Shown here: in pieces, positions 1 through 64,000 of the stretch
How positions within the stretch are numbered: the stretch's first letter is position 1
How the letters are laid out: every line of letters begins with the position of its first letter
Assembly: GCA_012514745.1 (NCBI GenBank)
Contig: JAAYZR010000002.1
Location: forward strand, 104,962 to 168,961
Direction of reading: 5' to 3'
Length of the DNA stretch: 64,000 bases
From: Candidatus Undivivens industriae
GTDB lineage: Bacteria > Omnitrophota > Gorgyraeia > Gygaellales > Profunditerraquicolaceae
Notes under the pieces: generated by a model
Seen by the model: only the letters and a program-made list of their open reading frames with translations
What the model was told of the DNA's origin: nothing
Database searches by the model: none
Translations under genes and position numbers: made by a program

Positions 1-1
1 C

Positions 2-787
2 CTTTTTCTGAAACAACAGGGGTTCAGGCAGAAGGTGCACAACCTGATCGTAGTGGAAGAGGGTGCCAAGGCCTACATAATAACCGGGTGTTCCGCCTCT
101 CACTCCGCTTCCGAAGGCATGCATATGGGCATATCGGAATTCTTCGTGCACAACGGGGCATATCTTAATTTTACCATGATCCATTCCTGGCAGGAGAGCG
201 TCAGCGTGAAACCGGTGAGCATCGCTTCCGTCGGGGAAGAGGCGGTGTTTATCTCGAATTACGTCTGTATGAAACCGGTGCGCGACATCACTATGTATCC
301 CACGGCTCTTTTGCACGGCAGAAAGGCGCGGACGAGCTTTAATTCCATAATACTTTCGCACCCCGGTTCCCTGCAGGACGTCGGATCCCGCGTTGCGCTG
401 CAGGCAGAGGAGACGCAGGCGGAGATCATCTCGAGGGCGGTCAGCCTGGGCGGGAAGGTGGTGGCCCGCGGGCATATCAAGGCCGCCGCCCGTAACGTCA
501 AAGGCCACCTGGAATGCCGGGGCCTGATACTGCCGGAACAGGGCAGCATTTACGCGATACCGGAGATGGAGACCGATTACCGCGATGTGGATCTTTCGCA
601 TGAAGCCGCCATCGGCAGGATCAACAAGGACGAAATCGAATACCTGCGTTGCCGCGGGTTCTCTCCCCAGGAGGCGCAGTCGCTGATCGTGCGCGGATTC
701 ATGGATGTCGGTGTGCTGGGTCTGCCGGACAAGTTGAAGGCTGAGATAGAAGAGCTGGAGAACGGCACGCTGAAAGCGGGACTGTAA
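2..787 (+). CDS. sufB: Fe-S cluster assembly protein, SufB/SufD family; 5' end truncated by the window edge
   Basis: The reading frame is open from the window start. The C-terminal region HEAAIGRINKDEIEYLRCRGFSPQEAQSLIVRGF matches the conserved SufB/SufD C-terminus. Confidence 0.65.
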   Translation, partial: LFLKQQGFRQKVHNLIVVEEGAKAYIITGCSASHSASEGMHMGISEFFVHNGAYLNFTMIHSWQESVSVKPVSIASVGEEAVFISNYVCMKPVRDITMYPTALLHGRKARTSFNSIILSHPGSLQDVGSRVALQAEETQAEIISRAVSLGGKVVARGHIKAAARNVKGHLECRGLILPEQGSIYAIPEMETDYRDVDLSHEAAIGRINKDEIEYLRCRGFSPQEAQSLIVRGFMDVGVLGLPDKLKAEIEELENGTLKAGL

Positions 788-800
788 AGCGGGGGAAGAG

Positions 801-1745
801 ATGCTCAAACCAAAAGTTGCGGTCATCGGCTGCGGCAACGTCGGCATGCGCTACGCCCACAGTCTTATGATCGGAGGAGCGGCCAGGTCGATCGTGCTTG
901 TCGACGTCGACGTAGAACGCGCGGAAGGAGAGGTTCTCGATCTTTCCAGCGGCATGCCGTATATTGTTTCCCCGGTAGAGGTCTCTTCCGGGACATACGC
1001 GGATATCGCGGGATCGGACCTGGTGGTGATTACCGCCGGGCGCAAGCAAAGCCCGGGCCAGACGCGCATGGCGCTGGCGAAGGACAACGTGGATCTCTTC
1101 CGCCGGATCGTCCCCGAGATAGTAAAACACGCCCCAGACGCGGTTCTTCTTGTTGTTTCCAATCCGGTGGATGTCCTGTCTTACGCCGCGTATAAATTCT
1201 CCGGCAGGCCTTCCGGGAAGGTGATAGGTTCCGGCACGGTGCTGGATTCCGGCAGGCTGCGCTGGCTGCTCTCATGCCATTGCGGGGTCGACGCGCGCAA
1301 CATTCACGCTTACATGCTGGGGGAGCACGGGGACAGCGAGTTCCCTGTCTGGAGCCGCGCTATGATCGGCGGGATATTGCTGGATGAATATTGTCCGGTC
1401 TGCGGAAAATGCGACCGCGGGGACCTGCTGGAAAAAATATCGGAGGAAGTGCGCACTTTCGCTTACAAGGTCATCGAGCGCAAAGGGGAGACTTCCTACG
1501 GTATCGGGCTCGCCCTGGTGCGTATCACCCAGGCCGTTCTGCACGACCAGAATTCCGTGTTGCCGGTCGGCTGCCTCGTTGCGGATTATTACGGTATCAA
1601 TGACGTCTATATGAGTCTCCCGGCGTTGGTGAATCGTTCCGGATTGCGGCAGATCCTCAGGCCCAGGCTTAACGACGTGGAGATCGGTTTGTTGAAGAAG
1701 TCGGCCGCAGAGATAAGAAACGTGCTGGACGAGTGCGGCTTATGA
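801..1745 (+). CDS. ldh: L-lactate dehydrogenase (LDH/MDH family)
   Basis: Rossmann motif VIGCGNVG, SNPVDV and the GEHGDS signature are present. The ITAGRKQ residue pattern points to LDH rather than MDH. Confidence 0.8.
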   Translation: MLKPKVAVIGCGNVGMRYAHSLMIGGAARSIVLVDVDVERAEGEVLDLSSGMPYIVSPVEVSSGTYADIAGSDLVVITAGRKQSPGQTRMALAKDNVDLFRRIVPEIVKHAPDAVLLVVSNPVDVLSYAAYKFSGRPSGKVIGSGTVLDSGRLRWLLSCHCGVDARNIHAYMLGEHGDSEFPVWSRAMIGGILLDEYCPVCGKCDRGDLLEKISEEVRTFAYKVIERKGETSYGIGLALVRITQAVLHDQNSVLPVGCLVADYYGINDVYMSLPALVNRSGLRQILRPRLNDVEIGLLKKSAAEIRNVLDECGL

Positions 1746-2452
1746 GGATATTCGATGTTTCTTTTACCGGCGGCATGGAAAGGACTTCCTGCATTAGGAG
1801 TTTTCGTTTCGACTGCGCGGAGAAGATTGATTTCCTTCCCGGGCAGTTCCTGAAACTTATTTTCGATGAGGCGGCCCCGGAGAACGGGGAATTGAATAAA
1901 TACCTTTCTTTTTCCTGTTCGCCCCACCGCGGGTACATTGAGGTGACGAAAAAGTTGACCGGGAGCAGGTTTTCCCTGCGCCTGCAGGCGCTTAAGACCG
2001 GAGAGAAAGTCAAACTGCAGGCGCCGATGGGCCGCTGCACGCTCCACCCGGAATACTCCCGGGTGGGTTTTATCTGCGGAGGCATCGGCATAACCCCGGT
2101 GATCTCGATGATAGATTATATGGCATACAAAGGATTCCCGGCGGACGCCGTTCTTTTCTATTCCAACAGGACCGCCGAAGAAACGGCGTTCAAACGAGAC
2201 CTGGACCTCTGGAAAACTGATAACGGCCGGTTAAAGGTGCACTATGCGGTTACCGACTGCCGGCCGCCGGAGGAGGGCTGTTTTTATGGGCGGATAGACC
2301 GCGCTTTCATAGAAGAGCGCGACCCGTTATTCAAGGAGAGAACGGTATTCATCTTCGGGCCTCCCGTCATGGTAACGGAAATGAGAGGGATTTGTTCGCA
2401 GATCGGGTGCCTCGGAAGCAACATTAAAAGCGAAGGTTTCACCGGCTATTGA
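1733..2452 (+). CDS. FNR-like FAD/NAD(P)-binding oxidoreductase (ferredoxin-NADP reductase fold)
   Basis: Contains the GGIGITP NAD-binding motif and an FNR-like layout. It starts at GTG 1733 or ATG 1742 and overlaps the ldh stop. Confidence 0.55.
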   Translation: MRLMRIFDVSFTGGMERTSCIRSFRFDCAEKIDFLPGQFLKLIFDEAAPENGELNKYLSFSCSPHRGYIEVTKKLTGSRFSLRLQALKTGEKVKLQAPMGRCTLHPEYSRVGFICGGIGITPVISMIDYMAYKGFPADAVLFYSNRTAEETAFKRDLDLWKTDNGRLKVHYAVTDCRPPEEGCFYGRIDRAFIEERDPLFKERTVFIFGPPVMVTEMRGICSQIGCLGSNIKSEGFTGY

Positions 2453-2462
2453 AGAAGGAGGC

Positions 2463-2864
2463 GTGAAAATGACTTTGATGAAAGACCTGTTCCAGAATGC
2501 CGATTGGAAAACGGAAAAACACGTTCCGGCCATAGATTTGCCTCTTCAGGCGTCTAAAGACGGGACATTCGAGATAATCGTGACGGTTGGCAGGCAGATC
2601 CCGCATCCAAATACTTCAGCTCATCATATCGCTTATATAGAGGTGTATTTTCTTCCGCAGGGCGAGAAATTCCCTTATCAGGCCGCCAGGTGCGAATTCC
2701 CAGCGCATGGGGCCTCTACCCAGGGGGCGGACACCAGCGGAGTATATTCTCTCCCCGAGGCAAGGGTCAAGATAAAAACAGAGAAGCCCGGCACGGTGGT
2801 AGCCTGCGCTTATTGTAATATCCACGGGCTCTGGGAGAATTCGGCTGTATTGACTATCGGCTGA
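2463..2864 (+). CDS. sor: superoxide reductase, 1Fe neelaredoxin type
   Basis: EKHVPAI motif and the His/Cys ligand pattern are present. GAAGGAGG RBS at 2451-2458. Confidence 0.75.
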   Translation: MKMTLMKDLFQNADWKTEKHVPAIDLPLQASKDGTFEIIVTVGRQIPHPNTSAHHIAYIEVYFLPQGEKFPYQAARCEFPAHGASTQGADTSGVYSLPEARVKIKTEKPGTVVACAYCNIHGLWENSAVLTIG

Positions 2865-3131
2865 GATTTTCGTGCCGGCGGTTGATCAAAACGGGATGAT
2901 TGGCTGTAAGCTTCAGGGAGGTTGCTGGAGCGATCGAGAATCAAAAAGGGGAATTTGATCCGCTGGGAATTCTCGACCGAGGCCTGATTTCTCTTGGTTA
3001 TTGTCGGGAAAGGAAGAGCAGTAAATCCGCAGCCGAATATGCGCTGTGTACCGGCGACGCATCGGCTTCGCCGGAAAAATAGAGAAGCCGCTGGTTTTAG
3101 CGCGAAGGGTTTCTCTCCGGAGGGAAAAATT

Positions 3132-4175
3132 ATGCTGACCAAGGTATTCGGGTTTATCCTGGGGGCGGTATTGTTGTCGTCCGGCGCGGCTTTTGCCGCC
3201 GGGGAACGAGGCGAATTCATTTACCGCGGGGTGGTTTACGCCATGAAAGCCGATTTCTCTTCGGCATCCGCGGAATTCCGGCAGGCATATCAGCTCAACA
3301 GGTTCGATCCGGAGGCGGATTTTTACCTGCAGATAATTGAAGATATCCGGCAGGGTCTGGTGCCTTCTTCTACGGCTGTGAATATATTTAAGGGCGTGGA
3401 TTATTTCCGCAAGAAATACCATAATCCGGCGTTGGAAGAACTGGACTTCGCCATAGAAGCCAGCCCCGGTTACATAAAAGCGTATCTCATACGTTGTAAT
3501 ATTTTCCTCGATAAGGCGGATTACAGGTCCGCCGGGGCCGACGGGGAAAAGATGGTAGGGATGGATTCTTCTTACGCCCCGGGATACAACGCCAGGGGCA
3601 GGGTTCATCTGGAGACCGGGATGTACGAGAAGGCCCTACGGGATTTCGGCAGCGCAATAGAGCTGGATGAGGATTACAGCGAGGCTTACGATAACCGGGG
3701 CAACGCTTATTTCAGACTCGGAACCTTTGATTCCGCCCTGGCCGATTTCAACGAATCCCTGCGCATAGACCCTTTTTACGTGCAGGCGTACAACGACCGC
3801 GGCAATGTCTTCCTGCGTCTTAAACAGTACGCCAAGGCCATCGCGGATTATTCCAGGGCAATAGAGCTGGATCCCGCCTGCGTTAAGGCCTACAATAACC
3901 GGGGTGTCGTCTTCCGCCGGCAGGAGAAATATATGGACGCCCTTAACGATTTCAACATGGCTTTGAAGATAGATCCCGGATTCTTTGCCGCTTATTTCAA
4001 CAAGGCGCTTGTGTTCGACAAGCTTTTTAAGGGCAGGGAAGCCGCGGCGGCGTATTCCGATTTCCTCGCCAGGGCGGGAAAGGACGTTCAACAGGAACAG
4101 AATATCGCGTACGCCAAGCGACGGCTGGCATTCTGGCGGGGGCAGGAGACCGGCAAGGATATCGTGAGCGAATGA
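3132..4175 (+). CDS. secreted tetratricopeptide-repeat protein
   Basis: Signal peptide MLTKVFGFILGAVLLSSGAAFAAG, followed by repeated AYxxRGxxxxxLGxxxxAxxDFxxAL TPR units. RBS GGAGGG upstream. Confidence 0.7.
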   Translation: MLTKVFGFILGAVLLSSGAAFAAGERGEFIYRGVVYAMKADFSSASAEFRQAYQLNRFDPEADFYLQIIEDIRQGLVPSSTAVNIFKGVDYFRKKYHNPALEELDFAIEASPGYIKAYLIRCNIFLDKADYRSAGADGEKMVGMDSSYAPGYNARGRVHLETGMYEKALRDFGSAIELDEDYSEAYDNRGNAYFRLGTFDSALADFNESLRIDPFYVQAYNDRGNVFLRLKQYAKAIADYSRAIELDPACVKAYNNRGVVFRRQEKYMDALNDFNMALKIDPGFFAAYFNKALVFDKLFKGREAAAAYSDFLARAGKDVQQEQNIAYAKRRLAFWRGQETGKDIVSE

Positions 4176-4236
4176 TGCCGGGGAGTTTTACTCAAACCGC
4201 GGAAATTCCCGGCTTTCAAGCCCAAAGGAGGAGCCG

Positions 4237-5433
4237 GTGCTTTGTGAAATAAGCAAAGGTGTATTCTGGGTCGGTGCCGTGGACTGGAACGTCAGGAATT
4301 TTCACGGCCACACTTTCAATACTTTCTCGGGAACGACGTATAATGCTTACCTTATAATAGATGACAAGATCACTCTGATAGATACCGTATTCGGGCCTTT
4401 CTCACGGGATTTGCTGGAGAATATCTCCGCGATCGTGCCTCCGGAGAAGATAGATTATGTGGTGGCGAACCACGTGGAAACCGACCATTCGGGAGCCTTG
4501 CCGGAAGTGATGCGCGCGGCCCCGCGGGCAAAGCTGTTAGGTACGGCAAAATGCCGCGAGGGTCTATCCAGGCATTATTACGCGGATTGGCCTTTTCAGA
4601 CCGTAAAGACCGGCGACAGACTTGTCCTGGGGAAGAAATCGCTCATTTTTATTGAAGCCCCCATGCTGCATTGGCCGGACAGCATGTTCACTTATCTGGA
4701 TGAAAAGGAAATACTGTTTTCCAACGACGCTTTTGGGCAGCACCTCGCCCACTGCAGAAGGTTCGCCGACGAGGCCGAGCAGGGGATGCTTATGCGCGAG
4801 GCGGCCAAATACTACGCTAATATCCTCTGGCCTTTAAGCCGGCTTGTATCCGGAAAGATCGCGGAACTGCGGAAAAGCGGCCTGCCGGTCTCTATGATCG
4901 CTCCCAGCCACGGTATGATATGGCGTAACGACCCCGGCGCGATAATCGAGAGCTACTCCCGCTGGGCGCTGAATTCTTCAGTCCCTAGGGCCGTGGTCGT
5001 CTATGAAAGCATGTGGGGAGGCACTGAAAAGATGGCGGGCGCGATTTACTCCGGGTTGTTGGAGACGGGGGCCGAAGCCGAGGTGTTCGATATAAACAGG
5101 GCTGACCGCACGGAAATAATAGGCAGGATGCTTGAGGCCGGCGGATATCTTTTTGGTTCATCCACCCATGACAACGGCATGCTGCCGAATCTCGCCGGAT
5201 TCCTTCATTTGCTCAAGGGATTAAAACCGCAGAACCGTCTTAGCGCGGTTTTCGGTTCTTTCGGCTGGGCCGGCGGGGCGGTGAATGAGATGGAAGCGTT
5301 GTTGTCCGGAGCCGGCATACCGCCGGCTTGCCGCGGGCTCTCCGTTCAATATCGCCCTTCTCCGGCTGATTTAGAGGCCTGCCGCGAATTCGGCCGTGAA
5401 TTCGGGCGCAGACTTATCGAAGCGCACAAATGA
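4237..5433 (+). CDS. fprA: flavodiiron protein (FprA / rubredoxin:oxygen oxidoreductase)
   Basis: N-terminal metallo-beta-lactamase-like diiron domain (HVETDHSGALPE) plus a C-terminal flavodoxin-like domain. Confidence 0.8.
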   Translation: MLCEISKGVFWVGAVDWNVRNFHGHTFNTFSGTTYNAYLIIDDKITLIDTVFGPFSRDLLENISAIVPPEKIDYVVANHVETDHSGALPEVMRAAPRAKLLGTAKCREGLSRHYYADWPFQTVKTGDRLVLGKKSLIFIEAPMLHWPDSMFTYLDEKEILFSNDAFGQHLAHCRRFADEAEQGMLMREAAKYYANILWPLSRLVSGKIAELRKSGLPVSMIAPSHGMIWRNDPGAIIESYSRWALNSSVPRAVVVYESMWGGTEKMAGAIYSGLLETGAEAEVFDINRADRTEIIGRMLEAGGYLFGSSTHDNGMLPNLAGFLHLLKGLKPQNRLSAVFGSFGWAGGAVNEMEALLSGAGIPPACRGLSVQYRPSPADLEACREFGREFGRRLIEAHK

Positions 5434-5571
5434 ATAAAATCACGAGCCGAAGCCGGACCGCCGCCCTTGGCGCGCGGATAATATAAACACCGCTTAGTTT
5501 TAAAATCATGAGCAAACCGCGGCCTTCAGGCCGCAAAGCGCCTAATTATTTGCAGCGCGAAGGAGGTTATT

Positions 5572-5730
5572 ATGCAGAAATACCGTTGCACAGTCTGTGG
5601 TTATATATATGATCCCCAGCAGGGGGACTCTTCAGCCGGGATCGCTCCAGGGACGGCGTTCGAGGCTCTGCCGGATACCTGGGTTTGCCCCGAATGCGGT
5701 GTCGGGAAAGATATGTTCGAGAAAATTTAG
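5572..5730 (+). CDS. rd: rubredoxin (52 aa); below the 60-aa cutoff of the ORF track
   Basis: Manual translation gives [19 protein letters not shown]...[16 protein letters not shown], with the two CxxCG rubredoxin knuckles. AGGAGG RBS at 5561-5566. Confidence 0.85.
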
Positions 5731-5737
5731 CCCGCTT

Positions 5738-6202
5738 ATGATTATCCCGGAGGAAGTTTCCTCTTTTTTGCTCGCGCAGAGTTTTGTCGTAGCCTGTTCC
5801 ATAGACGCGGACGGTTATCCGCATTCCTCCTGTAAAGGCGTGGTGGAGATAATCGCTCCCGCGGGGGAGATATACCTGCTGGACCTTTATAAGAAACGCA
5901 CTTACGGCAATATACTGCGCAGCGGCAGGTTCAGCGTAACTGCCGTCGAGGAACACGGATTCAAGGGATATTGCCTTAAAGGGGAGGCGGAGATAATTCT
6001 GAAAGAACGGTTGCCGGCAGAGGTTTTAAAGTTATGGGAGAAAAGAATAACCGCCAGGCTGGCGCAAAGATTGATAACCAACCTCGGCGGCCGCAAAGGT
6101 CATCCTTTTCATCCCGAAGCCCTGCTCCCGGCACCCGAATATATGATCAAGTTGAACGTTGCAAGTATCATGGATTTGACCCCGGCCGTTCTTAAGACTT
6201 GA
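5738..6202 (+). CDS. pyridoxamine 5'-phosphate oxidase-like FMN-binding protein
   Basis: Split-barrel PNPOx-like fold (LLAQSFVVACSIDADGYPHSS). The track ORF 5597-6202 extends 5' over the rubredoxin gene in another frame; the start was trimmed to ATG 5738. Confidence 0.5.
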   Translation: MIIPEEVSSFLLAQSFVVACSIDADGYPHSSCKGVVEIIAPAGEIYLLDLYKKRTYGNILRSGRFSVTAVEEHGFKGYCLKGEAEIILKERLPAEVLKLWEKRITARLAQRLITNLGGRKGHPFHPEALLPAPEYMIKLNVASIMDLTPAVLKT

Positions 6203-6239
6203 CCGGCGAGGCCGCCCGGTCCCGGCAAAGGAGGCGTGT

Positions 6240-6476
6240 ATGAAGAACGTAAAGGTTTACAGCACTCCCACATGTCCTTACTGTATCCGCCTGAAACAGT
6301 TCCTTAAGGAAAGCAACGTTGTCTTCGAGGATATCGACGTTTCCGTGAACCGCGCCGCGGCGGATGAGATCGTTGACAGGACCGGCCAGATGGGCGTGCC
6401 GGTCATCGACATCGAAGGAGAGCTTATCGTGGGATTCGACCGCGAGCGCGTAAAACAGGCGCTGGGGCTGGTTTAA
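6240..6476 (+). CDS. glutaredoxin / NrdH-like redoxin
   Basis: CPYC active site at the N-terminus; 78 aa. Confidence 0.75.
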   Translation: MKNVKVYSTPTCPYCIRLKQFLKESNVVFEDIDVSVNRAAADEIVDRTGQMGVPVIDIEGELIVGFDRERVKQALGLV

Positions 6477-6496
6477 ACGGGCGAGGGAGACGCGGG

Positions 6497-7402
6497 ATGA
6501 AACAGGCGGATCTTTTGATAATAGGAGGAGGGCCGGCGGGAGTCACGGCCGCCATCTATGCCGCCAGGAAGGGGCTGGATTTCATGATGATCAGCCGCGA
6601 CATCGGCGGACAGGCGGCCTTGAGCGGACGCATCGAGAATTACACCGGATGCCAGGTGGTTAGCGGTCCGGAGTTGACCGCAAGATTCGAAGAGCATCTG
6701 AAGAAATTCAGCATCAGGCTGGTGCAGCCTGAGACCGCTTTGTCCCTTACGCGGGACGGCGGGCGGTTCAGGGTCTCCGGAGAAAAAGATGCATATAGCG
6801 CCTCGGCGGTGATTGTTGCGACAGGGAAGCGTTCGCGCCTGCTGGGCGTTAAGGGAGAAAAGGAATTCCTCGGCAGGGGGCTTACCTATTGCGCGGTCTG
6901 CGACGGGCCTCTGTTCGCCGGCCGGGACGTCGCGGTCATCGGCGGCGGCAACTCGGCGCTTGACGCGGCTCTACAGATGTCGCGCATAGCCTCCAGGGTA
7001 TACGTGCTGGAATCTTCCGGGGGCTTCACGGCCGACAAGATCCTGGTAAACAGGCTTTCGGCCGCCGGCAACGTGGAGATTTATAAGAATGCCTCGGTAA
7101 TAGAGGTCATAGGCGGCCGTTTCGTGGAAGGCATACGGTTTTCGGCGCAAGGAAAAGAGTCGATACTGCCGGTGCGCGGGGTTTTCGTGGAGATAGGGCT
7201 TGCCCCCAATTCCGAATTCGCCGCCATCGCCTCCAGAAACGGAAAAGGGGAGATCAAGGTCGATTGTTCCAACGGAACCGACGTCCCCGGATTGTTCGCA
7301 GCCGGCGACGTTACCGATGTCCCGGAAAAACAGATCGTTATTGCCGCCGGCGACGGGGCAAAAGCCGCGCTTTCCGCCGCCAGATATCTGCTTTCTTTGT
7401 AA
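6497..7402 (+). CDS. trxB: thioredoxin-disulfide reductase
   Basis: GGGPAG FAD motif, CAVCDG redox-active disulfide, GGGNSA NADPH motif. Confidence 0.8.
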   Translation: MKQADLLIIGGGPAGVTAAIYAARKGLDFMMISRDIGGQAALSGRIENYTGCQVVSGPELTARFEEHLKKFSIRLVQPETALSLTRDGGRFRVSGEKDAYSASAVIVATGKRSRLLGVKGEKEFLGRGLTYCAVCDGPLFAGRDVAVIGGGNSALDAALQMSRIASRVYVLESSGGFTADKILVNRLSAAGNVEIYKNASVIEVIGGRFVEGIRFSAQGKESILPVRGVFVEIGLAPNSEFAAIASRNGKGEIKVDCSNGTDVPGLFAAGDVTDVPEKQIVIAAGDGAKAALSAARYLLSL

Positions 7403-7414
7403 GTTCCGTTCAGG

Positions 7415-7461
7415 ATAATGCCTTAAACAAGGTTGACAAAAAGGCATTATTTTGGTATACT
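7415..7461 (+). promoter_or_regulatory. sigma70-type promoter (TTGACA-17-TATACT) with a perfect 10-bp inverted repeat ATAATGCCTT/AAGGCATTAT bracketing the -35 box; candidate Rrf2 auto-operator
   Basis: TTGACA at 7433-7438 and TATACT at 7456-7461. The inverted-repeat arms lie at 7415-7424 and 7441-7450. Confidence 0.5.
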
Positions 7462-7487
7462 CTACTATTATAATCAGGATTATAGCC

Positions 7488-7937
7488 ATGAGAATAACAT
7501 ATAAAGGCGATTATGCGCTGAAAGCCATACTTGATCTGGCGATCCACTATCGTGACAAGCCGGATCCGGTGAGTATCCAGCACATGGCCGGCCGGTTGGA
7601 TATCCCCATCAAGTTCCTTGAGCAAGTGTTGCTGGAATTGAAGAAAGGCGGTTTTGTCGAGAGCCGCCGGGGCAAAGTAGGAGGTTATCTCCTATCAAGG
7701 CCGCCGTCGGAGATATCCCTGGGGCATGTTGTGCGTTTCATCGTTTCTCCGGTTGAGCCGATCGCCTGCGTGGAGGACGGATATAAAGGGTGCCGGGATA
7801 TATATAAGTGCGTTTTCAGGGAGGTCTGGCAGAGGGTCTCCGACGCCACTATGCGGATTGTCGACGGCGTCACTTTTTCCGACCTGCTGGAGAATCTCAA
7901 CCGTAAAGATAAAGAACAGATGGTCTATCAGATATAA
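7488..7937 (+). CDS. Rrf2-family transcriptional regulator (IscR/CymR-like)
   Basis: N-terminal wHTH (YALKAILDLA) and a cysteine-containing C-terminus. Sits immediately upstream of cysK, as CymR does. Confidence 0.75.
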   Translation: MRITYKGDYALKAILDLAIHYRDKPDPVSIQHMAGRLDIPIKFLEQVLLELKKGGFVESRRGKVGGYLLSRPPSEISLGHVVRFIVSPVEPIACVEDGYKGCRDIYKCVFREVWQRVSDATMRIVDGVTFSDLLENLNRKDKEQMVYQI

Positions 7938-7946
7938 AATACGCCG

Positions 7947-8846
7947 ATGTTAACTAAAAATGTTTCTGCCCTAATCGGGAATACTCCTCTGGTAAAATTG
8001 AATTCGCTGCCCGAGCGGCGCGGCGCGAACGTCTTCGCAAAGATTGAAGGGTTAAACCCCGGAGGCAGCATCAAAGACCGCATTTGTCTCAATATTGTCA
8101 ATGAAGCGGAGCGCAACGGGCAGTTGAAACCGGGCTATACCATAATCGAGCCCACAAGCGGCAATACCGGGATAGGTCTCGCCATGCTTTCCGCCTTGCG
8201 GGGCTACAGATGCATTATAGTCATGCCGGAAAATATGAGCCGTCAGCGCTGTGAAATACTGGGTAGTTACGGGGCGGAAGTCGTGCTCACGCCCGTTGCC
8301 GGCGGCATGCGCGCCGCGATCGATAAAGCCGGTGAAATAGGCCGTTCCGTGAAGAAAAGTTATTCCATCAGGCAGTTCAGCAACCCGGCCAATCCCGAAG
8401 CCCACCGCAGGACAACGGCAATGGAGATATTGCGCGATACCCCGGGAAGGATCGACGCCTTTGTTTGCGGTGTCGGCACAGGCGGGACGTTGACGGGCGT
8501 CGGCGCGGCGTTAAAGGCGAAGAACCCCCGCGTGAGGATTATCGCGGTCGAACCCGCGGCCAGCCCGGTTCTTTCCGGAGGTAAAGCCGGGGCGCATAAG
8601 ATACAAGGTATAGGAGCGGGGTTCATTCCTCCTGTGCTGGATGTCTCTTTGATAGACGAGGTCATTACTGTCACCGATGAGGCCGCTTTGTCCTGCCGTC
8701 GTGAATTGTCCGCGCGCGAAGGCATCTTCGCCGGGATTTCCGCGGGGGCCGCGGTATGGGCCGCGTTGAGGGCGGCGGAGAAGCTCGGCAGAGGGAAGAC
8801 GGTAGTTACGGTACTTCCGGATACGGGGGAGAGATATTTGTCCTGA
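7947..8846 (+). CDS. cysK: cysteine synthase A (O-acetylserine sulfhydrylase)
   Basis: PLP-lysine region IEPTSGNTGIGLA and the GTGGT loop. Confidence 0.85.
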   Translation: MLTKNVSALIGNTPLVKLNSLPERRGANVFAKIEGLNPGGSIKDRICLNIVNEAERNGQLKPGYTIIEPTSGNTGIGLAMLSALRGYRCIIVMPENMSRQRCEILGSYGAEVVLTPVAGGMRAAIDKAGEIGRSVKKSYSIRQFSNPANPEAHRRTTAMEILRDTPGRIDAFVCGVGTGGTLTGVGAALKAKNPRVRIIAVEPAASPVLSGGKAGAHKIQGIGAGFIPPVLDVSLIDEVITVTDEAALSCRRELSAREGIFAGISAGAAVWAALRAAEKLGRGKTVVTVLPDTGERYLS

Positions 8847-8922
8847 CGCGTCTTCGCGGACCGGGCAAGGCCGTTTAAAACAGGATCACACATCAGTGGA
8901 ATGCGGCAAACGGGAGGATTAG

Positions 8923-9144
8923 ATGAGAGAAAAGGTTGAGGCAGTGCTGGAGAAGATCAAGCCGATGCTGGCGGCAGACGGCGGGAGCGTGGAGCTGGTG
9001 GATGTCGGCGACGATGGAGTGGTGAAAGTGAGACTCACCGGCAGTTGCGGATGCTGCGCTATGAGCCAGTTTACGCTGAAAATGGGCATAGAGCGCATCC
9101 TGAAACAGGAAGTGCCGGAAGTAAAAGAGGTGGTCTCGGTTTGA
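8923..9144 (+). CDS. NifU-like (Nfu) Fe-S scaffold domain protein
   Basis: 73 aa with CxxC in LTGSCGCCAMS. GGGAGG RBS. Confidence 0.7.
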   Translation: MREKVEAVLEKIKPMLAADGGSVELVDVGDDGVVKVRLTGSCGCCAMSQFTLKMGIERILKQEVPEVKEVVSV

Positions 9145-9165
9145 ACGGGCCAAAGTGAGGGGGAA

Positions 9166-10374
9166 ATGAAGACTATCAAGGAGATCAACGCTAAGATCGG
9201 CAGGGGAGACGCCGTGGTGGTCACTGCCGAGGAGATAATCGACCTGGTGGCTAAGAAAGGCGTCAGGAAGGTCGCCAGGGAGGTGGACGTGGTCACCACC
9301 GCCACTTTCGGGCCCATGTGTTCCAGCGGAGTTTATTTTAATATCGGCCACTCCAAGCCGAGGATCAAACTGGGTGGCGGCAGCTGCACGGTCAATGACG
9401 TGCCGGTTTACGCCGCTTTTGGCGCCGTGGACGTCTTCCTCGGGGCTGCCGCCGTGCCGGACGATGATCCCCGCAATAAGGTCTTCCCCGGAGAATTCAA
9501 ATACGGCGGCGGGCACGTGATACAGGAATTGGCAGCGGGCAAAGACATCCGTCTGGAGTGCAGCGCTTACGGTACCGACTGCTATCCCCGGAGAAAATTG
9601 GAGACACTGCTTAACATCAGGGACTTAAACGAGGCGGTTCTCTTCAATATGCGCAATTGTTATCAGAATTATAACGTTGCAGTCAACCTCTCCGGCAAGA
9701 CCGTTTTTACCTATATGGGGATGCTCAAACCGCGGCTCGGCAACGCGAATTATTCTTCCGCCGGGCAGCTTTCGCCTCTGCTGAAAGACCCTTATTACCG
9801 AACCATAGGCATAGGCACCCGTATCTTCCTCGGAGGCGGGATCGGTTACATAGCCTGGAATGGGACGCAACACAATCCCTGCGCCGAACGCGGCAGGAAT
9901 GGTATCCCTCTGGGAGGCGCGGGGACGCTTGCGGTTATCGGCGATCTGAAACAGATGAGCCCGGAATGGCTGGTCGGCACGAGTATGGCGGGTTACGGGG
10001 TGACGCTTTCCGTAGGCATCGGCGTGCCTATCCCGGTTCTTGACGAGGAAGTGGTCAGGAGGGCGGCGGTTACCGATGCCGAGATATACGCTCCGGTGGT
10101 CGATTACGGCCGCGATTACCCGCGAAGGTCATCTCGCATCATCGCTGAAGTAAGTTACGCGGAACTGCGTTCCGGGAGCATCAAATTACGCGGCAAGACC
10201 GTTCCCACGGGCAGCCTTTCCAGCTACGCGCGCGCGCGCAAGATAGCCGTGCTGTTGAAGACCAGGATCGAGGAGGGAGAATTCTTTCTCACCGAGCCTT
10301 CGGCGGCGCTGCCGGGGGCCGAGAGCGGATATAAGGTGAAACCGCTCAACGAAAGGCTTTACAAAAAGGAGTAA
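9166..10374 (+). CDS. DUF39 / COG1900 protein, sulfide-dependent homocysteine biosynthesis (MA1821 family)
   Basis: About 400 aa with the typical DUF39 length and composition. It is followed immediately by the NIL-ferredoxin partner gene. Confidence 0.65.
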   Translation: MKTIKEINAKIGRGDAVVVTAEEIIDLVAKKGVRKVAREVDVVTTATFGPMCSSGVYFNIGHSKPRIKLGGGSCTVNDVPVYAAFGAVDVFLGAAAVPDDDPRNKVFPGEFKYGGGHVIQELAAGKDIRLECSAYGTDCYPRRKLETLLNIRDLNEAVLFNMRNCYQNYNVAVNLSGKTVFTYMGMLKPRLGNANYSSAGQLSPLLKDPYYRTIGIGTRIFLGGGIGYIAWNGTQHNPCAERGRNGIPLGGAGTLAVIGDLKQMSPEWLVGTSMAGYGVTLSVGIGVPIPVLDEEVVRRAAVTDAEIYAPVVDYGRDYPRRSSRIIAEVSYAELRSGSIKLRGKTVPTGSLSSYARARKIAVLLKTRIEEGEFFLTEPSAALPGAESGYKVKPLNERLYKKE

Positions 10375-10390
10375 GGCAAGGAGTGGAAAG

Positions 10391-10798
10391 ATGATCTCTA
10401 GAAAAGTGGTTTTACATTTTCCCCGTAAACTGGTGGAACAGCCGATAGTTTTCAAACTGGTCAAGGATTACGGGCTTAATTTCAACATCCTTAAGGCTTA
10501 CGTGACCCCGGATGAGGAAGGACTGATGGTCCTGGAATTGAGCGGCGAAGAGCCGGCTTTCGAGAAGGGCTTGCATTATCTGAAGTCCTGCGGGGTGAAG
10601 ATACAGCCTTTGAGTCAGGACGTGGTAAGAAACGAGGAAAGATGCACCGATTGCGGTGTCTGCGTGCCTCTTTGTCCGGCGGGGGCTTTGCTGCCGGACA
10701 AAGAGAGCAGAGAGATCGTTTTTTTCGAGGATAAATGTATCGCCTGCGGGGTCTGTGTGCGTATTTGTCCGTTCAAGGCGATGGAAGTGCGTTTTTAA
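10391..10798 (+). CDS. NIL domain plus 2x[4Fe-4S] ferredoxin protein (MA1822 family partner of DUF39)
   Basis: N-terminal NIL-like domain; C-terminal CTDCGVCVPLCP and CIACGVCVRICP cluster motifs. Confidence 0.7.
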   Translation: MISRKVVLHFPRKLVEQPIVFKLVKDYGLNFNILKAYVTPDEEGLMVLELSGEEPAFEKGLHYLKSCGVKIQPLSQDVVRNEERCTDCGVCVPLCPAGALLPDKESREIVFFEDKCIACGVCVRICPFKAMEVRF

Positions 10799-11005
10799 CG
10801 CGCGGCGCATGATCCCGAATGCCGGCCGGATATTATTGACCGGTTTCAGATTCTGACTTGCAGTCCTGAATGTTCCTTCAACAGGATCGGACAGCCGAGC
10901 AGGCAAGGATTACCCCGGGGTTCTGTTTCGAATAGTCAGACAGCTCACTACAAGGGTTTGTCGAAAAATTGCCCGGGGAGCTTTATAACCTGCGGGGACA
11001 AAACA

Positions 11006-11980
11006 ATGCTTCGGGACAAGATAATCACATTGCTTAAAGAGCGTGAACGATTCGTGCGGGAGGAGGAGTTAACCTCCGCGCTTGGGATCAGCGCGGAGAA
11101 GTTGTGGGAAGAGATGCGCGGGCTGCGCGACAACGGTTACGTGATAGAAACCGTGCCGCATCTGGGTTATAAGATGACTTTTATTCCGGATCGTCTGATG
11201 CCGGCCGAGATAGAGAAGAACCTTACGACGGCCAAGATCGGCAGGCGCATAATTTATTTGGACAAGACCGTTTCGACCATGGACGACGTTTCACGCCTGG
11301 CTGTTGAAGGCGCGCAGGAAGGGACGGCGGTCGTCGCCGAGAGTCAGTCCGCAGGCCGCGGCAGGGCCGGCAGGAACTGGTTCTCCCCTGCCGGGAAAGG
11401 CATATATTTCTCCCTGCTGCTTCGTCCCTCCTCTTCAACTGGGCGTCTTTCCCTTCTTGCTCTGCTGGCGGCGGTAGCCGTTGCGGAAGCAGTGCATAGC
11501 GTTGCCGGCGTCGTTACCGGGATAAAATGGCCCAACGATATTCTGCTGGACGCCCGGAAGGCGGGAGGTATTCTTACCGAGGCCGGCAGCGGTGCCGGCG
11601 GCGCGCCTTACGTGGTGGTCGGCGTGGGTTTGAACGTGAACAACGAAACTGCCGAGTTGCTGCCGGGCACGGCCTCGATAGCTGAAGCGGCGGGAATGAA
11701 GGTGGACCGCGTGGCCCTGCTTCAGGAGATTTTCTTCAGGCTGGAAACCTATTATAAAGAATTTTGCCGCGGTGAGTACGCTTTGATAATCGATAAATGG
11801 CGCGGACTTAATTCCACACTGGGGAAAAGAGTCAAAGTAATCCTGCCCAGGGGGGTCATAGAGGGCGAGGCGGTGGATATAGAAGATGACGGCGGTCTGC
11901 TGGTCAGGAATGATTCCGGCTTGACGGAGAAAGTAACGGCAGGAGATGTGATACATTGCGGACTCCCGCAGCGCGGTTAA
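11006..11980 (+). CDS. birA: bifunctional biotin--[acetyl-CoA-carboxylase] ligase / biotin operon repressor
   Basis: N-terminal HTH, GRGRxGRxW motif (QSAGRGRAGRNWFS), KWPNDI. Confidence 0.8.
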   Translation: MLRDKIITLLKERERFVREEELTSALGISAEKLWEEMRGLRDNGYVIETVPHLGYKMTFIPDRLMPAEIEKNLTTAKIGRRIIYLDKTVSTMDDVSRLAVEGAQEGTAVVAESQSAGRGRAGRNWFSPAGKGIYFSLLLRPSSSTGRLSLLALLAAVAVAEAVHSVAGVVTGIKWPNDILLDARKAGGILTEAGSGAGGAPYVVVGVGLNVNNETAELLPGTASIAEAAGMKVDRVALLQEIFFRLETYYKEFCRGEYALIIDKWRGLNSTLGKRVKVILPRGVIEGEAVDIEDDGGLLVRNDSGLTEKVTAGDVIHCGLPQRG

Positions 11981-12100
11981 TCAAACCGCAGAAACCACCG
12001 GCTTTCAAGCCGGATTTGCGGAGCGGCCTTGTCCTTGGTTTCTCTAAGGACCGCCCCGGGTTTAGGGTTTGAGTGGGCCCCATTCGGCCTCCCGGGATAA
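11981..12100. repeat. GC-rich palindromic intergenic element, copy 2 (CAAACCGCAG box, CCGG-CTTTCAAG-CCGG hairpin, GTCCTT..AAGGAC hairpin)
   Basis: Shares an ordered series of motifs with 12893-12993 and partial copies at 4192-4223, 5514-5540 and 27867-27913. Confidence 0.6.
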
Positions 12101-12111
12101 CGAGACGATAA

Positions 12112-12873
12112 ATGACGCGAGTACCACGAGATAGGATTATATTATGCGTAATTCTCGCCGCCGCGGCGGCGGGCTGGTTTTTTAAAACCGTTATTTTCCG
12201 CTCCTCGGAACACGGTGGAGAGGCCGCTGCATTTTCTCCCGCGCAGGAAGACCCGATAAAAAAATACGTGGGGGAGAAGATCCTGTATCAGGTAAAACTC
12301 GGCATACTATCGGTGGGGACTGCTGAATTCGAACACAGGGATATTGCCGAACTGAACGGCGCCGCCGTTCATGTCGTGAATTTCCGCACTGTGCTGGCCC
12401 GGTTCAGGGATAATGAGCTTATTTATTGTCTCCCCGGCAGCCTGCTTCCGGTGCGCGTGGAAAGGATGATAGATTTCTGGCCGAAGAAAGAGAGGATAAC
12501 CGAGGAATACGACCAGACGGTTTTTTCTCTTAAGATAACAAGGGAAGAGGGGAAAAGCAGAAGCGAGCAGGTTATCAAGAAAGATAGGGCCATACATAAC
12601 GCCGTATTGCTGCCTTATTATGTCAGGACGATCCCCGGTCTTAAAGAAGGATGGCGGATGAACGTCCAGCTTCCGACGCAAAGCTTCATCGTTTCTCTGG
12701 ATTCCATAGAAGAAGTAAAGGTCCCGGCAGGCACTTTCAAGGCTTACCATTTTACGAGCGAACCGCGGAAATTCGAGATATGGATCTCCGCGGACGACAA
12801 AAGGATACCTTTAAAGTTGAAGGGGACGTCTTCCGCCGGATACACTCTTTTACTTACCGGTTACAGCATATAA
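12112..12873 (+). CDS. hypothetical exported protein (DUF3108-like)
   Basis: N-terminal hydrophobic segment. No catalytic motif was recognised. Confidence 0.45.
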   Translation: MTRVPRDRIILCVILAAAAAGWFFKTVIFRSSEHGGEAAAFSPAQEDPIKKYVGEKILYQVKLGILSVGTAEFEHRDIAELNGAAVHVVNFRTVLARFRDNELIYCLPGSLLPVRVERMIDFWPKKERITEEYDQTVFSLKITREEGKSRSEQVIKKDRAIHNAVLLPYYVRTIPGLKEGWRMNVQLPTQSFIVSLDSIEEVKVPAGTFKAYHFTSEPRKFEIWISADDKRIPLKLKGTSSAGYTLLLTGYSI

Positions 12874-12892
12874 TGGACAAACGCGCTGTTTA

Positions 12893-12993
12893 TTCAAACC
12901 GCAGAAATCGCCGGTTTTCAATCCGGGGATAGCTGCGGAGCGGACTTGTCCTTAACTTGTCTAAGGGGCGCCCCGGGCTTCGAGCCCGGGGGA
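12893..12993. repeat. GC-rich palindromic intergenic element, copy 3
   Basis: Reads TTCAAACCGCAGAAATCGCCGGTTTTCAATCCGG...CTGCGGAGCGG..CCTTAACTTGTCTAAGG..CCCCGGGCTTCGAGCCCGGGG, collinear with copy 2. Confidence 0.6.
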
Positions 12994-13009
12994 TTTCATT
13001 ATTATCGAT

Positions 13010-14029
13010 ATGTCAAAAACGGCGGCGGTCGCTTTAAGCGGGGGAGTGGATTCCGCGGCAGCGGCTTTATTACTTAAATCGCGCGGTTTTCGGGTAATCG
13101 GAGTTACCGCTTTTTTGTCGGGGAACGAAGATATCTGCGCGGCGAGGCGCGCGGCGGCAGAGATCGGCATTGAGCACCGGGTATTCCGTCTGGAAAAAGA
13201 ATTCGAGCGCAAGGTTATCGATAACTTCCGCGCGGAATACGCCAGGGGGCGGACACCCAATCCCTGCGTGCGATGCAACCGCCACATCAAATTCGGGCTG
13301 CTGCGCGCCAGGGCCCTTTCCCTCGGGCCGGATTATTTCGCCACCGGGCATTACGCGAAAATAGAAAACGGCCGCCTGAAAAAAGCGGCCGACTCAGGAA
13401 AAGACCAGAGTTATTTTCTCTACAGTCTTGCTCCGGAGTCGCTCAAGAACACGCTTTTTCCGCTCGGCGGTTATACCAAGGAGGAAGTGCGCCGGTTTGT
13501 CTCCGCCGCGGGGTTGAGCGTTTCTTCCGGCAAGGAGAGCCAGGACGTATGTTTTGTCCCTGACGGCGATTACCGTTCTTTCCTTGCCTCAGTTCCGGGA
13601 TGCGGCTGCCTGCCCGGGGAATTCGTTGATACCGGGGGAAAAGTCCTCGGACGTCATAAAGGGGTGTCGTTTTATACCGTCGGGCAAAGACAGGGATTAG
13701 GTATTTCTTCCGGCCGTCCTTTGTACGTTAAAGAGGTGGACGCGCGGCGCAACAGGGTGGTGCTGGGCGGGAGACAGGAGGTTTTGGCGGCGGCTTTCAT
13801 CGTATACAACCCGAGCTTTCCAGGCGGGCCGTTGAAAAAGAAGGTTGTCCTTAACGTGAAGATACGTTATAATCATACGGAACAACCAGCCGAAATAACG
13901 CCATCCGGCAACACACTAAAAATTGTTTTTCGTTTCCCCCAATTCGCGGTTACTCCAGGACAATCGGCGGTGATTTACAGAGGAGATGTAGTCGTCGGGG
14001 GAGGCATAATAAGAAAGGTATTGGACTGA
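13010..14029 (+). CDS. mnmA: tRNA-specific 2-thiouridylase
   Basis: PP-loop SGGVDS and the catalytic Cys region PNPCVRCN. Confidence 0.85.
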   Translation: MSKTAAVALSGGVDSAAAALLLKSRGFRVIGVTAFLSGNEDICAARRAAAEIGIEHRVFRLEKEFERKVIDNFRAEYARGRTPNPCVRCNRHIKFGLLRARALSLGPDYFATGHYAKIENGRLKKAADSGKDQSYFLYSLAPESLKNTLFPLGGYTKEEVRRFVSAAGLSVSSGKESQDVCFVPDGDYRSFLASVPGCGCLPGEFVDTGGKVLGRHKGVSFYTVGQRQGLGISSGRPLYVKEVDARRNRVVLGGRQEVLAAAFIVYNPSFPGGPLKKKVVLNVKIRYNHTEQPAEITPSGNTLKIVFRFPQFAVTPGQSAVIYRGDVVVGGGIIRKVLD

Positions 14030-14030
14030 C

Positions 14031-14975
14031 ATGTCACCGGTAAGGAATGCGGACAACATCGGCAAAAAGATACAGGAGTTGAAGAAAAAAAAGAATGCGG
14101 TAATTCTGGCGCATAATTATCAACTCCCCGAGGTGCAGGATATAGCGGATTTCACCGGAGATTCCCTGGAATTAAGCCGTATCGCCGCCGGGACGAAAGC
14201 CGATGTGATCATTTTCTGCGGGGTGCATTTTATGGCCGAAACTGCCGCCGTACTGTCTCCGGAGAAAAAAGTGATAATGCCTGACATAACCGCCTCTTGT
14301 CCGATGGCCGGGATGATCACCAGGGAGGAACTGCGCGGACTGAAGGAGAAACACCCCGGCGCTGTCAGCGTCGGATACGTCAATACATCGGCCGCGGTGA
14401 AAGCCGAGCTGGATATCTGCTGCACCTCCACCAATGCCGTCGGGGTGGTGAAGACCGTGGCGGCAAAGATGGAAAAAGAGGGCCGCCGGCCGCAAATAAT
14501 CTTCGTCCCCGATAAATATCTGGCTTCCTACGTGAGCGCCCAAACCGGGATAAAGCTGATCGCCTGGGACGGGTTCTGTCCGACCCATATAAAGATAAGA
14601 CCGGAGGACATAAAAAAAGAGAAAAGATTTCATCCCGAAGCGCGCGTCCTGGCGCATCCGGAATGTCTGCCTTCCGTTATAGCCCTCGCCGATGCCGTCC
14701 TTTCCACCAGCGGGATGTCCAAATACGCCCGTTCTTCTTCCGCGCGCGAGTTCATTGTCGGGACTGAAGTCGGCATTATCTACAGGTTGAAGAAAGACAA
14801 CCCGGGCAAGGAATTCTATCCGGCGGCCGAGGCGGCGGTGTGTCCCAACATGAAGCGCACTACGCAGGAAAAAGTGCTTCTGGCGCTGGAGACCCTGCGC
14901 GGAGAGGTGAAGGTCCCGCAGGATATACGCAACCGCGCCCGCAGGGCCATAGACCGGATGCTGGAGACCTTTTGA
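14031..14975 (+). CDS. nadA: quinolinate synthase A
   Basis: Three conserved Cys ligands and an ILAHNYQ-type N-terminus. Confidence 0.85.
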   Translation: MSPVRNADNIGKKIQELKKKKNAVILAHNYQLPEVQDIADFTGDSLELSRIAAGTKADVIIFCGVHFMAETAAVLSPEKKVIMPDITASCPMAGMITREELRGLKEKHPGAVSVGYVNTSAAVKAELDICCTSTNAVGVVKTVAAKMEKEGRRPQIIFVPDKYLASYVSAQTGIKLIAWDGFCPTHIKIRPEDIKKEKRFHPEARVLAHPECLPSVIALADAVLSTSGMSKYARSSSAREFIVGTEVGIIYRLKKDNPGKEFYPAAEAAVCPNMKRTTQEKVLLALETLRGEVKVPQDIRNRARRAIDRMLETF

Positions 14976-14982
14976 ACCGCAG

Positions 14983-15654
14983 ATGAATAATATCCCGGCG
15001 ATCTACGAGGACGATCATCTGGCCGTTTTCAATAAACCGCCCGGACTACTCACCATACCGGCTCCAGGAGGCAGGGAGAAAGATTTTACTTCCCTTCTAA
15101 ACTCCCGTAACAGGGGAGAGGAAGGTTTGCCGCGTTTTCATCCTTGCCACCGCCTCGACCGCGAAACCTCCGGTTTGATAATTTATGCCAAGGGTAAGTC
15201 CGCCCAGAAGAAAATGATGGATATCTTCCGCGGCAGGGCGGTGGAGAAGACGTATCTGGCCGTGCTGCACGGCAGCCCGGCGGAAGGAAAAAAAGCTATC
15301 CGCAGTCCGATAGAAGGGAAACCGGCCTCGACTTATTATGAAGTGCTGCTGCGGCGTCCGGCTTTCTCCGTGGTCTGCGCGTCCCCGGAAACCGGACGCA
15401 CCAATCAGTTGCGCATACATTTTACCGGAATCGGTCATCCGATCGTTGGCGAGGCGAGGTTCGTCTTCAGAAGGGATTTTGTTCTGAAGGCAAAGAGAGT
15501 GATGCTGCACGCCTGGCAGTTGGAATTCAGGCACCCTTATTCCGGCAAGGGCATCGTTTTGTCCGCTCCATTGCCTGTCGATATACGTAATTTTTTCCTG
15601 AAACACGGCGTGGACCCGGGACAATTCACGCCGCCGCGCGGCGCGCCGATTTAA
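14983..15654 (+). CDS. RluA-family pseudouridine synthase
   Basis: HRLDRETSGL catalytic Asp motif. Confidence 0.75.
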   Translation: MNNIPAIYEDDHLAVFNKPPGLLTIPAPGGREKDFTSLLNSRNRGEEGLPRFHPCHRLDRETSGLIIYAKGKSAQKKMMDIFRGRAVEKTYLAVLHGSPAEGKKAIRSPIEGKPASTYYEVLLRRPAFSVVCASPETGRTNQLRIHFTGIGHPIVGEARFVFRRDFVLKAKRVMLHAWQLEFRHPYSGKGIVLSAPLPVDIRNFFLKHGVDPGQFTPPRGAPI

Positions 15655-15657
15655 ATA

Positions 15658-15685
15658 TTGATTTATACGTCCGTTCTAATATAAT
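15658..15685 (+). promoter_or_regulatory. sigma70-type promoter TTGATT-16-TATAAT, ending 7 nt before the uppP ATG (possible leaderless mRNA)
   Basis: -35 at 15658-15663, -10 at 15680-15685, ATG at 15693. Confidence 0.5.
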
Positions 15686-15692
15686 AACTGGC

Positions 15693-16436
15693 ATGATAAA
15701 ATATATTCTTCTCGGCGCGGTGCAGGGAATGACTGAGTTTTTTCCTGTTAGCAGTTCCGCGCACCTCGTCATATTCCAAAAGCTTCTCGGCATAGACGGG
15801 CGCGGGCTGGTTTTCCCCATCGTTCTTCATCTGGGGACGCTTGCGGCGACCGTGCTGTATTTTCGCCGCGATATCCTGCGGACGCTTTCGGACAGGAGAC
15901 AGTTGCTGCTGGCGGCGGCGGTCACGCTGGTCACCGGCGTTATCGCTTTCCCGCTCAAAGGTTTTGCTGAAAAGATTTTTTTCTCTCCCGTGCCGGCGGC
16001 TTTTACCCTGCTGGCCACCGGAACGGCGCTTATCCTGACGGGGAGGCTGCGCGTTTCCGGCAAAAAGGATATTTCTTTTGGTGACGCGGCTTTAATGGGA
16101 GCGGCACAGGGGATAGCGGTGCTGCCCGGGATATCCCGTTCCGGTGCCACCATCTCCGCGCTTCTTTTCAGGGGTATTGAACGCGAGACGTGTTTTAAAT
16201 TCTCGTTCATTTCCGGGATACCGGCCGTGGCCGGCGCAGCCCTGCTGGACGCCCGCGAGATTACCGCGGTCTGCGTGGAATCATGGAGGGAGCCCCTGGC
16301 CGGGTTCCTTGCCAGTTTTATTTTCGGCCTGGCCGCGCTTGCGCTGTTGAGACGTTTGATTTTAAGGTCCAAATTGCCGTATTTCGGGTATTATTGTCTG
16401 CTGGCGGCGGCGGTAATCCTTATTTTTCTGAGATGA
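15693..16436 (+). CDS. uppP: undecaprenyl-diphosphatase
   Basis: BacA/UppP signature FPVSSSAHL and multiple TM segments. Confidence 0.85.
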   Translation: MIKYILLGAVQGMTEFFPVSSSAHLVIFQKLLGIDGRGLVFPIVLHLGTLAATVLYFRRDILRTLSDRRQLLLAAAVTLVTGVIAFPLKGFAEKIFFSPVPAAFTLLATGTALILTGRLRVSGKKDISFGDAALMGAAQGIAVLPGISRSGATISALLFRGIERETCFKFSFISGIPAVAGAALLDAREITAVCVESWREPLAGFLASFIFGLAALALLRRLILRSKLPYFGYYCLLAAAVILIFLR

Positions 16437-17332
16437 GCATACTTGTTCTGGGAACAGTGGCTTTGGATACGGTCAAAACGCCGCACGGCCGGCGTCATTA
16501 TATGCTGGGGGGTTCCGCCGTTCATTTTTCCATGTCCGCCAGGCTTTTCACGCACGTCAACCTGGTGGCTACCGTGGGCGAGGACTTCCCTTCCCAGCAT
16601 CTGGATTTTCTCTCCGGTAAAGGCATAAATCTGGATTCCCTGATGAAGACGGCCGGCGTTACCTTCAAGTGGAGCGGGGAATACAAAGGCGATATGAACA
16701 CGGCGCTTACCCTTAAAACCGAGCTGGGAGTGCTCTCCACCTTCAGCCCGAAGGTAAGAACCGGCCAGCGCGGCATCCGCAACATTTTTCTCGCCAATGT
16801 CGATCCGGATATCCAGAAACAGCTCCTTGGACGTATGCATTCGGCGCGGCTGGTCGGCCTTGACAGCATGAATTACTGGATACATAATAAACGGGCTTCG
16901 CTGTTAAGACTGCTTAAGAAAGTGGATATTTACGTGGCCAATGACCGCGAAGCGCGCGATCTTTCCGAAGAGGAGCACCTTGTGAGCGCGGCCAGGCGGC
17001 TGCAGCGCATGGGCCCGCGCATAGTGCTCATAAAGAAGGGAGAGCACGGAGTCTTGCTTTACGGCCCGGATCTTTTTTTCTCCCTGCCGGCTTATCCGGT
17101 GGATAAGGTCGTGGACCCCACCGGAGCGGGCGACACTTTCGCGGGAGGGTTCATGGGGTATCTCGCCGGCTGCGGGCGTACGGACAGGAAGGCGTTTAAA
17201 AGAGCGATTGTTTACGGCACGGTTTGTGCTTCTTTCAACGTGGAGGGGTTCGGACTGGAACGCAGCGGCAGGCTCACCCTGGCGGATATCCGCGGCAGGA
17301 TGAAATGTTTCAAGGAAATAAGCGCTTTTTGA
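16432..17332 (+). CDS. PfkB-family carbohydrate kinase (ribokinase-like)
   Basis: C-terminal DPTGAGDTFAGGF anion-hole motif. ATGA start/stop overlap with uppP. Confidence 0.7.
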
Positions 17333-17348
17333 AAGGAGAGCGTCAATC

Positions 17349-17798
17349 ATGCTTGAGGAAAAGATTTTCAGCGACTATAAAGAAGCCCTTAAAAGCAAGG
17401 ACAGTCTTAGATCCTCGGTCTTGAGTTTCCTCAGGGCTGAACTTAAGAATGTGGCGATGAGCAAGAACAGGGATTTGCTGGACGATGCGGACTGCATAGC
17501 GGTGATAAAGAAACAGATAAAACGGCGGGAGGATTCCATACAGCAGTTCAGGCAGGGGAACCGCCCTGACCTCGCCGACAAGGAAGGGAAAGAAAGTTTA
17601 ATATTGAAAGATTATCTGCCGCCGCAGTTGTCCGTTGCCGACCTTTCGCGCATAATAGAAGAGAGTATAACTTCTCTGGGCGCCTCCGGGCTTCAAGATA
17701 TGGGCCGGGTAATGAAAGAAGTGACCTCCAGGACCGGCGTTTCGGCAGACGCCCGCCAGGTCAGCGAGATGGTCAGGATCCGGCTGGCGGCTTCGTAA
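17349..17798 (+). CDS. GatB/YqeY domain protein
   Basis: YqeY-like length and composition. Confidence 0.65.
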   Translation: MLEEKIFSDYKEALKSKDSLRSSVLSFLRAELKNVAMSKNRDLLDDADCIAVIKKQIKRREDSIQQFRQGNRPDLADKEGKESLILKDYLPPQLSVADLSRIIEESITSLGASGLQDMGRVMKEVTSRTGVSADARQVSEMVRIRLAAS

Positions 17799-17866
17799 AT
17801 ATGAGTGATAAGAGAGGAATGTTTATGTTTTTTCCCGCGTCCCCCGATTCACGATGTATCCCGCTG

Positions 17867-17894
17867 TTGACTATTCCGATAAAGCTGTTATAAT
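17867..17894 (+). promoter_or_regulatory. sigma70-type promoter TTGACT-16-TATAAT upstream of tRNA-Thr
   Basis: -35 at 17867-17872, -10 at 17889-17894. Confidence 0.55.
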
Positions 17895-17948
17895 CATACC
17901 GGTTTGCAGCTTGTCGCCCTTTAGGGGCATGGGTACTTGCCGTTTTAC

Positions 17949-18024
17949 GCCGATGTAGCTCAGTTGGTAGAGCAGCGCTTTCGTAAAGCGCGGGCCGGTG
18001 GTTCAAATCCACTCATCGGCTCCA
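17949..18024 (+). tRNA. tRNA-Thr (anticodon CGU)
   Basis: Cloverleaf: acceptor GCCGATG/CATCGGC, anticodon loop TTCGTAA, T-loop GGTTCAAATCC, 3' CCA encoded. Confidence 0.85.
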
Positions 18025-18117
18025 TATTTAACCCTGAAAGCGGAAGTTAAAGCCAAAATAGAATTCCCGGCTTTACCCGAGGTGCCGCCGGGGATATATA
18101 GTATTATACAGCGGGAT

Positions 18118-19380
18118 ATGTCTGAATACGCCAAGGTGTTGAGAAACCGTAATTTCTTCCTGCTCTGGCTCGGCCAGATCGTTTCACAGCTGGGAGATAG
18201 GCTGGACCAGATGGCTTTGCTGGGGCTGATATATCTTAAGGCCCCCGGTTCCCCGATGCAGATCGCCAAGATAATGTCCTTTACGATCCTCCCGGTTTTT
18301 GTGGTCGGGCCGTTGGCAGGCGTCTACGTTGACCGCTGGGATAAACGCCGCACGATGTACGTATGCGATTTTCTGCGGGCGGCCATCGTATTAACAATCC
18401 CTCTTTTCTTCTTTCATAACAGCAACTTACTTCCCTTGTATGCGGTCATATTTGTTATTTTCGGCATCGGCAGGTTTTTTGTCCCGGCCAAGATGGCGAT
18501 ACTGCCTGAACTCGTGGAGAAAAAACAATTGTTGATGGCAAATACCCTCGCCAATATGACGGGAATGATCGCCGCGGTGGCCGGATTCGGCGTCAGCGGG
18601 CTTTTGGTGGAGTGGATCGGTCCCAAAAGCGGTTTTTTCCTGGATTCGCTTAGTTTTGCTTTTTCCGCCGGCCTGATTTTCTTTATTTACACCGGGGCCC
18701 GCGGCAGAATGCGTGAGCATGCGGTTTCCCATCCTGTCAGGGAAATGGAGGAGATTTTCAAAAAGACGGTGCTGCAGGAATTGAAAGAGAGCTGGCAATA
18801 CGTCCTGAAGAACAAACACATACGTTTCACGCTGGGGCTTATCTTTTCGCTTTCCGCGGCCCTGGGCGCTCTGTACGTGGTGATGATAGTCTTTGTGCAG
18901 AAAACCCTGCATTCTGCGACCAAAGATCTCGGTTTACTAATAGTATTCCTGGGCGCGGGCCTCTTTCTCGGTTCGGTGGTCTATGGGCGTTTCGGGTCCA
19001 GAATATCGCATTACAGAATGATTTTTATTTCCCTTGTCTCGGCCGGGATCGTATTGATAATTTTCGCCTTCACGCTGCAAAGGTATCCTTTTTTCAACGT
19101 GGCGGCAAGTCTGGCGTTGCTTCTGGGTTTGAGTATCTCCCCCATTATGATCGCCTCCAACACCATAATACACAAAGTCAGCGATAGCCAGATGCGTGGT
19201 AAGGTATTCAGCGCTGTGGAAATCATCATGCACGCGGGTTTCCTTATATTCATGCTTTTAAGCAGTAAGATAGCCGAACGGCTTCCGGAGGTATTCATCA
19301 TTTCCGTTATCGGCTGCGTCTTCGCGCTGACCGGGCTGGCGAATATTTTTTACAAAAGAATGGCCGCATGGTTAAATTAG
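18118..19380 (+). CDS. MFS transporter
   Basis: 12-TM pattern. The start was trimmed to ATG 18118 (MSEYAKVLRNRNFFLLWLGQ). Confidence 0.7.
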   Translation: MSEYAKVLRNRNFFLLWLGQIVSQLGDRLDQMALLGLIYLKAPGSPMQIAKIMSFTILPVFVVGPLAGVYVDRWDKRRTMYVCDFLRAAIVLTIPLFFFHNSNLLPLYAVIFVIFGIGRFFVPAKMAILPELVEKKQLLMANTLANMTGMIAAVAGFGVSGLLVEWIGPKSGFFLDSLSFAFSAGLIFFIYTGARGRMREHAVSHPVREMEEIFKKTVLQELKESWQYVLKNKHIRFTLGLIFSLSAALGALYVVMIVFVQKTLHSATKDLGLLIVFLGAGLFLGSVVYGRFGSRISHYRMIFISLVSAGIVLIIFAFTLQRYPFFNVAASLALLLGLSISPIMIASNTIIHKVSDSQMRGKVFSAVEIIMHAGFLIFMLLSSKIAERLPEVFIISVIGCVFALTGLANIFYKRMAAWLN

Positions 19381-20639
19381 AGCATCACAAAGAAGCCACC
19401 GAAAATAAGAAAATAACGGCTCTGCCCCCGCCGGAGAAAGTATTCATCCCGTTCTGCCAGCATTTAGGCAAGCTTTGTCTGCCGGAGGTGAAGCCGGGCG
19501 ATAAAGTCCTTACCGGACAGCGGATAGCCTCTTCCGGGGCCATGCCGTCGGCGGCAGTTCATTCTTCCGTGACCGGCACGGTTTCTTCGATCGAAACCTG
19601 CGCGCACCCCGTGCTCGGCAGGTGCAGCGCGGCGGTAATAGAGACGCGGCTGCCGGATTCTTTCGCTTTCCGGGCGCGCGAAGCGCGTGACGTGGACTCT
19701 CTGCAGCCGGCGGAACTTCTCGATATAATACGCGACGCCGGACTGGTAGGAATGGGAGGAGCGGGCTTCCCTTCTTTCCTCAAGCTTAAACCTCCGGTCC
19801 GGGTGAGGACTCTGATCGTCAACGGCGCCGAGTGCGAACCGTATCTGACTTCCGATTACCGCCTGATGTTGGAAAAAAGCGACGAGATCATTAAAGGGGC
19901 GTTGCTGCTGGGCCGCATACTGGAAGTCGAAGACATATGCATAGCCGTTGAGGACAATAAGCCCGGGGCGGTAGAACTTTTACTGGCAAAAGTCTCCGGT
20001 CCGCTGAGGGTCAAGAAATTAAGGTCTTTTTATCCCCAGGGCGGGGAAAAACAGCTGATTAAAAGCGTGCTGGGCAGGGAGGTCCCGCGCGGCAAATTGC
20101 CGTTCGAGACAGGGGCTGTGGTGCAGAACGTGGCCACAGTGTTCGCCGCTTACGAAGCGGTTTTTCTCGGGAAGCCGCTTTATGAAAGAGTGGTTACCGT
20201 TACCGGGGATTGCCTGTCGAATCCGGCAAATTTGCTGGTGCGGACAGGCACGCCGATATCCGCGCTGATTTCCTTCTGCGGTCCGCTTAAAGAAGAACCG
20301 CACAGGATAATCATAGGCGGGCCCATGATGGGCATAACCCAGGCCGGGACCGATGTCCCGGTGACCAAAACTACCAGCGGGGTGCTGGTGCTGGGCAAGA
20401 AAAGCGGTCGTATCCTGGAAGAGAGCGCCTGTATACGCTGCGGCAGATGCGTGCGCGTGTGTTCCACCGGATTGCTTCCTTGTATGCTGGGGGCGGCGGC
20501 CGAAAGAGGGATGTTGGAAGAAGCTAAACGGCACGGGTTGACCGATTGTTTGGAATGCGGGGCGTGCACATATGTATGTCCGGCGAACCGCAGGTTGGTA
20601 CAGTATATAAAGAGAGCCAAAGCGGAGGCCGCCAGATGA
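19368..20639 (+). CDS. rnfC: Rnf complex subunit C
   Basis: GMGGAGFP NADH/FMN site and two CxxCxxCxxxCP clusters. Confidence 0.85.
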   Translation: MVKLEHHKEATENKKITALPPPEKVFIPFCQHLGKLCLPEVKPGDKVLTGQRIASSGAMPSAAVHSSVTGTVSSIETCAHPVLGRCSAAVIETRLPDSFAFRAREARDVDSLQPAELLDIIRDAGLVGMGGAGFPSFLKLKPPVRVRTLIVNGAECEPYLTSDYRLMLEKSDEIIKGALLLGRILEVEDICIAVEDNKPGAVELLLAKVSGPLRVKKLRSFYPQGGEKQLIKSVLGREVPRGKLPFETGAVVQNVATVFAAYEAVFLGKPLYERVVTVTGDCLSNPANLLVRTGTPISALISFCGPLKEEPHRIIIGGPMMGITQAGTDVPVTKTTSGVLVLGKKSGRILEESACIRCGRCVRVCSTGLLPCMLGAAAERGMLEEAKRHGLTDCLECGACTYVCPANRRLVQYIKRAKAEAAR

Positions 20640-21160
20640 AAGATATCTTCAGGTTCGCGTTCATTTTGGGCCTTATAGCATTATCGGCCGGAGGTCTGCT
20701 TGCGGCGGTCAACGCCGTCACCGCCCCGCGTATCGCGGCGCAGGCCGGTCTGGAGGAGGAAGCGGCTTTGAAGGGGCTGCAACCTGAGGCCGCGGTTTTC
20801 ACACCGGTGCTTAAAGGGGATACGGTTTTCTTCTACAAGGCTTATGATAAAAACGGCAAGTTACTTAGCGTGTTGTTCAAGGCTGCGGGTAAGGGGTATT
20901 CCGGCATGATAGAGACTATGGTCTGCATGGACGTCCAGGCGAAGATAAAAGCGATAAAAATCCTCAGCCAGAACGAGACCCCCGGATTGGGAAGCAAGGT
21001 CGCGGAAGGATCTTTCACAGGCAGGTTCAGCGGCGTGGATGCGGCCTGTGTTTCCAGGGTGCAGGCGATAACCGGGGCCACTATTTCTTCGCGGGCGGTC
21101 AGCTCTTCCATAGACCTGAAAGCGGCCGAAGTCAGGGAGGCTTTACGGAATGGAAAATAA
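20636..21160 (+). CDS. rnfG: Rnf complex subunit G (FMN-binding)
   Basis: N-terminal TM plus FMN_bind motif ETPGLG...TGATISS. Confidence 0.8.
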   Translation: MKDIFRFAFILGLIALSAGGLLAAVNAVTAPRIAAQAGLEEEAALKGLQPEAAVFTPVLKGDTVFFYKAYDKNGKLLSVLFKAAGKGYSGMIETMVCMDVQAKIKAIKILSQNETPGLGSKVAEGSFTGRFSGVDAACVSRVQAITGATISSRAVSSSIDLKAAEVREALRNGK

Positions 21161-22097
21161 GCTTATAGTAACCGCGGCGCCGCATCTGCACGCGCATCAA
21201 TCCACGGCGCGCATAATGTGGAGCGTCAGCCTGGCTCTTCTTCCGGCAGGAGCGGCCGGGGTCTATCTTTTCGGATATGCGGCTCTGGCAGTAATAGTGA
21301 CGGCGGTCGCGGCCGCGCTGGCCACGGAATGGTTGTTGCAGAAAATGACGCGCAGACAGGTCACCTTATTAGACGGCAGCGCTTTTCTTACCGGACTGCT
21401 TCTGGCGTACAACCTGCCGTCCGGCGTGCCGCTTTGGATGCCGGCAGTAGGTTCCTTTTTCGCGATCGCCGTAGGGAAACAGATTTTCGGAGGGTTGGGG
21501 CAGAACATATTCAATCCGGCCCTCGCGGCAAGGGCCTTCCTTATGGCGTCCTGGCCGGCTTACATGACCTCTTTCCGGGCTCCGGGTTTCGACGCCGTTG
21601 CTTCCGCCACCCCGTTGTCGGCGCTGAAGGAGGGGCATCTCCGGCAGGTATATTCTTATCTGGATCTTTTCCTGGGGAATAAGGGGGGGTGTATAGGTGA
21701 GGTGTGCGTGGCGGGGCTGCTCGCCGGCGCGGTCTTTCTTTTTCTGAAAGGATATATAACCTGGCATATCCCGGTTTCCTATCTTCTGACCGCAGGTATA
21801 TTTCATTATGTTTTCGGACCTTCCGGGCTGTTCAGCGGGGATTGGCTGTTTTACCTGTTTTCCGGCGGGCTGGTGCTGGGCGCCTTTTACATGGCGACTG
21901 ATTACGTGACGTCGCCTTTGACCGCCAAAGGACAGTTGATCTATGGAACGGGATGCGGTCTGTTAACGGTGGTTATCCGGCTGTGGGGAGGATATCCGGA
22001 AGGGACATGTTACGCCATCCTGATGATGAACGCGGTTTCTCCATTCATCGACAGGTACACCCGCGGGCGTATTTACGGCACGGGGAAGATGAGATGA
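21150..22097 (+). CDS. rnfD: Rnf complex subunit D
   Basis: NqrB/RnfD family; NPALAARAF motif. Confidence 0.85.
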   Translation: MENKLIVTAAPHLHAHQSTARIMWSVSLALLPAGAAGVYLFGYAALAVIVTAVAAALATEWLLQKMTRRQVTLLDGSAFLTGLLLAYNLPSGVPLWMPAVGSFFAIAVGKQIFGGLGQNIFNPALAARAFLMASWPAYMTSFRAPGFDAVASATPLSALKEGHLRQVYSYLDLFLGNKGGCIGEVCVAGLLAGAVFLFLKGYITWHIPVSYLLTAGIFHYVFGPSGLFSGDWLFYLFSGGLVLGAFYMATDYVTSPLTAKGQLIYGTGCGLLTVVIRLWGGYPEGTCYAILMMNAVSPFIDRYTRGRIYGTGKMR

Positions 22098-22684
22098 AGC
22101 TGTTACCGGAGTTCCTGAAAGGGATAATAAAACAGAACCCTATTTTTGTCCTCGCACTCGGTCTCTGTCCGGTGCTGGCCGTATCCACCTCGGTAAAGAA
22201 CGCGCTGGGTATGGGCGCGGCAGCCACCTTCGTGCTGGTCGGCTCCAATTGCATCGTATCTTTAATAAAGAAGGGCGTGCCGGATACGATACGCATACCC
22301 TGTTTTATCATCGTCATCGCCACTTTCGTGACCATCGCCGAACTGGTGATGAAGGCCTACAGCCCCGCGTTGAACAGGGCCCTGGGTATATATGTCCCGT
22401 TGATAGTGGTAAACTGCGTGGTGCTCGGCAGAGCCGAGGCCTTCGCTTCCCGCCGGACGCTGCCCGCTTCGTTAGCAGACGCTCTCGGGATGGGCATAGG
22501 GTTTACTCTGGGGTTGGCGCTTATATCCGCGGTCAGGGAACTGCTCGGTTCGGGACAGCTGCTCGGGTATACACTGTTGCCCGGTTTTCAACCGGCGCTG
22601 ATGATGGCGCTGCCTCCGGGGGCGCTTCTGGTCATAGGCGGGATGCTGGGGTTTTTTAATCTGTTGAAGGGGAGAAAGGAATGA
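22094..22684 (+). CDS. rnfE: Rnf complex subunit E
   Basis: NqrD/RnfE family. ATGA overlap with rnfD. Confidence 0.85.
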   Translation: MKLLPEFLKGIIKQNPIFVLALGLCPVLAVSTSVKNALGMGAAATFVLVGSNCIVSLIKKGVPDTIRIPCFIIVIATFVTIAELVMKAYSPALNRALGIYVPLIVVNCVVLGRAEAFASRRTLPASLADALGMGIGFTLGLALISAVRELLGSGQLLGYTLLPGFQPALMMALPPGALLVIGGMLGFFNLLKGRKE

Positions 22685-23289
22685 ACGCGGGACATTTTCT
22701 GGCGATATTTATTTCCAGCATTTTCGTTTCTAACGTCATCCTCTCGCGTTTCCTGGGATTGTGCTCGTTCATCGCCATTTCCAAGGAGACCCGTCCGGCT
22801 CTGGCAATGAGTTCAGCGGTGCTCTTCGTCATCGTCATGTCTTCGGCGATCACCTGGGTGGTTTATAATTACCTCCTGATACCCTTCGATCTTGCTTATC
22901 TGCGCACAATTTCTTTCATACTGGTCATAGCCTCCTGCGTTCAGCTGGTGGAGATGGTAATCCGTAAATTCATGCCCGCGCTTTACCGCGTGTTCGGCAT
23001 TTACCTCCCGCTGATCACCGTAAATTGCGCCGTTCTGGGCGTAGCCGTACTTAACACCGACATGTTCTTCAGCAGGGGGAAACCCCTGCCGGGGAGTTTC
23101 ATTTTTTCCGTCTTTCAGGGCGTATGCGTCGGCATCGGCTATACGCTGGCGATGCTCTTGATGTCCGCCATAAGGGAAAGATTGGAATATTCACGCGTGC
23201 CGGAGGCGGTCCGGGAATTTCCCATTGCTTTCGTCACCGCTTCCTTAATGAGTCTTTCATTCATGGGTTTTAACGGGTTCAGATTTTGA
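22681..23289 (+). CDS. rnfA: Rnf complex subunit A
   Basis: NqrE/RnfA family polytopic protein. Confidence 0.85.
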   Translation: MNAGHFLAIFISSIFVSNVILSRFLGLCSFIAISKETRPALAMSSAVLFVIVMSSAITWVVYNYLLIPFDLAYLRTISFILVIASCVQLVEMVIRKFMPALYRVFGIYLPLITVNCAVLGVAVLNTDMFFSRGKPLPGSFIFSVFQGVCVGIGYTLAMLLMSAIRERLEYSRVPEAVREFPIAFVTASLMSLSFMGFNGFRF

Positions 23290-23305
23290 CCCGGAGGGAA
23301 TTGTT

Positions 23306-24091
23306 ATGGTTATACTGGCGGCGGTTTTAACACTGGGGACGCTCGGGGCGTTGTTCGGGGCAGGTTTGGCTTTCGCCTCGCGCAAGTTGGCCGTGCATAC
23401 CGACCTGCGCCTGGAAAAAATAATGGGGCTGCTGCCGGGGGCTAATTGCGGAGCCTGCGGCGCCGCCGGCTGCTTCGGTTTCGCCGAGGCCGTTCTTAAA
23501 GGCGAGCTTTCCCCGGATGCCTGCCGGGCCGGCGACGAAAGCGCTAAGCGGGAGATAGCGGCCATCCTCGGAAAAAAGCTGGATAAATCCTCCAAGAGGA
23601 CTGCGGTGCTGCATTGCCGCGGCGGAGCGAACGCGGCGGAAAGATACATTTACTCCGGTTTTAAGGATTGTCGGGCCGCGGCCGCCCTTCTTGGCGGACC
23701 CAAAAAATGCCCCTTTGGCTGTATAGGACTGGGGACCTGCGTGACGGTCTGCCCCTTCAACGCGATCAGCATGGGAAAAGACGGCCTGCCGCGCGTGGAT
23801 AAGGATAAATGCCGCGCCTGCGGTAAATGCGTCAGCGCTTGTCCCAAGCGCCTGTTTTCGCTCCGGCCGCAAGAGCAAAAGGTCTTTGTGGCGTGCCGTT
23901 CTCTCGATACCGCCGCGGTCAAGCGCGGATACTGCAAGTCTGCCTGCATTGCCTGCCGGCGCTGCGAGAAAACCTGCAGATACGGGGCGGTAAAAGTGGA
24001 AAATAATCTGGCGGTCATAGATTACGCCAAATGCACTTCCTGCATGGAGTGCGTTGAGGTCTGTCCGGTCAAAGCGATAGCCGTTTTGTAA
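23306..24091 (+). CDS. rnfB: Rnf complex subunit B (polyferredoxin)
   Basis: N-terminal anchor, CGACGAAGC motif and multiple 4Fe-4S motifs. Confidence 0.85.
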   Translation: MVILAAVLTLGTLGALFGAGLAFASRKLAVHTDLRLEKIMGLLPGANCGACGAAGCFGFAEAVLKGELSPDACRAGDESAKREIAAILGKKLDKSSKRTAVLHCRGGANAAERYIYSGFKDCRAAAALLGGPKKCPFGCIGLGTCVTVCPFNAISMGKDGLPRVDKDKCRACGKCVSACPKRLFSLRPQEQKVFVACRSLDTAAVKRGYCKSACIACRRCEKTCRYGAVKVENNLAVIDYAKCTSCMECVEVCPVKAIAVL

Positions 24092-24111
24092 GCGGTTCTG
24101 AGGAGCGGTTT

Positions 24112-24720
24112 ATGAAAAGAAGAGCCAGGATTGCCGTGTTCGCTTCCGGTACGGGGAGCAATTTTCTCGCCATAGTGAAAGCGGTAAAGAGCGGGTTGAT
24201 CAAAGCGGAGATCGCGTTTTTGCTTTGCGATAATCCGGGGGCGCCGGTCATCGAAAAGGCGGCCCGGGCCGGGATAAGGAGTTTGATCGTCTCCTGCGGG
24301 GATTTCCCTTCCCGCGAGTCGTTCGAGGCAGAGGTGCTTTACGCTCTGCGCCGCGGCCGCGTAGACCTGGTGGTCCTGGCCGGGTTCATGCGCATACTCA
24401 GCCCCTCGTTCGTCAGACGTTATCGTAATCGGATAATCAATATCCATCCTTCTCTGCTTCCTTCTTTTAAAGGGGCTCGCGCGATACACGACGCTTTCGA
24501 ATACGGGGCCAAGGTCACCGGAGTAACCGTGCATTTCGTGGATGAGAAGACCGACCACGGCCCGATAATAATGCAGGAAGAAGTTAAGGTCGGCAGGAAT
24601 GATACCCTGGCCGGGCTTGAGAAAAAAATACATGAGACCGAACACCGCATTTACCCGCTGGCGATAGGTCTTTTTCTGCGCGGACGTCTGCGCGTAAAAG
24701 GCAGAAAGATATTTTATTGA
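24112..24720 (+). CDS. purN: phosphoribosylglycinamide formyltransferase
   Basis: Formyl transferase motifs (IINIHPSLLP, HFVDE). Confidence 0.85.
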   Translation: MKRRARIAVFASGTGSNFLAIVKAVKSGLIKAEIAFLLCDNPGAPVIEKAARAGIRSLIVSCGDFPSRESFEAEVLYALRRGRVDLVVLAGFMRILSPSFVRRYRNRIINIHPSLLPSFKGARAIHDAFEYGAKVTGVTVHFVDEKTDHGPIIMQEEVKVGRNDTLAGLEKKIHETEHRIYPLAIGLFLRGRLRVKGRKIFY

Positions 24721-24730
24721 TCCGCGGATT

Positions 24731-25558
24731 TTATTTGCGGTTTGCTTCTTGCGGAGGCGGGAGCAGGGCTTTGCGGCTGAATTCCGATCCGGCGTTATCC
24801 GGGGGAGGGCCGTATAGTTTCAGCGTGTCGAAACCGTGAAAAGCGTATTCATTGACCACCCAGGCCGCGGCGGCCAATGCCGTTTCCTTGAGCCCGGCCA
24901 CCGTTCCCGAGGCAGGTTGCAGCAAATAGATCTCCAGACAGCGGTCCTTTAGACTTACTTCCGCCGCTTTAGGCGGTATGCCCGCCGCGTTCGGCTGCTG
25001 TTGTGCCGCGGAATAGCTTATCTTTTGCGTTATGAGGGAGCAGACAAAGTCCTCTTTCCTGACAGGCTCCTTCAGGATGTATTTCCCTTCCTCGTCTCCC
25101 ACGCCCAGCGGGTTTTGGGTTATCGAACTTATACTGCGCGCGGCGAAATCGTTCCTGGAAATCGCGTTGCATTGCAGTTTGACCAGGTCCGTGACGTAAT
25201 TGACGATTCTGTATTCTATCCCGTGCTGCCCGGTGTCGGTAACGACGATTACCAGGAATTCCATCCGCGGGTTCATGCTCAGGCAGACCCTGGTGGCGGA
25301 GACCACGAGGCGGTTGATATTCTTTTGTATTGCGCCGGCCAGTTCCTTATCCGTGGTCGTCAGCGATGCCACCGGCAGGTAAACGTAGAGGGTGTCTCCG
25401 GAAAGCCAGGCGTTTATTTTCAGGCCGTATTCGTCACGGCAGAGGGCGATCACCGCTTCGGCGGCTTTTTCTTTCGTATAAGTAGGCTGCAGAGAGAAAC
25501 ATCCGCATAGAACAGAGGCACACCAGAGGGACAGGAGCGCCGCGGAAAGGCGTTTCAT
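24731..25558 (-). CDS. hypothetical lipoprotein, translationally coupled to the FtsH-like gene
   Basis: Signal peptide with a probable lipobox (MKRLSAALLSLWCASVLCGC). Its ATG overlaps the upstream TGA in an ATGA arrangement. Confidence 0.5.
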   Translation of the reverse strand: MKRLSAALLSLWCASVLCGCFSLQPTYTKEKAAEAVIALCRDEYGLKINAWLSGDTLYVYLPVASLTTTDKELAGAIQKNINRLVVSATRVCLSMNPRMEFLVIVVTDTGQHGIEYRIVNYVTDLVKLQCNAISRNDFAARSISSITQNPLGVGDEEGKYILKEPVRKEDFVCSLITQKISYSAAQQQPNAAGIPPKAAEVSLKDRCLEIYLLQPASGTVAGLKETALAAAAWVVNEYAFHGFDTLKLYGPPPDNAGSEFSRKALLPPPQEANRK

Positions 25559-27240
25559 TTCCTTGTCCGTTCTTTTCCGCATTCTTTGAATATCGTTTCT
25601 ATCTGGTCGTAATCCAGCTCTTCTTTGGCGATCAGCTCCCCGGCGAAGCGGTCAAGCAGGGCGGACTCTTTCTTTAACAGATCCTCAACTTCCTGCAGGC
25701 ACTGGGAAAGTATGCTTTGCACGTCGTCGTCCAGCCTTTCCTTGGTCTTTTCCGAAATAAAACTCATCTGCGGCCACGCGGAAGAAGAGGAAAAGTTTTT
25801 GCTCAATTCCTTGAAATTGCCCTTCATTCCGGAAGAACCCATGCCCCAGCACCAGACCATATTATAGGCCCAGAAAGCCGCCTGAAGCATATCTTCTCCC
25901 ACCCCCGAAGTGGTCGTGCGGAATTTCAGCATCTCCGCGGCGTAAGAACCCAGCGCCACTTTTATATTGGCCAGGTAATATTCTTTGTTATGTATGTGCA
26001 TTTCCTCCTTCGAACGGTGATAGACGTAGCCGAGGAAGCCGACGGTGCGCGGTATGATGGTGGCCTTGAATACGTCGTCGGTGGGGTGGAGCAGGTATGC
26101 GGTAATGGCATGCCCGGCTTCATGATAGGCGACTTGTTCTTTCTCCGCCGGGCTGAGCTCCAGGGATTTTCTCAGGCCCATGTCTATTCTTTCCATGGCT
26201 TCGTTTATCTCAGCCATGCCTATGCTGTCCTTTTGTTTGCGGATGGCGATTATCCCGGCCTCCCGCACGATGTTGTTTATGTCGGCGGGGCTTTTGTAAA
26301 CCGCCTTGCGCGCCAGCTGTCCTATGCTTATGTCGCTTCCGCAGCGCACCTTTTTAAGATAGAATTCGAAAAGCTGTTCTCTGTCTTTGAGCCCGGGCAA
26401 TCCTATGTATATCTTTCTGTCGAAACGTCCGGCGCGCATCAGCGCCTGGTCGAGGTCTTTTTCATCCACATTGGTGGCCCCGATCACTACAAGGTTGTTT
26501 TCTTTCTTGCGCAGTCCGTCCAGTTCCGTGAGCAGTTGGTTGACCGCGGCGTTCGCGCTCATCTGTCCGCCGAAGCCGGCATCGTCTCTCCTGGGCCTGG
26601 CTACCGAATCTATTTCGTCGATAAATATTATGCATCCGCCGTGCAATTCTGCCAGGGCGCGGGCCTCTTTGAACAGCGAACGGATTTTTGCCGCCCCCAG
26701 GCCGACGATGATGCCTTCCAGCTCGCTGCCTACCACGGAAAGGAACGGCATCTGCACTTCCGTGGCTATTGCCTTGGCCAGATAGGTTTTTCCGCATCCC
26801 GGCGCCCCGGAAAGCAGTATCCCCTTCACGATCTGTCCTCCCACGCGCTGCAGTTTAGTGCGGTCTTTCAATAACTGCACCACTTCCCAGGCTTCCCGTT
26901 TTACTTCGTCCATGCCGATGACTTCGTCCCATTTCACGTTCACTTCCACGCTTTTTATCTTTTTCTGCCCGAGTTTCGTCATCCCTCCGGCAAAAAAGAA
27001 CCAGTAGTGAAATACCGTATAGATCGAGGCGAAGACGAAAGCGGTGACGACGGCTATGAATATCTGCAGCGGGATCATGGAAAGCTGCATTTGTTTATAG
27101 AACGATTCCAGCCCTGCCATCGCTTTCATTCCGACTATCAAGGCGAACACGGTCAGGGTGAGCACAGTTACTGCCAGCAGGACCAGCAGCAGCTTTATCC
27201 AGTTTAGCTTCACATAAACGGAGACTTTTTTCAGGTTCAT
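25555..27240 (-). CDS. divergent FtsH-like AAA+ zinc metalloprotease (no periplasmic domain)
   Basis: Walker A GAPGCGKT, Walker B IIFIDEID, M41 zinc site HEAGHA. The two N-terminal TM helices are separated by only about 17 residues. Confidence 0.75.
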   Translation of the reverse strand: MNLKKVSVYVKLNWIKLLLVLLAVTVLTLTVFALIVGMKAMAGLESFYKQMQLSMIPLQIFIAVVTAFVFASIYTVFHYWFFFAGGMTKLGQKKIKSVEVNVKWDEVIGMDEVKREAWEVVQLLKDRTKLQRVGGQIVKGILLSGAPGCGKTYLAKAIATEVQMPFLSVVGSELEGIIVGLGAAKIRSLFKEARALAELHGGCIIFIDEIDSVARPRRDDAGFGGQMSANAAVNQLLTELDGLRKKENNLVVIGATNVDEKDLDQALMRAGRFDRKIYIGLPGLKDREQLFEFYLKKVRCGSDISIGQLARKAVYKSPADINNIVREAGIIAIRKQKDSIGMAEINEAMERIDMGLRKSLELSPAEKEQVAYHEAGHAITAYLLHPTDDVFKATIIPRTVGFLGYVYHRSKEEMHIHNKEYYLANIKVALGSYAAEMLKFRTTTSGVGEDMLQAAFWAYNMVWCWGMGSSGMKGNFKELSKNFSSSSAWPQMSFISEKTKERLDDDVQSILSQCLQEVEDLLKKESALLDRFAGELIAKEELDYDQIETIFKECGKERTRK

Positions 27241-27331
27241 GGTTATCCTCCAGGATTATTTTATGGACAAATACCTCTTACAAATAACATATTTAGATAC
27301 TAAAGTCAAACTATTTCAGTAAGATTTGTGC

Positions 27332-27366
27332 TTGACAAAAAAATCCTCACGAGTTATACTATGTTT
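27332..27366 (+). promoter_or_regulatory. near-consensus sigma70 promoter TTGACA-17-TATACT
   Basis: TTGACA at 27332-27337, 17-nt spacer, then TATACT. Confidence 0.55.
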
Positions 27367-27442
27367 ACAAAGAGATAATAAAACTCTTTTCTAAGCCGGC
27401 TAATCTCGCCTTTTTAAAAGCGGGGATAGCCACGGACTCAAG

Positions 27443-27476
27443 CCGGAAGGAAAGTGATTCTTCCGGTTTTTATTTT
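27443..27476 (+). terminator. intrinsic terminator-like hairpin (CCGGAAG..CTTCCGG plus T-tract) inside the leader between the promoter and PilZ gene 1
   Basis: 7-bp GC-rich stem followed by TTTTTATTTT. Confidence 0.5.
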
Positions 27477-27534
27477 GGGAAAGAGGCCTTCTCCAGGGGG
27501 ACGGAAACGTGTTGTATCTCTCCACGCAGGATAT

Positions 27535-27861
27535 ATGGTAAACCAGGACGAAAGAAGATTTTTTGTCAGGATTCCGGTCAGTTTTCCATTGAAATTCTCT
27601 TTGACCGGTTCCTCCTTGCAGTGTATAGGGACCGTCAGCGACGTGAGCATCCGCGGGCTGGGGATATTTACAGAGGCTTCGTTGTCGCGGGGCGCTTCTC
27701 TGGATTGCTGGCTTCTTCTTTCCGACAAAAACCGGCCTTTCTACACGAAAGGCGAAGTGATTTGGACTATACAGGAAGGGGAGAAAACCCTTCGCGCCGG
27801 TATCAGCCTTTCCAATCCGGTCACAACAGGCGTGGCGCACGTTCTTAGACAAAACAGTTAA
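27535..27861 (+). CDS. single-domain PilZ protein (c-di-GMP receptor family)
   Basis: RxxxR (RRFFVRIP) and D-x-S-x-x-G (DVSIRGLG) motifs. Start trimmed to ATG 27535. Confidence 0.65.
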   Translation: MVNQDERRFFVRIPVSFPLKFSLTGSSLQCIGTVSDVSIRGLGIFTEASLSRGASLDCWLLLSDKNRPFYTKGEVIWTIQEGEKTLRAGISLSNPVTTGVAHVLRQNS

Positions 27862-27866
27862 TCCAG

Positions 27867-27913
27867 CCGCAGAAACCCCCGGGCTTGAAAGCCGGGGATG
27901 GGTGCGGTTTGAG
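27867..27913. repeat. palindromic element related to the CAAACCGCAG family (CCGCAGAAA...CCCGGGCTTGAAAGCCGGGG...TGCGGTTTGAG)
   Basis: Outer CCGCA/TGCGG and inner CCCGGGCTT/AAGCCGGGG stems. The 3' end is the reverse complement of the family's 5' box. Confidence 0.5.
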
Positions 27914-27928
27914 TAAATTCGTTTTACG

Positions 27929-27958
27929 TTGACAGTTCCAGTCCCGGTAAGCTATAAT
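27929..27958 (+). promoter_or_regulatory. consensus sigma70 promoter TTGACA-18-TATAAT upstream of PilZ gene 2
   Basis: TTGACA at 27929-27934, TATAAT at 27953-27958. Confidence 0.55.
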
Positions 27959-28089
27959 CTATCGGGCCGGAATAAAACCCCGGTATAATAGTTTAGATTT
28001 CAGGCCGCGCTTCCATGGGGGAGTCCGGGCCTTACCGGCCTTTATTTAGGGGATTAAAGGCGGATCTGTGACGGGGAGATCCGGGATAA

Positions 28090-28434
28090 ATGGAATATAT
28101 AGAACAGCCAGACGGGAGCCCGGAAGACCAGAGATTGTTCGAGCGTATTCAGGGTCAATTCCCCGTAAAGTACACCGACCTGTATTCGCATATCTCTGGA
28201 GAAGCGGTTTCAAGCGACATCAGCGCTTACGGCCTCGGCATGATCTCCGGAACTGAACTGCAGTCTTCGGCGGATCTCGAGATATGGGTGAACGTTCCCG
28301 ACCAGGGCCAGCCGCTTTACGCCAGGGGCAGGGTAGTTTGGTGCAGGCCGGAAGGCGTGAAGAGCTATCGCATGGGTATCCGTCTGGAGAATGCCGAACT
28401 AATGAGGTTTTCCAGGGTTATGCGGCTGCATTGA
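28090..28434 (+). CDS. single-domain PilZ protein
   Basis: RxxxR (RLFERIQ) and DISAYGLG motifs. Confidence 0.65.
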   Translation: MEYIEQPDGSPEDQRLFERIQGQFPVKYTDLYSHISGEAVSSDISAYGLGMISGTELQSSADLEIWVNVPDQGQPLYARGRVVWCRPEGVKSYRMGIRLENAELMRFSRVMRLH

Positions 28435-28591
28435 TATACCCGGCGGCGTACGCGGTCCCGTCCCGATATAAAAATCTTGACCATATAATAAACATGTGTT
28501 AGAGTTAAACACATCTTATTTTATCCGCACTACAACCAACTGTCGGTAAATCCAGTTACAGCACAAGATTTCCGGCTCGAGAGGAGGCTCA

Positions 28592-29911
28592 ATGGCGGTA
28601 AAATTCTCCGGCTGTCTGAGAGGGGTATCGGCCTTTTCAATTCTAAGTCTGCTTTGCCTGTGCGGGTGCTCGCCTACGCCTGCGGAGAATAAGAATTCCG
28701 TGGTCATCTGGCACTGGATGACCGACCGTCAGCCCGCGTTCGAGGAATTGAGCCGCCGGTATGAAGAATTGACCGGCGTGAAAGTTACCTTCGAACTCTA
28801 CGCTCCTTCCGACGCCTATTCCCAGAAGATCAGGGCCGCCGCGCAGAGCGTGAGTCTGCCCGATATATTCGGCATACTGGGAGAAAAACGCGATTTCTCC
28901 TCTTTCGTCAAGGCGGGCCATATACTTGATATAACTCCTTATATGTCGTCGGACAACGGTAAATGGAAGAACGTGTTCTTTTCCAAAGCCCTGGCCGTCA
29001 ACGAGTTTTCTTCCGATAATACCTATGGGGTCACCCCGGGCATATACGGGGTCCCTATCGACATAACAACCATCCAGATGGTCTATAATAAGAAGCTGCT
29101 GAAACAGATAGGCGGAAATCCTAATAGGCCTCCGGCCACTCTGGAGGAATTCCTCGCTTTAGGACCGAAGATCAAGGCTTCCGGTATCCAGGGTCTTGTT
29201 TCCGGGTGGGGAGAAGTGTGGATGGTCGATTGTATGGCAAATAATTACGCCTTCAACGTGATGGGGAAAGACAAGGTATTGGCTACAATAAGAGGCGACG
29301 TCCCTTATACAGATCCGGACTGGATCAAGGTTTTCGAGATATTCAATCAAATGCAGAACTCCGGGGTGCTGGCGAACGGACTTGTAACCATGGTCAACAA
29401 GAACGCCGAGCAGCTTTTTGCCAACGAAAAGGCCGTGTTCGCGTTCAACGGCTCCTGGTGCGTGAATGTTTACAAGGGTATGACTCCCGGCTTGGAGTTC
29501 GGCGCCATGCTGCCGCCGGCGGTGAGTTCCAGGTATCCTATGGTAATCTGGGGCGGGGCGGGATCTTCTTTTATGGTTAACGCCAGATCACCGAGGAAGG
29601 AAGAGGCGGTCAAGTTCTTGCGTTGGCTTACCGACCGTGAACAGCAGGTCTTTTTGGCGGAGATAACGCTTAACCTGCCGGCGAACAAAGACAGCCTGAA
29701 GAAAATATCCGACGTGCTGGCGCAATTCGCGGACGATATAGAGACTTCCACGCATCCCAACGTGTGGGGAGTTTCCGAATTCCCCACCGTGGTCGAAGCC
29801 CTTGACAAGGGGATTCAGTCCATAGTTATCGGGGAGAAAACCTCCGTGCAGGTGGCGGAAGAGGTGCAGAAGATAAAACAAAGGGAATTGTCGAAGAAAA
29901 ACAACAAGTAA
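28592..29911 (+). CDS. ABC transporter substrate-binding lipoprotein (family 1, carbohydrate)
   Basis: Lipoprotein signal LCLCGCS; MalE-like SBP length and composition. Confidence 0.8.
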   Translation: MAVKFSGCLRGVSAFSILSLLCLCGCSPTPAENKNSVVIWHWMTDRQPAFEELSRRYEELTGVKVTFELYAPSDAYSQKIRAAAQSVSLPDIFGILGEKRDFSSFVKAGHILDITPYMSSDNGKWKNVFFSKALAVNEFSSDNTYGVTPGIYGVPIDITTIQMVYNKKLLKQIGGNPNRPPATLEEFLALGPKIKASGIQGLVSGWGEVWMVDCMANNYAFNVMGKDKVLATIRGDVPYTDPDWIKVFEIFNQMQNSGVLANGLVTMVNKNAEQLFANEKAVFAFNGSWCVNVYKGMTPGLEFGAMLPPAVSSRYPMVIWGGAGSSFMVNARSPRKEEAVKFLRWLTDREQQVFLAEITLNLPANKDSLKKISDVLAQFADDIETSTHPNVWGVSEFPTVVEALDKGIQSIVIGEKTSVQVAEEVQKIKQRELSKKNNK

Positions 29912-29953
29912 CATCCGCCGCGCGGCCGGCGCCCGGGCGGTCAAACGTCTCAT

Positions 29954-30832
29954 ATGCGTATTAAATCGACACTGGAAAATTATCTTTTTGTTCTGCCCGC
30001 GGTCGCGATTTTCCTTATTTTCTATCTTATCCCGTTCATTTGGGTCTTCCAGCTCGGTATGTATGAATGGGACGGTATCCTTCCTACCAAGACTTTTGTC
30101 GGCCTGTCTAATTTCAAAGAAGTCCTTACTCAGGACAACATCTGGTGGCTTTCCATGCGGCAAGCCGGGTATATTACCCTGATCGCTATTATCTTTCAGA
30201 ACGCGATGGCTTTTATGCTGGCCATGGCCTGCGACAGGGAAATAAAGATGAAGAATTTCTTCCGGCTCGTCTTTTTTATCCCGCCGGTGCTTTCCGAGGT
30301 GGTAGTCGGCCTTGTATGGCAGTGGATACTCGACGGCAATTACGGTCTTCTTAATGCCTGGCTGCTCAAAATGGGGCTGCCTCATCTGGCCAAGAACTGG
30401 CTTTCGGATCCGCAGACCGCGCTTACTACCGTGGCCGTGGTGCACTGCTGGAAAGGCTTCGGCTGGGGCTTTCTGATTTTCCTGGCCGGACTACAGACGA
30501 TCCCGCGGGAGTTGTATGAAGCCGCGCGCGTGGACGGGGCCAACGCCTGGGCGAGTTTCAAGAACATAACCCTGCCGTTGATGATCCCGGTAGCCATACT
30601 GGTTGCTATCCTTACCGTCCTGGGCACCATGCAGGCGTTCGTTTTGATTATAGCCATGACCGGCGGCGGCCCGGCTTACCACACGCAGGTGCCGGTGCTG
30701 CGCATATTGGCTTCCATGCGCGGATCGTCGCGTTTCGGCTACGCCTGCGCACAGGGCATTGTTTTCGGGGTGGTGTTGATAATAATTTCGTTCGTGCAAT
30801 ACCGTTTTTCCAAGAGATCAAGGCAATATTAA
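29954..30832 (+). CDS. carbohydrate ABC transporter permease (MalF-like)
   Basis: 6 TM segments; EAA-like loop (ELYEAARVDGANAW). Confidence 0.8.
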   Translation: MRIKSTLENYLFVLPAVAIFLIFYLIPFIWVFQLGMYEWDGILPTKTFVGLSNFKEVLTQDNIWWLSMRQAGYITLIAIIFQNAMAFMLAMACDREIKMKNFFRLVFFIPPVLSEVVVGLVWQWILDGNYGLLNAWLLKMGLPHLAKNWLSDPQTALTTVAVVHCWKGFGWGFLIFLAGLQTIPRELYEAARVDGANAWASFKNITLPLMIPVAILVAILTVLGTMQAFVLIIAMTGGGPAYHTQVPVLRILASMRGSSRFGYACAQGIVFGVVLIIISFVQYRFSKRSRQY

Positions 30833-30856
30833 CGCGCCGAAGGAGCGTCGTCGTAT

Positions 30857-31705
30857 ATGAAAAGCGATAAATATTACCGCGGTAAGAAAGCAGCAGTGAA
30901 TGTGATAATCTACGCTTTTCTTATAGCGGTGGCGTTGACCTGTATTTTCCCGCTGCTCTGGATGTTCTCTTCCAGCCTGAAGACGCAGGAAACCATTTTC
31001 CGGGACATGTCGCTTATTCCCAGGGAGTTTCATTTTGAGAATTACGTCCTGGCCTGGAAGCAGGGCGGGTTCGGGCGGAACTTTTTCAACAGCATCGTTT
31101 ATACCTCGATCGTCGTGCTCGGCATAGTGGTGGTTTCCTCCCTGGCCGCTTACGCCTTTTCCAGGTTCACCTTCCCGGGCAGGAACCTTATTTTCTATAT
31201 GTTCATGGCGGCGATGATGATCCCTATCCCCGGCAGCTTCGTCCCGCTTTATGTTCTGTTGAACAAGTTGCACCTGCGCAACACCGCCATAGGCTATATA
31301 CTTTGCATGATCAACGTTGGATTGTCGACCAGCATCTTTCTTCTGAAGACTTTTTTCGACAAGATGCCTAAGGAACTCGAAGACGCGGCGAGGATAGACG
31401 GCTGCTCTAAACTCGGCATCTGGCGTCACGTCGCCCTGCCATTGGCGAAGCCCGTTCTGGCTGTCGTGGTAGTTTTGAACGCGCTTAATGTCTGGAACGA
31501 GTATGTGCTGGCGCTGATCATATTCGATTCCAAACCTTTGATGCCGCTGCAGGTGGCGTTGATGACGTTCCAGGGGGAATTCATTACGCGTTATCCGCTG
31601 CTCATGGCCGGGTTGACCATCACCGCCCTGCCTATAATACTAGTTTATATTCTTATGCAAAAATACATAGTCAAAGGCGTAACTCAAGGAGCATTAGTGG
31701 GGTAA
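30857..31705 (+). CDS. carbohydrate ABC transporter permease (MalG-like)
   Basis: EAA loop EDAARIDGCSKLGIW. Confidence 0.8.
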   Translation: MKSDKYYRGKKAAVNVIIYAFLIAVALTCIFPLLWMFSSSLKTQETIFRDMSLIPREFHFENYVLAWKQGGFGRNFFNSIVYTSIVVLGIVVVSSLAAYAFSRFTFPGRNLIFYMFMAAMMIPIPGSFVPLYVLLNKLHLRNTAIGYILCMINVGLSTSIFLLKTFFDKMPKELEDAARIDGCSKLGIWRHVALPLAKPVLAVVVVLNALNVWNEYVLALIIFDSKPLMPLQVALMTFQGEFITRYPLLMAGLTITALPIILVYILMQKYIVKGVTQGALVG

Positions 31706-31707
31706 AT

Positions 31708-34014
31708 ATGAAGATACCTGTTATTTCCTTATGTTTGGCGTTTTTGTTGCTTTCCGGCGGCTCTGCCCGGGCCGGGGACGGCACTCCGGCCGCGAAGGAT
31801 CCGGCCGAATCCTCCTCGACGTTAATCACCAAGTCCTGGCAGGCGCACGGCAGCGGAGACGTGGAAGCCACGTTTAAATACACCGGCAGGTGCATCGAAT
31901 TGTATTCTGCCGAGGCGTTGAAGCAGCAGGGATCGCTGAAGGGGATGCCCTCCAATAAGGACGAAATACAAGCGGTCGCCGTCTTGAACGACGTCGCCAC
32001 CGCTTATTTCATCCAGGCCGAGAGTTATATGAGGCAGGGCAAGAACGACGAGGCTAAAAAGCTGTTCAAGACCATCATAGAGAAATATCCTTTTGCCCAG
32101 GCCTGGGACCAGCGCGGGTGGTATTGGAAGATAGCTCAGGCCTCCGAGCAGAGCGTCAAAAAGATAGAGACCGGTTCTATAGAGATAGAAGAAAAAAAGA
32201 AGGTCAGCCAGCTGCCGACGGTAATAGAACTGTATGATCCGGGGAAAGAGGATGTGGTTGATTATGAAAAATACGGCGAATTCACCAAGACCGGCACCGC
32301 CGAGTATAAATACATCGTCAAGGACCAGGAAGGCTTGAGCGCGGCGGTGGGCGAGGGAATCTACCCCAATACCACTTCCATCCGCTGGGACCCTGCCTAC
32401 AAAAAAGCGCAGAAGGAAAAAAGGCTGGAGGGATCGCATTGGGATTACGTGCATTCCCCGGATCTGGAAGCGGCTTTTCTAAAATGGGCCACGGCTCCGG
32501 AACCGCAGGGCGTCAAACTTTTCTATCTCGGATTGATACTGGAAAAATCCGGACTTTATAAGCACGCGCTGAAGTGTTATTACGCGATAGTCGTGCATTT
32601 CCCGGGGACTTACGGCTGGACTTATTGGCACACACCCTGGTATGTGGGGCAGGCCGCCATCGCCAAGATAAAACACATATTGCGCAACAACCCCTCGCTC
32701 GGATATAAACTGGCCGGGGCGGACATAAAGATATTGAACGGTTTCGACAACGACGTATCCAACGATATGGCGGTGACGACACCGGGAAAATTCGTGAAAA
32801 CATCTTCTCTGGACAAGATGAAGGGACGTCTGTCCGACGGACGGGTTCCTGCGGTGAAAAAGCGGCTGGGATGCGGGAAGGTGCATCTTGTCCAATACGA
32901 AGACGACGGCTGGCAGTTGATCGTCGAAGGCAAACCGTACGTGATCAGGGCCGTTACTTACGCCCCCACCAAGATCGGACAGTCCCCCGATGAGGGGACT
33001 CTCGGGAACTGGATGGAGGAAGATTTCAATGCCAACGGCAAGATAGACGGCCCTTACGATGCTTTCGTGGACAAGAACAGGAACAACATCCGGGACGCCA
33101 ATGAGCCGGCGGTAGGTGATTTCAAGCTGATGAAGGATATGGGCATAAACACGATCAGACTTTATCATCATCCCAAGACAATCAACAAGGAACTGATGCG
33201 CGCGATGTACAAGGATTACGGCATCAGGGTGATAGTGGGGGATTTCCTCGGCAAATACGCCATAGGTTCCGGCGCGTCTTGGTATCCGGGAACGGATTAT
33301 AACGACGAAGATCACAAGAAGAAAATGATGGAAACCGTGCTCGGCATGGTTAAGGAATTCAAGGACGAGCCTTATGTCCTGTTCTGGCTGCTGGGCAACG
33401 AGAATGTTTACGGATTCGCCTGCAATGCCGACAAGGAGCCGGAGGCTTTCTTTAAGTTCGCCAACGAAGTGGCCGGAAGGATCAAAGAGATCGATCCGGA
33501 ACATCCGGTGGCGATATGCAGCGGAGACGTTCTCTTCCTGGATAAGTACGGTAAGAACGCTCCCGACGTGGATATTTTCGGCACCAACGCCTACCGCGGA
33601 GACTATGGTTTCGGGTTCCTCTGGCGCCAGGTCAAGGAAGAAACGGGCAAACCGGCGTTCATCACGGAATACGGATGTCCGGCTTTTTCCCTGGGCTTTA
33701 GCGTGGAGGAAGCGGAAAAGGCGCAGGCCGAATACCATCGCGGGACCTGGGAGGACATAGAGGAGAATATGGCTTTTCATGAGGGAGAGGGCAACGCAAT
33801 CGGAGGGGTGATCTTCGAATGGCTGGACGAATGGTGGAAGGCCTATGAACCTTCCATGCACGATACCAAAGGTTTGTTTACGGGGCCTTTCCCGGACGGA
33901 TTCATGCACGAAGAGTGGCTGGGTATCTGCGGGCAGGGCGACGGCAAGAACAGCCCGTTCCTGCGGGAATTAAGGCCGGCGTATTTCATGTATAAAAAGA
34001 AATGGAACAGGTGA
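31708..34014 (+). CDS. secreted glycoside hydrolase, clan GH-A-like TIM barrel, with a roughly 380-aa N-terminal TPR-like extension
   Basis: Signal peptide. The catalytic-type motifs LGNENVY (acid/base) and ITEYGCP (nucleophile) are present. It is a paralog of the 35355-36755 gene. Confidence 0.6.
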   Translation: MKIPVISLCLAFLLLSGGSARAGDGTPAAKDPAESSSTLITKSWQAHGSGDVEATFKYTGRCIELYSAEALKQQGSLKGMPSNKDEIQAVAVLNDVATAYFIQAESYMRQGKNDEAKKLFKTIIEKYPFAQAWDQRGWYWKIAQASEQSVKKIETGSIEIEEKKKVSQLPTVIELYDPGKEDVVDYEKYGEFTKTGTAEYKYIVKDQEGLSAAVGEGIYPNTTSIRWDPAYKKAQKEKRLEGSHWDYVHSPDLEAAFLKWATAPEPQGVKLFYLGLILEKSGLYKHALKCYYAIVVHFPGTYGWTYWHTPWYVGQAAIAKIKHILRNNPSLGYKLAGADIKILNGFDNDVSNDMAVTTPGKFVKTSSLDKMKGRLSDGRVPAVKKRLGCGKVHLVQYEDDGWQLIVEGKPYVIRAVTYAPTKIGQSPDEGTLGNWMEEDFNANGKIDGPYDAFVDKNRNNIRDANEPAVGDFKLMKDMGINTIRLYHHPKTINKELMRAMYKDYGIRVIVGDFLGKYAIGSGASWYPGTDYNDEDHKKKMMETVLGMVKEFKDEPYVLFWLLGNENVYGFACNADKEPEAFFKFANEVAGRIKEIDPEHPVAICSGDVLFLDKYGKNAPDVDIFGTNAYRGDYGFGFLWRQVKEETGKPAFITEYGCPAFSLGFSVEEAEKAQAEYHRGTWEDIEENMAFHEGEGNAIGGVIFEWLDEWWKAYEPSMHDTKGLFTGPFPDGFMHEEWLGICGQGDGKNSPFLRELRPAYFMYKKKWNR

Positions 34015-34222
34015 ACGGTTCGCACGTTCGCTATTTCATATTACTGGGAGGTAGAAAGGAGGAGCACAGGCAACAAGCGCAGTTGAATCGAATCAGGTAA
34101 AGATATGTTTTTAAGGAAACGTTCACTTTCACGCTGGCGTCCGGTCTTGATGTGTGCGGCAGCGGAAAGGGAAGGAACGCGGCACAATAACCGGCCGCGC
34201 TCCATCATGGAGGGGTTTTCAG

Positions 34223-35374
34223 ATGAGAAAATTATTAATGGTTACTTTAATTGCCGTATTCGCTTCGGCATTCACGACTACTCTTGAACGCGCGCAGGCG
34301 GATAACCTGAAGTCGTTCAGCGTTTACACCGACAGTAAATCTCCCGACAACCATTACGCGGCTTCCGGCTGGATGGGGGATTTCGGCGATATCAAGATGA
34401 ACGATCAGGCTTTGGAGAATCCTCATTCAGGGTCCACCAGCATAGAGTTCTCTTATTCCGCCAAGAAATCGCAGGGCCAGGGATGGGCCGGCGTTTATTG
34501 GCAGAATCCCGCCAATAACTGGGGAAGCAAAAAGGGAGGATTCGATCTTACCGGCATGACCAAGCTGACTTTTTGGGCGCGCGGCGCCAAAGGCGGCGAG
34601 ATCATCCAGAAGTTCGTAGTGGGAGGGATAAAAGGCGATTATTCCGATTCCGCGGCGGCCGAGTTCGGGCCTGTGGAATTGACCGATACCTGGAAGGAAT
34701 ACACGATCAATCTCGCCGGCCGCGATCTGTCCTATATAAGCGGCGGATTCGGCTGGGTGGCGACAGCCGACCTGAATCCCGACGGATGCGTTTTCTATAT
34801 CGACGATATAAAGTTCTCCGTCGATCAGGAGATGAAACCGGAGGGAAAGAAGCAGCAGGATATGCCTTTTTATGTCTACTCCGACAAAAGCTCGGTAAGC
34901 AACCATTTCGTGGCTTCCGGCTGGATGGGGGACTACGGCGACATAAAATATGAGGGTTCTTCCACCGAGGATCCCTATCTCGGCGATACCTGTATCAAGG
35001 TGGTCTATACCGCCAAAGGCGCGCAGGGCGCGCGCTGGGGAGGCATATACTGGCAGAATCCGGCCAACAACTGGGGCAGCATAGACGCCGGGTTTGACCT
35101 TTCCAAGGCGACCAAGGTTACCTTCTGGGCGCGCGGCGCAAAAGGCGGCGAGCGCATAGAGGAGTTCAAGATCGGCGGTATAATGGGAGAGTTTTCCGAC
35201 TCGGACACCGCAGGTATAGGCCCTGTCGTTCTTACCAAGGACTGGCAGCAGTATTCGATCGACCTGAAAGGCAAAGACCTTTCTTTCATCATAGGAGGTT
35301 TTTGCTGGGCGACCAACGCCGACGTTAATCCGGACGGCGTAATCTTCTACCTGGATGAAATCAAATACGAATAA
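34223..35374 (+). CDS. secreted protein made of two tandem duplicated ~190-aa beta-sandwich-like modules (putative carbohydrate-binding)
   Basis: Internal repeat: SGWMGDFGDIK...YWQNPANNWGS...TFWARGAKGGE...PDGCVFYIDDIKF recurs as SGWMGDYGDIKY...YWQNPANNWGS...TFWARGAKGGE...PDGVIFYLDEIKYE. Signal peptide present; GGAGG RBS. Confidence 0.55.
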   Translation: MRKLLMVTLIAVFASAFTTTLERAQADNLKSFSVYTDSKSPDNHYAASGWMGDFGDIKMNDQALENPHSGSTSIEFSYSAKKSQGQGWAGVYWQNPANNWGSKKGGFDLTGMTKLTFWARGAKGGEIIQKFVVGGIKGDYSDSAAAEFGPVELTDTWKEYTINLAGRDLSYISGGFGWVATADLNPDGCVFYIDDIKFSVDQEMKPEGKKQQDMPFYVYSDKSSVSNHFVASGWMGDYGDIKYEGSSTEDPYLGDTCIKVVYTAKGAQGARWGGIYWQNPANNWGSIDAGFDLSKATKVTFWARGAKGGERIEEFKIGGIMGEFSDSDTAGIGPVVLTKDWQQYSIDLKGKDLSFIIGGFCWATNADVNPDGVIFYLDEIKYE

Positions 35375-36755
35375 CACCGCCGCCGGCAGCGCCGACGGCA
35401 ACAAAACCGGTATCGCGGGCCGCGGGGCGTCGTTCCCCGCGGCTTGCGGTATTCTTCTGGCATGTCTTTTTCTGCTTTGCGGTATGTCCGCCAAGCCGCC
35501 CGCCAAAGTAGCCATACGCACTCTCAAGAACGGCGATTACCAGCTATTGGTCTGCGGAAGGCCTTACGTGGTGAAAGGAGTCTGTTACAACCCGGTTCCC
35601 ATCGGGCAGGGATCGGATTACGCATGGTGGCAGGATACACATAAACCCTGGCTTACAGACGGCAGGATGATGAAAGCGATGGGAGTGAATACCATCCGTT
35701 TATACGAGCCGGCAGACGACGCCGCCGAGGTGAAGGCGGTCTTGAACGATCTTTACAAGTTTTACAATATACGGGTGATCATGGGCAACTGGCTCGGGTT
35801 CTGGGAGTACCCGGGTCCTTTCTACGGAGACCGGGATTTTCGCGACAAGGTCAAAGAGAAAGTGCTCGAGATGGTGCGCACGTATAAAGACGAACCGGGC
35901 ATACTTTTCTGGCTGCTGGGCAACGAGAATAATTATTCTTTCTCCGGGCAGATAAATCCCTGGAGCACCGACGAGATAGATAAAGAGCCGGACCCGATAA
36001 AACAAAGGGCCATGCGCGCCAGGATATATTACACATTCGTTAACGAACTGGCGCAGGAGATACACAAGATAGATCCGTACCACCCGGTGGCGCTCGGCAA
36101 CGGCGAACTTGTCGGGCTGGAGTGCGCGGCTAATTATTGTCCCGACGTCGATCTGCTGGGGTGCATAATCTACAGAGGAAAGACTTTCGGGAACCTGTTT
36201 AATTCTCTTAAGGCGACTTTCGATAAACCGGTGGTGTTGACCGAATTCGGCGCCGATAGCTACGATTCCTACCGCAACAGGGAAGATCAGGATATGCAGG
36301 CGTTTTTCCTTGAATCACAGTGGAGACAGATATACCAGAATCTTGCCGGCAGCCGCGAGGGCACGGGCAACTGCCTCGGCGGGGTAATGTTCGAGTGGAC
36401 AGACGAGTGGTGGAAGAATAACCCGAATTCCCCGGCCACCTGGACGGTGCAAGACACTCAGCCGCGCTGGTCGAATGGGAGTTATTATTTCGACATAAAG
36501 GCCAAAGACAGCCTGAACATGAACGAGGAATGGTTCGGGATCGTGGCGCTTTCTCCGAACGATAAAGGATCGGGATTGGACTTGCGCATCCCGCGTAAGG
36601 CTTATTATGTGGTGAGGGAATTCTGGAAAAGGCCGCGGAACAACAGGGAGATACAAAAAGAACCGTTGGAAAAGAATACCGCGGGAAGCGGCCTCAAAGG
36701 ACTGCCGATCAAGGATCTGATCAAACAATGTCCGTTGGAGGACGGGAAGAAATAA
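35355..36755 (+). CDS. glycoside hydrolase, clan GH-A-like TIM barrel (paralog of the 31708-34014 C-terminal domain)
   Basis: LGNENNYSF and VLTEFGADSY motifs; collinear with the catalytic domain of the upstream GH gene. Confidence 0.6.
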   Translation: MKSNTNNTAAGSADGNKTGIAGRGASFPAACGILLACLFLLCGMSAKPPAKVAIRTLKNGDYQLLVCGRPYVVKGVCYNPVPIGQGSDYAWWQDTHKPWLTDGRMMKAMGVNTIRLYEPADDAAEVKAVLNDLYKFYNIRVIMGNWLGFWEYPGPFYGDRDFRDKVKEKVLEMVRTYKDEPGILFWLLGNENNYSFSGQINPWSTDEIDKEPDPIKQRAMRARIYYTFVNELAQEIHKIDPYHPVALGNGELVGLECAANYCPDVDLLGCIIYRGKTFGNLFNSLKATFDKPVVLTEFGADSYDSYRNREDQDMQAFFLESQWRQIYQNLAGSREGTGNCLGGVMFEWTDEWWKNNPNSPATWTVQDTQPRWSNGSYYFDIKAKDSLNMNEEWFGIVALSPNDKGSGLDLRIPRKAYYVVREFWKRPRNNREIQKEPLEKNTAGSGLKGLPIKDLIKQCPLEDGKK

Positions 36756-38401
36756 TGGGGAAAACACTAATATATAATACGATTTTTCCGGTAATACTCC
36801 TGCTCGCCGCGTTTGTTCCTTTCAGGCAGGCTTGCCCGGCGGAGCCGGATATCTGCGCAGCGTGCCTTAGGGACGCCCTTTCCTCCGGCAAGAACGATGA
36901 CACATCCTCCTCGGACGCTTTACCGGCAACTCTGCAGAAATTGCGGGAATGTTATTATTCCTCCGGCAGATACGGCGAGTTCGTTTCCGCCCTTAAGACA
37001 ATCGCGGCGAAGAAAAAAGAGCTGGCCGGATGGGCTTATTATTATGCCGGAGCTGCCAGATACGACCAGCTGGCAGCTCTCCAGGCGGATAAGAAATGGG
37101 ATGAATATTTCTCCAGCGGAGATACTTACCGGCGTGAGGCCGTGGAATACGCACAAAAGGCGGTGAAATCGGCTGTCGGGAGAGGGGCCCTGCCGGTATA
37201 TTCGAGACTTTTATTATGGCAGACCCTGCGCGAGAACCAGGATGAGGCGGCCGCAGCGGCGCTTCAGGAACTATTGTCTGCCGTACGTGAATACGCTTCG
37301 TCGGAAGGCGCCGACCCCGGGGCGGTGAAGGACGCGGCGGACGGGTTGGCAGCCGCCGGAGAAAAGATGAAGGCCGGGGGGCTCTACAAGCTTTACATCG
37401 AAAGAAAGGCTTCCGATGGGGCCGGGCTGGAAGAGATCCGCGCTCTCGCCGAGCAATTCATGGAAGAGGGGAATTCACTGTCTTCGGAACCGGCTTATGA
37501 CGCTTACTTGGAAGGACTACTGCGAAGCCCCGCGTATTCCAAAGAAGAGAAGATAGCCGCGCTCCTCGACATCGCCGGAAAGTTCGTCTACAAAGACAGC
37601 GGCTTCTGCGACCCGGAATATGCCGAGAAGCTCTTTGCCATGGCCGAATCACTTGCCGGCAAGGACGGCTTCGCGGAAGACCAACTTTATACCAGGGCGT
37701 GGAATCTTGAGAAGAGCCGTTCGTTCGAAGCGGCCGCGGAACGTTACGCCGGGCTGGCCGAGAAGTTTCCCGCGGGCAAGTACGCCGATGAGGCGGTGTT
37801 CAAAGCAGGCGCTATAAGAATATACGCTCTTAGAGATACCGAGGGCGGGAAGCGGTATCTGCAGAAGCTCGCGGATTCCGGCAGACAAAACCCTTACGTT
37901 GTGTCCTCCATTTACCACTTAGCATTGTTGCTGCAGTGGGAAGGCGATTCGTCGCGCGCCGCCGAATATTATAACACGCTGATCGGGCTTGCCGGTAAAC
38001 ATTACGAGGAAGAGGTCGATCTCTCCAGGGTCAGAATGGCGGAACTGGCCGGCAATAAACCGATAGAATACAATCTGAGGACTTTTCTTGAGCTTTCCTT
38101 CCGTCAGGAGAATGCCGTGTATAATATGTCTAGGCTGGAATTGAAGGCTTCTCCCGTCCGTCCGGCTCCCGGAGAAAGTATTTCCGTCGCGGCATCGACG
38201 CATACCGCCGAAAGCGGCTGCATGCCGGTAAAACTTTCTTTTCTCTGGTCCGGGCAGACCGGTAAAGACTCCAAGTTGTCCGCCGATAATGCCGGTTTCT
38301 CCGCCGTTTACCGGGAACCGGGCAGCCGCGTCGTCGGCTCCGTGGCGCTGCATCCTTCCGGGACCATAGACCGTTCTTTCGTGATCATTGACGTGCGTTA
38401 A
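36755..38401 (+). CDS. hypothetical secreted protein (helical repeat region plus C-terminal Ig-like domain)
   Basis: Signal peptide MGKTLIYNTIFPVILLLAAF. ATG overlaps the upstream stop codon. No catalytic motif recognised. Confidence 0.45.
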   Translation: MGKTLIYNTIFPVILLLAAFVPFRQACPAEPDICAACLRDALSSGKNDDTSSSDALPATLQKLRECYYSSGRYGEFVSALKTIAAKKKELAGWAYYYAGAARYDQLAALQADKKWDEYFSSGDTYRREAVEYAQKAVKSAVGRGALPVYSRLLLWQTLRENQDEAAAAALQELLSAVREYASSEGADPGAVKDAADGLAAAGEKMKAGGLYKLYIERKASDGAGLEEIRALAEQFMEEGNSLSSEPAYDAYLEGLLRSPAYSKEEKIAALLDIAGKFVYKDSGFCDPEYAEKLFAMAESLAGKDGFAEDQLYTRAWNLEKSRSFEAAAERYAGLAEKFPAGKYADEAVFKAGAIRIYALRDTEGGKRYLQKLADSGRQNPYVVSSIYHLALLLQWEGDSSRAAEYYNTLIGLAGKHYEEEVDLSRVRMAELAGNKPIEYNLRTFLELSFRQENAVYNMSRLELKASPVRPAPGESISVAASTHTAESGCMPVKLSFLWSGQTGKDSKLSADNAGFSAVYREPGSRVVGSVALHPSGTIDRSFVIIDVR

Positions 38402-38488
38402 GCGCACCCCTCCGGCGCATCTTGCGCGTAACCGGTGTCAACGCAAAGAGATGTATTCCGGCCATCGCGACAATAAACTTTTTTTAAC

Positions 38489-38517
38489 TTGACTTGAAGG
38501 GTATTTGGTAGTATAAA
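38489..38517 (+). promoter_or_regulatory. sigma70-type promoter TTGACT-17-TATAAA upstream of the ROK regulator gene
   Basis: TTGACT at 38489-38494, TATAAA at 38512-38517. Confidence 0.5.
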
Positions 38518-38573
38518 ATTAAATAAAAATACCTTTCGGAAAGGGTTCTGACAACCTGGAAAGGCTGCCTGCA

Positions 38574-39809
38574 ATGCTTTCTGTAGACTTACACAGGGAA
38601 GATTACTCTGAAAAGGAAAAGCGCAATATTGAGATCCTCGAGATCTTGAGAAGGCGCGGCCCCATCAGTCGTCCGGACATCTCCAAAGAGATGGGGATCA
38701 ACGTCGTTACGATTTCCAATTACATAGACGATTATATAAAACGCGGCCTGGTTTACGAGAAAGAGCTTGATATCTCTGAAGGCGGCCGCAGGCCGGCTTT
38801 GCTGGAGCTTAATTCTCAATCCGGGTATATCATCGGCGTCGGGCTCAACTTGTTGAACATGGTCGGGCTGTTGGTGGATATGAAGGGCAACATCGTTACC
38901 AAGACGCAGATAGCCAGCCCGCGCTCGTCGGTGAAAGATGTTACCGAGGCGGTGCTGGAGATAATCCGCGAGATATTGAGACGTTCCAAGTCGTATGTCC
39001 CGGCAATCAAGGGGATAGGCGTCGGCATCGCGGGGCTGGTGAACAAGAAAGACGGCAGCATACACTGGCCGCAGAGGGTGGATCATTCCTACGCCTACGT
39101 TTCCGTGGACCTGCCGCTGCGGGAAATAATCGAGAAGGAATTCGACCTGCCGGTGTTGATAGAGAACGACGCCACCGCCGCCTGTTTCGGTGAGAATTGG
39201 CTTAACCTCGGGCGCGGTTACAGAAACATCATCTATATGTTCTCCGGCGTCGGATGCGGAATCGTCATAAACGGCGAGATCTATACCGGTTCCAACGGAT
39301 ACGCCGGAGAAGTCTCCATATATAATTATTCCAAGGATTCCGTTTTTAATTGTGAAGCAGGAGATCCGTGTTTTCTCAAACGCTGGGAAATGGATCTGGG
39401 TATTACGGCTGAACTAAATAAACTGCTTAAGGCCGACAAGAAGGCGGAGACGGAGTTTTTGAAAACCGCCGGCTGCGGGCTTGAAGACGCCGGCCTGAAG
39501 AACATTTTTGCCGCCGCGAAAGCCGGCGATAAATCTGCGCGCAAAGCGCTGGACGCCGCCGCGGTCAAACTCGGCATAAAGATCGCATCTCTGGTCAATC
39601 TGCTGAACCCCCAGGTGGTCATCATAGGCGGCGGCATGGAAGAAGCCGGGGAGGACTTTTTGAATGAGGTAACCCAGACGGTGAAACAATGGGCGTTCCG
39701 GCAGGTGAGCGATAACCTGAAGATCGTTTATTCTCAACTGCGGGAGAACTCCGTGGCCTCCGGCGCGGCGAGTCTCGTAATGCAGAAAGTATTCGCGAGA
39801 ATACTATAG
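38574..39809 (+). CDS. ROK-family transcriptional regulator / sugar kinase (NagC/Mlc-like)
   Basis: N-terminal HTH plus ROK sugar-kinase fold (GVGLN...GIGVGIAGLV). Confidence 0.8.
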   Translation: MLSVDLHREDYSEKEKRNIEILEILRRRGPISRPDISKEMGINVVTISNYIDDYIKRGLVYEKELDISEGGRRPALLELNSQSGYIIGVGLNLLNMVGLLVDMKGNIVTKTQIASPRSSVKDVTEAVLEIIREILRRSKSYVPAIKGIGVGIAGLVNKKDGSIHWPQRVDHSYAYVSVDLPLREIIEKEFDLPVLIENDATAACFGENWLNLGRGYRNIIYMFSGVGCGIVINGEIYTGSNGYAGEVSIYNYSKDSVFNCEAGDPCFLKRWEMDLGITAELNKLLKADKKAETEFLKTAGCGLEDAGLKNIFAAAKAGDKSARKALDAAAVKLGIKIASLVNLLNPQVVIIGGGMEEAGEDFLNEVTQTVKQWAFRQVSDNLKIVYSQLRENSVASGAASLVMQKVFARIL

Positions 39810-39817
39810 GAGGCGGG

Positions 39818-40624
39818 TTGGAAGGTAAACTGAAGATAGTGTTGGTAGCGGTTACCGTAATCCTGGCGGCCAGTTTTTTCGTTAATCTCAGGCTTCTCGG
39901 TATAAAAAGGTCGCTTGAGATGGAACGGGATTCTCTCAAGCAGGAAATCGCCGCCTTGAATAAGAAAATAGAAGAGGGCATTGCCGAGAGGAAGAAGCTG
40001 CAGGATCGCGTCCAGGAGCTCGGCGCCGCCAACGATCAGCTTACCCGCGAAAAAGACGAGTTGAGCCAGCAGTGCAATATGCTGATGGAGGCCAGGGACA
40101 GTCTCACCCAGCAGCTTCAGCAGGCTAACGAGAACCTGGAGCGGGAAGTAAAGATGCGCGCTTATTTCGAGGGGCGGCTCGGCGAGTCGCAGAATGAAAA
40201 CGGACGCTTGAAGAATAAGAATTCAGAACTTGAGATAGTGCTTAAGGACAGCCTCGTCAAGATAGAAAAACTGAAAAAACAGCTGCATTTCGCCAGATTG
40301 AGCGCGACCGTTCCCCCGGCCCCTTCCACGGACGGGAATGCCGTGGAACTGCCTCCTATTTCCGTCTCTCCCCAATCGCAGAAGTATCTCGAGGAGACGT
40401 CTCCCCGCATCGGGAAAGTGGTGTCCGTCAATAAAGAGAACAATTTCGCGGTCATAAACCTCGGCGCCAATTCCGGGATAAGAGTCGGCGATTCCTTTTC
40501 CGTGCGCAGGGGGCGCAACAGCATCGCTACCCTTAAAGTCATACAGACCAGGAATTCTGTGGCTGCCTGCGATATCGTCAGTCAGGCCATCCCTCTGAAG
40601 ATCGGTGACCAGATAGCCCAATAA
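39818..40624 (+). CDS. membrane-anchored coiled-coil protein
   Basis: TTG start with TAGGAGG RBS. N-terminal TM helix, about 150 aa of heptad-rich sequence, and a C-terminal beta-rich domain. Confidence 0.45.
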   Translation: MEGKLKIVLVAVTVILAASFFVNLRLLGIKRSLEMERDSLKQEIAALNKKIEEGIAERKKLQDRVQELGAANDQLTREKDELSQQCNMLMEARDSLTQQLQQANENLEREVKMRAYFEGRLGESQNENGRLKNKNSELEIVLKDSLVKIEKLKKQLHFARLSATVPPAPSTDGNAVELPPISVSPQSQKYLEETSPRIGKVVSVNKENNFAVINLGANSGIRVGDSFSVRRGRNSIATLKVIQTRNSVAACDIVSQAIPLKIGDQIAQ

Positions 40625-40646
40625 GAAGCTTTATCCGTCTATTGTT

Positions 40647-41681
40647 ATGGTGAGGTCCAGCAATAAATCATCACAGACTATTTCCATCAAGGATGTCGCC
40701 AAACGGTGCGGAGTATCCATTACCACCGTCTCCCGCGTTATAAATAAGGTCCCCACCGTCAAAGACGAGAACCGCCGGAAAGTCCTCAAAGCCGTCAAGG
40801 AACTCGATTTTCACCCTTCCGTGTTGGCACAGCGTCTTGCGACCGGGCACAGCAATGTCGTCGCCCTGGTGATACCGCGATATGAAGGGATCTTTTACTC
40901 TTTCTACGCCTTGGAACTGATCCGCGGCATCGGGGCGTTGTGCGAGGCTTTCAAGCTCGACCTGCTGCTGCATTTGACGTCGGGAGGGACGCCCCTGAAT
41001 ATCAAGGGGGTCGGCGGATTTATCTTCGCTGATATCATCGGCAATCGCAGACAGCTTGAGGACGCGTTCAACAGTAAATTGCCGGTGGTGGTGATCAATA
41101 ATTATATAGACGATATGGACGTCAACTGTATTGCCGTGGACAACGAGGGAGGGGCGGAAAAAGCGGTGGATTACCTGATAAATCTGGGGCACCGCAAGAT
41201 CGCCCATATAACCGGAGACCTCGCAACCCAGGCCGCGTCGCTGCGTTATAACGGGTATAAAGACGCGCTGCGTAAGAATGGCCTGCCGCTGAACGAAGAA
41301 TATGTTTTTCAGACGGATTATTCCCGTGGCCGGGCGAGGGAAGCCGCGGAGAGGCTTATGGCGCTGGCAGAACCGGTGAGCGCGGTGTTCGTGGCCTCCG
41401 ATTCCATGGCGCTGGAAGTGATGGCCGTGGTAAGAGAAAGAGGCGGGAAGATACCCGACGATCTGTCTATCGTGGGATTCGACGATAACCCTTCGGGGCT
41501 CTACGGTCCGGTTGCCCTGACCACCATAAAGCAGCCATTGATACAAATGGCGCAGGAGAGCATTAAAGAACTGAACAGTCTTATGAGCAGCCGCGAGCCT
41601 ATGCCCGCCAAGAAGATATTCCTGCCGACGGAATTGATCATCAGAGAATCCTGCCGGCCTCTGTCCGTTCAGTTACAATAG
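40647..41681 (+). CDS. LacI-family transcriptional regulator
   Basis: HTH ISIKDVAKRCGVSITTVSRVIN plus periplasmic-binding-protein fold. Confidence 0.85.
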   Translation: MVRSSNKSSQTISIKDVAKRCGVSITTVSRVINKVPTVKDENRRKVLKAVKELDFHPSVLAQRLATGHSNVVALVIPRYEGIFYSFYALELIRGIGALCEAFKLDLLLHLTSGGTPLNIKGVGGFIFADIIGNRRQLEDAFNSKLPVVVINNYIDDMDVNCIAVDNEGGAEKAVDYLINLGHRKIAHITGDLATQAASLRYNGYKDALRKNGLPLNEEYVFQTDYSRGRAREAAERLMALAEPVSAVFVASDSMALEVMAVVRERGGKIPDDLSIVGFDDNPSGLYGPVALTTIKQPLIQMAQESIKELNSLMSSREPMPAKKIFLPTELIIRESCRPLSVQLQ

Positions 41682-41723
41682 ATTGTATGCGGCAATAAAC
41701 TGCATACAAGATGTAGTATTCTA

Positions 41724-41752
41724 TTGACACGTTTTTGCTGCAGTGTTATAGT
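41724..41752 (+). promoter_or_regulatory. sigma70-type promoter TTGACA-17-TATAGT upstream of nrdJ
   Basis: TTGACA at 41724-41729, TATAGT at 41747-41752. Confidence 0.5.
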
Positions 41753-41849
41753 GATACCCTCAACTTGTCGTTCTCGCGTAGGGTCGGGTCCATAACGCCG
41801 TTTGGAATTAGGACGGCCGGTCAGGAACAGAATAATGGGAGGTGTGGAA

Positions 41850-44162
41850 ATGGCGTTTCAGCTGTCGGAGAATTCTCTCAGGGTCCTGGAAAGGCGTTAT
41901 CTCAAGAAAAATACCGAGGGGAAGGTCGTGGAAACCCCGGAAGAGATGTTCAGGCGCGTGGCGCGCGCCATCGCTTCCGCGGAGAAGGCTTATGGAAAGA
42001 CTGATAAAGACATAACCGCGCTGGAGAATTCGTTCTACAACATGATGACCTCCCTGGAATTTTTGCCCAATTCTCCGTGCCTGATGAACGCCGGCAGGGA
42101 ATTGGGGCAGTTGAGCGCCTGTTTTACCCTTCCCATAGAAGACTCGATGGAATCGATTTTTGAGACCCTTAAGGCCACCGCTATAATCCATAAATCAGGC
42201 GGCGGGACGGGATTCTCTTTTTCCCGCCTGCGTCCGAAGAATGCTGTAGTGAAGACCACCGGCGGGGTCGCTTCCGGACCGGTTTCCTTTATGAGGGTTT
42301 ACGACGCCGCAACCGAGGCCGTAAAACAGGGCGGGACCAGACGCGGCGCCAACATGGGCATTTTGCGGGTCGATCATCCCGATATCCTGGAATTCATCTG
42401 CTGTAAGGAGAATAACAGGGAGATAAATAATTTCAACATTTCGGTGGCGATCACCGACGAATTCATGAGAAAAGTGGAGAGCGGAGAGAATTATGATCTC
42501 ATAGATCCGTACACCAAAAAGTCCGTCTCCAGCGTTAATGCCGGTGAGGTGTTCGATCTGATAGTAAAGCAGGCGCATAAAAACGGCGAACCCGGAATAA
42601 TCTTTATAGACCGCATAAATCAGCATAACCCTACTCCCGCCCTCGGCATGATGGAAAGCACCAATCCCTGCGGAGAACAGCCGCTTTTGCCCTATGAAAG
42701 CTGCGATCTGGGGTCGATCAACCTCGCCGTTATGTCCCGGAAGTCCTCTTCGGGTGCGCTTGAAGTGGACTGGGAACGCCTCAGGAGCGCCGTCAGACTG
42801 GGAGTGCATTTCCTCGATAATCTTATAGACGTTAACCGTTTTCCTCTCCAGCAGATCGAGAAAGCCACCAAGCAGACGCGTAAAGTCGGTCTCGGCGTGA
42901 TGGGTTGGGCTACGTTACTGGTGCGGCTCGGCCTGGCATACGATTCGCAGGAGGCCGTGGATCTGGCGGAAAAGGTGATGTCTTTCATCCTCGAGGAATC
43001 GTTGTCCAAGTCGCAGGAACTGGCGGCCTCAAAAGGCGTATTCCCGTCCTTTAAAGGCAGCATTTACGACTCGGCCGGCAAAAACGGCAAGAGATTGCGC
43101 AACGCCACATTGACGACCATAGCGCCCACCGGGACCATAAGCATCATCGCCGGTCCGTGTTCTTCCGGTATAGAGCCGATGTTCGCAGTGGCTTATTACC
43201 GCAACGTTATGGACAACGACAAGCTCTTCGAAGTGGACCCGCTTTTCGAGGAGACCGCGCGGAAACGCGGTTTCTACAGCAAAGAACTTATGGAGGAAGT
43301 CGCCGCGCATTCTTCACTGCGCGACGTCAAGGGGATACCGGAGGACGTGAAAAGGACCTTTGTTACCGCGCATGATATATCCCCGGAATGGCACGTGCGT
43401 ATGCAGGCGGCATTTCAGAAGTTCGTGCATAACGCCACCTCGAAGACCATAAATTTTCCGCATGAAGCCGAAGTGGAATCGGTGCGCAAGGCCTATCTTC
43501 TGGCTTTCGAGCTCGGCTGTAAAGGGATCACAATTTACCGGGACGGCAGCAGGGAAGAACAGGTGTTGAACGTGGGCGGGAGGGACGGCGGCAAGGCCGG
43601 CCGCGACATAACGGCAGACCAGTCCTGCGAAGCGGAAGGGATAGCGCCGCGCCCCAGGCCGGAAGTCATCCAGGGAACCACCACTAAAGTGGCCACCGGA
43701 TGCGGGAATCTTTACGTGACGATCAATATAGACCGGGACGGCAGGCCGTTCGAGCTGTTCACCCAGATGGGGAAGGCTGGCGGGTGCGCTTCCTCGCAGC
43801 TGGAAGCGGTCGGCAGACTGGTTTCTCTGGCTTTCCGTTCCGGCATAGAGGTTAAAGCTATTATAGAACAGTTAAGAAATATTCGTTGTCCCAGCCCTTC
43901 CTGGGAGAAAGGCCAGAGGATTTTTTCCTGCGCCGACGCCATCGCCCGGGTGGTCGAAAAGCGCCTTACGGCAGAGGTCGTGGGTTCGGCGGTTACGGCC
44001 GGAGAAACGGAATCCTTCATTAAGCATTCATGTGAAGAGGACGTTCAGTCCGGCGATAAGCCCCGGGGTGAGATCGTGGGCGTTTGCCCGGACTGCGGCG
44101 GCGCGCTCTGGCATGAGGAGGGATGCATGAAATGCCAGGCTTGCGGTTTTTCCAAGTGCTAA
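41850..44162 (+). CDS. nrdJ: adenosylcobalamin-dependent ribonucleotide reductase (class II)
   Basis: Active-site region TNPCGEQPLLPYESCDLGS and a C-terminal CxxC..CxxC zinc ribbon. Start set at ATG 41850 with GGGAGGTG RBS. Confidence 0.85.
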   Translation: MAFQLSENSLRVLERRYLKKNTEGKVVETPEEMFRRVARAIASAEKAYGKTDKDITALENSFYNMMTSLEFLPNSPCLMNAGRELGQLSACFTLPIEDSMESIFETLKATAIIHKSGGGTGFSFSRLRPKNAVVKTTGGVASGPVSFMRVYDAATEAVKQGGTRRGANMGILRVDHPDILEFICCKENNREINNFNISVAITDEFMRKVESGENYDLIDPYTKKSVSSVNAGEVFDLIVKQAHKNGEPGIIFIDRINQHNPTPALGMMESTNPCGEQPLLPYESCDLGSINLAVMSRKSSSGALEVDWERLRSAVRLGVHFLDNLIDVNRFPLQQIEKATKQTRKVGLGVMGWATLLVRLGLAYDSQEAVDLAEKVMSFILEESLSKSQELAASKGVFPSFKGSIYDSAGKNGKRLRNATLTTIAPTGTISIIAGPCSSGIEPMFAVAYYRNVMDNDKLFEVDPLFEETARKRGFYSKELMEEVAAHSSLRDVKGIPEDVKRTFVTAHDISPEWHVRMQAAFQKFVHNATSKTINFPHEAEVESVRKAYLLAFELGCKGITIYRDGSREEQVLNVGGRDGGKAGRDITADQSCEAEGIAPRPRPEVIQGTTTKVATGCGNLYVTINIDRDGRPFELFTQMGKAGGCASSQLEAVGRLVSLAFRSGIEVKAIIEQLRNIRCPSPSWEKGQRIFSCADAIARVVEKRLTAEVVGSAVTAGETESFIKHSCEEDVQSGDKPRGEIVGVCPDCGGALWHEEGCMKCQACGFSKC

Positions 44163-44200
44163 AAAGCCGGATGGCCTGACAATAGGCGTATTTCTTGATG

Positions 44201-44235
44201 CCGTGGACAACTCTGTATCGGAGCTGTCCACGGCA
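44201..44235 (+). terminator. 10-bp perfect hairpin GCCGTGGACA..TGTCCACGGC downstream of nrdJ (terminator-like, weak U-tract)
   Basis: Perfect inverted repeat with a 15-nt loop. Confidence 0.4.
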
Positions 44236-44275
44236 TTATTGCTTGCGAGCGCGGATCAATCCCCTGCATAAATAT

Positions 44276-46192
44276 ATGAAAAGTGATTATGATGTTATAG
44301 TCGTCGGTGCCGGGCATGCCGGTATAGAGGCCGCCCTGGCGGTTTCCCGCATGGGCCGCCGGTGTCTTATGCTGACGCTGGATCCCGGCAATACCGGGTT
44401 GATGAGCTGCAATCCCGCCATCGGCGGAGTCGGGAAAGGCCAACTGGTCAGGGAAATCGACGCGCTCGGCGGAGAAATGGGTAAAGCGGCAGACGCCTGC
44501 GGCATACAATTCCGCGTGCTCAACGCTTCCAAAGGTCCGGCCGTGCAGTCGTCGCGCGCCCAGATCGATAAAGAAGAATACCGCGGGTATATGTGTTCCG
44601 CCGTGAAGAACCAGGAGGGGCTTGAGGTGAAGGCGGAGGAGGCGTCCGGACTTTTGCTTGTTTCCGGAGGATGCCGCGGCGTTCGCACCGCCTCCGGTGC
44701 CGAGATCACAGCCGGGTCCGTGGTCCTCTGCTTGGGGACATTCCCTGAGGGGACTATCCATATAGGACTGCGTAGCTTCCCCGGCGGCCGCATAAACGAG
44801 CCGGCTTCGGCGGGATTAACCGCTTCTTTGCGCTCGGCGGGGCTCAAGACGTTGCGTTTCAAGACCGGGACCTGCCCCAGGCTAAGACGTTCAAGCATAG
44901 ATTATTCATCTTTGGCCGCGCAGGAGGGGGATCCCGTGCCCAGACCGTTTTCCTTTTCTTCCGCCTCGATACGGCGCCGGCAGGTTCCCTGTTACATAAC
45001 TTATACCAATTCCGATACGCACAGAATCATACGCGGGAATCTTGACCGCTCCCCTCTTTATACCGGCCGCATACACGCCGCGGGGGTGAGATATTGTCCT
45101 TCCATAGAGGATAAGATAGTGAGGTTCGCATCCAAGGAACGCCACCAGGTTTTTCTGGAACCTGAAGGGATGGAGAGCGAAGAGATATATCCGAACGGCC
45201 TTTCGACCAGCCTGCCGGAGGACGTGCAGCTGCTGATGTTGCATTCCGTCCAGGGACTGGAAAAAGCGGAAATCCTTAGGCCCGGTTACGGGATAGAACA
45301 TACCGTGGTGGACCCGACGCAGCTCTACCCCACGCTGGAGGCAAAAGACATCCCCGGACTTTTTCTGGCCGGGCAGATAAACGGCACCACCGGTTACGAG
45401 GAGGCGGCCGGCCAGGGTATTATTGCCGGTATCAACGCCGCCTTGAAGGCGGGAGGAGGAAGACCTTTCATCCTTGACCGGGCCGGCAGTTATATCGGCG
45501 TGCTTATCGACGATTTAGTTACCAAGGGAACCCCGGAGCCGTACCGTATGTTTACCTCCCGTGTGGAATACAGGCTGATATTAAGAGAGGATAATGCCGA
45601 TATCAGGCTGTCGGCGGAAGGGTACAGGCTCGGTTTGGTGCCGAAGGATGCTTTTATGCGCGCGAAAGAACGGGCGGAGGCTTTGCTTTCGGCTCCCGCG
45701 ATACTGCGCCGCCGGCGCGTCAATCCTTCGGCCGGCAACCGCGAACTGTTCCGGAAAAAAGGGCTGGGTCCGCTGGAAAAAAGCGTATCGGCGGATGTTT
45801 TGTTGAGAAGACCGGGAACGGATTTCACGCTCCTGAAAGAAATAGGGGTGGACATTTCCGCCGTTCCGCCCTCGGCGCGCGGGCTTATCGAGACCGAAAT
45901 CAAATACGCAGGATTCATAAAAAGGCAGGAAGCCGAAGTCCAGCGTTTCCGCAATCTGGAGAAAATCAACCTTCCCGGCAGTATCGATTACCGCCTTATC
46001 TGCGGGATCTCCCGTGAGATCAGCGAGAAACTCAGCTTTTTCAGGCCGGTCAATCTCGGCCAGGCCTCCCGGATATCGGGAGTAACTCCGGCGGCGGTAT
46101 CCCTGATCATGATTTATTTGAGAAAATTAAGCCTTGCGGAGAAAGAAAAGACCGAAGGGAGACACGAAAGAAAGGGGGCCCGGCTTGGATAA
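44276..46192 (+). CDS. mnmG: tRNA uridine 5-carboxymethylaminomethyl modification enzyme
   Basis: N-terminal FAD site [15 protein letters not shown] and GidA family features throughout. Confidence 0.9.
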
Positions 46193-46859
46193 AGAATACG
46201 CCGGATTGAAGGAATTCGCGTTGTTCTGGGGAGCCGATCTTTTCGGGGTGGCGGATATCTCCGGCAGCGAGGAAATATACGGAGAGTCCCCGTCGATAAA
46301 GGTAAGGCTGCCGAGGGCGGTATGCCTGGGAGCGGCGCTGTCTTCGGCCGTGCTGGAAGAAATCGAGCAGCATCCCACAAAACTGTATTTTCATCATTAC
46401 CGCAGCGTGAATATCCTGCTTGATCAGCTTTCGCTGCGTATCTGTCGTTACCTGGAAAACAAAGGTCGGCGGGCCGTGCCGATCCCCGCTTCGCAGATCG
46501 TGGATTGGGAAAAACAGCGCGGCCATCTCTCGCATAAAAGCGTTGCCTCCGCCGCCGGTTTGGGATGGATAGGAAGGAATAACCTGCTGGTAACTAAGAA
46601 ATTCGGCAGCCGGGTCAGGCTCGCCACCGTGCTTACCGATATGCTTCTTCCGGCGGACGGGCCAGGCGGGGAGGGGTGCGGTTCCTGCCGTGCCTGCGTG
46701 AGTCTTTGTCCGGCCGGAGCGATAAAGGGATCGCCGGCTGAATTCGACCACATCAAATGCTTCGAGAAACTCAAGGAATTCCAGAAGGCCAGGCTGGCGG
46801 ATCAGTATATTTGCGGTATCTGCGTCAGGCATTGCAAAGGTGCCGGGGAACGGGATTGA
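46185..46859 (+). CDS. short QueG-like (epoxyqueuosine reductase family) 4Fe-4S protein
   Basis: [13 protein letters not shown] and [12 protein letters not shown] resemble QueG, but the protein is about 225 aa. There is no in-frame ATG; the start is TTG at 46185 or 46134. Confidence 0.5.
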
Positions 46860-46884
46860 CCTGACAAATGGCGGATGTTATAAT
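46856..46884 (+). promoter_or_regulatory. near-consensus sigma70 promoter TTGACC-17-TATAAT upstream of nadE
   Basis: TTGACC at 46856-46861, TATAAT at 46879-46884. Confidence 0.55.
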
Positions 46885-46900
46885 ATACAAATTATAAAAG

Positions 46901-47680
46901 ATGAAAGCGGAGATCGAAGGCTGGATACGGGAACGCATTAAAAGCGCGGGGGCTAAAGGGGCGCTGGTAGGTTTAAGCGGGGGAATAGACTCTTCCGTGG
47001 CTGCCGCCCTGTTATGTTCCTCCCTCGGCAGAAAACGGGTTTTGGCTTTGATACTGCCCGCGCACAGTTCGCGTCAGGACGCGGAGGACGCGGAGTTGAT
47101 AGTTTCCAGATTCCGCCTGCGGTCGTTGACGGTGGATATCTCCAAGATATACGACCTTTTGCTGAAAAAAATGCTTCTTCCTCCGGGGTTAAACGCCGCG
47201 AAGCAGCGCGAGAAGACCGCCGGAGCCAATCTGAAATCGAGGCTCAGGATGTCCGTCTTTTATTATTACGCGAACCGTCTGAATTATCTGGTGTGCGGGA
47301 CCGGCAACCGTTCCGAGATAATGACGGGTTATTTCACCAAATACGGGGACGGCGCCGCCGATATCCTTCCTCTCGGCGGGCTTCTGAAGCGTCAGGTGAG
47401 ATCGCTGGCGGAGGAACTGGGGGTGCCACGGCGTATAATAGATAAGCCCCCCAGCGCCGGGCTCTGGCCGGGCCAGACGGATGAGGCGGAAATGGGAGTG
47501 ACTTACGGAGAGATCGACGCAGTCCTCTCGGGTACCGCCGGAAGGAATAAAACGTTTTGCGGCGGGAAGACGGCATCGCGTATTCATAAAATGCGGTCGC
47601 TGTCCGAACATAAAAGAATGCCGGCCGCGGTTTTTATCCCTTCCGGGGGCGGCAAGCCGAACGCCGGGGAGCTTCATTAG
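46901..47680 (+). CDS. nadE: NH3-dependent NAD+ synthetase
   Basis: PP-loop GLSGGIDSS; single-domain form of about 260 aa. Confidence 0.8.
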   Translation: MKAEIEGWIRERIKSAGAKGALVGLSGGIDSSVAAALLCSSLGRKRVLALILPAHSSRQDAEDAELIVSRFRLRSLTVDISKIYDLLLKKMLLPPGLNAAKQREKTAGANLKSRLRMSVFYYYANRLNYLVCGTGNRSEIMTGYFTKYGDGAADILPLGGLLKRQVRSLAEELGVPRRIIDKPPSAGLWPGQTDEAEMGVTYGEIDAVLSGTAGRNKTFCGGKTASRIHKMRSLSEHKRMPAAVFIPSGGGKPNAGELH

Positions 47681-47738
47681 AGGTATAAGCCGGGGCAGAT
47701 TGCTGCCGGCGGACAACCATTACAAAGAAGAGGTGCGC

Positions 47739-48224
47739 ATGGACGAGATACTTGAAATACTCGAAAAAGACGGCAGGGCTACGGTGGAAGATATCTCCAG
47801 GATGCTGCGCAGAAAACCGGGAGCCGTGCGCAAGGCCATAAAAAAATACGAAAAAGACGGGATAATCCTGAGTTACAAGGCCGTGATCAACAAGGAAATG
47901 GTCAAGTATAAGAATTCCGGGGTCCGCGCCTTGATAGAGGTCAACATCACCCCTCAGAAAGACCTGGGATTCGACAAGATAGCCGAGAGGATCTATTCTT
48001 TCCCGGAGGTCGGCAGCTGTTATCTCATTTCCGGCACCTACGACCTCCTGCTGATAATCGAGGGAAGGGACCTGCACACGGTCTCCAAGTTTGTCTCGGA
48101 AAAACTCGCGCCGATGGAAAATATCCGAGGCGTGGTAACTCATTTTCTGCTGAAGAAATATAAAGAGGACGGGATGGTGTTGAAGCAGGTGCAGGAGAAC
48201 GAGCGTATCCCCATATCGTATTAA
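47739..48224 (+). CDS. Lrp/AsnC-family transcriptional regulator
   Basis: N-terminal HTH plus RAM domain; 161 aa from ATG 47739. Confidence 0.8.
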   Translation: MDEILEILEKDGRATVEDISRMLRRKPGAVRKAIKKYEKDGIILSYKAVINKEMVKYKNSGVRALIEVNITPQKDLGFDKIAERIYSFPEVGSCYLISGTYDLLLIIEGRDLHTVSKFVSEKLAPMENIRGVVTHFLLKKYKEDGMVLKQVQENERIPISY

Positions 48225-48251
48225 GCGTATCGTAACTGTAAAGGAGCGGCG

Positions 48252-49430
48252 GTGTCTGTTAAAAACGGCGGAAGCCGGGGATTATCGAAAAAAGTTGAAG
48301 AAATGCAGCCTTCCGGGATCAGGGTCTTTTTCGACCTTGTGCTGGGAATGAAAGACGTTATTTCCCTCGGTGTGGGCGAACCGGATTTCGTCACGCCCTG
48401 GCAGATAAGGGAAGCCGGGATATACTCTCTGGAAAACGGTTCCACTTCCTATACCTCGAATAAAGGGCTGGTTAAACTGCGCATGGGGCTGCAGCATTAT
48501 TTGAAAAAGAGATACGGTTTGTCCTATGCGCATGAAGACCGGATACTCGTCACGGTAGGCGTGAGCCAGGGCGTGGACCTGGCTTTGCGCGCGCTGATCA
48601 ATCCCGGCGACAGGATTATCATCCCGGCGCCGGCATACGTCTGTTACGCCCCTCTTGCCGAACTGGCGGGGGGGAAGGCGGTTTGTATCGATACCTCGCG
48701 CGACGGTTTCAAGCTCACCCCCCGCGCGCTGGAATCCGCTCTGCGCGTCCCGGCCAAGGCGTTACTGTTGAATTACCCCTGTAATCCCACCGGGATTTCC
48801 TATACTGCGCGGGAGCTCAGGGAATTGAACCGGATACTGCTCAAACACGGAGTTATGTGCGTCAGCGACGAAATATACGCGGACCTCACTTACGATTTCG
48901 AACATACTTCATTCGCGTCCCTGCCGGGGGCCAAAGAGAACACGCTTTTGTTGAACGGGTTCTCCAAAAGTTACGCCATGACCGGCTGGCGCGTGGGATA
49001 CGCCTGCGGGCCTGCAAAGATTATCGCGGCAATGACAAAGATACATCAATATATGATGCTTTGCGCTCCGATCATGTCGCAGATGGCGGCCTGCGAGGCT
49101 TTGCTGACCGGACGCGACTCGATGGAGGAAATGAAGCGGGAATACCGCCGCAGGCGTTCTTTCATCGTGGACGGGTTGAACCGTATCGGCCTCGATTGCG
49201 CCCTGCCGCAGGGGGCTTTTTATGCCTTTGCTTCGGTGAAGAAGAGCGGATTGTCATCCATAGAATTCTGCCGGCGGCTGCTCAAAGAAGAGAAGGTCGC
49301 CGTCGTTCCGGGCACCGCTTTCGGGGATAACGGCGAGGGATACGTTCGTATCTCTTACGCCGCGGCGATGGACAAGATAAAAGAAGCGCTGGGCAGGATG
49401 CAGAGGTTCCTTGAAAGAAACAGGAAATGA
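48252..49430 (+). CDS. PLP-dependent aminotransferase, class I (aspartate aminotransferase-like)
   Basis: GTG start with AAGGAG RBS. SKSYAMTGWRVGY PLP-lysine motif. Confidence 0.8.
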   Translation: MSVKNGGSRGLSKKVEEMQPSGIRVFFDLVLGMKDVISLGVGEPDFVTPWQIREAGIYSLENGSTSYTSNKGLVKLRMGLQHYLKKRYGLSYAHEDRILVTVGVSQGVDLALRALINPGDRIIIPAPAYVCYAPLAELAGGKAVCIDTSRDGFKLTPRALESALRVPAKALLLNYPCNPTGISYTARELRELNRILLKHGVMCVSDEIYADLTYDFEHTSFASLPGAKENTLLLNGFSKSYAMTGWRVGYACGPAKIIAAMTKIHQYMMLCAPIMSQMAACEALLTGRDSMEEMKREYRRRRSFIVDGLNRIGLDCALPQGAFYAFASVKKSGLSSIEFCRRLLKEEKVAVVPGTAFGDNGEGYVRISYAAAMDKIKEALGRMQRFLERNRK

Positions 49431-49452
49431 AGCGGACGGGTGGAGCGCGGTT

Positions 49453-50784
49453 ATGGCGAAGATGACCGGAAAAGAAATAATGAAGCTGGTAAAGGATAAA
49501 AACATCGGTTTTATCCGGCTCTGTTTTACCGACGTCCTGGGGTTCCTCAAGGGTTTTGCCATAACGGCGGACGAACTGGAGCGCGTGCTGGAAGAAGGCA
49601 TGGGGTTTGACGGCTCCTCGGTGGAAGGGTTCGCCAGGGTGGAAGAGTCGGATATGGTCGCAAGGCCCGACCCGGACACGTTCTCCGTTACCCCCTGGAG
49701 CGCCCAGGATAGACACCTTACCGCCGGTATGTTCTGTGATATATACGAGCCCGGCGGCAGGCCGTTTGAAGGAGACCCGCGTTACATCCTCAAACGTAAC
49801 CTGGCTGCGGCGAAAGAGATGGGCTATACCTATTACGTCGGACCGGAGCTCGAGTATTTTTATTTCAGCAATTCCTCCGTCCCGCAGCCGCTCGATAACG
49901 GCGGTTATTTCGACCTTGTTCCTTTGGACGTCGCCCAGGACCTGCGCAGGGATACCATCTCGGCGCTGCAATCTATGGGCATCGCCGTCGAATACAGCCA
50001 TCATGAAGTGGCGCCCAGCCAGCACGAGATCGACCTGCGTTACGGGGATGCGTTGCGTATGGCAGATAACGTAATGACTTACCGTCTGGTGGTGAAAGAG
50101 ATCGCGCGCAAGCATGGCGTATACGCAACTTTTATGCCCAAGCCGATCTACGGGATCAACGGCTCCGGCATGCACGTCCACCAGTCGCTGTTTAAGGGCG
50201 GCAAGAACGCCTTTTTTGATCCGTCCGACAAATACCATCTTTCGCCCGCCGGCAAAGCGTATACCGCCGGGTTGCTAAAGCATTCCAGGGAGATCACTTC
50301 CATAACCAGCCAGTGGGTCAATTCATACAAAAGGTTGATTCCGGGATATGAGGCACCCGTGTATATATGCTGGGCGCAGATGAACCGCTCCGCGCTTATA
50401 CGCGTGCCTATGTATAAACCCGGGAAAGAGAAATCCACGCGCATAGAATACCGTTCGCCGGATCCGGCCTGCAATCCATACCTGGCTTTCTCGGTTATGC
50501 TCGCCTGCGGCCTTGAAGGAATGAAACGCGGATATAAATTGGCTCCGCCGGCAAACGACAATATTTACCGTATGGATGAGGAGGAAAGGAACAAACAGGG
50601 TATAAGTTCTCTTCCCGACGACCTGCTGGAGGCCATACAGGTCACCGAGAAGAGCAAAATAGTCAAGGAAGCCTTGGGGGCCACTCTCTTCGAGTTCTTC
50701 ATCCGCAACAAGAAAATGGAGTGGGATGAATATAAGGCTCAAGTCACCCGGTATGAGATAAACAAGTATCTGCCGATACTTTAA
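49453..50784 (+). CDS. glnA: glutamine synthetase type I
   Basis: GS-I length of 443 aa; catalytic-region motifs including FGQHLH-like and NPYL. Confidence 0.85.
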   Translation: MAKMTGKEIMKLVKDKNIGFIRLCFTDVLGFLKGFAITADELERVLEEGMGFDGSSVEGFARVEESDMVARPDPDTFSVTPWSAQDRHLTAGMFCDIYEPGGRPFEGDPRYILKRNLAAAKEMGYTYYVGPELEYFYFSNSSVPQPLDNGGYFDLVPLDVAQDLRRDTISALQSMGIAVEYSHHEVAPSQHEIDLRYGDALRMADNVMTYRLVVKEIARKHGVYATFMPKPIYGINGSGMHVHQSLFKGGKNAFFDPSDKYHLSPAGKAYTAGLLKHSREITSITSQWVNSYKRLIPGYEAPVYICWAQMNRSALIRVPMYKPGKEKSTRIEYRSPDPACNPYLAFSVMLACGLEGMKRGYKLAPPANDNIYRMDEEERNKQGISSLPDDLLEAIQVTEKSKIVKEALGATLFEFFIRNKKMEWDEYKAQVTRYEINKYLPIL

Positions 50785-50835
50785 CCGGCGCGGCCCGCCT
50801 ATCTCGTCCGCTACAACCAGACAACAGAAAACGAA

Positions 50836-51576
50836 ATGACAGAGAAAAAAAGAGAACGTTCGTTCGCAGGCAAGAAAGATAACTACCAGATTTATCTGAA
50901 ACAGATAAACGCTCTGGCCCGGGTGGCCAGATTGATAAGTTCAGGGATGTATCTCGATGAGTTGCTTAAACTTATAGTTCACGTCACGGCGGAGGTTATG
51001 CAGTCCAAGATATGTTCTTTGATGCTGCTGGACCCGGAGACCAAGGAACTGGTGATCAAATCTACCCAGTCGGTCTCTGAGAGATACAATAATAAGCCTA
51101 ACATCAAGCTTGGCGAGGGCATCGCCGGAATGGTGGCCAAAGACAACAAACTGCTCTGCTCCGGGGACGTCAGGAAGGACAGGAGGTATGTCAACCGTGA
51201 GATAGCCAGGAGCGAGGCAATAGTGTCTCTGGCCAGCGTGCCCCTGGCCATTAAAGGCAAAGTGATAGGGGTGCTTAATTGTTATACTTCCGAGGAGCAT
51301 GAGTTCAGCCCCGCCGAATTGGACATTCTTACTACCGTCGCCGCGCAGGCCGCCGCCGCCATCGAGAACGCCGAACTGGACCTGCGGGCGCGCAGTGCCG
51401 AAGAAGCCCTGCAGACCCGCAAGCTCATAGAGCGCGCCAAAGAGATATTATCGCAGGACGCCAATATGCCGCCTTCTGAAGCGTTCAGGTTGATCCAAAA
51501 ACAGAGTATGGACAAACGCAAGACTATGAAGGAGATAGCCGAGGCGATAATACTCGCCAAGGATATCCGTTCCTAA
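50836..51576 (+). CDS. GAF-ANTAR one-component RNA-binding antiterminator-type regulator
   Basis: N-terminal GAF domain (residues about 40-190) and a C-terminal ANTAR motif LQTRKLIERAKEILSQDANMPPSEAFRLIQKQSMDKRKTMKEIAEAII. Confidence 0.75.
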   Translation: MTEKKRERSFAGKKDNYQIYLKQINALARVARLISSGMYLDELLKLIVHVTAEVMQSKICSLMLLDPETKELVIKSTQSVSERYNNKPNIKLGEGIAGMVAKDNKLLCSGDVRKDRRYVNREIARSEAIVSLASVPLAIKGKVIGVLNCYTSEEHEFSPAELDILTTVAAQAAAAIENAELDLRARSAEEALQTRKLIERAKEILSQDANMPPSEAFRLIQKQSMDKRKTMKEIAEAIILAKDIRS

Positions 51577-51592
51577 AGAGGCGTAATTTCCC

Positions 51593-51621
51593 TTGACCGC
51601 CGGCCGGTTAAGGCATATAAT
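51593..51621 (+). promoter_or_regulatory. near-consensus sigma70 promoter TTGACC-17-TATAAT upstream of eno
   Basis: TTGACC at 51593-51598, TATAAT at 51616-51621. Confidence 0.55.
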
Positions 51622-51697
51622 AAAAATCCGCTGGTTTCAGCCCGCGGTTTTCCGAATCATCCTTCTTCAACAATTACATAAAAGGAGCATGGTTTAA

Positions 51698-52963
<1,266 letters not shown>

Positions 52964-52969
52964 AGATGT

Positions 52970-53254
52970 ATGTTGAGAAAGGCGTTTTGTCTATTCGGAA
53001 TCACGGTTTTCCTGGTCATACTTTTCCTGCCGGGGTATACCAGACTGCAGGAATTGAAGGATAAAAACCGTGATCTTGGCGTAAAGATCAAGCGTTTGAT
53101 CATCGAGAACGCCTTGCTGGAAGAAGAGCTGAAACGTATAGAAAGCGACCCTATTTACCAGGAAAGACTGGCCAGGGAGAAACTCGGGGTGGTAAGGAAA
53201 GGCGAGGTGCCCGTAAAAATAGTCCCGGATAACGGGCGGCCGAGCAATCAATAG
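52970..53254 (+). CDS. septum formation initiator family protein (FtsB/DivIC-like)
   Basis: N-terminal TM plus coiled coil; the conserved position immediately after eno. Confidence 0.6.
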   Translation: MLRKAFCLFGITVFLVILFLPGYTRLQELKDKNRDLGVKIKRLIIENALLEEELKRIESDPIYQERLAREKLGVVRKGEVPVKIVPDNGRPSNQ

Positions 53255-53263
53255 AGATAGATT

Positions 53264-53340
<77 letters not shown>

Positions 53341-53345
53341 ATAAT

Positions 53346-53386
53346 AAGACACCCGCCAGGATACAGGGCGGGTGTCTTTATTTTTG
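53346..53386 (+). terminator. intrinsic terminator (AAGACACCCGCC..GGCGGGTGTCTT plus TATTTTTGG)
   Basis: 12-bp GC-rich stem, 9-nt loop and a T-tract directly after the tRNA. Confidence 0.65.
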
Positions 53387-53427
53387 GCGACGCTAAAACC
53401 GCTCCTGAAATAAAAGTAACCGTAATT

Positions 53428-53850
53428 ATGTTAGTTATCATTAGATTAACGCTTAACGTGATTTCCCTTGTCCTGGCGGCGCAGCTCTGCCCGGGCATAA
53501 GCATTACGAACTGGCAGGCCGCCCTTGCGGCCGCGCTGGTACTCGGTCTTTTCAACCTCTTTCTTAAGCCGGCGCTGGTTTTTCTTACCCTCCCGATTAA
53601 CCTGCTCAGTTTTGGAGTGTTCATTTTCTTTATAAACGGACTGCTTTTTTACGCCGCCTCGCGAGTGGTAACCGGTTTCCATGTGGACGGTTACGGCAGC
53701 GCCCTTCTGGGGGCTTTCTTTTACAGCGCGATAAACCTGCTGCTTGGGATTCTTTTCAACAGCAGGGGCGGGAATAACGGCGGAAGCCCGCGCAAAGGGC
53801 CCGGCCGCAGGAGCGACGTGATAGATGTGGAAGCTAAAATAGAATCTTGA
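53428..53850 (+). CDS. small 4-TM membrane protein (DUF360 / holin-IV-like)
   Basis: Four hydrophobic helices and a Gly/Arg-rich tail. Confidence 0.45.
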   Translation: MLVIIRLTLNVISLVLAAQLCPGISITNWQAALAAALVLGLFNLFLKPALVFLTLPINLLSFGVFIFFINGLLFYAASRVVTGFHVDGYGSALLGAFFYSAINLLLGILFNSRGGNNGGSPRKGPGRRSDVIDVEAKIES

Positions 53851-53875
53851 CAGAGAACGGCGAGAATGCTATAAT
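53847..53875 (+). promoter_or_regulatory. perfect consensus sigma70 promoter TTGACA-17-TATAAT upstream of the Gln-dependent nadE
   Basis: TTGACA at 53847-53852, TATAAT at 53870-53875. It is followed by two leader hairpins (53884-53899 and 53904-53940) ending in a T-run. Confidence 0.55.
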
Positions 53876-54029
53876 TTAAACACATTACGAAGGCGTAATA
53901 GACAAAGGCGTTTGCTGAATCACCGCAGATGCCTTTTTTGTTTTCCCGGATAACGTGGTCCTGAAAGCCGCAACACAGCTTTCAGGATTTTTTTTACCCG
54001 CTGAGAAGCGGTTTAAGGATGGGTTCATC

Positions 54030-55622
54030 GTGGAAAAGATCGCTTTGGCACAGATCAACTGCACGGTAGGGGGTGTGCGGGACAATGCGCAGAAGATCAT
54101 CGAATTCAGCCGGCTGGCGGCCGCCGAAGGCAATAAAATGGCCGTTTTCCCGGAGTTGGCCGTCACCGGTTATCCTCCGGAAGACTTGCTGCTAAAACCC
54201 TCTTTTATCGCCGACAACCTGGAGCAATCCAGGAGAATAGTCGCTTCCGCCGGCGATATGATTGTCATTTTCGGGTTCGTTGATACCGACGGAGAAAGGT
54301 TATATAACGCCGCCGCCGCGGCCGTCCGCGGTAAACTCGCCGGCGTGTACCGTAAAGTCCTGCTGCCTAACTACGGCGTGTTCGACGAAAAACGTTATTT
54401 CGCTCCGGGTAAAGAGGCCCCGGTTTTTAGGATCGACGGTCTATCTATGGGGATCAGTGTCTGCGAGGATATTTGGCACGCGTCCGGCCCGGTATACGAA
54501 CAGGCCAGGACCGGGGCGGAGGTCCTGGTCAATATCAGCGCTTCTCCCTATCAAATCGGCAAGATCGCAGAACGCGGGGATACCCTTTGCCGCTGCGCCG
54601 CGGAGTGCGGAGTGCCGATAGTTTATGTCAATCTTGTGGGAGGGCAGGATGATCTGGTGTTCGACGGAGGGAGCATGTTCATATCGTCTGCCGGCGGGGT
54701 GCTATCGCGCGCCGCTGTCTTCAAGGAAGAGCTCTTTACCCTGGAGCGGGCTGTCTGCCGCCGGCCGGAATATTCTTTGGAGCAGGAAGAAGAGGTTTAT
54801 TCCGCTCTGACTCTCGGTTTGAAAGATTATTTTCGCAAGAACGGTTTTAAAAAGGCGGTGCTGGGCCTTAGCGGCGGGATAGATTCGGCACTCACCGCTG
54901 CACTGGCCGCCGACGCGCTCGGCAGCGAAAACGTGACCGGCGTCTTCCTACCGGCCAGGTATACTTCCAAACAGTCGCATGACGACGCCCTAAAGCTTGC
55001 CCGCGGGCTGGGCATCGGGTTCAAGCGTATATCCATCGAGCCGATTTTTCGGCTTTACCTGTTGAGCCTGGAGGAACAGTTCAGCGGACTGCCGAGGGAT
55101 TGCACGGAAGAAAATCTGCAAGCGCGTATACGAGGCGCGCTGCTTATGGCTCTGTCCAATAAATTCGGGTGGCTGGTGCTCGCCACGGGAAACAAGTCGG
55201 AGATGAGTGTGGGGTATTCCACCATCTACGGTGATCTCGCCGGAGGGTTCGCGGTTTTAAAGGACGTGCCGAAGACTCTTATTTACAGGCTGGTCGCGTA
55301 CCGCAACCGCCGTTCCCCGGTCATACCGGAAAGCGTTATATCACGTGAACCCACTGCTGAACTTAGCCCGGGGCAGAAGGACAGCGATACCCTTCCGCCT
55401 TATGATGTGCTGGACCCCATATTGAAGCTGTATATTGAAGAAGATGCTTCGGCGCAGGATATCATCGCCGCCGGCTTCCAGGAAAAAGACGTGCGCAGGG
55501 TGGTTTCGCTGGTAGACGGCAGCGAATATAAGCGTCGGCAGTCCCCTCCCGGGATAAAGATCACATCCAGGGCGTTCGGTAAGGACCGCAGGATGCCGAT
55601 CACCAACGGACAAAAACCATGA
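54030..55622 (+). CDS. nadE: glutamine-dependent NAD+ synthetase (nitrilase domain plus NAD synthetase domain)
   Basis: N-terminal CN-hydrolase domain (KIALAQIN...) and a C-terminal PP-loop GLSGGIDSA. Start set at GTG 54030 with AAGGATGGG RBS. Confidence 0.75.
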   Translation: MEKIALAQINCTVGGVRDNAQKIIEFSRLAAAEGNKMAVFPELAVTGYPPEDLLLKPSFIADNLEQSRRIVASAGDMIVIFGFVDTDGERLYNAAAAAVRGKLAGVYRKVLLPNYGVFDEKRYFAPGKEAPVFRIDGLSMGISVCEDIWHASGPVYEQARTGAEVLVNISASPYQIGKIAERGDTLCRCAAECGVPIVYVNLVGGQDDLVFDGGSMFISSAGGVLSRAAVFKEELFTLERAVCRRPEYSLEQEEEVYSALTLGLKDYFRKNGFKKAVLGLSGGIDSALTAALAADALGSENVTGVFLPARYTSKQSHDDALKLARGLGIGFKRISIEPIFRLYLLSLEEQFSGLPRDCTEENLQARIRGALLMALSNKFGWLVLATGNKSEMSVGYSTIYGDLAGGFAVLKDVPKTLIYRLVAYRNRRSPVIPESVISREPTAELSPGQKDSDTLPPYDVLDPILKLYIEEDASAQDIIAAGFQEKDVRRVVSLVDGSEYKRRQSPPGIKITSRAFGKDRRMPITNGQKP

Positions 55623-56131
55623 GTTACCCCGACCTGCTTAAGAGGCTGTCCCCGCGGCTGAAGGGAATAACGTATAAACTTAACGGGAAATTCACCTTTT
55701 TCAACGAAGAAGATCTTTTCCAGGAGGCGGCGGTCAGGCTTTGGCAGGAATTCGAGCTCGGGCGGCTTGCCGGCAAGACAGACAGTTACATACTTCAGGG
55801 ATGTTATTTTCATCTCAAGAATTACATAAGAAAAAAATACGACAAAAAGAATACACTGAGCCTGGAGGCGTTGCTGACCGAAGAGCCCGGGGCCGAGGAC
55901 AGGCTGTCGTGCCTTTCTTCGCCTGAGCCGTTCGAATCGCTGCACGCCGGAGTCGTGGAGAAGGAGATGCGTTCTGCGTGCCGCGATAAAAGAGAACACG
56001 AAATATTCCATTTGAGCCTGCGGGGTTTCACGGTTAGGGAGATCGCGGCCGAACTCGGCGTCTCGCATGTGCTGGTGGTAAGACTGCGAAAAAGGATGAG
56101 GGCAAAACTTTTATCTCTGGCCGCGGAGTGA
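55619..56131 (+). CDS. sigma-70-family (ECF-like) RNA polymerase sigma factor
   Basis: Region-2-like segment EDLFQEAAVRLWQ and a region-4 HTH LRGFTVREIAAELGVSHVLVVRL. Confidence 0.6.
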   Translation: MSYPDLLKRLSPRLKGITYKLNGKFTFFNEEDLFQEAAVRLWQEFELGRLAGKTDSYILQGCYFHLKNYIRKKYDKKNTLSLEALLTEEPGAEDRLSCLSSPEPFESLHAGVVEKEMRSACRDKREHEIFHLSLRGFTVREIAAELGVSHVLVVRLRKRMRAKLLSLAAE

Positions 56132-56270
56132 AGAGGTGTTACCAGAAACCGGATTTCTTTACTTGTAATAGTGAAGCTCTCCGGGTTCTAACCCGGTTTC
56201 ACCTTAGCTTATGCACAAGGATGTGCGTTAAATAGAAACAACGGCCTGTTATAAAGGCTTGAGCTTAAAT

Positions 56271-56328
56271 AAGACAGAGGCGTCTTGCTTCCGGGATCCA
56301 ACGATCGGAGGCAAGACGTTTTTTATTG
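56271..56328 (+). terminator. leader attenuator in front of glnB-amt-glnK: small AGAGGC-loop hairpin overlapping a 13-bp-stem intrinsic terminator plus T6
   Basis: AAGAC-AGAGGC-GTCTT at 56271-56286. The terminator is CGTCTTGCTTCCG..CGGAGGCAAGACG followed by TTTTTT, spanning 56281-56324. Confidence 0.55.
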
Positions 56329-56358
56329 TATCCGCGCGGTCTATCCGGGAGGTGCGGG

Positions 56359-56697
56359 ATGAAAAAAATAGAAGCGGTGATAAGATCGGAAAAAGTCGGA
56401 GACGTGCGCAAGGCGCTGGACAAGACGTGCTTCTCCGGATTGATGCTTACCCAGGTGGACGGGCACGGTAAGCAGAAGGGTACGATGCAGGAATGGCGCG
56501 GAGACATTTATCGTGTGGGGATACTCCCCAAGACCAAGGTGGAGGTCGTGGTGGAAGATAAGGATCTTGATACCGTTGTCCGCGTAATCATGGACGCCGC
56601 CAGGACGGGAGAAATCGGAGACGGTAAGATATTCGTTTATCCTGTCGAAGAGGTTTACCGCATCAGGACGGCGGAAAAGGGAAGCGCGGCATTGTAA
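56359..56697 (+). CDS. glnB: nitrogen regulatory protein P-II
   Basis: 112 aa (MKKIEAVIR..., T-loop region, GDGKIFV). GGGAGG RBS. Confidence 0.85.
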   Translation: MKKIEAVIRSEKVGDVRKALDKTCFSGLMLTQVDGHGKQKGTMQEWRGDIYRVGILPKTKVEVVVEDKDLDTVVRVIMDAARTGEIGDGKIFVYPVEEVYRIRTAEKGSAAL

Positions 56698-56814
56698 TCC
56701 ATTTAATCAAACCGCCCCCTCGCCCAGAAATCCCCGGGCGCTTGTCCAAGGCATTGCGACGAGAGGATTGTCCAACGGGCAGACCGGGGAGTTTCACTAT
56801 TGAAAGGAGACGAG

Positions 56815-58041
56815 ATGAATTCCGGTGATACGGCATGGGTTTTGATTTCTTCGGCTCTTGTAATGTTGATGACGCCCGGCCTGGCCTTCTTTTACGGGGG
56901 TATGGTTAGGAAGAAGAATGTCCTTAGCATCCTGATGCAGTGTTTTATAGTCCTTTGTCTTTTGAGCGTTCAATGGGTGCTTTACGGTTACAGTATTTCC
57001 TTCGCACCCGGGGACGGCTTCTGGGGCGGGTTCAAATGGGCGGGGCTTGCCGGCGTCGGGCTGGAGCCTTACGCGGATTATTCGGCCACTATCCCGCACC
57101 AGGCTTTTATGATTTTCCAGGCTATGTTTGCCATAATTACTCCCGCTTTGATACTGGGAGCGTTCGCGGAAAGGATGAAGTTTTCCGCATTTTTGGCTTT
57201 CATATTGCTCTGGGTGACTTTCGTATACGGGCCGGTCTGCCATTGGGTATGGGGAATGGGCGGCTGGTTGAGAAAACTCGGAGCCCTTGATTTTGCAGGG
57301 GGCACAGTTGTGCATATCAACGCCGGTATCGCGGCTTTAGCAACGGCTATTGCTATCGGCAGGCGTAAGAATTTGGAGAAGAACGTTCCGACCCCGCATA
57401 ATATGCCGTTTGTAGTGTTGGGTACCGCTTTATTATGGTTCGGCTGGTTCGGGTTCAACGCCGGCAGCGCCCTGGCGGCCAACGGCCTCGCGGTAAACGC
57501 GTTCGTGGTCACCAACACCGCTGCCGCTGCCGCGGGTTTGAGCTGGGCATTTATAGAATGGATTAAGAACGGTAAACCTACCGTTCTCGGCGTGGCCAGC
57601 GGAGCGGTGGCGGGACTGGTCGCTATCACCCCGGCGGCGGGTTTCGTAAGCGTGATCCCTGCCATCTTCATCGGTCTGTTGGTAAGCCTGTTCTGTTTTG
57701 TTTTTGTGAGCGAGGTCAAAAGGAAGTTCGCTTATGACGATTCTCTCGATGCTTTCGGCGTGCATTGCGTGGGTGGAGTCTGGGGGGCCCTTGCGACCGG
57801 ATTGTTCGCTTCTAAAGCGGTCAATCCTGCCGGGGCGGACGGCCTGTTTTTCGGCAATCCGCAGCAATTCCTGGTGCAGATCGCGGCAGTCGCGGTAACG
57901 CTGGTCTATTCTTTCGCGGTCAGCATGGTTATCTACAAGATAGTAGATTCCGTGATGGGAGTACGCGTGGGAGAGAAAGAAGAATCCATTGGCCTTGATC
58001 TTACCCAGCACCACGAAAGAGCGTATACAATATTGGAATAA
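56815..58041 (+). CDS. amt: ammonium transporter
   Basis: Amt signature DTAWVLISSALVMLMTPGLAFFYGG. AAAGGAGA RBS 5 nt upstream of ATG 56815. Confidence 0.85.
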   Translation: MNSGDTAWVLISSALVMLMTPGLAFFYGGMVRKKNVLSILMQCFIVLCLLSVQWVLYGYSISFAPGDGFWGGFKWAGLAGVGLEPYADYSATIPHQAFMIFQAMFAIITPALILGAFAERMKFSAFLAFILLWVTFVYGPVCHWVWGMGGWLRKLGALDFAGGTVVHINAGIAALATAIAIGRRKNLEKNVPTPHNMPFVVLGTALLWFGWFGFNAGSALAANGLAVNAFVVTNTAAAAAGLSWAFIEWIKNGKPTVLGVASGAVAGLVAITPAAGFVSVIPAIFIGLLVSLFCFVFVSEVKRKFAYDDSLDAFGVHCVGGVWGALATGLFASKAVNPAGADGLFFGNPQQFLVQIAAVAVTLVYSFAVSMVIYKIVDSVMGVRVGEKEESIGLDLTQHHERAYTILE

Positions 58042-58068
58042 TTCCTTGTAAGGATAAGGGGGATATAA

Positions 58069-58410
58069 ATGAAACTGGTAATAGCCATAATCCAGCCGGA
58101 CAAGCTGGAGGAAATCAAAGAGGAGCTTTACAGGTCGGAGATCAATCTTATTACCGTCAGCGAAGTGCTCGGCCACGGCCGCCAGAAAGGCGTAACGGAG
58201 TTCTACCGCGGGGCAAAGGAGACCGGGAATCTGTTGAGAAAGATCCGTATTGAAATAGCCGTGAACGACACTTTCCTGGAACCGGCAATAAAAGCGATAG
58301 TGGCCGGGGCCAAGACCGGCGAGACCGGAGACGGTAAGATATTCGTGCTGGATATGAAGGAGTGCGTGCGTATACGCACGGAAGAACGCGGTTCCACGGC
58401 GATAGGGTAG
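58069..58410 (+). CDS. glnK: nitrogen regulatory protein P-II (GlnK-type, amt-linked)
   Basis: 113 aa; MKLVIAIIQP..., GDGKIFV. Confidence 0.85.
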   Translation: MKLVIAIIQPDKLEEIKEELYRSEINLITVSEVLGHGRQKGVTEFYRGAKETGNLLRKIRIEIAVNDTFLEPAIKAIVAGAKTGETGDGKIFVLDMKECVRIRTEERGSTAIG

Positions 58411-58558
58411 GGATATAGAAAAAGAGGGATTGAGCGCCGCCGGGGACGGCAGGAAGAAAAGAGAGGGAGAAAGAGGCAAGTGAAGAAAAACAGGGGTCAG
58501 GAGAAAGGATTTTTTCTCCCTCCTCCCTTTTTAACGCGCGACGCCGTTTACTATATAC

Positions 58559-58587
58559 TTGACAGCGGGGGTGCTGGTATATATAAT
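58559..58587 (+). promoter_or_regulatory. perfect consensus sigma70 promoter TTGACA-17-TATAAT upstream of the glnN leader
   Basis: TTGACA at 58559-58564, TATAAT at 58582-58587. The glnN ATG lies about 275 nt downstream. Confidence 0.55.
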
Positions 58588-58715
58588 ATATAAAACAGCA
58601 GGCGATATCCGGTCCGGCGGCAGGAAGAATAATAAGAAAAAGCTGTTACCAAACCCGGGCAATCTTTACTTGTATAATTAAGGCACATCGTTGTGCCGTA
58701 AAATTAAGCGAAATA

Positions 58716-58772
58716 TGAACAGAGGCGTTCAGGATAATCGCCGCAGGCGGTTTGAATGGACGCCTCTTTTTA
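58716..58772 (+). terminator. leader attenuator in front of glnN: AGAGGC-loop hairpin overlapping a terminator (GAGGCGT..ACGCCTC plus TTTTTA)
   Basis: TGAAC-AGAGGC-GTTCA at 58716-58731. The terminator stem arms are at 58723-58729 and 58760-58766, followed by a T-run. Confidence 0.5.
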
Positions 58773-58867
58773 CTTGAGTCCAATGGAAACCCTGCTCGCG
58801 GCCTAATTTCTATTACCGAAAAAATAGAGTAGCCTCGGGTTCCACTCAGCAACGTAAGGAGGAAGTA

Positions 58868-61063
58868 ATGAGTATAAGGCAGAAAGTTTTATTTAAGATC
58901 AATAACGTGCCTTTGGAGAAAGCCGGTTCTCTTGAGAAGGTATCTTCTTATTTCGGTGAAAACACTTTCAGCCTGGATGCGATGAAGAAGTATATCTCCG
59001 GAGCCACATTCGAAGCCTTCAAAACCTGGATGAACGAGGGGAAGACCATCAGCAAAGAGCAGGCGGACGAGATTGCCAACGCCATGAAAGATTGGGCCAT
59101 TTCCAAGGGCGCCACATATTATACGCATTGGTTCCAGCCTATGACCGGACTTACCGCGGAGAAGCACGACAGTTTTATTTCTTTTACCGGACCCGGGAAG
59201 GTGAGCGAGACATTCTCCGGAAGCAAACTCATACAGGGAGAGCCGGACGCTTCGAGTTTCCCTTCAGGAGGCATACGCGCCACCTTCGAGGCGCGCGGTT
59301 ACACCGCCTGGGACCCATCCAGCCCGGCCTTTATCATTGAGAGCGCTCTAGGCAAGACCCTTTGCATCCCGACCATATTTATATCTTATCACGGGGAAGC
59401 CCTGGACAAGAAACTCCCGCTTTTGCGCTCCGATGAAGCTTTAAGCAAAGCGGCGGTCGGACTGCTGAAACTGTTCGGGCACAAGGAAACGCAGAAAGTA
59501 CTTTCCACCTGCGGCCCGGAGCAGGAGTATTTTCTGATAGACAAGAATTATTATAATCTCCGGCAGGACCTTATAATGGCCGGCAGGACATTGATCGGGG
59601 CCCCGTCTCCGAAGGGCCAGCAGCTGGAGGATCAGTATTTCGGGACCATCAAGGAACGCGTGGTCAATTTTATGTTTGAGGTGGCGCAGGAGGCGTATAA
59701 ACTTGGGATACCGGTAGTGACGCGCCACAACGAGGTCGCTCCGCATCAATATGAATTCGCCCCCATCTTCGAAGAATCGAACCTCGCCGCCGACCACAAC
59801 CAGCTGCTTATGGAGCTGATGAAAAAGGTGGCGTTGCGGCACGATATGATCTGCCTTCTGCACGAGAAACCCTTTGCCGGGATAAACGGCAGCGGTAAGC
59901 ATCTCAACTGGTCGCTGGCTGACGACAAGGGAAACAACCTGCTTAATCCCGGTCAGACACCCGAGGATAATCTGCAGTTCCTGGCCGTGCTGGCCGCTGT
60001 GTTGAGGGCGGTTTATCTGCATTCCGACTTGCTGCGAGCGTCGGTAGCCATGGCCGGCAACGAGCACAGGCTGGGCGCCAATGAGGCGCCTCCGGCGATC
60101 ATCAGCGTCTTTCTGGGCGAGCAGTTGACCTCCATACTCGATATGATAGAGAAAGGCGTGAAATCAAAAGTCTCCAAAAGCGACATCATCGATCTGGGGA
60201 TCGGACGTTTGCCGAAATTCAACAAGGATAACACGGACAGGAACCGTACGTCGCCTTTTGCCTTTACCGGAGCCAAGTTTGAATTCCGCGCCGTGGGATC
60301 TTCGCAAAACATCTCCACGCCCATCGCGGTCATAAACACCATAATAGCCGAAAGCCTCGATTACGTGTCCGGAAAGATCTCCGCGGCGTCGGGCGGAGGC
60401 AAGGATTTCAATACCGCCGTTCTACAGGTGATCTCGGAGATAGTGAAAGAGACGAAGAGTATCCGTTTCGAGGGCAACAATTACGCCCCGGAGTGGGTCA
60501 AGGAGGCCAAGAAGCGCGGCCTTCCCAACGTGTCCAGCACTTATGAAGCGTTGGAGGCGTTGACTAAAGAGAAGAACATCCGCCTGTTCGAGAAATACGG
60601 CGTCTTCTCGGAAGAAGAACTGGTGGCGCGTTATCATATCTGGATCCATACGTATAATCTGACCCTTGAGATAGAGGCGAACACCCTTAAAGAAATGGTG
60701 AACGCCTCGGTGGTGCCGGCAGGTTATAAGTATGAGAAACTGCTCGCGCGCACGCTGCACGAGTTGGTAAGCCTTGTCAAGACGGCCGCTTTGAAACTTG
60801 ACCCGGCAGCCCTGAAGGACAAGAAAGCCCACCTTGCCGACATCGTCAGCAAAATATACTACGTCAGGCGCAATACCCTGGAGATGGATAAACTACTGGG
60901 GAAAGCGGCCAAAGTCGGCGATGCAGAGCGCGCCGAGCTTTATTTCAGGGAACTCAAACCATTGATGGAGCACATCCGCAGGCATGTGGATGAACTGGAG
61001 TGCGTGGTTTCAGACGACTCCTGGGACCTGCCTAAATACCGGGAGATGCTGTTCATAAAATAA
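58868..61063 (+). CDS. glnN: glutamine synthetase type III
   Basis: 730 aa, the typical GS-III length; conserved central catalytic region. AAGGAGG RBS. Confidence 0.85.
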   Translation: MSIRQKVLFKINNVPLEKAGSLEKVSSYFGENTFSLDAMKKYISGATFEAFKTWMNEGKTISKEQADEIANAMKDWAISKGATYYTHWFQPMTGLTAEKHDSFISFTGPGKVSETFSGSKLIQGEPDASSFPSGGIRATFEARGYTAWDPSSPAFIIESALGKTLCIPTIFISYHGEALDKKLPLLRSDEALSKAAVGLLKLFGHKETQKVLSTCGPEQEYFLIDKNYYNLRQDLIMAGRTLIGAPSPKGQQLEDQYFGTIKERVVNFMFEVAQEAYKLGIPVVTRHNEVAPHQYEFAPIFEESNLAADHNQLLMELMKKVALRHDMICLLHEKPFAGINGSGKHLNWSLADDKGNNLLNPGQTPEDNLQFLAVLAAVLRAVYLHSDLLRASVAMAGNEHRLGANEAPPAIISVFLGEQLTSILDMIEKGVKSKVSKSDIIDLGIGRLPKFNKDNTDRNRTSPFAFTGAKFEFRAVGSSQNISTPIAVINTIIAESLDYVSGKISAASGGGKDFNTAVLQVISEIVKETKSIRFEGNNYAPEWVKEAKKRGLPNVSSTYEALEALTKEKNIRLFEKYGVFSEEELVARYHIWIHTYNLTLEIEANTLKEMVNASVVPAGYKYEKLLARTLHELVSLVKTAALKLDPAALKDKKAHLADIVSKIYYVRRNTLEMDKLLGKAAKVGDAERAELYFRELKPLMEHIRRHVDELECVVSDDSWDLPKYREMLFIK

Positions 61064-61072
61064 CTTCCCTTT

Positions 61073-61108
61073 CAAGACCGCGCTCCGAGCCGTAAAGCGC
61101 GGAGCGCG
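61073..61108 (+). terminator. 12-bp perfect hairpin GACCGCGCTCCG..CGGAGCGCGGTC downstream of glnN
   Basis: Perfect inverted repeat with a 12-nt loop; no clear U-tract. Confidence 0.45.
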
Positions 61109-61184
61109 GTCTCTCCCGGAACCGGACTTGCTCCCCGGATTTTTAAAATACAAATGCCAAACTATTAGGCATTGCAAAACGCCG

Positions 61185-61571
61185 ATGGTCGAAATGATTG
61201 CATTATTTATCTCCGGTAATGAAGAGAACGTGCTTGCTGCGCTCTCCGACGCTTTGGGCCGGACCGGCAATACCGCCGTCAGCGTGGTCAAACGGGAGGT
61301 AATATCCGGAATCCTGCAAAAAGGCGATATGACCGCTCTGGTTTCCCTGGAAGAGAAAATAAGGAAATTATCCAGGCAGGTTTGCATGGAGAACAAGGGC
61401 AGGGCTTACAAGATCTTTCTCGATACGGTGGAGAAACCGTTGTTCGAAGAGGTGCTCATCCGCACCGACGGCAACCAGATGAAAGCGGCGAGGATATTGG
61501 GGATAAACAGGAACACGATGCGTTCAAGGATAAAGCGGCTCGGACTTACTCCCGGAGTCTATAGGCAATGA
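61185..61571 (+). CDS. small protein with a C-terminal Fis-type HTH (NtrC-C-terminal-like DNA-binding domain)
   Basis: C-terminus NQMKAARILGINRNTMRSRIKRLGL. The alternative TTG start is at 61128. Its stop overlaps the gltB ATG (ATGA). Confidence 0.45.
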   Translation: MVEMIALFISGNEENVLAALSDALGRTGNTAVSVVKREVISGILQKGDMTALVSLEEKIRKLSRQVCMENKGRAYKIFLDTVEKPLFEEVLIRTDGNQMKAARILGINRNTMRSRIKRLGLTPGVYRQ

Positions 61572-64000
61572 ATAAACTCCGGAGAGCTGAAAAATACGGA
61601 CTTTACGACAGCAGGTTCGAACATGATTCCTGCGGGGTGGGTTTTGTCTGCGATATAAAAGGCCGGCCGGACCATAAAATCATCAGCCGGGGGCTGGAGA
61701 TATTGCGCAGGCTCTCCCACCGCGGAGCCACCGGCGCCGACCCGCTTACCGGCGACGGAGCCGGCGTATTGATTCAGATCCCGGACGGTTTCTTCCGGGC
61801 GGCCTCCGGACTGGAGCTTCCGCCGTCCGGCGATTACGGCTGCGGGATGATCTTTTTCCCCCGTTCGGCGCAGTTGAGGGGAATATGCAGGAAGATCGTG
61901 CGCGAGGAGGCCGTTACTTGCGGCCTGCGCCTGTTGGGCTGGCGCAAGGTCCCTGTGGACCGGGGCTCTATAGGTACCACGGCGTTGAAGACCATGCCGG
62001 AGATCGAACAGGTATTTATAGGTGGCAAAGGAAAGTTTTCGCAAGGGCTTGCTCTTGAGCGCGCCTTGTATATACTGCGCAGAAAAATAGAGAACCGTGT
62101 GTCGGCGGCTATGCCCAAGAAAGACGGGGAGCTGTTTTACATAAACAGTATGTCCTGCAGGACGATCGCATATAAAGGGCTGTTAATGCCGAACCAGTTG
62201 GAGGCGTTTTTTCCCGATCTCACGGATGAGCGTATATCTTCCGCTCTCTGCCTTGTGCACTCGCGCTACAGCACCAATACTTTCCCTTCCTGGGAACTGG
62301 CCCAGCCGTTCAGGTTCCTGGCGCACAACGGCGAAATAAATACTTTGCGCGGCAACATAAACTGGATGACAGCCAGAGAGAGCCTGCTGAAAAACGATTG
62401 CCTCGGCGCCGACCTTAAGAAAATACTGCCGATCATCGTTCCCGGAGGCAGCGATTCAGCTTCGCTGGACAATCTTGTCGAGCTGTTGACGCTCTCTGGG
62501 CGCAGTCTTGAGCACGCCATGACTATGCTTATTCCTCCGGCCTGGGAAGGAGACGCGGCGATGGGCGCTGCCGTCAAGAGTTTCTATAAATTTCATGCCT
62601 GCCTGATGGAACCCTGGGACGGGCCGGCGGCGGCGGCGTTTACCGACGGTTCAAGCATAGGCGCCGTGCTCGACAGGAACGGCCTGCGTCCCGCGCGTTA
62701 TATTATCACGAAAGAAGGGACGGCCATGATGGCCTCGGAAACCGGGGTTCTCGACATTGCCCCGGGTGAGATAATGCGCTCCGGGAGGATAGAACCGGGG
62801 AAGATATTTCTGGTGGATACGGCGAACGGCCGCATTGTGGCGGACCAGGAGATCAAGGAAAAACTGGCGAGAGGCCGGCCTTATTCCGCCTGGCTGAAAG
62901 ATAACCTGCGGGAATTGGAAGAGTTTCCGGCGAAGAGGCCGGCCGGCTCCGATCTTTCAGGAAGAGCATTGTTTCCCGCGCTGAAGGCGTTTGGTTACAG
63001 CAGGGAGGATATGAAGGTGATCCTGGAGCCTATGGCGGTGAACGCCGCCGAACCGGTAGGTTCGATGGGCAACGATACGCCGCACGCCGTTCTTTCCGGT
63101 AGGCCGCAGTTGCTTTTTAATTATTTCAAGCAGCTTTTCGCCCAGGTGACCAATCCGGCCATCGACCCGATAAGAGAAGAATTGGTGATGAGCCTTTGGA
63201 GTTACCTCGGGCCGGGCGGTAACCTGCTCGAGGAGACTCCCGGCCAGTGCCGGAAAATCCTGGTAAAACACCCCGTGCTGACCATGGAAGAATTCGCTCG
63301 TCTGCGCGGCATAAAGACAAAGGGATTCAAAACCAGAGTAATCAGTATGCTGTTTTCCCCCGTGGGCAGGGGAGGAGTGCGCCGGGAATTGAAGCGTATC
63401 TGCCGGGAGGCGGATAAGGCGATCAGGGACCAATATACTTTTCTGCTTTTAAGCGATAGGGGGATGGACGCGGAGCACGCCGCGCTTCCCTCTTTACTTG
63501 CCGTGGGGGCTTTGCATCATCACCTGGTCCGAAAAGCCGGGAGGAGCCGTATAAGCATCATAGTCGAGAGCGGGGAACCCAGAGAAGTGCATCATTTTGC
63601 CCTGCTTTTCGGCTATGGAGCGGATTGCGTGGCGCCATATCTGGCATATGAGGCGGTGAAACATATCGCCCGGATCCAGAAAGAGAGCGGCGTTGATGAA
63701 GCCCAAGCTGTATATAACTACCGTAAAGCGGTGGAGAAAGGGATATTAAAGATACTTTCCAAAATGGGTATCTCGACTCTCCAGAGCTACAGAGGGGCTC
63801 AGATATTCGAAGCTCTGGGGATCGGGAAGGAAGCCATAGACCTTTGTTTCCCCGGCACGGTATCGCGCATAGGCGGCATATCCCTGGAGGTGATAACCAA
63901 GGAAGTCCTACGCAGGCACTCCGGAGCTTTTTGCGGCGATAAGGCCGCCGTATTGGATACCGGCGGCAATTATCAATGGAAAAAGGACGGGGAATTCCAT
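61568..64000 (+). CDS. gltB: glutamate synthase large subunit, N-terminal part (3' end beyond the window)
   Basis: Manual translation from ATG 61568 gives MNKLRRAEKYGLYDSRFEHDSCGVGFVCDIKG... (Ntn amidotransferase Cys). The frame stays open to position 64000. It is absent from the ORF track because no stop codon lies inside the window. Confidence 0.85.
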   Translation, partial: MNKLRRAEKYGLYDSRFEHDSCGVGFVCDIKGRPDHKIISRGLEILRRLSHRGATGADPLTGDGAGVLIQIPDGFFRAASGLELPPSGDYGCGMIFFPRSAQLRGICRKIVREEAVTCGLRLLGWRKVPVDRGSIGTTALKTMPEIEQVFIGGKGKFSQGLALERALYILRRKIENRVSAAMPKKDGELFYINSMSCRTIAYKGLLMPNQLEAFFPDLTDERISSALCLVHSRYSTNTFPSWELAQPFRFLAHNGEINTLRGNINWMTARESLLKNDCLGADLKKILPIIVPGGSDSASLDNLVELLTLSGRSLEHAMTMLIPPAWEGDAAMGAAVKSFYKFHACLMEPWDGPAAAAFTDGSSIGAVLDRNGLRPARYIITKEGTAMMASETGVLDIAPGEIMRSGRIEPGKIFLVDTANGRIVADQEIKEKLARGRPYSAWLKDNLRELEEFPAKRPAGSDLSGRALFPALKAFGYSREDMKVILEPMAVNAAEPVGSMGNDTPHAVLSGRPQLLFNYFKQLFAQVTNPAIDPIREELVMSLWSYLGPGGNLLEETPGQCRKILVKHPVLTMEEFARLRGIKTKGFKTRVISMLFSPVGRGGVRRELKRICREADKAIRDQYTFLLLSDRGMDAEHAALPSLLAVGALHHHLVRKAGRSRISIIVESGEPREVHHFALLFGYGADCVAPYLAYEAVKHIARIQKESGVDEAQAVYNYRKAVEKGILKILSKMGISTLQSYRGAQIFEALGIGKEAIDLCFPGTVSRIGGISLEVITKEVLRRHSGAFCGDKAAVLDTGGNYQWKKDGEFH

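Follow-up and report, generated by a model that had tools for sequence, protein, structure and literature searches.

Rickettsia palindromic elements (RPE), reportedly described by Ogata et al. in Science in 2000, are short selfish hairpin repeats found both between genes and in-frame inside them. The BOX elements of Streptococcus pneumoniae are built as boxA - boxB(n) - boxC, and REP and BIME sequences are thought to be mobile in origin and to serve the host. IS608 inserts 3' of TTAC with no DNA gained or lost, carries hairpins in direct orientation at both ends, with cleavage 5' of the left and 3' of the right, and uses guide tetranucleotides that pair with the cleavage sites, with the lagging-strand template preferred (PMC3201880, PMC5934647, PMC5027513). 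Here we describe sequences that are probably lineage-specific, non-autonomous, modular mobile repeats of a narrow clade of Candidatus Omnitrophota, and a family that is very probably a mobile selfish repeat. Its spread through this narrow group is recent. A search of a literature library found no paper linking Omnitrophota with such repeats.

Copies in the window and build of the family

The window (the whole 64-kb stretch of DNA that was analysed) held at least five solid copies, all on the + strand, and left modules were scored with a profile HMM trained solely on copies outside it. Copy A (11981-12096, +; left-module HMM E 3.4e-11) began at the base after a TTAA target site (11977-11980), the TAA of which is the stop codon of a birA-like gene (ORF 10958-11980). 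Its 5' part consisted of the left box TCAAACCGCAGAAA plus a hairpin, CCGGCTTTCAAGCCGG, whose closing stem is CCGCAG/TTGCGG; a second hairpin (GTCCTTGG..CTAAGGAC) made up the 3' part together with a long terminal one rich in GC (CCCGGG..CCCGGG). Copy B (12894-12999, +; left HMM E 6e-12, right HMM E 1.4e-5) filled the spacer between a DUF3108 gene and mnmA (ATG at 13010). It was flanked by TTAT and shared its left box and first hairpin (CCGGTTTTCAATCCGG) with copy A; next came CCTTA..TAAGG as the second hairpin, then a right hairpin CCCCGGGCTTCGAGCCCGGGG followed by the tail GATTTCAT; the two copies had 78% column identity when aligned. Both lay where the earlier note had placed its two full copies. 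As an annotation example, gene callers start mnmA 105 nt 3' of the ATG at 13010.

Three further copies were smaller or rearranged. The truncated copy (4188-4224, +; left-module HMM E 1.9e-10), in the spacer between a TPR gene and a flavodiiron (FprA-like) gene, comprised the left box TCAAACCGCGGAAA after a TTAC flank and then only part of a hairpin (CCCGGCTTTCAAGCC), with the host ribosome-binding site directly 3'. The mini copy (27858-27913, +; left-module HMM E 1.6e-3) lay between two ORFs that both matched Pfam PilZ; its TTAA (27858-27861) supplies the TAA that terminates the PilZ ORF at 27454-27861 and was followed by TCCAGCCGCAGAAA, the hairpin sequence CCCCCGGGCTTGAAAGCCGGGG, and a final GTGCGGTTTGAG that base-pairs with the box. 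The last copy, absent from the earlier note, was found at 56703-56797 (56707-56797 without TTAA; +; left-module HMM E 2.4e-5), in the spacer separating a short ORF (56326-56697) from the gene after it. This copy read TTAA (56703-56706), then TCAAACCGC-CCCCTCGCCC-AGAAA, a hairpin CCCCGGGC...GaCCGGGG whose loop carries an insert of 43 nt, and the tail AGTTTCAC. The window also held a solo hairpin of right-end type, GAAA CCGGGTTAGAACCCGG AGAGCTTCAC (56172-56204, −; right-module HMM E 5.3e-5), with an ortholog in L051, and a weak remnant of uncertain membership (47620-47680, +; right-module HMM E 5e-4, for 47660-47679 only), which ended ...CGCCGGGGAGCTTCAT and then TAG, with the ORF at 46901-47680 stopping inside it.

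The family had been proposed to span at least five sites, and the out-of-window HMM recovered four of them; a repeat search (find_repeats) also grouped the + strand 5' modules at 4188, 11977, 12890, and 27858 as one family. The HMM did not recover the site at 5513-5540 (+; CAAACCGCGG + GCGGCC-TTCA-GGCCGC). The claimed copy at 5514-5540 had just the 10-mer CAAACCGCGG in common with the others, gave no match to the left HMM and E = 1.7 with the right HMM, and the site folded at z = −1.2 relative to shuffles. The same 10-mer occurred again within a coding region at 9726, and its exact and one-mismatch matches numbered 19 (11.3 +/- 3.2 expected).

Relative to shuffles, z was −2.4 for the fold of copy A (MFE −54.9 kcal/mol), −4.1 for copy B, and −2.1 for the 27858 copy, and the 4188 copy folded no better than shuffles (z = 0.06). 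Compensating changes in the second hairpin, previously taken as consistent with selection on structure, turned out to be one-sided (copy A GTCCTTGG/CTAAGGAC versus copy B GTCCTTAA/CTAAGGGG): from A to B, GG became AA on the 5' side and AC became GG on the 3' side with the pairing partners unchanged, two changes being retained solely as wobble or A-T pairs and two breaking pairs. Covariation in the closing stem of the first hairpin (CCGCA/TGCGG versus CCCA/TGGG) was set aside, being broken by hybrids such as L044. The internal B modules kept a bulged hairpin shape despite differing stem sequences.

The refuting outcome named in the earlier note, that no other copies exist, was clearly contradicted by pattern scans, which yielded ~55 further distinct copies, with all named matches in Omnitrophota MAGs. 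An exact-pattern genome scan returned 22 loci, in three Omnitrophota MAGs only, and a metagenome pattern scan returned 47 loci, ~42 of them real copies. The unique copies (57) lay beside unrelated genes, and most were intergenic. Viral contigs, PLSDB plasmids, and INPHARED phages gave 0 matches to the repeat, and a phage or plasmid origin was rejected on these collections.

The left end of a complete unit is the constant TCAAACCGCAGAAA followed by a GC-rich hairpin, and its right end is a constant GC-rich hairpin in the same orientation, with GAAA before it and the 8-nt tail AGCTTCAT after it, terminating GCTTCAT. The left hairpin stands 14-15 nt from the left end and the right hairpin 8 nt from the right end, with (A)GAAA before both. 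Between the ends lies a variable number of internal hairpin modules, and module order along the unit is constant, A-(B)n-C-D-T. The copies are mosaics ranging from ~33 to ~330 nt, and minimal units of box plus hairpin measured 33-46 nt (L049, L050, L084). In all-against-all BLAST, the largest unit common to loci was ~330 nt and no gene was common to non-orthologous loci; an autonomous parent element was sought in the same comparison and rejected, with no IS-sized common unit found. The repeat units have no coding capacity for a transposase of their own.

Empty and filled sites

Copies A and B were missing from the relatives L037, L038, and L039. In L037, with a DUF3108 gene 82% identical to that of the window, the birA-DUF3108 spacer was 25 nt where the window has copy A (empty site, ...GCGCGGTTAA|ACGGC), and the DUF3108-mnmA spacer was 50 nt of unrelated sequence where the window has copy B. 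Copies A and B are thus insertions gained after the split from this relative. The 4188 site was empty in L038, with an 11-nt spacer; L038 retained birA-DUF3108, but nadA came next. A reading of DUF3108 as an integron gene cassette with attC sites was discarded, as L037 and L039 both keep the birA-DUF3108-mnmA order while lacking the elements there.

The L051 ortholog of the 56703 copy (flanks 95% identical) was without the 10-nt CCCCTCGCCC insert. L051 also carried a 233-nt block at ~56325, where the window is empty, and because this indel is bounded on both sides by a short TTA repeat, other processes also reshape repeat clusters.

The sole fully resolved insertion site lay in a PMT_2 glycosyltransferase gene, where one and the same site was empty, held a 66-nt element, or held a 195-nt element, in-frame every time. 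The ORF in L021 had 65 extra residues inside the PMT_2 domain; among its homologues, P0002 (92% identical) had 22 extra residues and P0003 (88%), P0004, and P0005 had none. The empty site read CGTTTTAA|CGGCGA (TTTAA|CGGCGA) and the filled site TTTAA|TCAAACCGCAG...GGGGAGCTTCAT|CGGCGG (195 nt or 66 nt), with no base duplicated at the junction and no inverted repeats at the ends (TCAAACCGCAG.../...GGGGAGCTTCAT). Two further in-ORF copies were in the same reading frame (..N|QTAEIPGFQAG..), one of them within an ORF that stays open over 3,316 codons or more. In-ORF copies made up 3 of the ~57 unique copies, and a copy that enters xTT-AAx codons and leaves the frame open can be retained as an in-frame stretch of added peptide. 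The empty and filled states of these sites demonstrate mobility. Dispersed copies, presence/absence polymorphism, and insertion junctions together support the REP/MITE-like repeats that had been listed as one option for these elements.

Candidate mechanism and alternative readings

Both a position bias and a strand bias were found, the latter confounded with gene orientation. TTAA stood directly 5' of 18 of 25 copies in a scan without flank constraint, and in 16 of the 57 unique copies its TAA ended an ORF of 100 codons or more; many copies lie exactly at gene ends because TTAA often equals T plus the TAA of a stop codon. The top strand was on the G-rich strand at 22 of 23 loci, with gene orientation biased alike, so selection could equally explain this figure. 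GC skew was positive over the entire window.

Guide pairing was scored under the IS608 scheme, positions −1 and −2 of which were deduced from published guide/cleavage pairs (PMC5934647) and not read there. The right guide GAAA fitted the terminal TCAT at 4/4 positions in 12 unique copies with three stem sequences, and a variant module with GGAG and CCAC also fitted at 4/4, which gives covariation at two positions under this partly inferred scheme; unrelated hairpins scored 0-2. At the right end of copy B the guide rule fitted at 1/4 positions only, and the left guide AAAT fitted TTAA only if the hairpin foot was set at CCCC, many stems being shorter or including T.

In our analysis, target choice, end architecture, strand bias, and guide/cleavage covariation appear to resemble IS200/IS605 single-strand transposition. 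The repeats may move by "peel and paste" transposition of a single strand, with a Y1 HUH transposase (IS200/IS605 TnpA or RAYT type) acting in trans; such an enzyme would recognise the end hairpins and would locate its cleavage sites by pairing them with the tetranucleotide on the 5' side of each hairpin. We give HUH single-strand transposition about an even chance of being the mechanism, and we infer it because no partner transposase was found. No tnpA or other transposase gene bounded by repeat ends was present in the ~0.79 Mb of incomplete genome sequence examined, a weak negative, and tblastn with IS608 TnpA, IS200 TnpA, and E. coli RAYT gave one weak match in ~0.79 Mb.

That match, the sole Y1_Tnp gene from tblastn (L052:8836-9843), scored 69.5 bits against an NCBIfam RAYT cut-off of 80. 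The gene is RAYT-like, single-copy, vertically inherited, and conserved across many Omnitrophota contigs. In L052, L087, and L088 it had a c-di-GMP riboswitch upstream, and in L087 and L088 a giant-protein gene downstream; this downstream giant gene, in two of the three genomes, is a surface-protein gene. No repeat modules lay beside the Y1_Tnp gene in these three genomes, and it was rejected as the autonomous parent, being a conserved host gene without flanking repeats. It is decidedly unlikely that this conserved Y1 RAYT-like protein, behind its c-di-GMP-I riboswitch, mobilises the repeats as single-stranded DNA. If it did, a domesticated HUH transposase that scatters hairpin repeats genome-wide, some of them in-frame into giant genes, would be under second-messenger control, and the whole would be a host-regulated REP/RAYT-type system with an IS608-like programmable guide/cleavage code.

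Repeats of mobile origin might now serve the host as mRNA 3'-end stabilisers, partial operon terminators, or sites for nucleoid or topology proteins. Such service is compatible with the main explanation, and their placement right at stop codons and in the spacers of operons, their very stable hairpins, and their high density (at least five copies per 64 kb) would suit it, yet we consider it unlikely. Individual copies are not conserved beyond the neutral rate, they are missing from the same operon junctions in otherwise syntenic relatives, and most right hairpins are followed by AGCTTCAT, with no U-tract. Between the window and L028, the elements were 18-20% diverged, as against 12.0% at four-fold sites (2.7% at codon positions 1+2), and these orthologous copies are therefore free of constraint. 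Copies A and B now drift at about the neutral rate, and copy A, although present in L028, has broken stems there.

Derivation as classical MITEs, that is, as deletion derivatives of an IS with a DDE transposase, terminal inverted repeats (TIRs), and a TA or TTAA target duplication, would account for small, non-coding, multi-copy repeats, for the mini copy (27862-27913), whose box/anti-box ends are inverted-repeat-like and sit between TTAA and TAA, and for the one L051 block with TTA on either side. The TIR-like look was confined to that mini copy, however, and the PMT_2 junction, with no duplication and no inverted repeats at its ends, argues against such an origin. The end hairpins, moreover, are direct and not inverted, and a strong single-strand orientation bias is unexpected for end-symmetric cut-and-paste elements; we regard this origin as highly unlikely.

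A functional structured RNA (riboswitch or leader, small RNA, or RNA-processing site) under selection on RNA structure, which the earlier note had also offered, could draw on the folding of copies A and B beyond shuffles, the sense orientation of copies amid co-directional genes, the bulged hairpin held by B modules across differing stems, and the terminator-like terminal hairpin of copy B, but it is extremely improbable given that these intergenic sites are empty in close relatives, and given unrelated downstream genes (flavodiiron protein, DUF3108, mnmA, PilZ, tRNA, glycosyltransferase interior), in-frame copies inside ORFs, orthologous copies that match or outpace synonymous (four-fold) sites in divergence and, in copy A of L028, have broken stems, and the lack of any Rfam family. 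In Rfam, the window copies and the full composite element gave nothing at the gathering score, and matches at E <= 10 were chance-level terminator-like sRNAs. The gene-class association and cross-species conservation of sequence and structure that mark riboswitches and other cis-RNAs were not seen. Mimicry of tRNA or tmRNA was rejected as well, ARAGORN and Rfam giving just two ordinary tRNAs, elsewhere in the window. We read the repeats as selfish DNA and not as regulatory RNA because copies land after TTAA and sometimes in-frame inside genes.

Implications and comparison with known systems

As mobile selfish DNA, the repeats account for unusual hairpins between genes, contig breaks, and spurious ORF calls in MAGs of Omnitrophota. 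The family offers dense, recent insertion markers for strain-level population genetics and is a source of new peptide segments in very large Omnitrophota proteins. The covariation between guide and cleavage site at the right end makes the candidate mechanism directly testable.

As with RPE, an in-frame insert adds a peptide and the ORF survives, here in the PMT_2 glycosyltransferase. Unlike RPE, to which they are unrelated in sequence and host phylum, the Omnitrophota repeats are modular, with variable internal hairpins, a defined insertion point 3' of TTAA, and asymmetric ends, and their in-ORF copies are a minority (3/~57). With BOX they share ordered modules, constant ends, and tandem internal units (here 0-4 B units of ~40 nt each), whereas there is no sequence relation, and the Omnitrophota repeats have more module types, nesting in hairpin loops, and resolved junctions.

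Likeness to REP/BIME (PMC2817692) extends to imperfect palindromes rich in GC whose 5' head is conserved, to a mostly extragenic location at the 3' ends of genes, to clustered mosaics in narrow lineages, and to the RAYT-like Y1 gene in Omnitrophota genomes. The head, however, is a box of 14 nt in place of a GTAG-type tetranucleotide, the units run head-to-tail where REPIN doublets are inverted, and the RAYT-like gene falls below the NCBIfam cut-off and is without flanking repeats in three genomes. Like the in-gene MITEs, namely, enterobacterial RU-1/ERIC (PMC2759123) and Coxiella QMITEs (PMC5896051), the repeats are small, non-autonomous, and sometimes intragenic, and they supply peptide segments or alter gene ends; those elements have TIRs and usually target duplications, and the Omnitrophota repeats have neither.

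The likeness to IS608 lies in insertion 3' of a set tetranucleotide, which is retained as left flank (TTAC for IS608, TTAA here), no target duplication, no TIRs, similar imperfect direct hairpins near both ends, and a strand bias. The distance from the left cleavage to the left hairpin is 19 nt in IS608 and 14-15 nt here, and the right cleavage falls 10 nt past the right hairpin in IS608 and 8 nt here; under the partly inferred IS608 pairing scheme, the tetranucleotide just 5' of the right hairpin fits the last 4 nt of the element, covarying between two subfamilies. In contrast to IS200/IS605 elements and their non-autonomous derivatives (PATEs), the Omnitrophota repeats are far smaller, have nested modules, and show an ambiguous left guide fit, and, unlike IS200/IS605, no tnpA or tnpB with their repeat ends was found in ~0.79 Mb. 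One family from an uncultured phylum thus joins, as a natural example, three behaviours usually described separately: a BOX-like modular build, RPE-like in-frame residence, and IS200/IS605-like insertion 3' of TTAA without duplication.

Repeat copies in the window and their modules

Both full copies of the hairpin-forming repeat were found where the earlier note had placed them. Copy A (11981-12096, + strand) begins one base past TTAA at 11977-11980, the TAA of which terminates the birA-like gene, and copy B (12894-12999, + strand) ends 10 nt short of the mnmA ATG at 13010; the two align with 78% column identity. A repeat search of the window returned the 5' module as four + strand copies (4188, 11977, 12890, and 27858). 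A left-module profile HMM trained solely on copies from outside the window matched all four (E values of 2e-10, 3e-11, 6e-12, and 1.6e-3, respectively), regaining the partial copies proposed near 4188 and 27858. The same profile added a copy absent from the earlier note (56703-56737; E value, 2.4e-5; by reading, it reaches 56797), and all five solid window copies lie on the + strand. The right-module profile matched the window at 12969-13002 (1.4e-5), at a solo right-end module on the minus strand (56172-56204; 5.3e-5), and at a weak right-end-like remnant (47660-47679; 5e-4). A further proposed site, 5513-5540, was discarded, having in common with the family only a 10-mer that also occurs in coding sequence at 9726 (profile E value, 1.7). 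Differences between the second hairpins of copies A and B that had been read as compensating proved one-sided on direct reading, with altered bases facing unaltered partners. Single-strand folds were better than those of shuffled sequences for copy A (z = -2.4), copy B (-4.1), and the 27858 copy (-2.1) and were not better for the truncated 4188 copy.

Copies are mosaics of modules in a fixed order, A, B, C, D, and T. Module A is the box (TCAAACCGCAGAAA) plus the hairpin CCGGCTTTCAAGCCGG. Module B comprises 0 to 4 tandem units of ~40 nt, each with a bulged hairpin and a mini hairpin (TTCRC-TYGT-GYGAA), whose shape is kept despite differing stem sequences. Module C carries ..ATGCGGAGCAG, which pairs back to the box, and the hairpin CCCTTAG..CTAAGGG; D is a long hairpin with the terminus GGGGTTAATC; and T consists of GAGAAAGAAA, the hairpin CCCCGGGCTTCAGCCCGGGG, and the tail AGCTTCAT. 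Window copies A and B are of the A-C-T type, without B modules. Two parts are constant, TCAAACCGCAGAAA-hairpin at the left end and hairpin-AGCTTCAT at the right; extra inserts may be present in the last hairpin loop (window 56707-56797 and loci L035, L051, and L072 from other genomes or metagenomes). The smallest complete elements are 46 nt long (L050 and L084), and the 33-nt box plus hairpin was found alone in L049. Non-orthologous loci had no segment above ~330 nt and no gene in common; hence, the elements are non-autonomous.

Several side observations concern the neighboring sequence. ORF 46901-47680 terminates (..NAGELH-stop) within the weak right-end-like remnant (..CGCCGGGGAGCTTCAT TAG; window 47620-47680), and an old element may be the source of its final codons and stop. 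In public gene calls, mnmA starts 105 nt 3' of the ATG at 13010 (13010-13115); the longer ORF has the SGGVDS PP-loop motif and is matched by Pfam tRNA_Me_trans from residue 5, and the start prediction may have been misled by the element just upstream. Two intergenic regions separated by 2.5 kb each hold one copy of a 37-nt promoter-like stretch (..TGTTACCA..TTTACTTGTA; 56131-56167 and 58638-58674). A 46-nt coding repeat is also present twice (56591-56636 and 58301-58346), with one promoter-like stretch upstream of each copy, and the minus-strand solo module adjoins the first stretch. At least one or two other small repeat families were seen (L011:7642-7756, L064:2694-3208, L054:9647-9904, and L084 near 6871-6996). 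The units of one are GGTTACCGTAACCGAAAACCGATACGGGTTTCGGTA-like and those of another contain CCTCCCC...GGGGAGG, and both vary in presence/absence between relatives.

Host range

Scanning one genome per species for the exact pattern yielded 22 loci, all in three Candidatus Omnitrophota MAGs (JBAZDY01, 12; WOZK01, 9; JBAZGE01, 1). A metagenome scan added 47 loci, of which ~5 without a hairpin are apparent chance matches and the remainder are family members; viral contigs, plasmids, and phages gave no family match. Left-end uniformity is partly ascertainment, because both scans demanded the exact box. Carriers are close relatives (92-96% nucleotide identity where orthologous stretches were comparable), such as L028, the orthologue of window 8904-16914 (93.9% identity). 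The L037 genome (~86% identity) has variant copies only, at other sites, and two more distant relatives (L038 and L039) had no copies within the 8-20 kb examined. Hence, the family is a recent, lineage-restricted expansion. A full-text search found no literature tying Omnitrophota to such repeats.

Mobility, target sites, and drift

Mobility of the elements was demonstrated, rather than assumed, from empty and filled sites. Three relatives share the synteny around copies A and B. In L037, whose DUF3108 is 82% identical, a 25-nt spacer separates the birA stop (...GGTTAA) from the start of DUF3108, and an unrelated 50-nt spacer lies between DUF3108 and mnmA; L038 and L039 are likewise empty. Since the stop codon pre-existed at the empty L037 site, TTAA is the insertion target and does not belong to the element itself. 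TTAA precedes 18 of 25 copies in a scan with no flank in the pattern, and the remaining left flanks are TTAC, TTAT, TAAA, or CCAC, the right end of another family unit. Among 57 unique copies (for which the TTAA count is inflated, as the metagenome pattern included TAATC), 16 have a TTAA whose TAA ends an upstream ORF at least 100 codons long. The element top strand lies on the G-rich strand at 22 of 23 loci, a strand bias confounded by gene orientation; GC skew is positive over the whole window.

Both junctions were resolved against an empty site for one insertion only, in a WOFB22 PMT_2 glycosyltransferase ORF that holds an element in-frame. The Pfam PMT_2 match ends where the element is inserted; alignments to homologues with 88%, 59%, and 42% identity continue past this point, leaving a clean gap of 65 residues, and a homologue with 92% identity has a 22-residue version at the same point. 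The DNA junction (slash) is exact, with CGT TTT AA/C GGC at the empty site and TTTAA/TCAAACCGCAG...GGGGAGCTTCAT/CGGCGG at the filled site (insert, 195 nt or 66 nt). The insertion duplicated no base, and its two ends do not form inverted repeats. Two further copies lie within long ORFs in the same reading frame (..N/QTAEIPGFQAG..). One, of the A-C type, is in L055, where the frame is open over all 9,950 nt (at least 3,316 codons; L024, a shorter stretch of this locus, has WD40 and HEAT repeats); L055 exemplifies giant Omnitrophota genes that tolerate repeat insertion. In L051, which matches window 53925-61656 at 95% identity, a 233-nt block made up of D, T, and A modules is present (L051:5268-5500), for which the window at ~56325 (56320-56330) is the empty site; the block has TTA at both edges, unlike the TTAA/TC junctions elsewhere.

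Two further differences between relatives were observed. A 99%-identical strain (L056:3600-3630 versus window 11955-11985) has a 9-nt deletion in the birA end at the copy A junction (window, ...GGACTCCCGCAGCGCGGTTAA; L056, ...GGACTCCTTTAA), altering the C-terminus of the protein. L038 has an IS110-family (DEDD) transposase gene (L038:5602-6531, opposite strand) where the otherwise syntenic Rrf2-PALP-NifU-HcyBio cluster would have PALP (cysteine synthase-like).

Between the window and L028, 12.0% of four-fold degenerate sites in eight flanking genes (133/1111) and 2.7% of codon positions 1 and 2 differ, against 17.9% for copy A (core, 20.5%) and 18.1% for copy B; the closing stem and second hairpin of L028 copy A are disrupted. 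The window copies are under no constraint. The 37-nt A module is identical between copies of different genomes, and such family-wide conservation with single-copy decay is the signature of a mobile element, the opposite of what is expected of a riboswitch or sRNA locus.

The elements may have a secondary use for the host, as mRNA stabilizer or partial terminator, their position and stability being the extent of its positive support. Of the options raised in the earlier note, a REP/MITE-like mobile repeat stands, and a structured, functional RNA is contradicted by empty orthologous sites in relatives, unrelated neighbor genes, copies within ORFs, neutral or faster drift, and no Rfam match. A classical TIR/TSD MITE is contradicted by the sole resolved junction, which has neither feature, and by end hairpins that are directly oriented.

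Candidate transposition mechanism and related systems

In target choice and end architecture, the repeats match the IS200/IS605 family (model, IS608) and would move as it does, by HUH Y1 chemistry. Because no partner transposase was found, we regard this mechanism as an evenly balanced proposition and the identity as mobile repeats as very probable. The search covered 0.79 Mb, short of complete genomes, and is a weak negative.

IS608 inserts 3' of TTAC, which its left flank keeps, "without DNA gain or loss"; an imperfect hairpin lies subterminally at each end, and IS608 is cleaved 19 nt 5' of the left hairpin and, at TCAA, 10 nt 3' of the right hairpin (PMC3201880, PMC5934647, PMC5027513). The cleavage sites are recognized through pairing with the tetranucleotide 5' of each hairpin (guides GL AAAG and GR GAAT; pairs A+16:T-3 and A+17:T-4) (PMC5934647). 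In the present family, the distance from the left end to the first hairpin is 14-15 nt, and that from the last hairpin to the right end is 8 nt; as in IS608, the two end hairpins are similar and in direct orientation, and in the family each is preceded by GAAA. The pairing scheme applied (C-4 with G2, C-3 with G1, C-1 with G4, and A.A at C-2/G3) makes both published IS608 pairs Watson-Crick, with the C-1/G4 and C-2/G3 assignments inferred here. Under this partly inferred scheme, the right guide GAAA fits the terminal TCAT at 4/4 positions in 12 unique copies with three stem sequences. A variant module (GGAG and CCAC) likewise fits at 4/4, so that two substitutions in the guide go with two in the terminal tetranucleotide; unrelated hairpins from the same script score 0-2. 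At the left end, TTAA with AAAT fits only with the hairpin foot at CCCC, and many copies give no clear support.

The sole Y1 gene in the 0.79 Mb (L052:8836-9843; Pfam Y1_Tnp, 4e-12) scores 69.5 bits against NCBIfam REP_Tyr_transpos, below the cut-off of 80. Its protein family (IS200/RAYT-like; 320-335 aa; hydrophobic, coiled-coil-like C-terminal tail) is conserved in Omnitrophota, apparently as a single copy per genome, with 234 matches at an E value of <=1e-8, all taxon-named ones being Omnitrophota/Omnitrophica or PVC group. Directly upstream of the Y1 gene is a c-di-GMP-I riboswitch (Rfam RF01051 or RF03167, 53-65 bits; riboswitch plus gene, L052:8705-9843, L087:2670-3969, and L088:2810-3981); second-messenger control of an HUH transposase domain is unusual. 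No family repeats lie beside the Y1 gene in these three genomes; a giant Kelch/DUF2341 protein gene (4,670-5,078 aa) comes next in L087 and L088.

The family is worth describing briefly and can serve in annotation and strain typing; its interest would rise only if an HUH guide code or the riboswitch-controlled Y1 protein were involved. Its modular build is like that of BOX elements. Its in-frame residence within genes resembles that of Rickettsia palindromic elements, and some enterobacterial and Coxiella MITEs also reside in genes (PMC2759123, PMC5896051). Its insertion geometry is like that of IS200/IS605 and their miniature derivatives, with REP/RAYT as a cousin (PMC2817692). The family has no sequence in common with any of these, and in behavior it unites three known kinds, namely, BOX-like, in-gene, and IS200/IS605-like.

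Follow-up and report, generated by a model that had tools for sequence, protein, structure and literature searches.

A phylum-wide syntenic locus of Candidatus Omnitrophota that may capture and import beta-glucan

A glycan-utilisation locus with an importer that lacks its own ATPase

Which glycan is served by a locus that combines two glycosidases of uncertain family with an ABC importer lacking an ATPase? The locus lies in a 64-kb window (the whole stretch of DNA analysed, 64,000 nucleotides) from Candidatus Omnitrophota, and the window proteins are 96-99% identical to those of a GTDB Omnitrophota species representative. A first-pass annotation had laid out gene order and domain content but left the substrate unknown. 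All ten genes, every one on the + strand, are found as open reading frames where it placed them, with Pfam domains as it described.

The cluster opens with a CUT1-type oligosaccharide-binding lipoprotein (SBP; 439 aa, 28592-29911; Pfam SBP_bac_8/1, E 1e-33; lipobox LCGC), followed by two BPD_transp_1 permeases, UgpA/MalF-like (292 aa, 29954-30832) and UgpE/MalG-like (282 aa, 30857-31705), respectively. The nearest solved relatives of the SBP bind chitin, xylo- or malto-oligosaccharides (E 2e-23 or weaker), the closest being a chitin-oligosaccharide binder at a weak match. No ABC nucleotide-binding motif (LSGGQ or MalK-kind Walker A) is present in the entire window or in 69 of the 70 orthologous loci, the sole exception (L049) carrying two Opp-type motifs downstream, so that the importer is indeed "ATPase-less". 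These observations support a glycan-utilisation locus with a CUT1-type importer devoid of its own ATPase, and we infer that an MsmK/MalK-type ATPase acts in trans. ABC glycan loci sharing an MsmK/MsiK-type ATPase occur in Firmicutes and Actinobacteria and likewise combine a CUT1 SBP, two permeases, extracellular glycosidases and a LacI regulator with no ATPase in cis. The Omnitrophota locus differs in belonging to a PVC-group, presumably diderm phylum, in its phylum-wide synteny, and in having ROK and LacI regulators that flank a coiled-coil protein, as well as a linked PilZ gene.

The dual regulators comprise a ROK-family protein with an N-terminal winged helix of the NagC/Mlc type (38574-39809; ROK E 1.4e-43, plus HTH_24), whose likeness to NagC is weak, and a LacI-family repressor (40647-41681; LacI HTH E 2e-17, Peripla_BP_3 E 3e-35). 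The coiled-coil membrane protein (39818-40624), with an N-terminal TM helix, generic coiled-coil matches and a weak FlgT_C match, always sits between them; its synteny holds in 32 loci, with sequence identities of 26-40%. The 557-aa protein upstream (36728-38401), previously a "secreted hypothetical", does have a hydrophobic N-terminus but is better called TPR-rich than hypothetical on its weak TPR, YbgF and YfiO matches; it is syntenic yet just 21-39% conserved among orthologues.

A 114-aa PilZ-domain protein, a putative c-di-GMP receptor (28090-28434, + strand; Pfam PilZ E 1.7e-9), was absent from the first-pass list and belongs with the locus: its gene precedes that of the SBP in 24 orthologous loci, and in L037 PilZ and ROK form a single fusion protein. 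Upstream of it lies a candidate sigma-70-like promoter, proposed from its 12/12 consensus match (TTGACA-18-TATAAT; 27929-27958, + strand). A promoter-like site over the palindrome TGTGTT-N7-AACACA (28477-28513, + strand), upstream of the SBP gene, is a weak candidate operator kept only in the near-identical L005.

Two paralogous clan GH-A glycosidases outside the characterised families

Glycosidase 1 (768 aa, 31708-34014) consists of an N-terminal part of about 380 aa (31708-32859), with a signal peptide and the anticipated TPR-like region (TPR_6/TPR_2 at aa 97-133), and a catalytic domain (32860-34014) with a weak GH2-type TIM-barrel match at aa 469-668. The TPR-containing region is 45-72% conserved in 55 orthologues and does not resemble the 557-aa TPR protein. 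Glycosidase 2 (466 aa, 35355-36755) has a hydrophobic signal or anchor followed by a (beta/alpha)8 barrel. The two enzymes are paralogous, aligning across about 415 aa at 34% identity (E 3e-64), and share LGNEN (aa 562-566 and 188-192) and TE(Y/F)G (TEYG at aa 653-656, TEFG at aa 296-299) motifs, corresponding to acid/base and nucleophile residues E565 and E654 in glycosidase 1 and E191 and E297 in glycosidase 2. The AlphaFold (AF2) model of glycosidase 2 (pLDDT 80, pTM 0.79) places E191 after strand 4 and E297 within strand 7 of the barrel, in line with the clan GH-A motifs noted in the first-pass annotation.

The first-pass annotation could not place the enzymes in a family, and neither do domain searches: Pfam returns weak GH2_C and GH72 matches only, with faint PF26410 GH5_mannosidase matches on record, and the best PDB sequence matches of both are GH158 (E about 1e-10). 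Public annotations name them beta-glucuronidase, beta-galactosidase or endo-mannosidase, which are automatic transfers from the weak TIM-barrel match; GH2-type N-terminal domains are absent from both in the Pfam search. Both are retaining glycosidases of clan GH-A without a place in any characterised family, and the locus is not a standard described PUL, the Bacteroidota homologues being uncharacterised proteins labelled "GH0" or loosely "GH2".

In a structure comparison, a check proposed by the first-pass annotation, the top Foldseek matches of glycosidase 2 in the PDB are all endo-beta-1,3-glucanases (GH158 9p26, E 4e-16; LaGH157 with laminaribiose, 3e-15; BuGH158, 2.5e-14), followed by GH2 and GH5, although the match is weak (TM about 0.5, 18-21% identity). 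GH158 (BuGH158 6pal; GH158(Pro) 9oro, 9p26) and GH157 (LaGH157 9g5g) are thus nearest by both sequence and fold; they too are clan GH-A barrels, with xGNE as acid/base motif and TE[FW]G as nucleophile motif. The GH158 sequence match, however, spans only 80-200 residues, the barrel of the locus family has large extra insertions (e.g. aa 194-240 of glycosidase 2), the model of glycosidase 2 ends in only a beta-hairpin and a helix after the barrel, and a Polaribacter member of the enzyme family has no GH158 match at E<1e-3.

A secreted tandem-module protein resembling beta-glucan-binding modules

Between the glycosidase genes lies the anticipated tandem-module secreted protein, whose start moves from the GTG at 34154, where the ORF opens, to the ATG at 34223 used in public annotation (34223-35374; 383 aa with a signal peptide). 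The modules have 58% identity to each other (E 3e-75) and are modelled as CBM-like beta-sandwiches (AF2, pLDDT 78.5). No Pfam CBM and no PDB sequence matches the protein; its Foldseek matches are tandem CBM22, BtSGBP-B, CBM11 (a beta-1,3-1,4 tetrasaccharide complex) and CBM30, and on the model it appears to resemble the beta-glucan-binding CBM11, CBM22 and SGBP-B. Common to these and the locus protein are a beta-jelly-roll fold (CBM11 TM to target 0.65-0.69), tandem modules, secretion and co-occurrence with the enzyme. In contrast to them, the locus protein stands on its own and is not attached to an enzyme; the exception is a Planctomycetaceae MAG (L074), in which a single module of this type is fused to the enzyme (E 2e-41).

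Homologues outside the phylum reside in laminarin loci

Outside Omnitrophota, homologues occur in Bacteroidota and one Myxococcota MAG, with 34-38% identity over the full catalytic domain. Between them and the two paralogues 33 residues are invariant, among these both catalytic glutamates and the motifs D[EG]WWK and EEW[FLW]G. In all 12 informative loci the homologue is found together with GH16, and most also contain GH149 (6hq6, E=0), GH17, GH30 or MFS_2; the Polaribacter loci additionally carry SusC/SusD and GH3. The homologue corresponds to a gene of marine Flavobacteriia labelled "GH0", elsewhere "GH2" (Unfried 2018, PMC6246565; Sidhu 2023, PMC10108472; Muricauda PUL, PMC13188888), a match made by position beside GH149 rather than by accession, and "GH0" of variant-1 laminarin PULs is highly expressed (PMC10108472). 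These extracytoplasmic proteins belong to the same family as the locus enzymes. In Bacteroidota they are single-copy, in many cases extended at the C-terminus by about 650 aa, and their PULs combine SusC/SusD with GH16, GH17, GH30 and GH149, whereas the Omnitrophota locus has two paralogues, one of them TPR-fused, an ABC importer and no SusC/SusD.

On balance we favour, by a modest degree, the reading that the operon is a phylum-conserved beta-glucan capture-and-import system, probably for beta-1,3-glucan. The substrate would thereby be narrowed to beta-glucan, through the genomic company of homologues that are 33-38% identical and through a weak structural ranking; the linkage we infer. A catabolic locus of the same type could instead act on cellodextrins (beta-1,4-glucan), mixed-linkage beta-1,3-1,4-glucan or a further clan GH-A substrate, e.g. 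mannan or galactan. CBM11 binds beta-1,4 and mixed-linkage glucans, and the GH94 enzymes encoded in Velamenicoccus-type loci match cellobiose and chitobiose phosphorylases (E 4e-151 and 8e-132) far better than they match laminaribiose phosphorylase (4e-43), so that a polymer with beta-1,4 or mixed linkages keeps some probability. The CBM22 and CBM30 matches, a GH158 structure (9p2f) from a crystal soaked with the mixed-linkage oligosaccharide G4G3G, the public enzyme names and the faint GH5_mannosidase matches also speak for a different beta-glycan. The uniformly laminarin-type outside loci (GH16 with GH149, GH17 and/or GH30), the beta-1,3-glucanase structural neighbours and the lack of GH2-type N-terminal domains argue against it, and we consider this alternative rather unlikely.

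The locus is a syntenic core of Omnitrophota

The locus is a phylum-wide syntenic core, present in almost every sampled member of Omnitrophota. The core order glycosidase 1-tandem protein-glycosidase 2 is the same in 53 of 53 informative orthologous loci, that of Ca. Velamenicoccus archaeovorus among them; 42 of 44 have a sugar transporter upstream (ABC only in 34, ABC plus MFS_2 in four, MFS_2 only in four), and 29 of 47 have ROK and LacI downstream. MFS_2, which stands in for the ABC importer in some loci and beside it in others, shares 36-43% identity with the MFS of laminarin PULs, and Velamenicoccus-type loci hold GH94 (11 loci) and GH116 (eight loci) within the cluster. The locus is not an accessory PUL: median identity is 59-74% for the enzymes, tandem protein, SBP and permeases, against 73% for the neighbouring ribonucleotide reductase (RNR). 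The RNR and MnmG genes adjoin the locus. V. archaeovorus orthologues are detected as proteins in metaproteomes, with the tandem protein at 1106-4045 and the SBP at 623-1337 riBAQ ppm (PMC12583861 Table S1).

Such housekeeping-level conservation, together with the PilZ linkage, is unusual for a nutrient PUL and counts against the beta-glucan reading. It would suit enzymes that remodel or recycle a beta-glucan made by the cell itself, in the periplasm or on the surface (capsule, "velamen" or EPS), as transglycosylases or trimmers under c-di-GMP control, with re-import of fragments. The PilZ-ROK fusion, the weak likeness to GH72 glucanosyltransferases, a PMT-type glycosyltransferase after the cluster in L002 and L007 (one and the same contig) and the abundance of the tandem and coiled-coil proteins in V. 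archaeovorus culture given no glycan also fit. The locus, however, encodes no glucan synthase or exporter, bears catabolic hallmarks (SBP importer or MFS_2 symporter, LacI and ROK repressors, cytoplasmic GH94, GH116) and has its homologues elsewhere in nutrient PULs, making endogenous remodelling quite improbable.

An outline of the phylum-wide synteny had already been given by West-Roberts et al. 2023 (bioRxiv 10.1101/2023.11.21.568195, Fig. 7C; also 10.64898/2026.06.07.730766), who described giant genes followed downstream by conserved pilZ genes and by SBP-dependent carbohydrate transporters together with glycosyl hydrolases. Theirs is the same locus, with PilZ, SBP, two permeases and two "GH2"-annotated enzymes, V. 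archaeovorus included, described at Pfam level and read as prey cell-wall degradation; the enzyme family, the CBM-like protein, the laminarin-PUL link and the GH94, GH116 and MFS variants are not in those papers. On that proposal, the enzymes and importer would act together with giant "Archaeovorin" proteins on the cell walls of bacterial or archaeal prey, breaking down polymers such as peptidoglycan, pseudomurein, sheath or S-layer glycans and taking up the products. A large ORF open at its 5' end reaches the PilZ gene in 15 of 33 orthologous loci (e.g. L003), the SBP and ROK regulator are weakly chitin/GlcNAc-like, GH94 is also near chitobiose phosphorylase, and the predatory V. archaeovorus expresses the locus when grown without added polysaccharide. 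By contrast, no giant gene adjoins the locus in the window, L002, L005, L007 or L012, where an FtsH-like gene is nearby instead; domain searches find no lysozyme, transglycosylase, amidase or peptidase domain in the locus; the nearest folds are beta-1,3-glucanases; and laminarin PULs are the sole informative context of the enzyme family outside the phylum. We therefore regard prey-envelope digestion as unlikely. It would be partly compatible with the beta-glucan reading if the glucan derives from prey or necromass.

A model for beta-glucan capture and import

In the favoured beta-glucan reading, the two Sec-exported retaining glycosidases would cut the polymer outside the cytoplasm, most likely a beta-1,3-linked, laminarin- or curdlan-like glucan and probably in endo fashion, while the tandem-module protein would bind it and the TPR region of glycosidase 1 and the 557-aa TPR protein may serve as scaffolds or tethers. 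The SBP would pass oligosaccharides to the two-permease importer, powered by an MsmK/MalK-type ATPase encoded elsewhere. The oligosaccharides would be split in the cytoplasm, in Velamenicoccus-type lineages by the locus-encoded GH94 phosphorylase and GH116 beta-glucosidase, and the products would enter glycolysis. No cytoplasmic beta-glucosidase or phosphorylase is encoded in the 64-kb window, and in this lineage the splitting enzymes would lie outside it. This absence and that of an ATPase count against the reading, as do the weak leanings of the SBP towards chitin oligosaccharides and of the ROK regulator towards NagC, the presumably diderm envelope, whose outer membrane the polymer or the enzymes would have to pass, and the expression of the locus in a V. 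archaeovorus culture given no polysaccharide. The ROK and LacI-type repressors would govern expression, with a putative c-di-GMP input via the adjacent PilZ protein.

In marine bacteria, relatives of the enzymes are without exception part of laminarin-degrading clusters, and for this reason the locus points to beta-glucan. If this reading is true, beta-glucan would be a staple food of the uncultured phylum Omnitrophota.

Organization of the locus

The ten genes proposed in the first-pass annotation lie on the + strand at the coordinates it assigned, and their domain content matches its description. The locus (28592-41681) begins with a family-1 solute-binding protein (SBP; 28592-29911, + strand) bearing an LCGC lipobox, followed by two permeases that each contain a BPD_transp_1 domain, which together are the Pfam-defined parts of a CUT1-type importer. 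No ABC signature or Walker A motif of an ABC nucleotide-binding subunit was found within the 64-kb window, in agreement with the proposed importer without its own ATPase, and we infer that a shared ATPase is encoded in trans. The locus also encodes no TonB-dependent receptor or SusD domain; a SusC/SusD pair was seen only in the locus of a Bacteroidota homologue.

Enzyme 1 (768 aa; 31708-34014) has a signal peptide, a TPR match at residues 97-133 and a C-terminal domain whose match to a GH2-type TIM barrel is no more than weak. It is followed by a secreted two-module protein (34223-35374; hereinafter the tandem protein) and by enzyme 2 (466 aa; 35355-36755), which aligns with the catalytic domain of enzyme 1 over ~415 residues (34% identity, E = 3e-64), as expected from the proposed paralogy. 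The tandem protein corresponds to a 406-aa ORF whose public annotation begins at the ATG at 34223, giving 383 aa with a signal peptide; its modules are 58% identical to each other. Beyond a 557-aa TPR protein (36728-38401), the dual regulators described previously both have complete domain architectures. The ROK regulator shows the NagC/Mlc-type layout of an N-terminal winged helix (HTH_24, residues 18-60) and a ROK domain (residues 97-404), with scores under the cut-offs of the NCBIfam NagC and Mlc equivalog models. The LacI regulator combines a LacI HTH (PF00356, E = 2e-17) with a periplasmic-binding-protein-like sensor domain (PF13377, E = 3e-35). Between them lies a coiled-coil protein with an N-terminal transmembrane helix, for which PADLOC, searched for defence systems, returned generic coiled-coil matches only.

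Short gaps or overlaps join successive genes (permease 2/enzyme 1, 2 nt; tandem protein/enzyme 2, -20 nt; enzyme 2/TPR protein, -28 nt; ROK/coiled-coil, 8 nt; coiled-coil/LacI, 22 nt), indicating that the locus is organized as an operon. A perfect sigma-70 consensus promoter (TTGACA-18-TATAAT) is present at 27929-27958, ~130 nt 5' of the start codon of the upstream PilZ gene. Two candidate operators, a TGTGTT-N7-AACACA palindrome 5' of the SBP gene and an inverted repeat 5' of the ROK gene, were rejected as conserved elements, each being found again only in the near-identical locus of the closest relative (L005). The sole RNA match in the locus, to the glutamine riboswitch (RF01739; 34118-34183), sits inside the 208-nt gap between enzyme 1 and the tandem-protein gene and scores 23.4 bits, below the gathering score of 35 (E = 0.29); it was taken as a chance match because the intergenic length ranges from 22 to 270 nt among orthologues.

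The flanks are housekeeping in character, with an FtsH-like gene (25555-27240, - strand) and the PilZ gene upstream, and ribonucleotide reductase, MnmG, NAD synthase and glutamine synthetase downstream. The region at 46901-61063 forms a nitrogen-assimilation neighbourhood, comprising two NAD synthase genes (46901-47680 and 53955-55622, the latter with a CN-hydrolase domain), type I (49411-50784) and type III (58868-61063) glutamine synthetases, a GAF-ANTAR regulator (50836-51576) and an ammonium transporter (56800-58041), with enolase (51698-52963) amid them.

Conservation across Omnitrophota

We tabulated 70 orthologous Omnitrophota-type loci, a few of them duplicates: 66 come from a scan of GTDB species representatives and four were reached via three homologues. 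The complete Ca. Velamenicoccus archaeovorus LiM genome is among those represented. The closest GTDB Omnitrophota representative shares 92-99% protein identity across the locus. The order enzyme 1-tandem protein-enzyme 2 is kept in all 53 loci whose flanks are long enough to show it; 42 of 44 have a sugar transporter upstream (34 with ABC only, four with ABC and MFS_2, four with MFS_2 only), and 29 of 47 have ROK and LacI regulators downstream. ABC ATPase motifs occur nearby in a single locus of the 70 (two Opp-type motifs), and the missing ATPase is therefore a constant feature.

The orthologues share a median of 64-74% identity with the window's SBP and permeases, 68% with its enzyme 1 catalytic domain, 67% with its tandem protein and 59% with its enzyme 2; the corresponding figures for the neighbouring ribonucleotide reductase and MnmG are 73% and 60%. 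The TPR protein (35%), coiled-coil protein (31%) and PilZ protein (42%) are syntenic yet fast-evolving. On the basis of these order, transporter and identity counts, the locus is a phylum-level core rather than a strain-specific polysaccharide utilization locus (PUL). The synteny of PilZ, SBP, permeases and two glycosidases matches the conserved Omnitrophota pilZ-transporter-GH cluster, whose existence and conservation were noted earlier by West-Roberts et al.; a 2026 preprint terms the flanking enzymes GH2.

Several public records of these proteins carry discordant names. The exact window proteins occur in metagenome-assembled genomes (MAGs) named 'Elusimicrobia bacterium' (GX598 locus tags), and all close relatives are Candidatus Omnitrophota, so this NCBI label is probably wrong. 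A 10,990-bp contig binned as 'Methanosarcinales archaeon' (L054, JAIWAR010000050.1) contains the full Omnitrophota-type SBP-permease-enzyme 1-tandem protein-enzyme 2 core at 46-58% identity, reflecting either binning contamination or an epibiont co-purified with its archaeal host. The V. archaeovorus enzyme 2 orthologue (QAT16272.1; 10013-11359 of the fetched locus L031, NZ_CP019384) is named 'methylenetetrahydrofolate dehydrogenase' in GenBank and UniRef, evidently a misannotation, and a GH2 TIM-barrel protein in RefSeq.

A distinct clan GH-A family nearest GH158

The AlphaFold (AF2) model of enzyme 2 (pLDDT 80, pTM 0.79) is a (beta/alpha)8 barrel of eight strand-helix units, with E191 of the LGNEN motif just past strand 4 (residues 183-188) and E297 of the TEFG motif inside strand 7 (residues 293-298). 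The equivalent residues in enzyme 1 are E565 and E654, and both glutamates are invariant in 22 sequences from three clades. The modelled arrangement is that of clan GH-A, with the two glutamates as the predicted acid/base and nucleophile; the clan assignment made earlier from motifs thus agrees with both the barrel and the positions of the motif residues.

Foldseek returned 408 PDB matches to this model at E ≤ 1e-3, led by GH158, GH157, GH2, GH5 and GH1 barrels. GH158 ranked first (E = 4e-16), followed by the GH157 enzyme LaGH157 with laminaribiose (3e-15), BuGH158 (2.5e-14), and then GH2 and GH5; the top matches have a TM score of ~0.5 and 18-21% identity. The best PDB sequence matches by phmmer and profile search are likewise GH158 endo-beta-1,3-glucanases (9oro and 6pal, E ~1e-6 to 4e-11), spanning 80-200 residues of the stretch between strands 4 and 7. 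A 50-sequence profile searched against the PDB gave no gain over single queries for GH158 (3.6e-11), the family member from Polaribacter had no GH158 match at E < 1e-3, and no family-level similarity to characterised GH158 members across the whole catalytic domain was found. The Pfam Glyco_hydro_2_C model matches enzyme 1 (E = 2.6e-10) and falls below the cut-off in enzyme 2 (E = 0.006); neither enzyme has a Pfam match to the N-terminal sugar-binding or Ig-like GH2 domains, and every score against the NCBIfam GH2 equivalog models is far under the cut-off. For GH72 (PF03198), enzyme 1 scores 21.8 bits, short of the cut-off at 25.9, and enzyme 2 has no match.

The family comprises 613 clusters (50% identity) at E ≤ 1e-30 and 1797 at E ≤ 1e-10. 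It divides into three near-equidistant clades (33-36% identity), namely the two Omnitrophota paralogues and the non-Omnitrophota members, which have in common 33 invariant residues, including both predicted catalytic glutamates, and the motifs GNE[NS], [TSV]E[FYW]G, D[EG]WWK and EEW[FLW]G. We conclude that the enzymes form a distinct uncharacterised clan GH-A family, nearest GH158 and not demonstrably inside it. The caution of the first-pass annotation on family and substrate was well placed, as neither enzyme fits a characterised GH family in sequence or fold comparison and the locus is not a standard described PUL.

The domain partners of long family members, which are only CBM4_9, dockerin and regulator-propeller domains, add nothing new as a clue to substrate. 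Family members of ~1050 aa occur in freshwater or soil Bacteroidota and one Myxococcota MAG (~9850-13120 in each of loci L076, L078, L079, L081 and L083); the ~650-aa C-terminal extension has no Pfam match in the two similar cluster representatives (~1040-1070 aa) that were scanned.

Link to laminarin utilization loci

Beyond Omnitrophota, homologues with 34-38% identity come from one Myxococcota MAG and from Bacteroidota, among them Polaribacter sp. Hel1_85 and Flavobacterium chungnamense. The Polaribacter gene is flanked by a GH16 gene and a gene for a 1152-aa protein matching the GH149 beta-1,3-oligosaccharide phosphorylase 6hq6 (E = 0), and the rest of the PUL encodes a hybrid regulator, SusC, SusD, a PKD/CBM4_9 protein, GH3, GH17, GH30 and an MFS_2 transporter. 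Polaribacter-type partners were found again in 12 of 12 informative loci. This gene set is that of the 'variant 1' laminarin PUL of marine Flavobacteriia, and, judging from gene position, the family is very probably the 'GH0' of these PULs, because it is the sole unassigned GH-like gene adjoining GH149 in the examined loci. The PUL context indirectly backs endo-beta-1,3-glucanase as the putative activity of the enzymes.

According to Sidhu et al. (PMC10108472), 'GH0' is strongly expressed in abundant North Sea bloom bacterioplankton; the corresponding gene is named 'GH2' in a 2026 paper on a Muricauda laminarin PUL, and laminarin is called the most abundant marine energy source in PMC13188888. 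We found no biochemical characterisation of a 'GH0' enzyme in the literature. Lentisphaerota strain WC36 (CP085689), a cultured PVC bacterium, is described in PMC13526803 as growing strictly on laminarin without GH16 and with upregulated 'GH2' genes, which may belong to the family of enzymes 1 and 2 or to GH158.

Accessory proteins and locus variants

The model of the tandem protein (pLDDT 78.5) consists of two beta-jelly-rolls, and the structures closest to it are tandem CBM22, the beta(1,3)-glucan-locus protein BtSGBP-B, CBM11, CBM8, CBM29 and CBM30; for CBM11, the TM score to target is 0.65-0.69, including complexes with a mixed-linkage tetrasaccharide. The CBM11, CBM22 and CBM4_9 sequence models give no Pfam match even at E ≤ 1, and no PDB sequence match was found, so the likeness to known CBM families is at the fold level only. 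In a Planctomycetaceae MAG (L074), one tandem-type module (45% identity, E = 2e-41) is joined to the C-terminus of the enzyme, a Rosetta-stone fusion that supports a putative carbohydrate-binding role. The TPR-containing N-terminus of enzyme 1 is conserved among orthologues (median identity 57%) and has no detected homology to the 557-aa TPR protein; the two would provide scaffolding or tethering. Solved relatives of the SBP gave no clue to its specificity.

Velamenicoccus-type lineages add a GH94 phosphorylase directly upstream of the transporter (11 loci) and a GH116 beta-glucosidase between the TPR protein and ROK (eight loci), the latter matching the TxGH116 beta-glucosidase at E = 7e-64. 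Where an MFS_2 transporter stands in for the ABC system or accompanies it, that transporter shares 36-43% identity with the MFS protein of the laminarin PULs. Together, the GH94, GH116 and MFS_2 variants are the signature of a catabolic pathway for beta-gluco-oligosaccharide import. The linkage is uncertain, mainly because GH94 is far nearer to cellobiose phosphorylase (4e-151) and chitobiose phosphorylase (8e-132) than to laminaribiose phosphorylase (4e-43). This proximity and the CBM11 likeness are hints that the same kind of locus might serve a different beta-glycan, which we consider unlikely. Context, fold and locus variants best support a beta-glucan, probably beta-1,3, and we therefore favour, with modest confidence, a beta-glucan capture-and-import operon that employs enzymes of an unclassified GH-A family together with a novel CBM-like protein.

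The ROK regulator of Ca. Gygaella obscura (L037:15564-16907) carries an N-terminal PilZ domain (residues 2-104) before the winged helix (131-179) and the C-terminal part of ROK (347-440). This fusion suggests c-di-GMP control of the locus ROK regulator, and it connects the stand-alone PilZ gene functionally with the way the locus is regulated. The PilZ link and the level of conservation would also suit remodelling of an endogenous glucan, which we regard as highly improbable beside import of beta-glucan.

Giant genes and expression in V. archaeovorus

Of 33 orthologous loci, 15 have a large ORF, open at its 5' end, that extends up to the PilZ gene, as would fit the giant Omnitrophota (Archaeovorin) genes reported upstream of the cluster. 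Such + strand ORFs, which continue past the 5' limit of the fetched flank and stop just short of PilZ, are seen at L003:1-2664 and at the 5' ends of L006, L008, L010, L011, L013, L015, L019-L022, L028, L036, L037 and L066. No giant gene lies directly upstream of the locus studied here, where no ORF in the window exceeds 786 aa; in the window and its closest relative, the FtsH-like gene takes its place. Degradation of prey cell walls has been the reading of genes flanking the giant proteins; as an account of this locus it seems rather improbable, and it is compatible with beta-glucan import where the glucan derives from prey.

For expression, we used the re-analysed data in Table S1 of PMC12583861, which reports metaproteomes of a methanogenic limonene enrichment dominated by V. 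archaeovorus. Neighbours of the enzyme 2 orthologue were assigned by consecutive CDS numbering, consistent with the L031 gene map, and abundances are given in riBAQ ppm for 10kS cells, 100S aggregates and 100S cells, in that order. The tandem protein (1106, 1431 and 4045) and the SBP (816, 623 and 1337) were detected together with enzyme 1 (376, 43 and 443), the enzyme 2 orthologue QAT16272.1 (25, 81 and 52), GH94 (274, 75 and 372), GH116 (77, 21 and 101) and LacI (343, 132 and 473). The coiled-coil protein (CDS _47 of L031, by CDS order; 1590, 648 and 1947) is among the more abundant locus proteins, which is unexpected for a regulatory accessory protein. As no polysaccharide was supplied to the culture, any glycan substrate there presumably comes from other community members.

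Discussion

Relative to the literature, four aspects of the locus appear to be new: the family to which the enzymes belong, together with its association with laminarin PULs; the recognition of the tandem protein as CBM-like and as a fusion partner of the enzyme; the variants with GH94, GH116 or MFS genes; and the PilZ-ROK fusion. Tentatively, and with considerable doubt about the combination, the enzymes and 'GH0' could constitute a new CAZy beta-1,3-glucanase family and the tandem protein a new CBM family, in a locus that is the core feeding apparatus of all Omnitrophota. If so, the beta-glucan taken up would be released from hosts, prey or necromass, c-di-GMP would switch the locus via PilZ acting on the ROK regulator, the membrane coiled-coil protein would possibly sequester a regulator as PtsG does Mlc, and the locus would be coupled in function to the giant proteins whose genes adjoin it in many genomes.

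Characterisation of one enzyme would provide annotation for hundreds of protein clusters (613 at E ≤ 1e-30), would probably establish new GH and CBM families, one of each, and would test the reading of genes flanking the giant Omnitrophota proteins as agents of prey cell-wall degradation. The diet and host dependence of Omnitrophota, a widespread phylum of ultra-small, uncultured bacteria, are under debate. This locus, which matches ribonucleotide reductase in its conservation across the phylum and whose orthologues are expressed as protein in the sole enriched representative, V. archaeovorus, offers a direct handle on what these bacteria consume.

Follow-up and report, generated by a model that had tools for sequence, protein, structure and literature searches.

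The GAF-ANTAR protein encoded at 50836..51576 (+ strand) acts, with a probability that we put at about 70%, as a one-component ANTAR antiterminator of the nitrogen leaders in an uncultured Omnitrophota bacterium. The window is the whole 64-kb stretch of DNA that was analysed, and the domains, leader anatomy, conservation, linkage and covariation on which this reading is based were directly computed. In the proposed mechanism, the regulator would dimerise through the long helix that connects GAF to ANTAR and, when the GAF domain is in a 'nitrogen-poor' state, the ANTAR domains would bind the AC-[A..G..]-GU hexaloop hairpins P1 and P2 in the nascent leader RNA. With P2 held folded, the 3' arm of P2 would be kept from the terminator and RNA polymerase would read through. 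Three units are predicted to be opened in this way, namely nadE2 with an ECF sigma factor gene (through a tandem attenuator), glnB-amt-glnK and glnN (GS-III).

The regulator gene starts with ATG and encodes 246 aa (ORF and Pfam). The sensor domain, Pfam GAF_2, covers residues 40-177 (50953..51366, + strand) with 76.4 bits against a cut-off of 28.6, and the RNA-binding domain, Pfam ANTAR (PF03861), covers residues 188-239 (51397..51552, + strand) with 66.1 bits, where the cut-off is 27.3. Both are complete domains (profile positions 4-136 of 136 and 3-54 of 54, respectively), and the domain result is therefore far beyond chance. An earlier note on this DNA had described a full GAF domain fused to ANTAR with no sensor kinase gene nearby and had proposed profile HMMs as the check; the scores above the Pfam cut-offs bear out the fusion, and no histidine-kinase domain was found in the neighbouring ORFs scanned (38.5-63.4 kb), nor was a REC ORF found nearby. 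The Pfam scan of the regulator gave neither a Response_reg (REC) nor a NIT match, the N-terminal domain being GAF, and a six-frame scan showed the regulator to be the sole ANTAR ORF within the window. In the AlphaFold model (mean pLDDT 83.8) residues 159-209 (51310..51462, + strand) form a long, unbroken helix running from GAF to ANTAR with pLDDT of about 76-92. This helix is presumed to be a dimerisation coiled coil, and the same continuous helix is seen in other ANTAR dimers. An identical (100%) protein in a MAG carries the label 'GAF and ANTAR domain-containing protein'. A HMMER search of 1.84 billion representatives gave giant multi-GAF proteins, which score by repetition, as nearly all of the best 150 matches; beyond these it yielded a single relative of the same length (P0176, with 58% identity) and some GAF-GAF-ANTAR proteins, few in number and ~400 aa long.

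The ANTAR half can be aligned with Rv1626, NasR and EutV without introducing a gap, and its RNA-contact surface can be compared with the 11 contact residues defined by the EutV-RNA structure (PMC8934654). Five of these are identical in the regulator (R195, K196, K202, M225 and R228), three are conservative or common to other ANTAR proteins (R200, F217 and D226, with F217 being Y in most homologues) and three differ (E160 to P213, R168 to Q221 and R177 to T230). Most of the matching positions were observed to be invariant across the regulator family. The E160A change in EutV causes a 60-fold loss of affinity (PMC8934654); the equivalent residue is Pro or Ser in the regulator family (P213), with a near-invariant Glu located two residues on. 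Gln at the R168 position is likewise found in Rv1626, which also shares with the regulator a D at N173. On the evidence as a whole, the regulator probably binds the leader RNAs.

Three ANTAR-type leaders were found in the window, located upstream of nadE2 and the ECF sigma gene, of glnB-amt-glnK and of glnN, and all of the leader features and genes given in this and the next paragraph are on the + strand. Each leader contains hexaloop hairpins with A at position 1 and G at position 4 of the loop, and in each case P2 is absorbed by the terminator. The leaders fold as P1 plus a P2-absorbing terminator with z = -4.1 to -5.0, and the free P1 is predicted by RNA folding to close to a tetraloop. The earlier note had described hairpins that overlap a terminator before glnB-amt-glnK and before glnN, and this was upheld by both the folding (z -4.7 to -5.0 for these two) and a scan for paired A..G.. 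hexaloop hairpins with a T-run behind them. The scan found three pairs, all in the glnB and glnN leaders, where 30 dinucleotide shuffles gave an expectation of 0.2. The leader before nadE2 and the ECF sigma gene, a tandem attenuator, is additional to the two in that note.

This first-tier leader follows a perfect sigma-70 promoter (TTGACA-17-TATAAT, 53847..53875) and carries P1 (ATTAC-GAAGGC-GTAAT) and P2 (AGAC-AAAGGC-GTTT) at 53884..53913, where the covariance model described below (R1) scores 26.1 bits (E 0.003). The loop and 3' arm of P2 form the 5' arm of terminator T1 (53904..53944), which ends in a T-run and has an MFE of -20.8 kcal/mol (z -4.1, RNAfold). A second attenuator at 53948..53995 consists of P3, a hexaloop hairpin (GGAU-AACGUG-GUCC, 53948-53961), overlapping terminator T2, which is formed by TCCTGAAAGC..GCTTTCAGGA plus T8. 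In relatives a P3 equivalent, GGAC-UAAGRC-GUCC, was observed to be kept together with T2. The gene behind it, nadE2 (54030..55622), encodes a glutamine-dependent NAD synthetase (CN_hydrolase and NAD_synthase), and its start is probably GTG 54030 rather than 53955, which falls within P3. The glnB leader (56213..56287, R1 27.2 bits) contains P1 (GCAC-AAGGAT-GTGC, 56213-26), an extra hairpin (AACA-ACGGCC-TGTT, 56237-50) and P2 (TAAGAC-AGAGGC-GTCTTG, 56270-87), and its terminator absorbs P2 and ends in T6 (56276..56324; RNAfold -44.5 kcal/mol, z -5.0). It precedes the glnB-amt-glnK unit (56359..58410; Pfam P-II, Ammonium_transp, P-II), which comprises a PII gene (56359-56697), an ammonium transporter gene (56800-58041) and a second PII gene (58069-58410). 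The glnN leader has P1 (GGCAC-ATCGTT-GTGCC) and P2 (TGAAC-AGAGGC-GTTCA) at 58682..58731 (R1 33.2 bits, E 6e-5), and a terminator that absorbs P2 and ends in T5 (58721..58772; RNAfold -40.2 kcal/mol, z -4.7). It is followed by glnN, encoding GS type III (58868..61063; Pfam GSIII_N 252 bits), and downstream of this is the gene of a Fis/NtrC-type HTH_8 protein (61128..61571), which has its own box and ANTAR leader in relatives and neither in the window.

Covariance model R1 was run on the window and 80 related Omnitrophota loci (1.16 Mb) at E<=1 and gave 81 matches. All of these are on the gene strand (81 to 0), none lies inside a gene (0/81, with genes identified by tblastn using the proteins of the window) and a T-run comes after 64 of them. 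The genes behind the matches include those for the ECF sigma factor (21), glnN (8), hth8 (7), PII (6), nadE2 (5), amt (2) and a second glnA (1). Co-occurrence of leader and regulator, which had been suggested before, was run as genomic linkage in these Omnitrophota loci and was found to hold, as 77 matches lie in the 460 kb downstream of the regulator and one in the 575 kb upstream. The downstream matches typically begin 40-80 nt past the regulator stop codon. The leaders stand beside the regulator in 38 of the 77 loci; in the others the island is not adjacent to the regulator and linkage is therefore not assessable there. Among 73 distinct R1 matches, G4 is present in 100% and A1 in 76-89%, considering both loops. 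The AC/GU closing pairs never vary, covariation is seen in the outer stem pairs and compensatory changes were observed in seven of the nine stem pairs, the pairing percentages being partly circular because the R1 seeds were chosen as hairpins and the alignment (A3) was fitted to the model. By their hexaloops and the overlap of P2 with the terminator, the leaders are canonical ANTAR targets. The linker between P1 and P2 varies from 1 to 47 nt across the R1 matches; antitermination by EutV is lost once its linker is lengthened by 20 nt (PMC8934654).

The leaders could also work free of protein: they may be simple terminators, RNAs that sense a metabolite or units that depend on sigma only, with a coincidental likeness in their hexaloops. 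No Rfam family covers them at gathering or at E<=5, so that no curated model confirms the class, and the box promoter might by itself suffice for nitrogen control. We nevertheless consider this explanation highly improbable, given the invariant G4 and frequent A1 in both loops, the invariant closing pairs with covarying outer pairs, the one-sided strand distribution, an architecture that is exactly that of the published ANTAR substrate (PMC3369931, PMC8934654) and the absence of a glutamine-riboswitch or other Rfam match at E<=5. If the leaders do serve an ANTAR protein, it may be another one encoded elsewhere, for example a REC-ANTAR protein like GnfR, with the GAF-ANTAR protein having other targets or a translational role. 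REC-ANTAR is the commonest ANTAR architecture, some relatives carry two GAF-ANTAR paralogues and 64 kb of the genome are visible, so another ANTAR protein could exist; in Geobacter, leaders of glnK, amtB and nif are under the control of GnfR (PMC2995071), and actinobacterial ANTAR proteins are reported to act on translation (bioRxiv 10.1101/660928). Against this stand the position of the leaders just past the regulator stop codon in many distant relatives, their downstream placement, and a window with no second ANTAR ORF and a neighbourhood with no REC or kinase ORF. The P2 hairpins, moreover, overlap terminators with T-runs and not ribosome-binding sites. A different ANTAR protein is therefore an unlikely partner of the leaders, and the GAF-ANTAR regulator is retained as their probable antiterminator.

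What this regulator senses has to be read from the relatives of its GAF half. The best PDB sequence matches are the PtsP/EI-Ntr GAF domains 3ci6 (E 4.6e-14) and 3trc, with 4g3k and 9qq6 also being found (Nlh1 and NifA are among the matches). Foldseek likewise ranks the PtsP GAFs 3ci6 and 3trc at the top with TM-scores, normalised to the target, of 0.80-0.84, and partial NCBIfam matches were obtained to PtsP (1.5e-14) and NifA (TIGR01817, 1.7e-13). The PtsP/EI-Ntr and NifA GAFs are thus the nearest kin of the sensor half in both sequence and structure. Such domains are reported to sense glutamine or 2-oxoglutarate (2-OG) and, via one or both, report nitrogen and carbon status (PMC5024086, PMC12998190), which strengthens the ligand suggestion of the earlier note and makes sensing of 2-oxoglutarate or glutamine by the regulator plausible. 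A search for a ligand-bound PtsP or NifA GAF structure found none. The output is a PTS phosphotransferase or an AAA+ sigma-54 activator in PtsP and NifA, and an RNA-binding domain in the regulator. Our leading, though tentative, candidate for the signal is the balance of 2-oxoglutarate and glutamine, which the GAF domain may read directly. The regulator could instead antiterminate with a GAF domain that binds no metabolite and docks PII (GlnB/GlnK) carrying the 2-OG/ATP signal. The relationship to NifA-type GAFs fits such docking, as does the documented GAF-GlnB interaction of Azospirillum brasilense NifA (PMC3854208), and the two PII genes in the regulon would give feedback. The top relatives are, however, PtsP GAFs with reported direct sensing of glutamine or 2-OG, and the operon of the regulator has no PII gene. 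PII docking is thus considered rather unlikely, although not as improbable as service by another ANTAR protein.

The regulator is the last gene of a nadE-lrp-aminotransferase-glnA operon on the + strand, which follows a sigma-70-like promoter (TTGACC-17-TATAAT, 11/12, 46856..46884) and comprises an NH3-type nadE (nadE1, 46901-47680), an Lrp/AsnC regulator gene (lrp, 47700-48224), a class I/II aminotransferase gene (aat, 48252-49430) and a GS-I glnA (49411-50784; TIGR00653 525 bits). Ahead of nadE1, lrp, aat and glnA the window has no leader-model match, and the regulator would be expressed, along with Lrp, the aminotransferase and GS-I, from a sigma-70 operon that lacks a leader. The earlier note had set the regulator directly after an aminotransferase-glnA pair. 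This is correct here, where the gap after glnA is 51 nt, but it does not hold as a conserved trait: lrp and aat are directly upstream of the regulator in 60 of 61 related loci and glnA is present in 21 of 61, which rules out glnA as the conserved partner.

The ECF-type sigma factor gene (55619..56131, + strand) overlaps nadE2 by 4 nt and is co-transcribed with it; the product matches TIGR02937 (sigma70-ECF, NCBIfam) over positions 5-163 of 165 with 52.1 bits, the threshold being 42.9. In 21 related loci an R1 match is located directly upstream of this gene. A conserved box, GTTACC-N15-TTACTTGTA, was observed ahead of both the glnB-amt-glnK unit (56138..56167, + strand) and the glnN unit (58645..58674, + strand) as their putative ECF-sigma promoter, with a perfect sigma-70 promoter also being present ahead of the latter (58559-58587). 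Box matches number 59, all on the + strand, and 57 have a spacer of exactly 15 nt. The box occurs at 35 of 45 second-tier leaders and at none of 36 first-tier leaders, and sigma-70-like promoters occur at 32 of 36 first-tier and 5 of 45 second-tier leaders. The consensus sequences are TGTNA-N7-TNACA for TnrA/GlnR, TGGCAC-N5-TTGC for sigma-54 and TTGACA-17-TATAAT for sigma-70, and, by eye, GTTACC..TTACTTGTA fits none of the three in sequence and spacing. The asymmetric halves and fixed 15-nt spacer favour an alternative sigma factor, and the chances that the ECF sigma factor drives the GTTACC-N15-TTACTTGTA promoters appear to be about even.

The presence of the box before second-tier and never before first-tier leaders suggests a feed-forward cascade, in which the ECF sigma factor would activate the box promoters of the glnB-amt-glnK and glnN units. 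As these units would need both the sigma factor and antitermination, the arrangement would form a coherent feed-forward loop. It is possible, though we hold it only tentatively, that this circuit is Omnitrophota-wide, with a kinase-less GAF-ANTAR protein reading 2-oxoglutarate/glutamine and unlocking the ECF sigma factor, and both then gating the nitrogen units as an AND gate; box promoters would then serve amt, PII, GS-III, a porin-like gene and a Fis-like regulator. If true, such a circuit would take the place of NtrBC/sigma-54, GlnR/TnrA or NtcA and would be without a described counterpart.

Among known systems, EutV of Enterococcus faecalis (PMC3369931, PMC8934654) shares with the regulator a three-helix ANTAR domain after a long coiled-coil helix, a target of two hexaloop hairpins with A1 and G4 in which P2 is mutually exclusive with an intrinsic terminator, and several leaders per regulon. 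It differs in that its input is a phosphorylated receiver and not a kinase-independent GAF domain, its E160 has no kept equivalent in the regulator, its P1-P2 linkers are far less variable, and its targets are eut genes, whereas those predicted here are nitrogen-assimilation genes. GnfK/GnfR of Geobacter sulfurreducens (PMC2995071) shares ANTAR antitermination of glnK/amtB-type genes and a two-tier cascade in which the target genes also need a dedicated transcription-initiation factor. Unlike the regulator, GnfR is a response regulator of the REC-ANTAR type and has a kinase. The tiers also come in the opposite order: in Geobacter GnfM, a sigma-54 activator, turns on gnfK/gnfR, whereas in the present locus the sigma factor appears to be turned on by the ANTAR protein. 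NasR of Klebsiella oxytoca has the same one-component design, with a ligand-sensing domain helix-fused to ANTAR, and targets the two-hairpin leader of a nitrogen-assimilation operon. Its structure (4akk) matches the regulator with E 2.8e-6 in the ANTAR part only (residues 177-242), and its sensor is an all-helical NIT domain for nitrate/nitrite, not GAF, with a single target operon. Rv1626/PdtaR of Mycobacterium tuberculosis is the best-scoring solved ANTAR protein (1s8n, E 2e-10 for the ANTAR half); unlike the regulator, PdtaR is a REC-ANTAR protein partnered with the GAF/PAS kinase PdtaS, and its reported action is at the level of translation, on targets related to lipids and redox.

GAF-ANTAR ranks among the most abundant ANTAR architectures. 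In the literature searched, no characterised example existed as of 2012 (PMC3369931) or 2020 (PMC7496416), and none is given in the table of a 2025 review (PMC12591593). The proposed mechanism is itself of a known type. If the proposed circuit is true, it would provide the first ligand and regulon for this abundant, unstudied class. The locus offers a concrete, well-conserved test case, consisting of a 246-aa protein, three defined leader RNAs (30-75 nt), a handful of ligands to try (2-OG, glutamine and PII) and a predicted sigma tier with a sharply defined promoter, and all of its elements are approachable in vitro without culturing the organism. It would give a first view of the control of ammonium assimilation in an uncultured, widespread phylum, and synthetic biology would gain a compact metabolite-to-RNA switch.

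Two near-matches elsewhere in the window were also considered. The near-match ACAGAGGCTT at 27670 was rejected, being in another context, without the dual-hairpin architecture and not a model match. The near-match AAAGAGGCGT at 51575, on the regulator stop codon, has neither hairpin nor terminator and was attributed to chance; a sigma-70 promoter for enolase comes after it.

A GAF-ANTAR reading frame proposed in an earlier note was found exactly at 50836..51576 (+ strand, ATG start, 246 aa), and both of the domains claimed for it were recovered by Pfam far above their gathering scores: GAF_2 covers residues 40-177 with its full profile (76.4 bits), while ANTAR covers residues 188-239 with profile positions 3-54 of 54 (66.1 bits). 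Its sequence places the protein in the ANTAR family, outside the REC-ANTAR, NIT-ANTAR and AmiR subclasses, whose sensor domains it lacks (Pfam). The reading given in that note is supported: we put at roughly 0.7 the probability that this GAF-ANTAR regulator works as a one-component antiterminator for a regulon of nitrogen assimilation. No second ANTAR reading frame was observed in the 64 kb window in a six-frame HMM and phmmer scan and, as had been claimed, no histidine-kinase domain was detected in the reading frames scanned from 38.5 to 63.4 kb.

The ANTAR half can be aligned with no gaps to Rv1626 (E 2e-10), NasR and EutV. When the RNA contacts of EutV were mapped onto the regulator with a chain offset of +2, R142, K143, K147 and K149 were found to correspond to R195, K196, R200 and K202, while Y164, M172, N173 and R175 correspond to F217 (tyrosine in most homologues), M225, D226 and R228. 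These eight contact positions are conserved, most of them without any change across the family alignment, whereas E160 of EutV is P213 in the regulator (with a nearly invariant glutamate at 215), R168 is Q221, as in Rv1626, and R177 is T230. In the AlphaFold model (pLDDT 83.8) a GAF core is joined by one unbroken helix (residues 159-209) to a three-helix ANTAR bundle, which agrees with the coiled-coil dimers that other ANTAR proteins form.

The following gene order was read on the + strand. An NH3-type NAD synthetase (46901-47680), an Lrp/AsnC regulator (47700-48224), a class I/II aminotransferase (48252-49430) and the GS-I gene glnA (49411-50784; TIGR00653 525 bits) precede it, glnA being its immediate neighbour. 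Enolase, a DivIC-like gene, a tRNA and a small membrane protein separate it from the glutamine-dependent NAD synthetase gene nadE2 (about 54030-55622), which is followed by a 170-aa HTH protein (55619-56131), PII, Amt and PII (56359-58410), the GS-III gene glnN (58868-61063) and a small Fis/NtrC-type HTH_8 protein (61128-61571). The sequence AAAGAGGCGT at 51575-51584, considered as a P2-like loop over the stop codon of the regulator, has no hairpin or terminator and was judged to be a chance occurrence; the enolase promoter lies 3' of it at 51593-51621.

The leaders described previously as terminator-overlapping hairpins 5' of glnB-amt-glnK and glnN are both real. A mechanical scan for two A..G.. 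hexaloop stem-loops with a T-run on their 3' side returned 3 hairpin pairs, all inside these two leaders, where 0.2 were expected in dinucleotide shuffles. We also noticed a third leader, 5' of nadE2 and the HTH gene, in which a perfect TTGACA-17-TATAAT promoter (53847-53875, + strand) is followed by hairpin P1 (ATTAC-GAAGGC-GTAAT), hairpin P2 (AGAC-AAAGGC-GTTT) and a terminator. RNAfold predicts the same 'off' fold in all three, with P1 intact and the P2 nucleotides inside the 5' arm of a strong terminator (z = -4.1 for nadE2, -5.0 for glnB and -4.7 for glnN). The nadE2/sigma leader was observed to be a tandem attenuator: 3' of its first terminator T1 there is a second attenuator (53948-53995), in which a third hexaloop hairpin, P3 (GGAU-AACGUG-GUCC, 53948-53961), sends its 3' arm into a second terminator T2 (to 53987, followed by T8) just 5' of the start codon. 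This layout is kept in relatives as GGAC-UAAGRC-GUCC (e.g. locus L041, 10880-10925), so that the P3 loop has the general form U/A-A-A/C-G-... Since the listed nadE2 start, GTG 53955, is inside P3, the true start is probably GTG 54030. No Rfam family was matched by the leaders at gathering score or at E<=5.

Some features of these leaders stand apart. The glnB leader has an additional hexaloop hairpin (56237-56250, AACA-ACGGCC-TGTT, with A1 and G4) between P1 and P2, which are 44 nt apart, unusually far for an ANTAR substrate. In the glnN leader a perfect TTGACA-17-TATAAT promoter (58559-58587) occurs about 60 nt 5' of the box discussed below, and glnN may thus be transcribed from two promoters through one attenuator. 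Of the two NAD synthetases, the NH3-dependent enzyme belongs to the leader-less operon of the regulator and the glutamine-dependent one (CN_hydrolase + NAD_synthase) lies behind the tandem attenuator, which suggests an amide-donor switch dependent on nitrogen status.

The regulator protein has 3975 relatives at E<=1e-10; the best 120 share 70-100% identity, come from Omnitrophota-type MAGs and bear generic names only. In a separate scan with one genome per species, at least 580 genomes had a relative, and the best 80 loci are essentially all from Omnitrophota, some being labelled Planctomycetales in error. When the window's proteins were compared with these loci by tblastn and those with 3.2 kb or more on the upstream side were counted (61), lrp and the aminotransferase were observed directly 5' of the regulator in 60/61, whereas glnA lies between them and the regulator in only 21/61. 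The position next to glnA noted earlier therefore holds in the window but is not the conserved association. Many loci run on 3' of the regulator into the HTH gene, a porin-like Gcw_chp gene, amt, PII, glnN and hth8.

A covariance model of P1 and P2 (R1), built from 22 aligned seed leaders, was searched against both strands of the window and the 80 loci (1.16 Mb). It gave 81 matches at E<=1, of which 59 are non-seeds; 81/81 are on the gene strand, 0/81 lie inside genes found by tblastn with the window's proteins and 64/81 have a T-run 3' of them. Only 1 match occurs in 575 kb upstream of the regulator versus 77 in 460 kb downstream, the first typically beginning 40-80 nt past its stop codon. 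The genes that follow are the HTH gene (21), glnN (8), hth8 (7), PII (6), nadE2 (5), amt (2) and a second glnA (1), and the remaining matches are before the porin-like gene or at a locus edge. These strand, position and gene-class results are free of the circularity that partly affects the pairing percentages, because seeds were picked as hairpins and the alignment of matches was fitted to R1: among 73 distinct matches, G occupies loop position 4 in 100%, A occupies position 1 in 76% (P1) and 89% (P2), the A-U and C-G pairs that close the loop hardly vary at all and 7/9 stem pairs show compensatory changes. Such features match the published definition of ANTAR substrates (PMC3369931, PMC8934654). 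Leaders are beside the regulator in only 38/77 loci; elsewhere the nitrogen island is not adjacent. We regard the pairing of regulator and leaders as probable and are less confident of the sigma tier and of the ligand.

TIGR02937, the model of the ECF sigma-70 superfamily, is matched along its full length by the 170-aa HTH protein encoded at the start of the nitrogen island (52.1 bits vs 42.9). The 1.16 Mb contain 59 copies of a box, GTTACC-N15-TTACTTGTA; every copy is on the gene strand and the spacer is exactly 15 nt in 57. In the window the box precedes the glnB unit (56138-56167) and the glnN unit (58645-58674). None of the 36 tier 1 leaders, right after the regulator and before the sigma gene or nadE2, has the box and 32 have a sigma-70-like promoter, while the 45 tier 2 leaders (amt, PII, glnN, hth8, second glnA, porin-like gene) have 35 boxes and 5 sigma-70-like promoters. 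The box never precedes the sigma gene's own leader, and most of the 24 boxes without an R1 match still have sub-threshold hexaloop-like leaders 3' of them. With its asymmetric halves and fixed spacing the box fits a promoter of an alternative sigma factor, the halves being its -35 and -10 elements; the obvious candidate, the ECF sigma from the island head, probably reads it. If so, the circuit would be a coherent feed-forward loop in which the ANTAR protein would release the sigma factor and each sigma-dependent unit would then require the ANTAR protein again, a step to which we give even odds.

The GAF half finds its best NCBIfam partial matches in PtsP (EI-Ntr) and NifA, and its best PDB sequence matches in the PtsP GAFs 3ci6 and 3trc, 3e0y, Aquifex Nlh1 and NifA 9qq6. 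PtsP GAFs also came first in a Foldseek search with the AlphaFold model, which returned no solved structure of a full-length GAF-ANTAR protein. The GAF of EI-Ntr has been reported to read the glutamine/2-OG ratio and that of NifA to bind 2-OG (PMC5024086, PMC12998190). By subfamily resemblance of this kind only, the idea in the earlier note of a GAF that senses 2-OG or glutamine directly is reasonable, and we propose it tentatively. The NifA GAF of Azospirillum is instead a docking site for PII (PMC3854208); we consider a signal mediated by PII unlikely here.

Dual-hexaloop ANTAR antitermination is established for EutV, NasR and AmiR, in 2012 ANTAR-type leaders were predicted in many phyla in front of genes for PII, amt, GS and nif (PMC3369931) and such leaders are under GnfR control in Geobacter (PMC2995071); the mechanism and the nitrogen link were thus already known. 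GAF-ANTAR proteins were stated to have no characterised member in 2012 (PMC3369931) and 2020 (PMC7496416), and no such example was found in the table of a 2025 review (PMC12591593) or in later literature searches. A regulon that puts a dedicated ECF sigma factor under an ANTAR protein would be new, and the two-tier circuit, which is shared throughout an uncultured phylum, is unusually clean. The mechanism is unsurprising, but the locus allows direct tests of the signals and the targets of GAF-ANTAR proteins.

Further genes were noticed among the relatives. A Gcw_chp-family (porin-like) 268-aa secreted protein is encoded by the first tier 2 gene in many of them, between the sigma gene and amt (L041 11773-12579; also L006, L009, L022, L027, L054, L064 and L080), and is absent from the window. 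The HTH_8 gene has its own box and ANTAR leader in L039 (19801), L054 (18352) and L072 (9516), while in the window it follows glnN after a 64-nt gap without an R1 match; its product may also take part in regulating the island. Two GAF-ANTAR paralogues occur in some genomes (L031 768-2468, L007 1558-2022, L018 35-5486), and the ANTAR-type leader 5' of the second L031 copy (R1 match 1646-1714) hints at autoregulation or a regulator cascade. The GAF half also matches proteins of 1,000-3,800 aa with 6-19 tandem GAF repeats (among protein matches P0121-P0270), and GAF-GAF-ANTAR proteins of about 400 aa were observed as well (P0172, P0217, P0233, P0241 and P0242).
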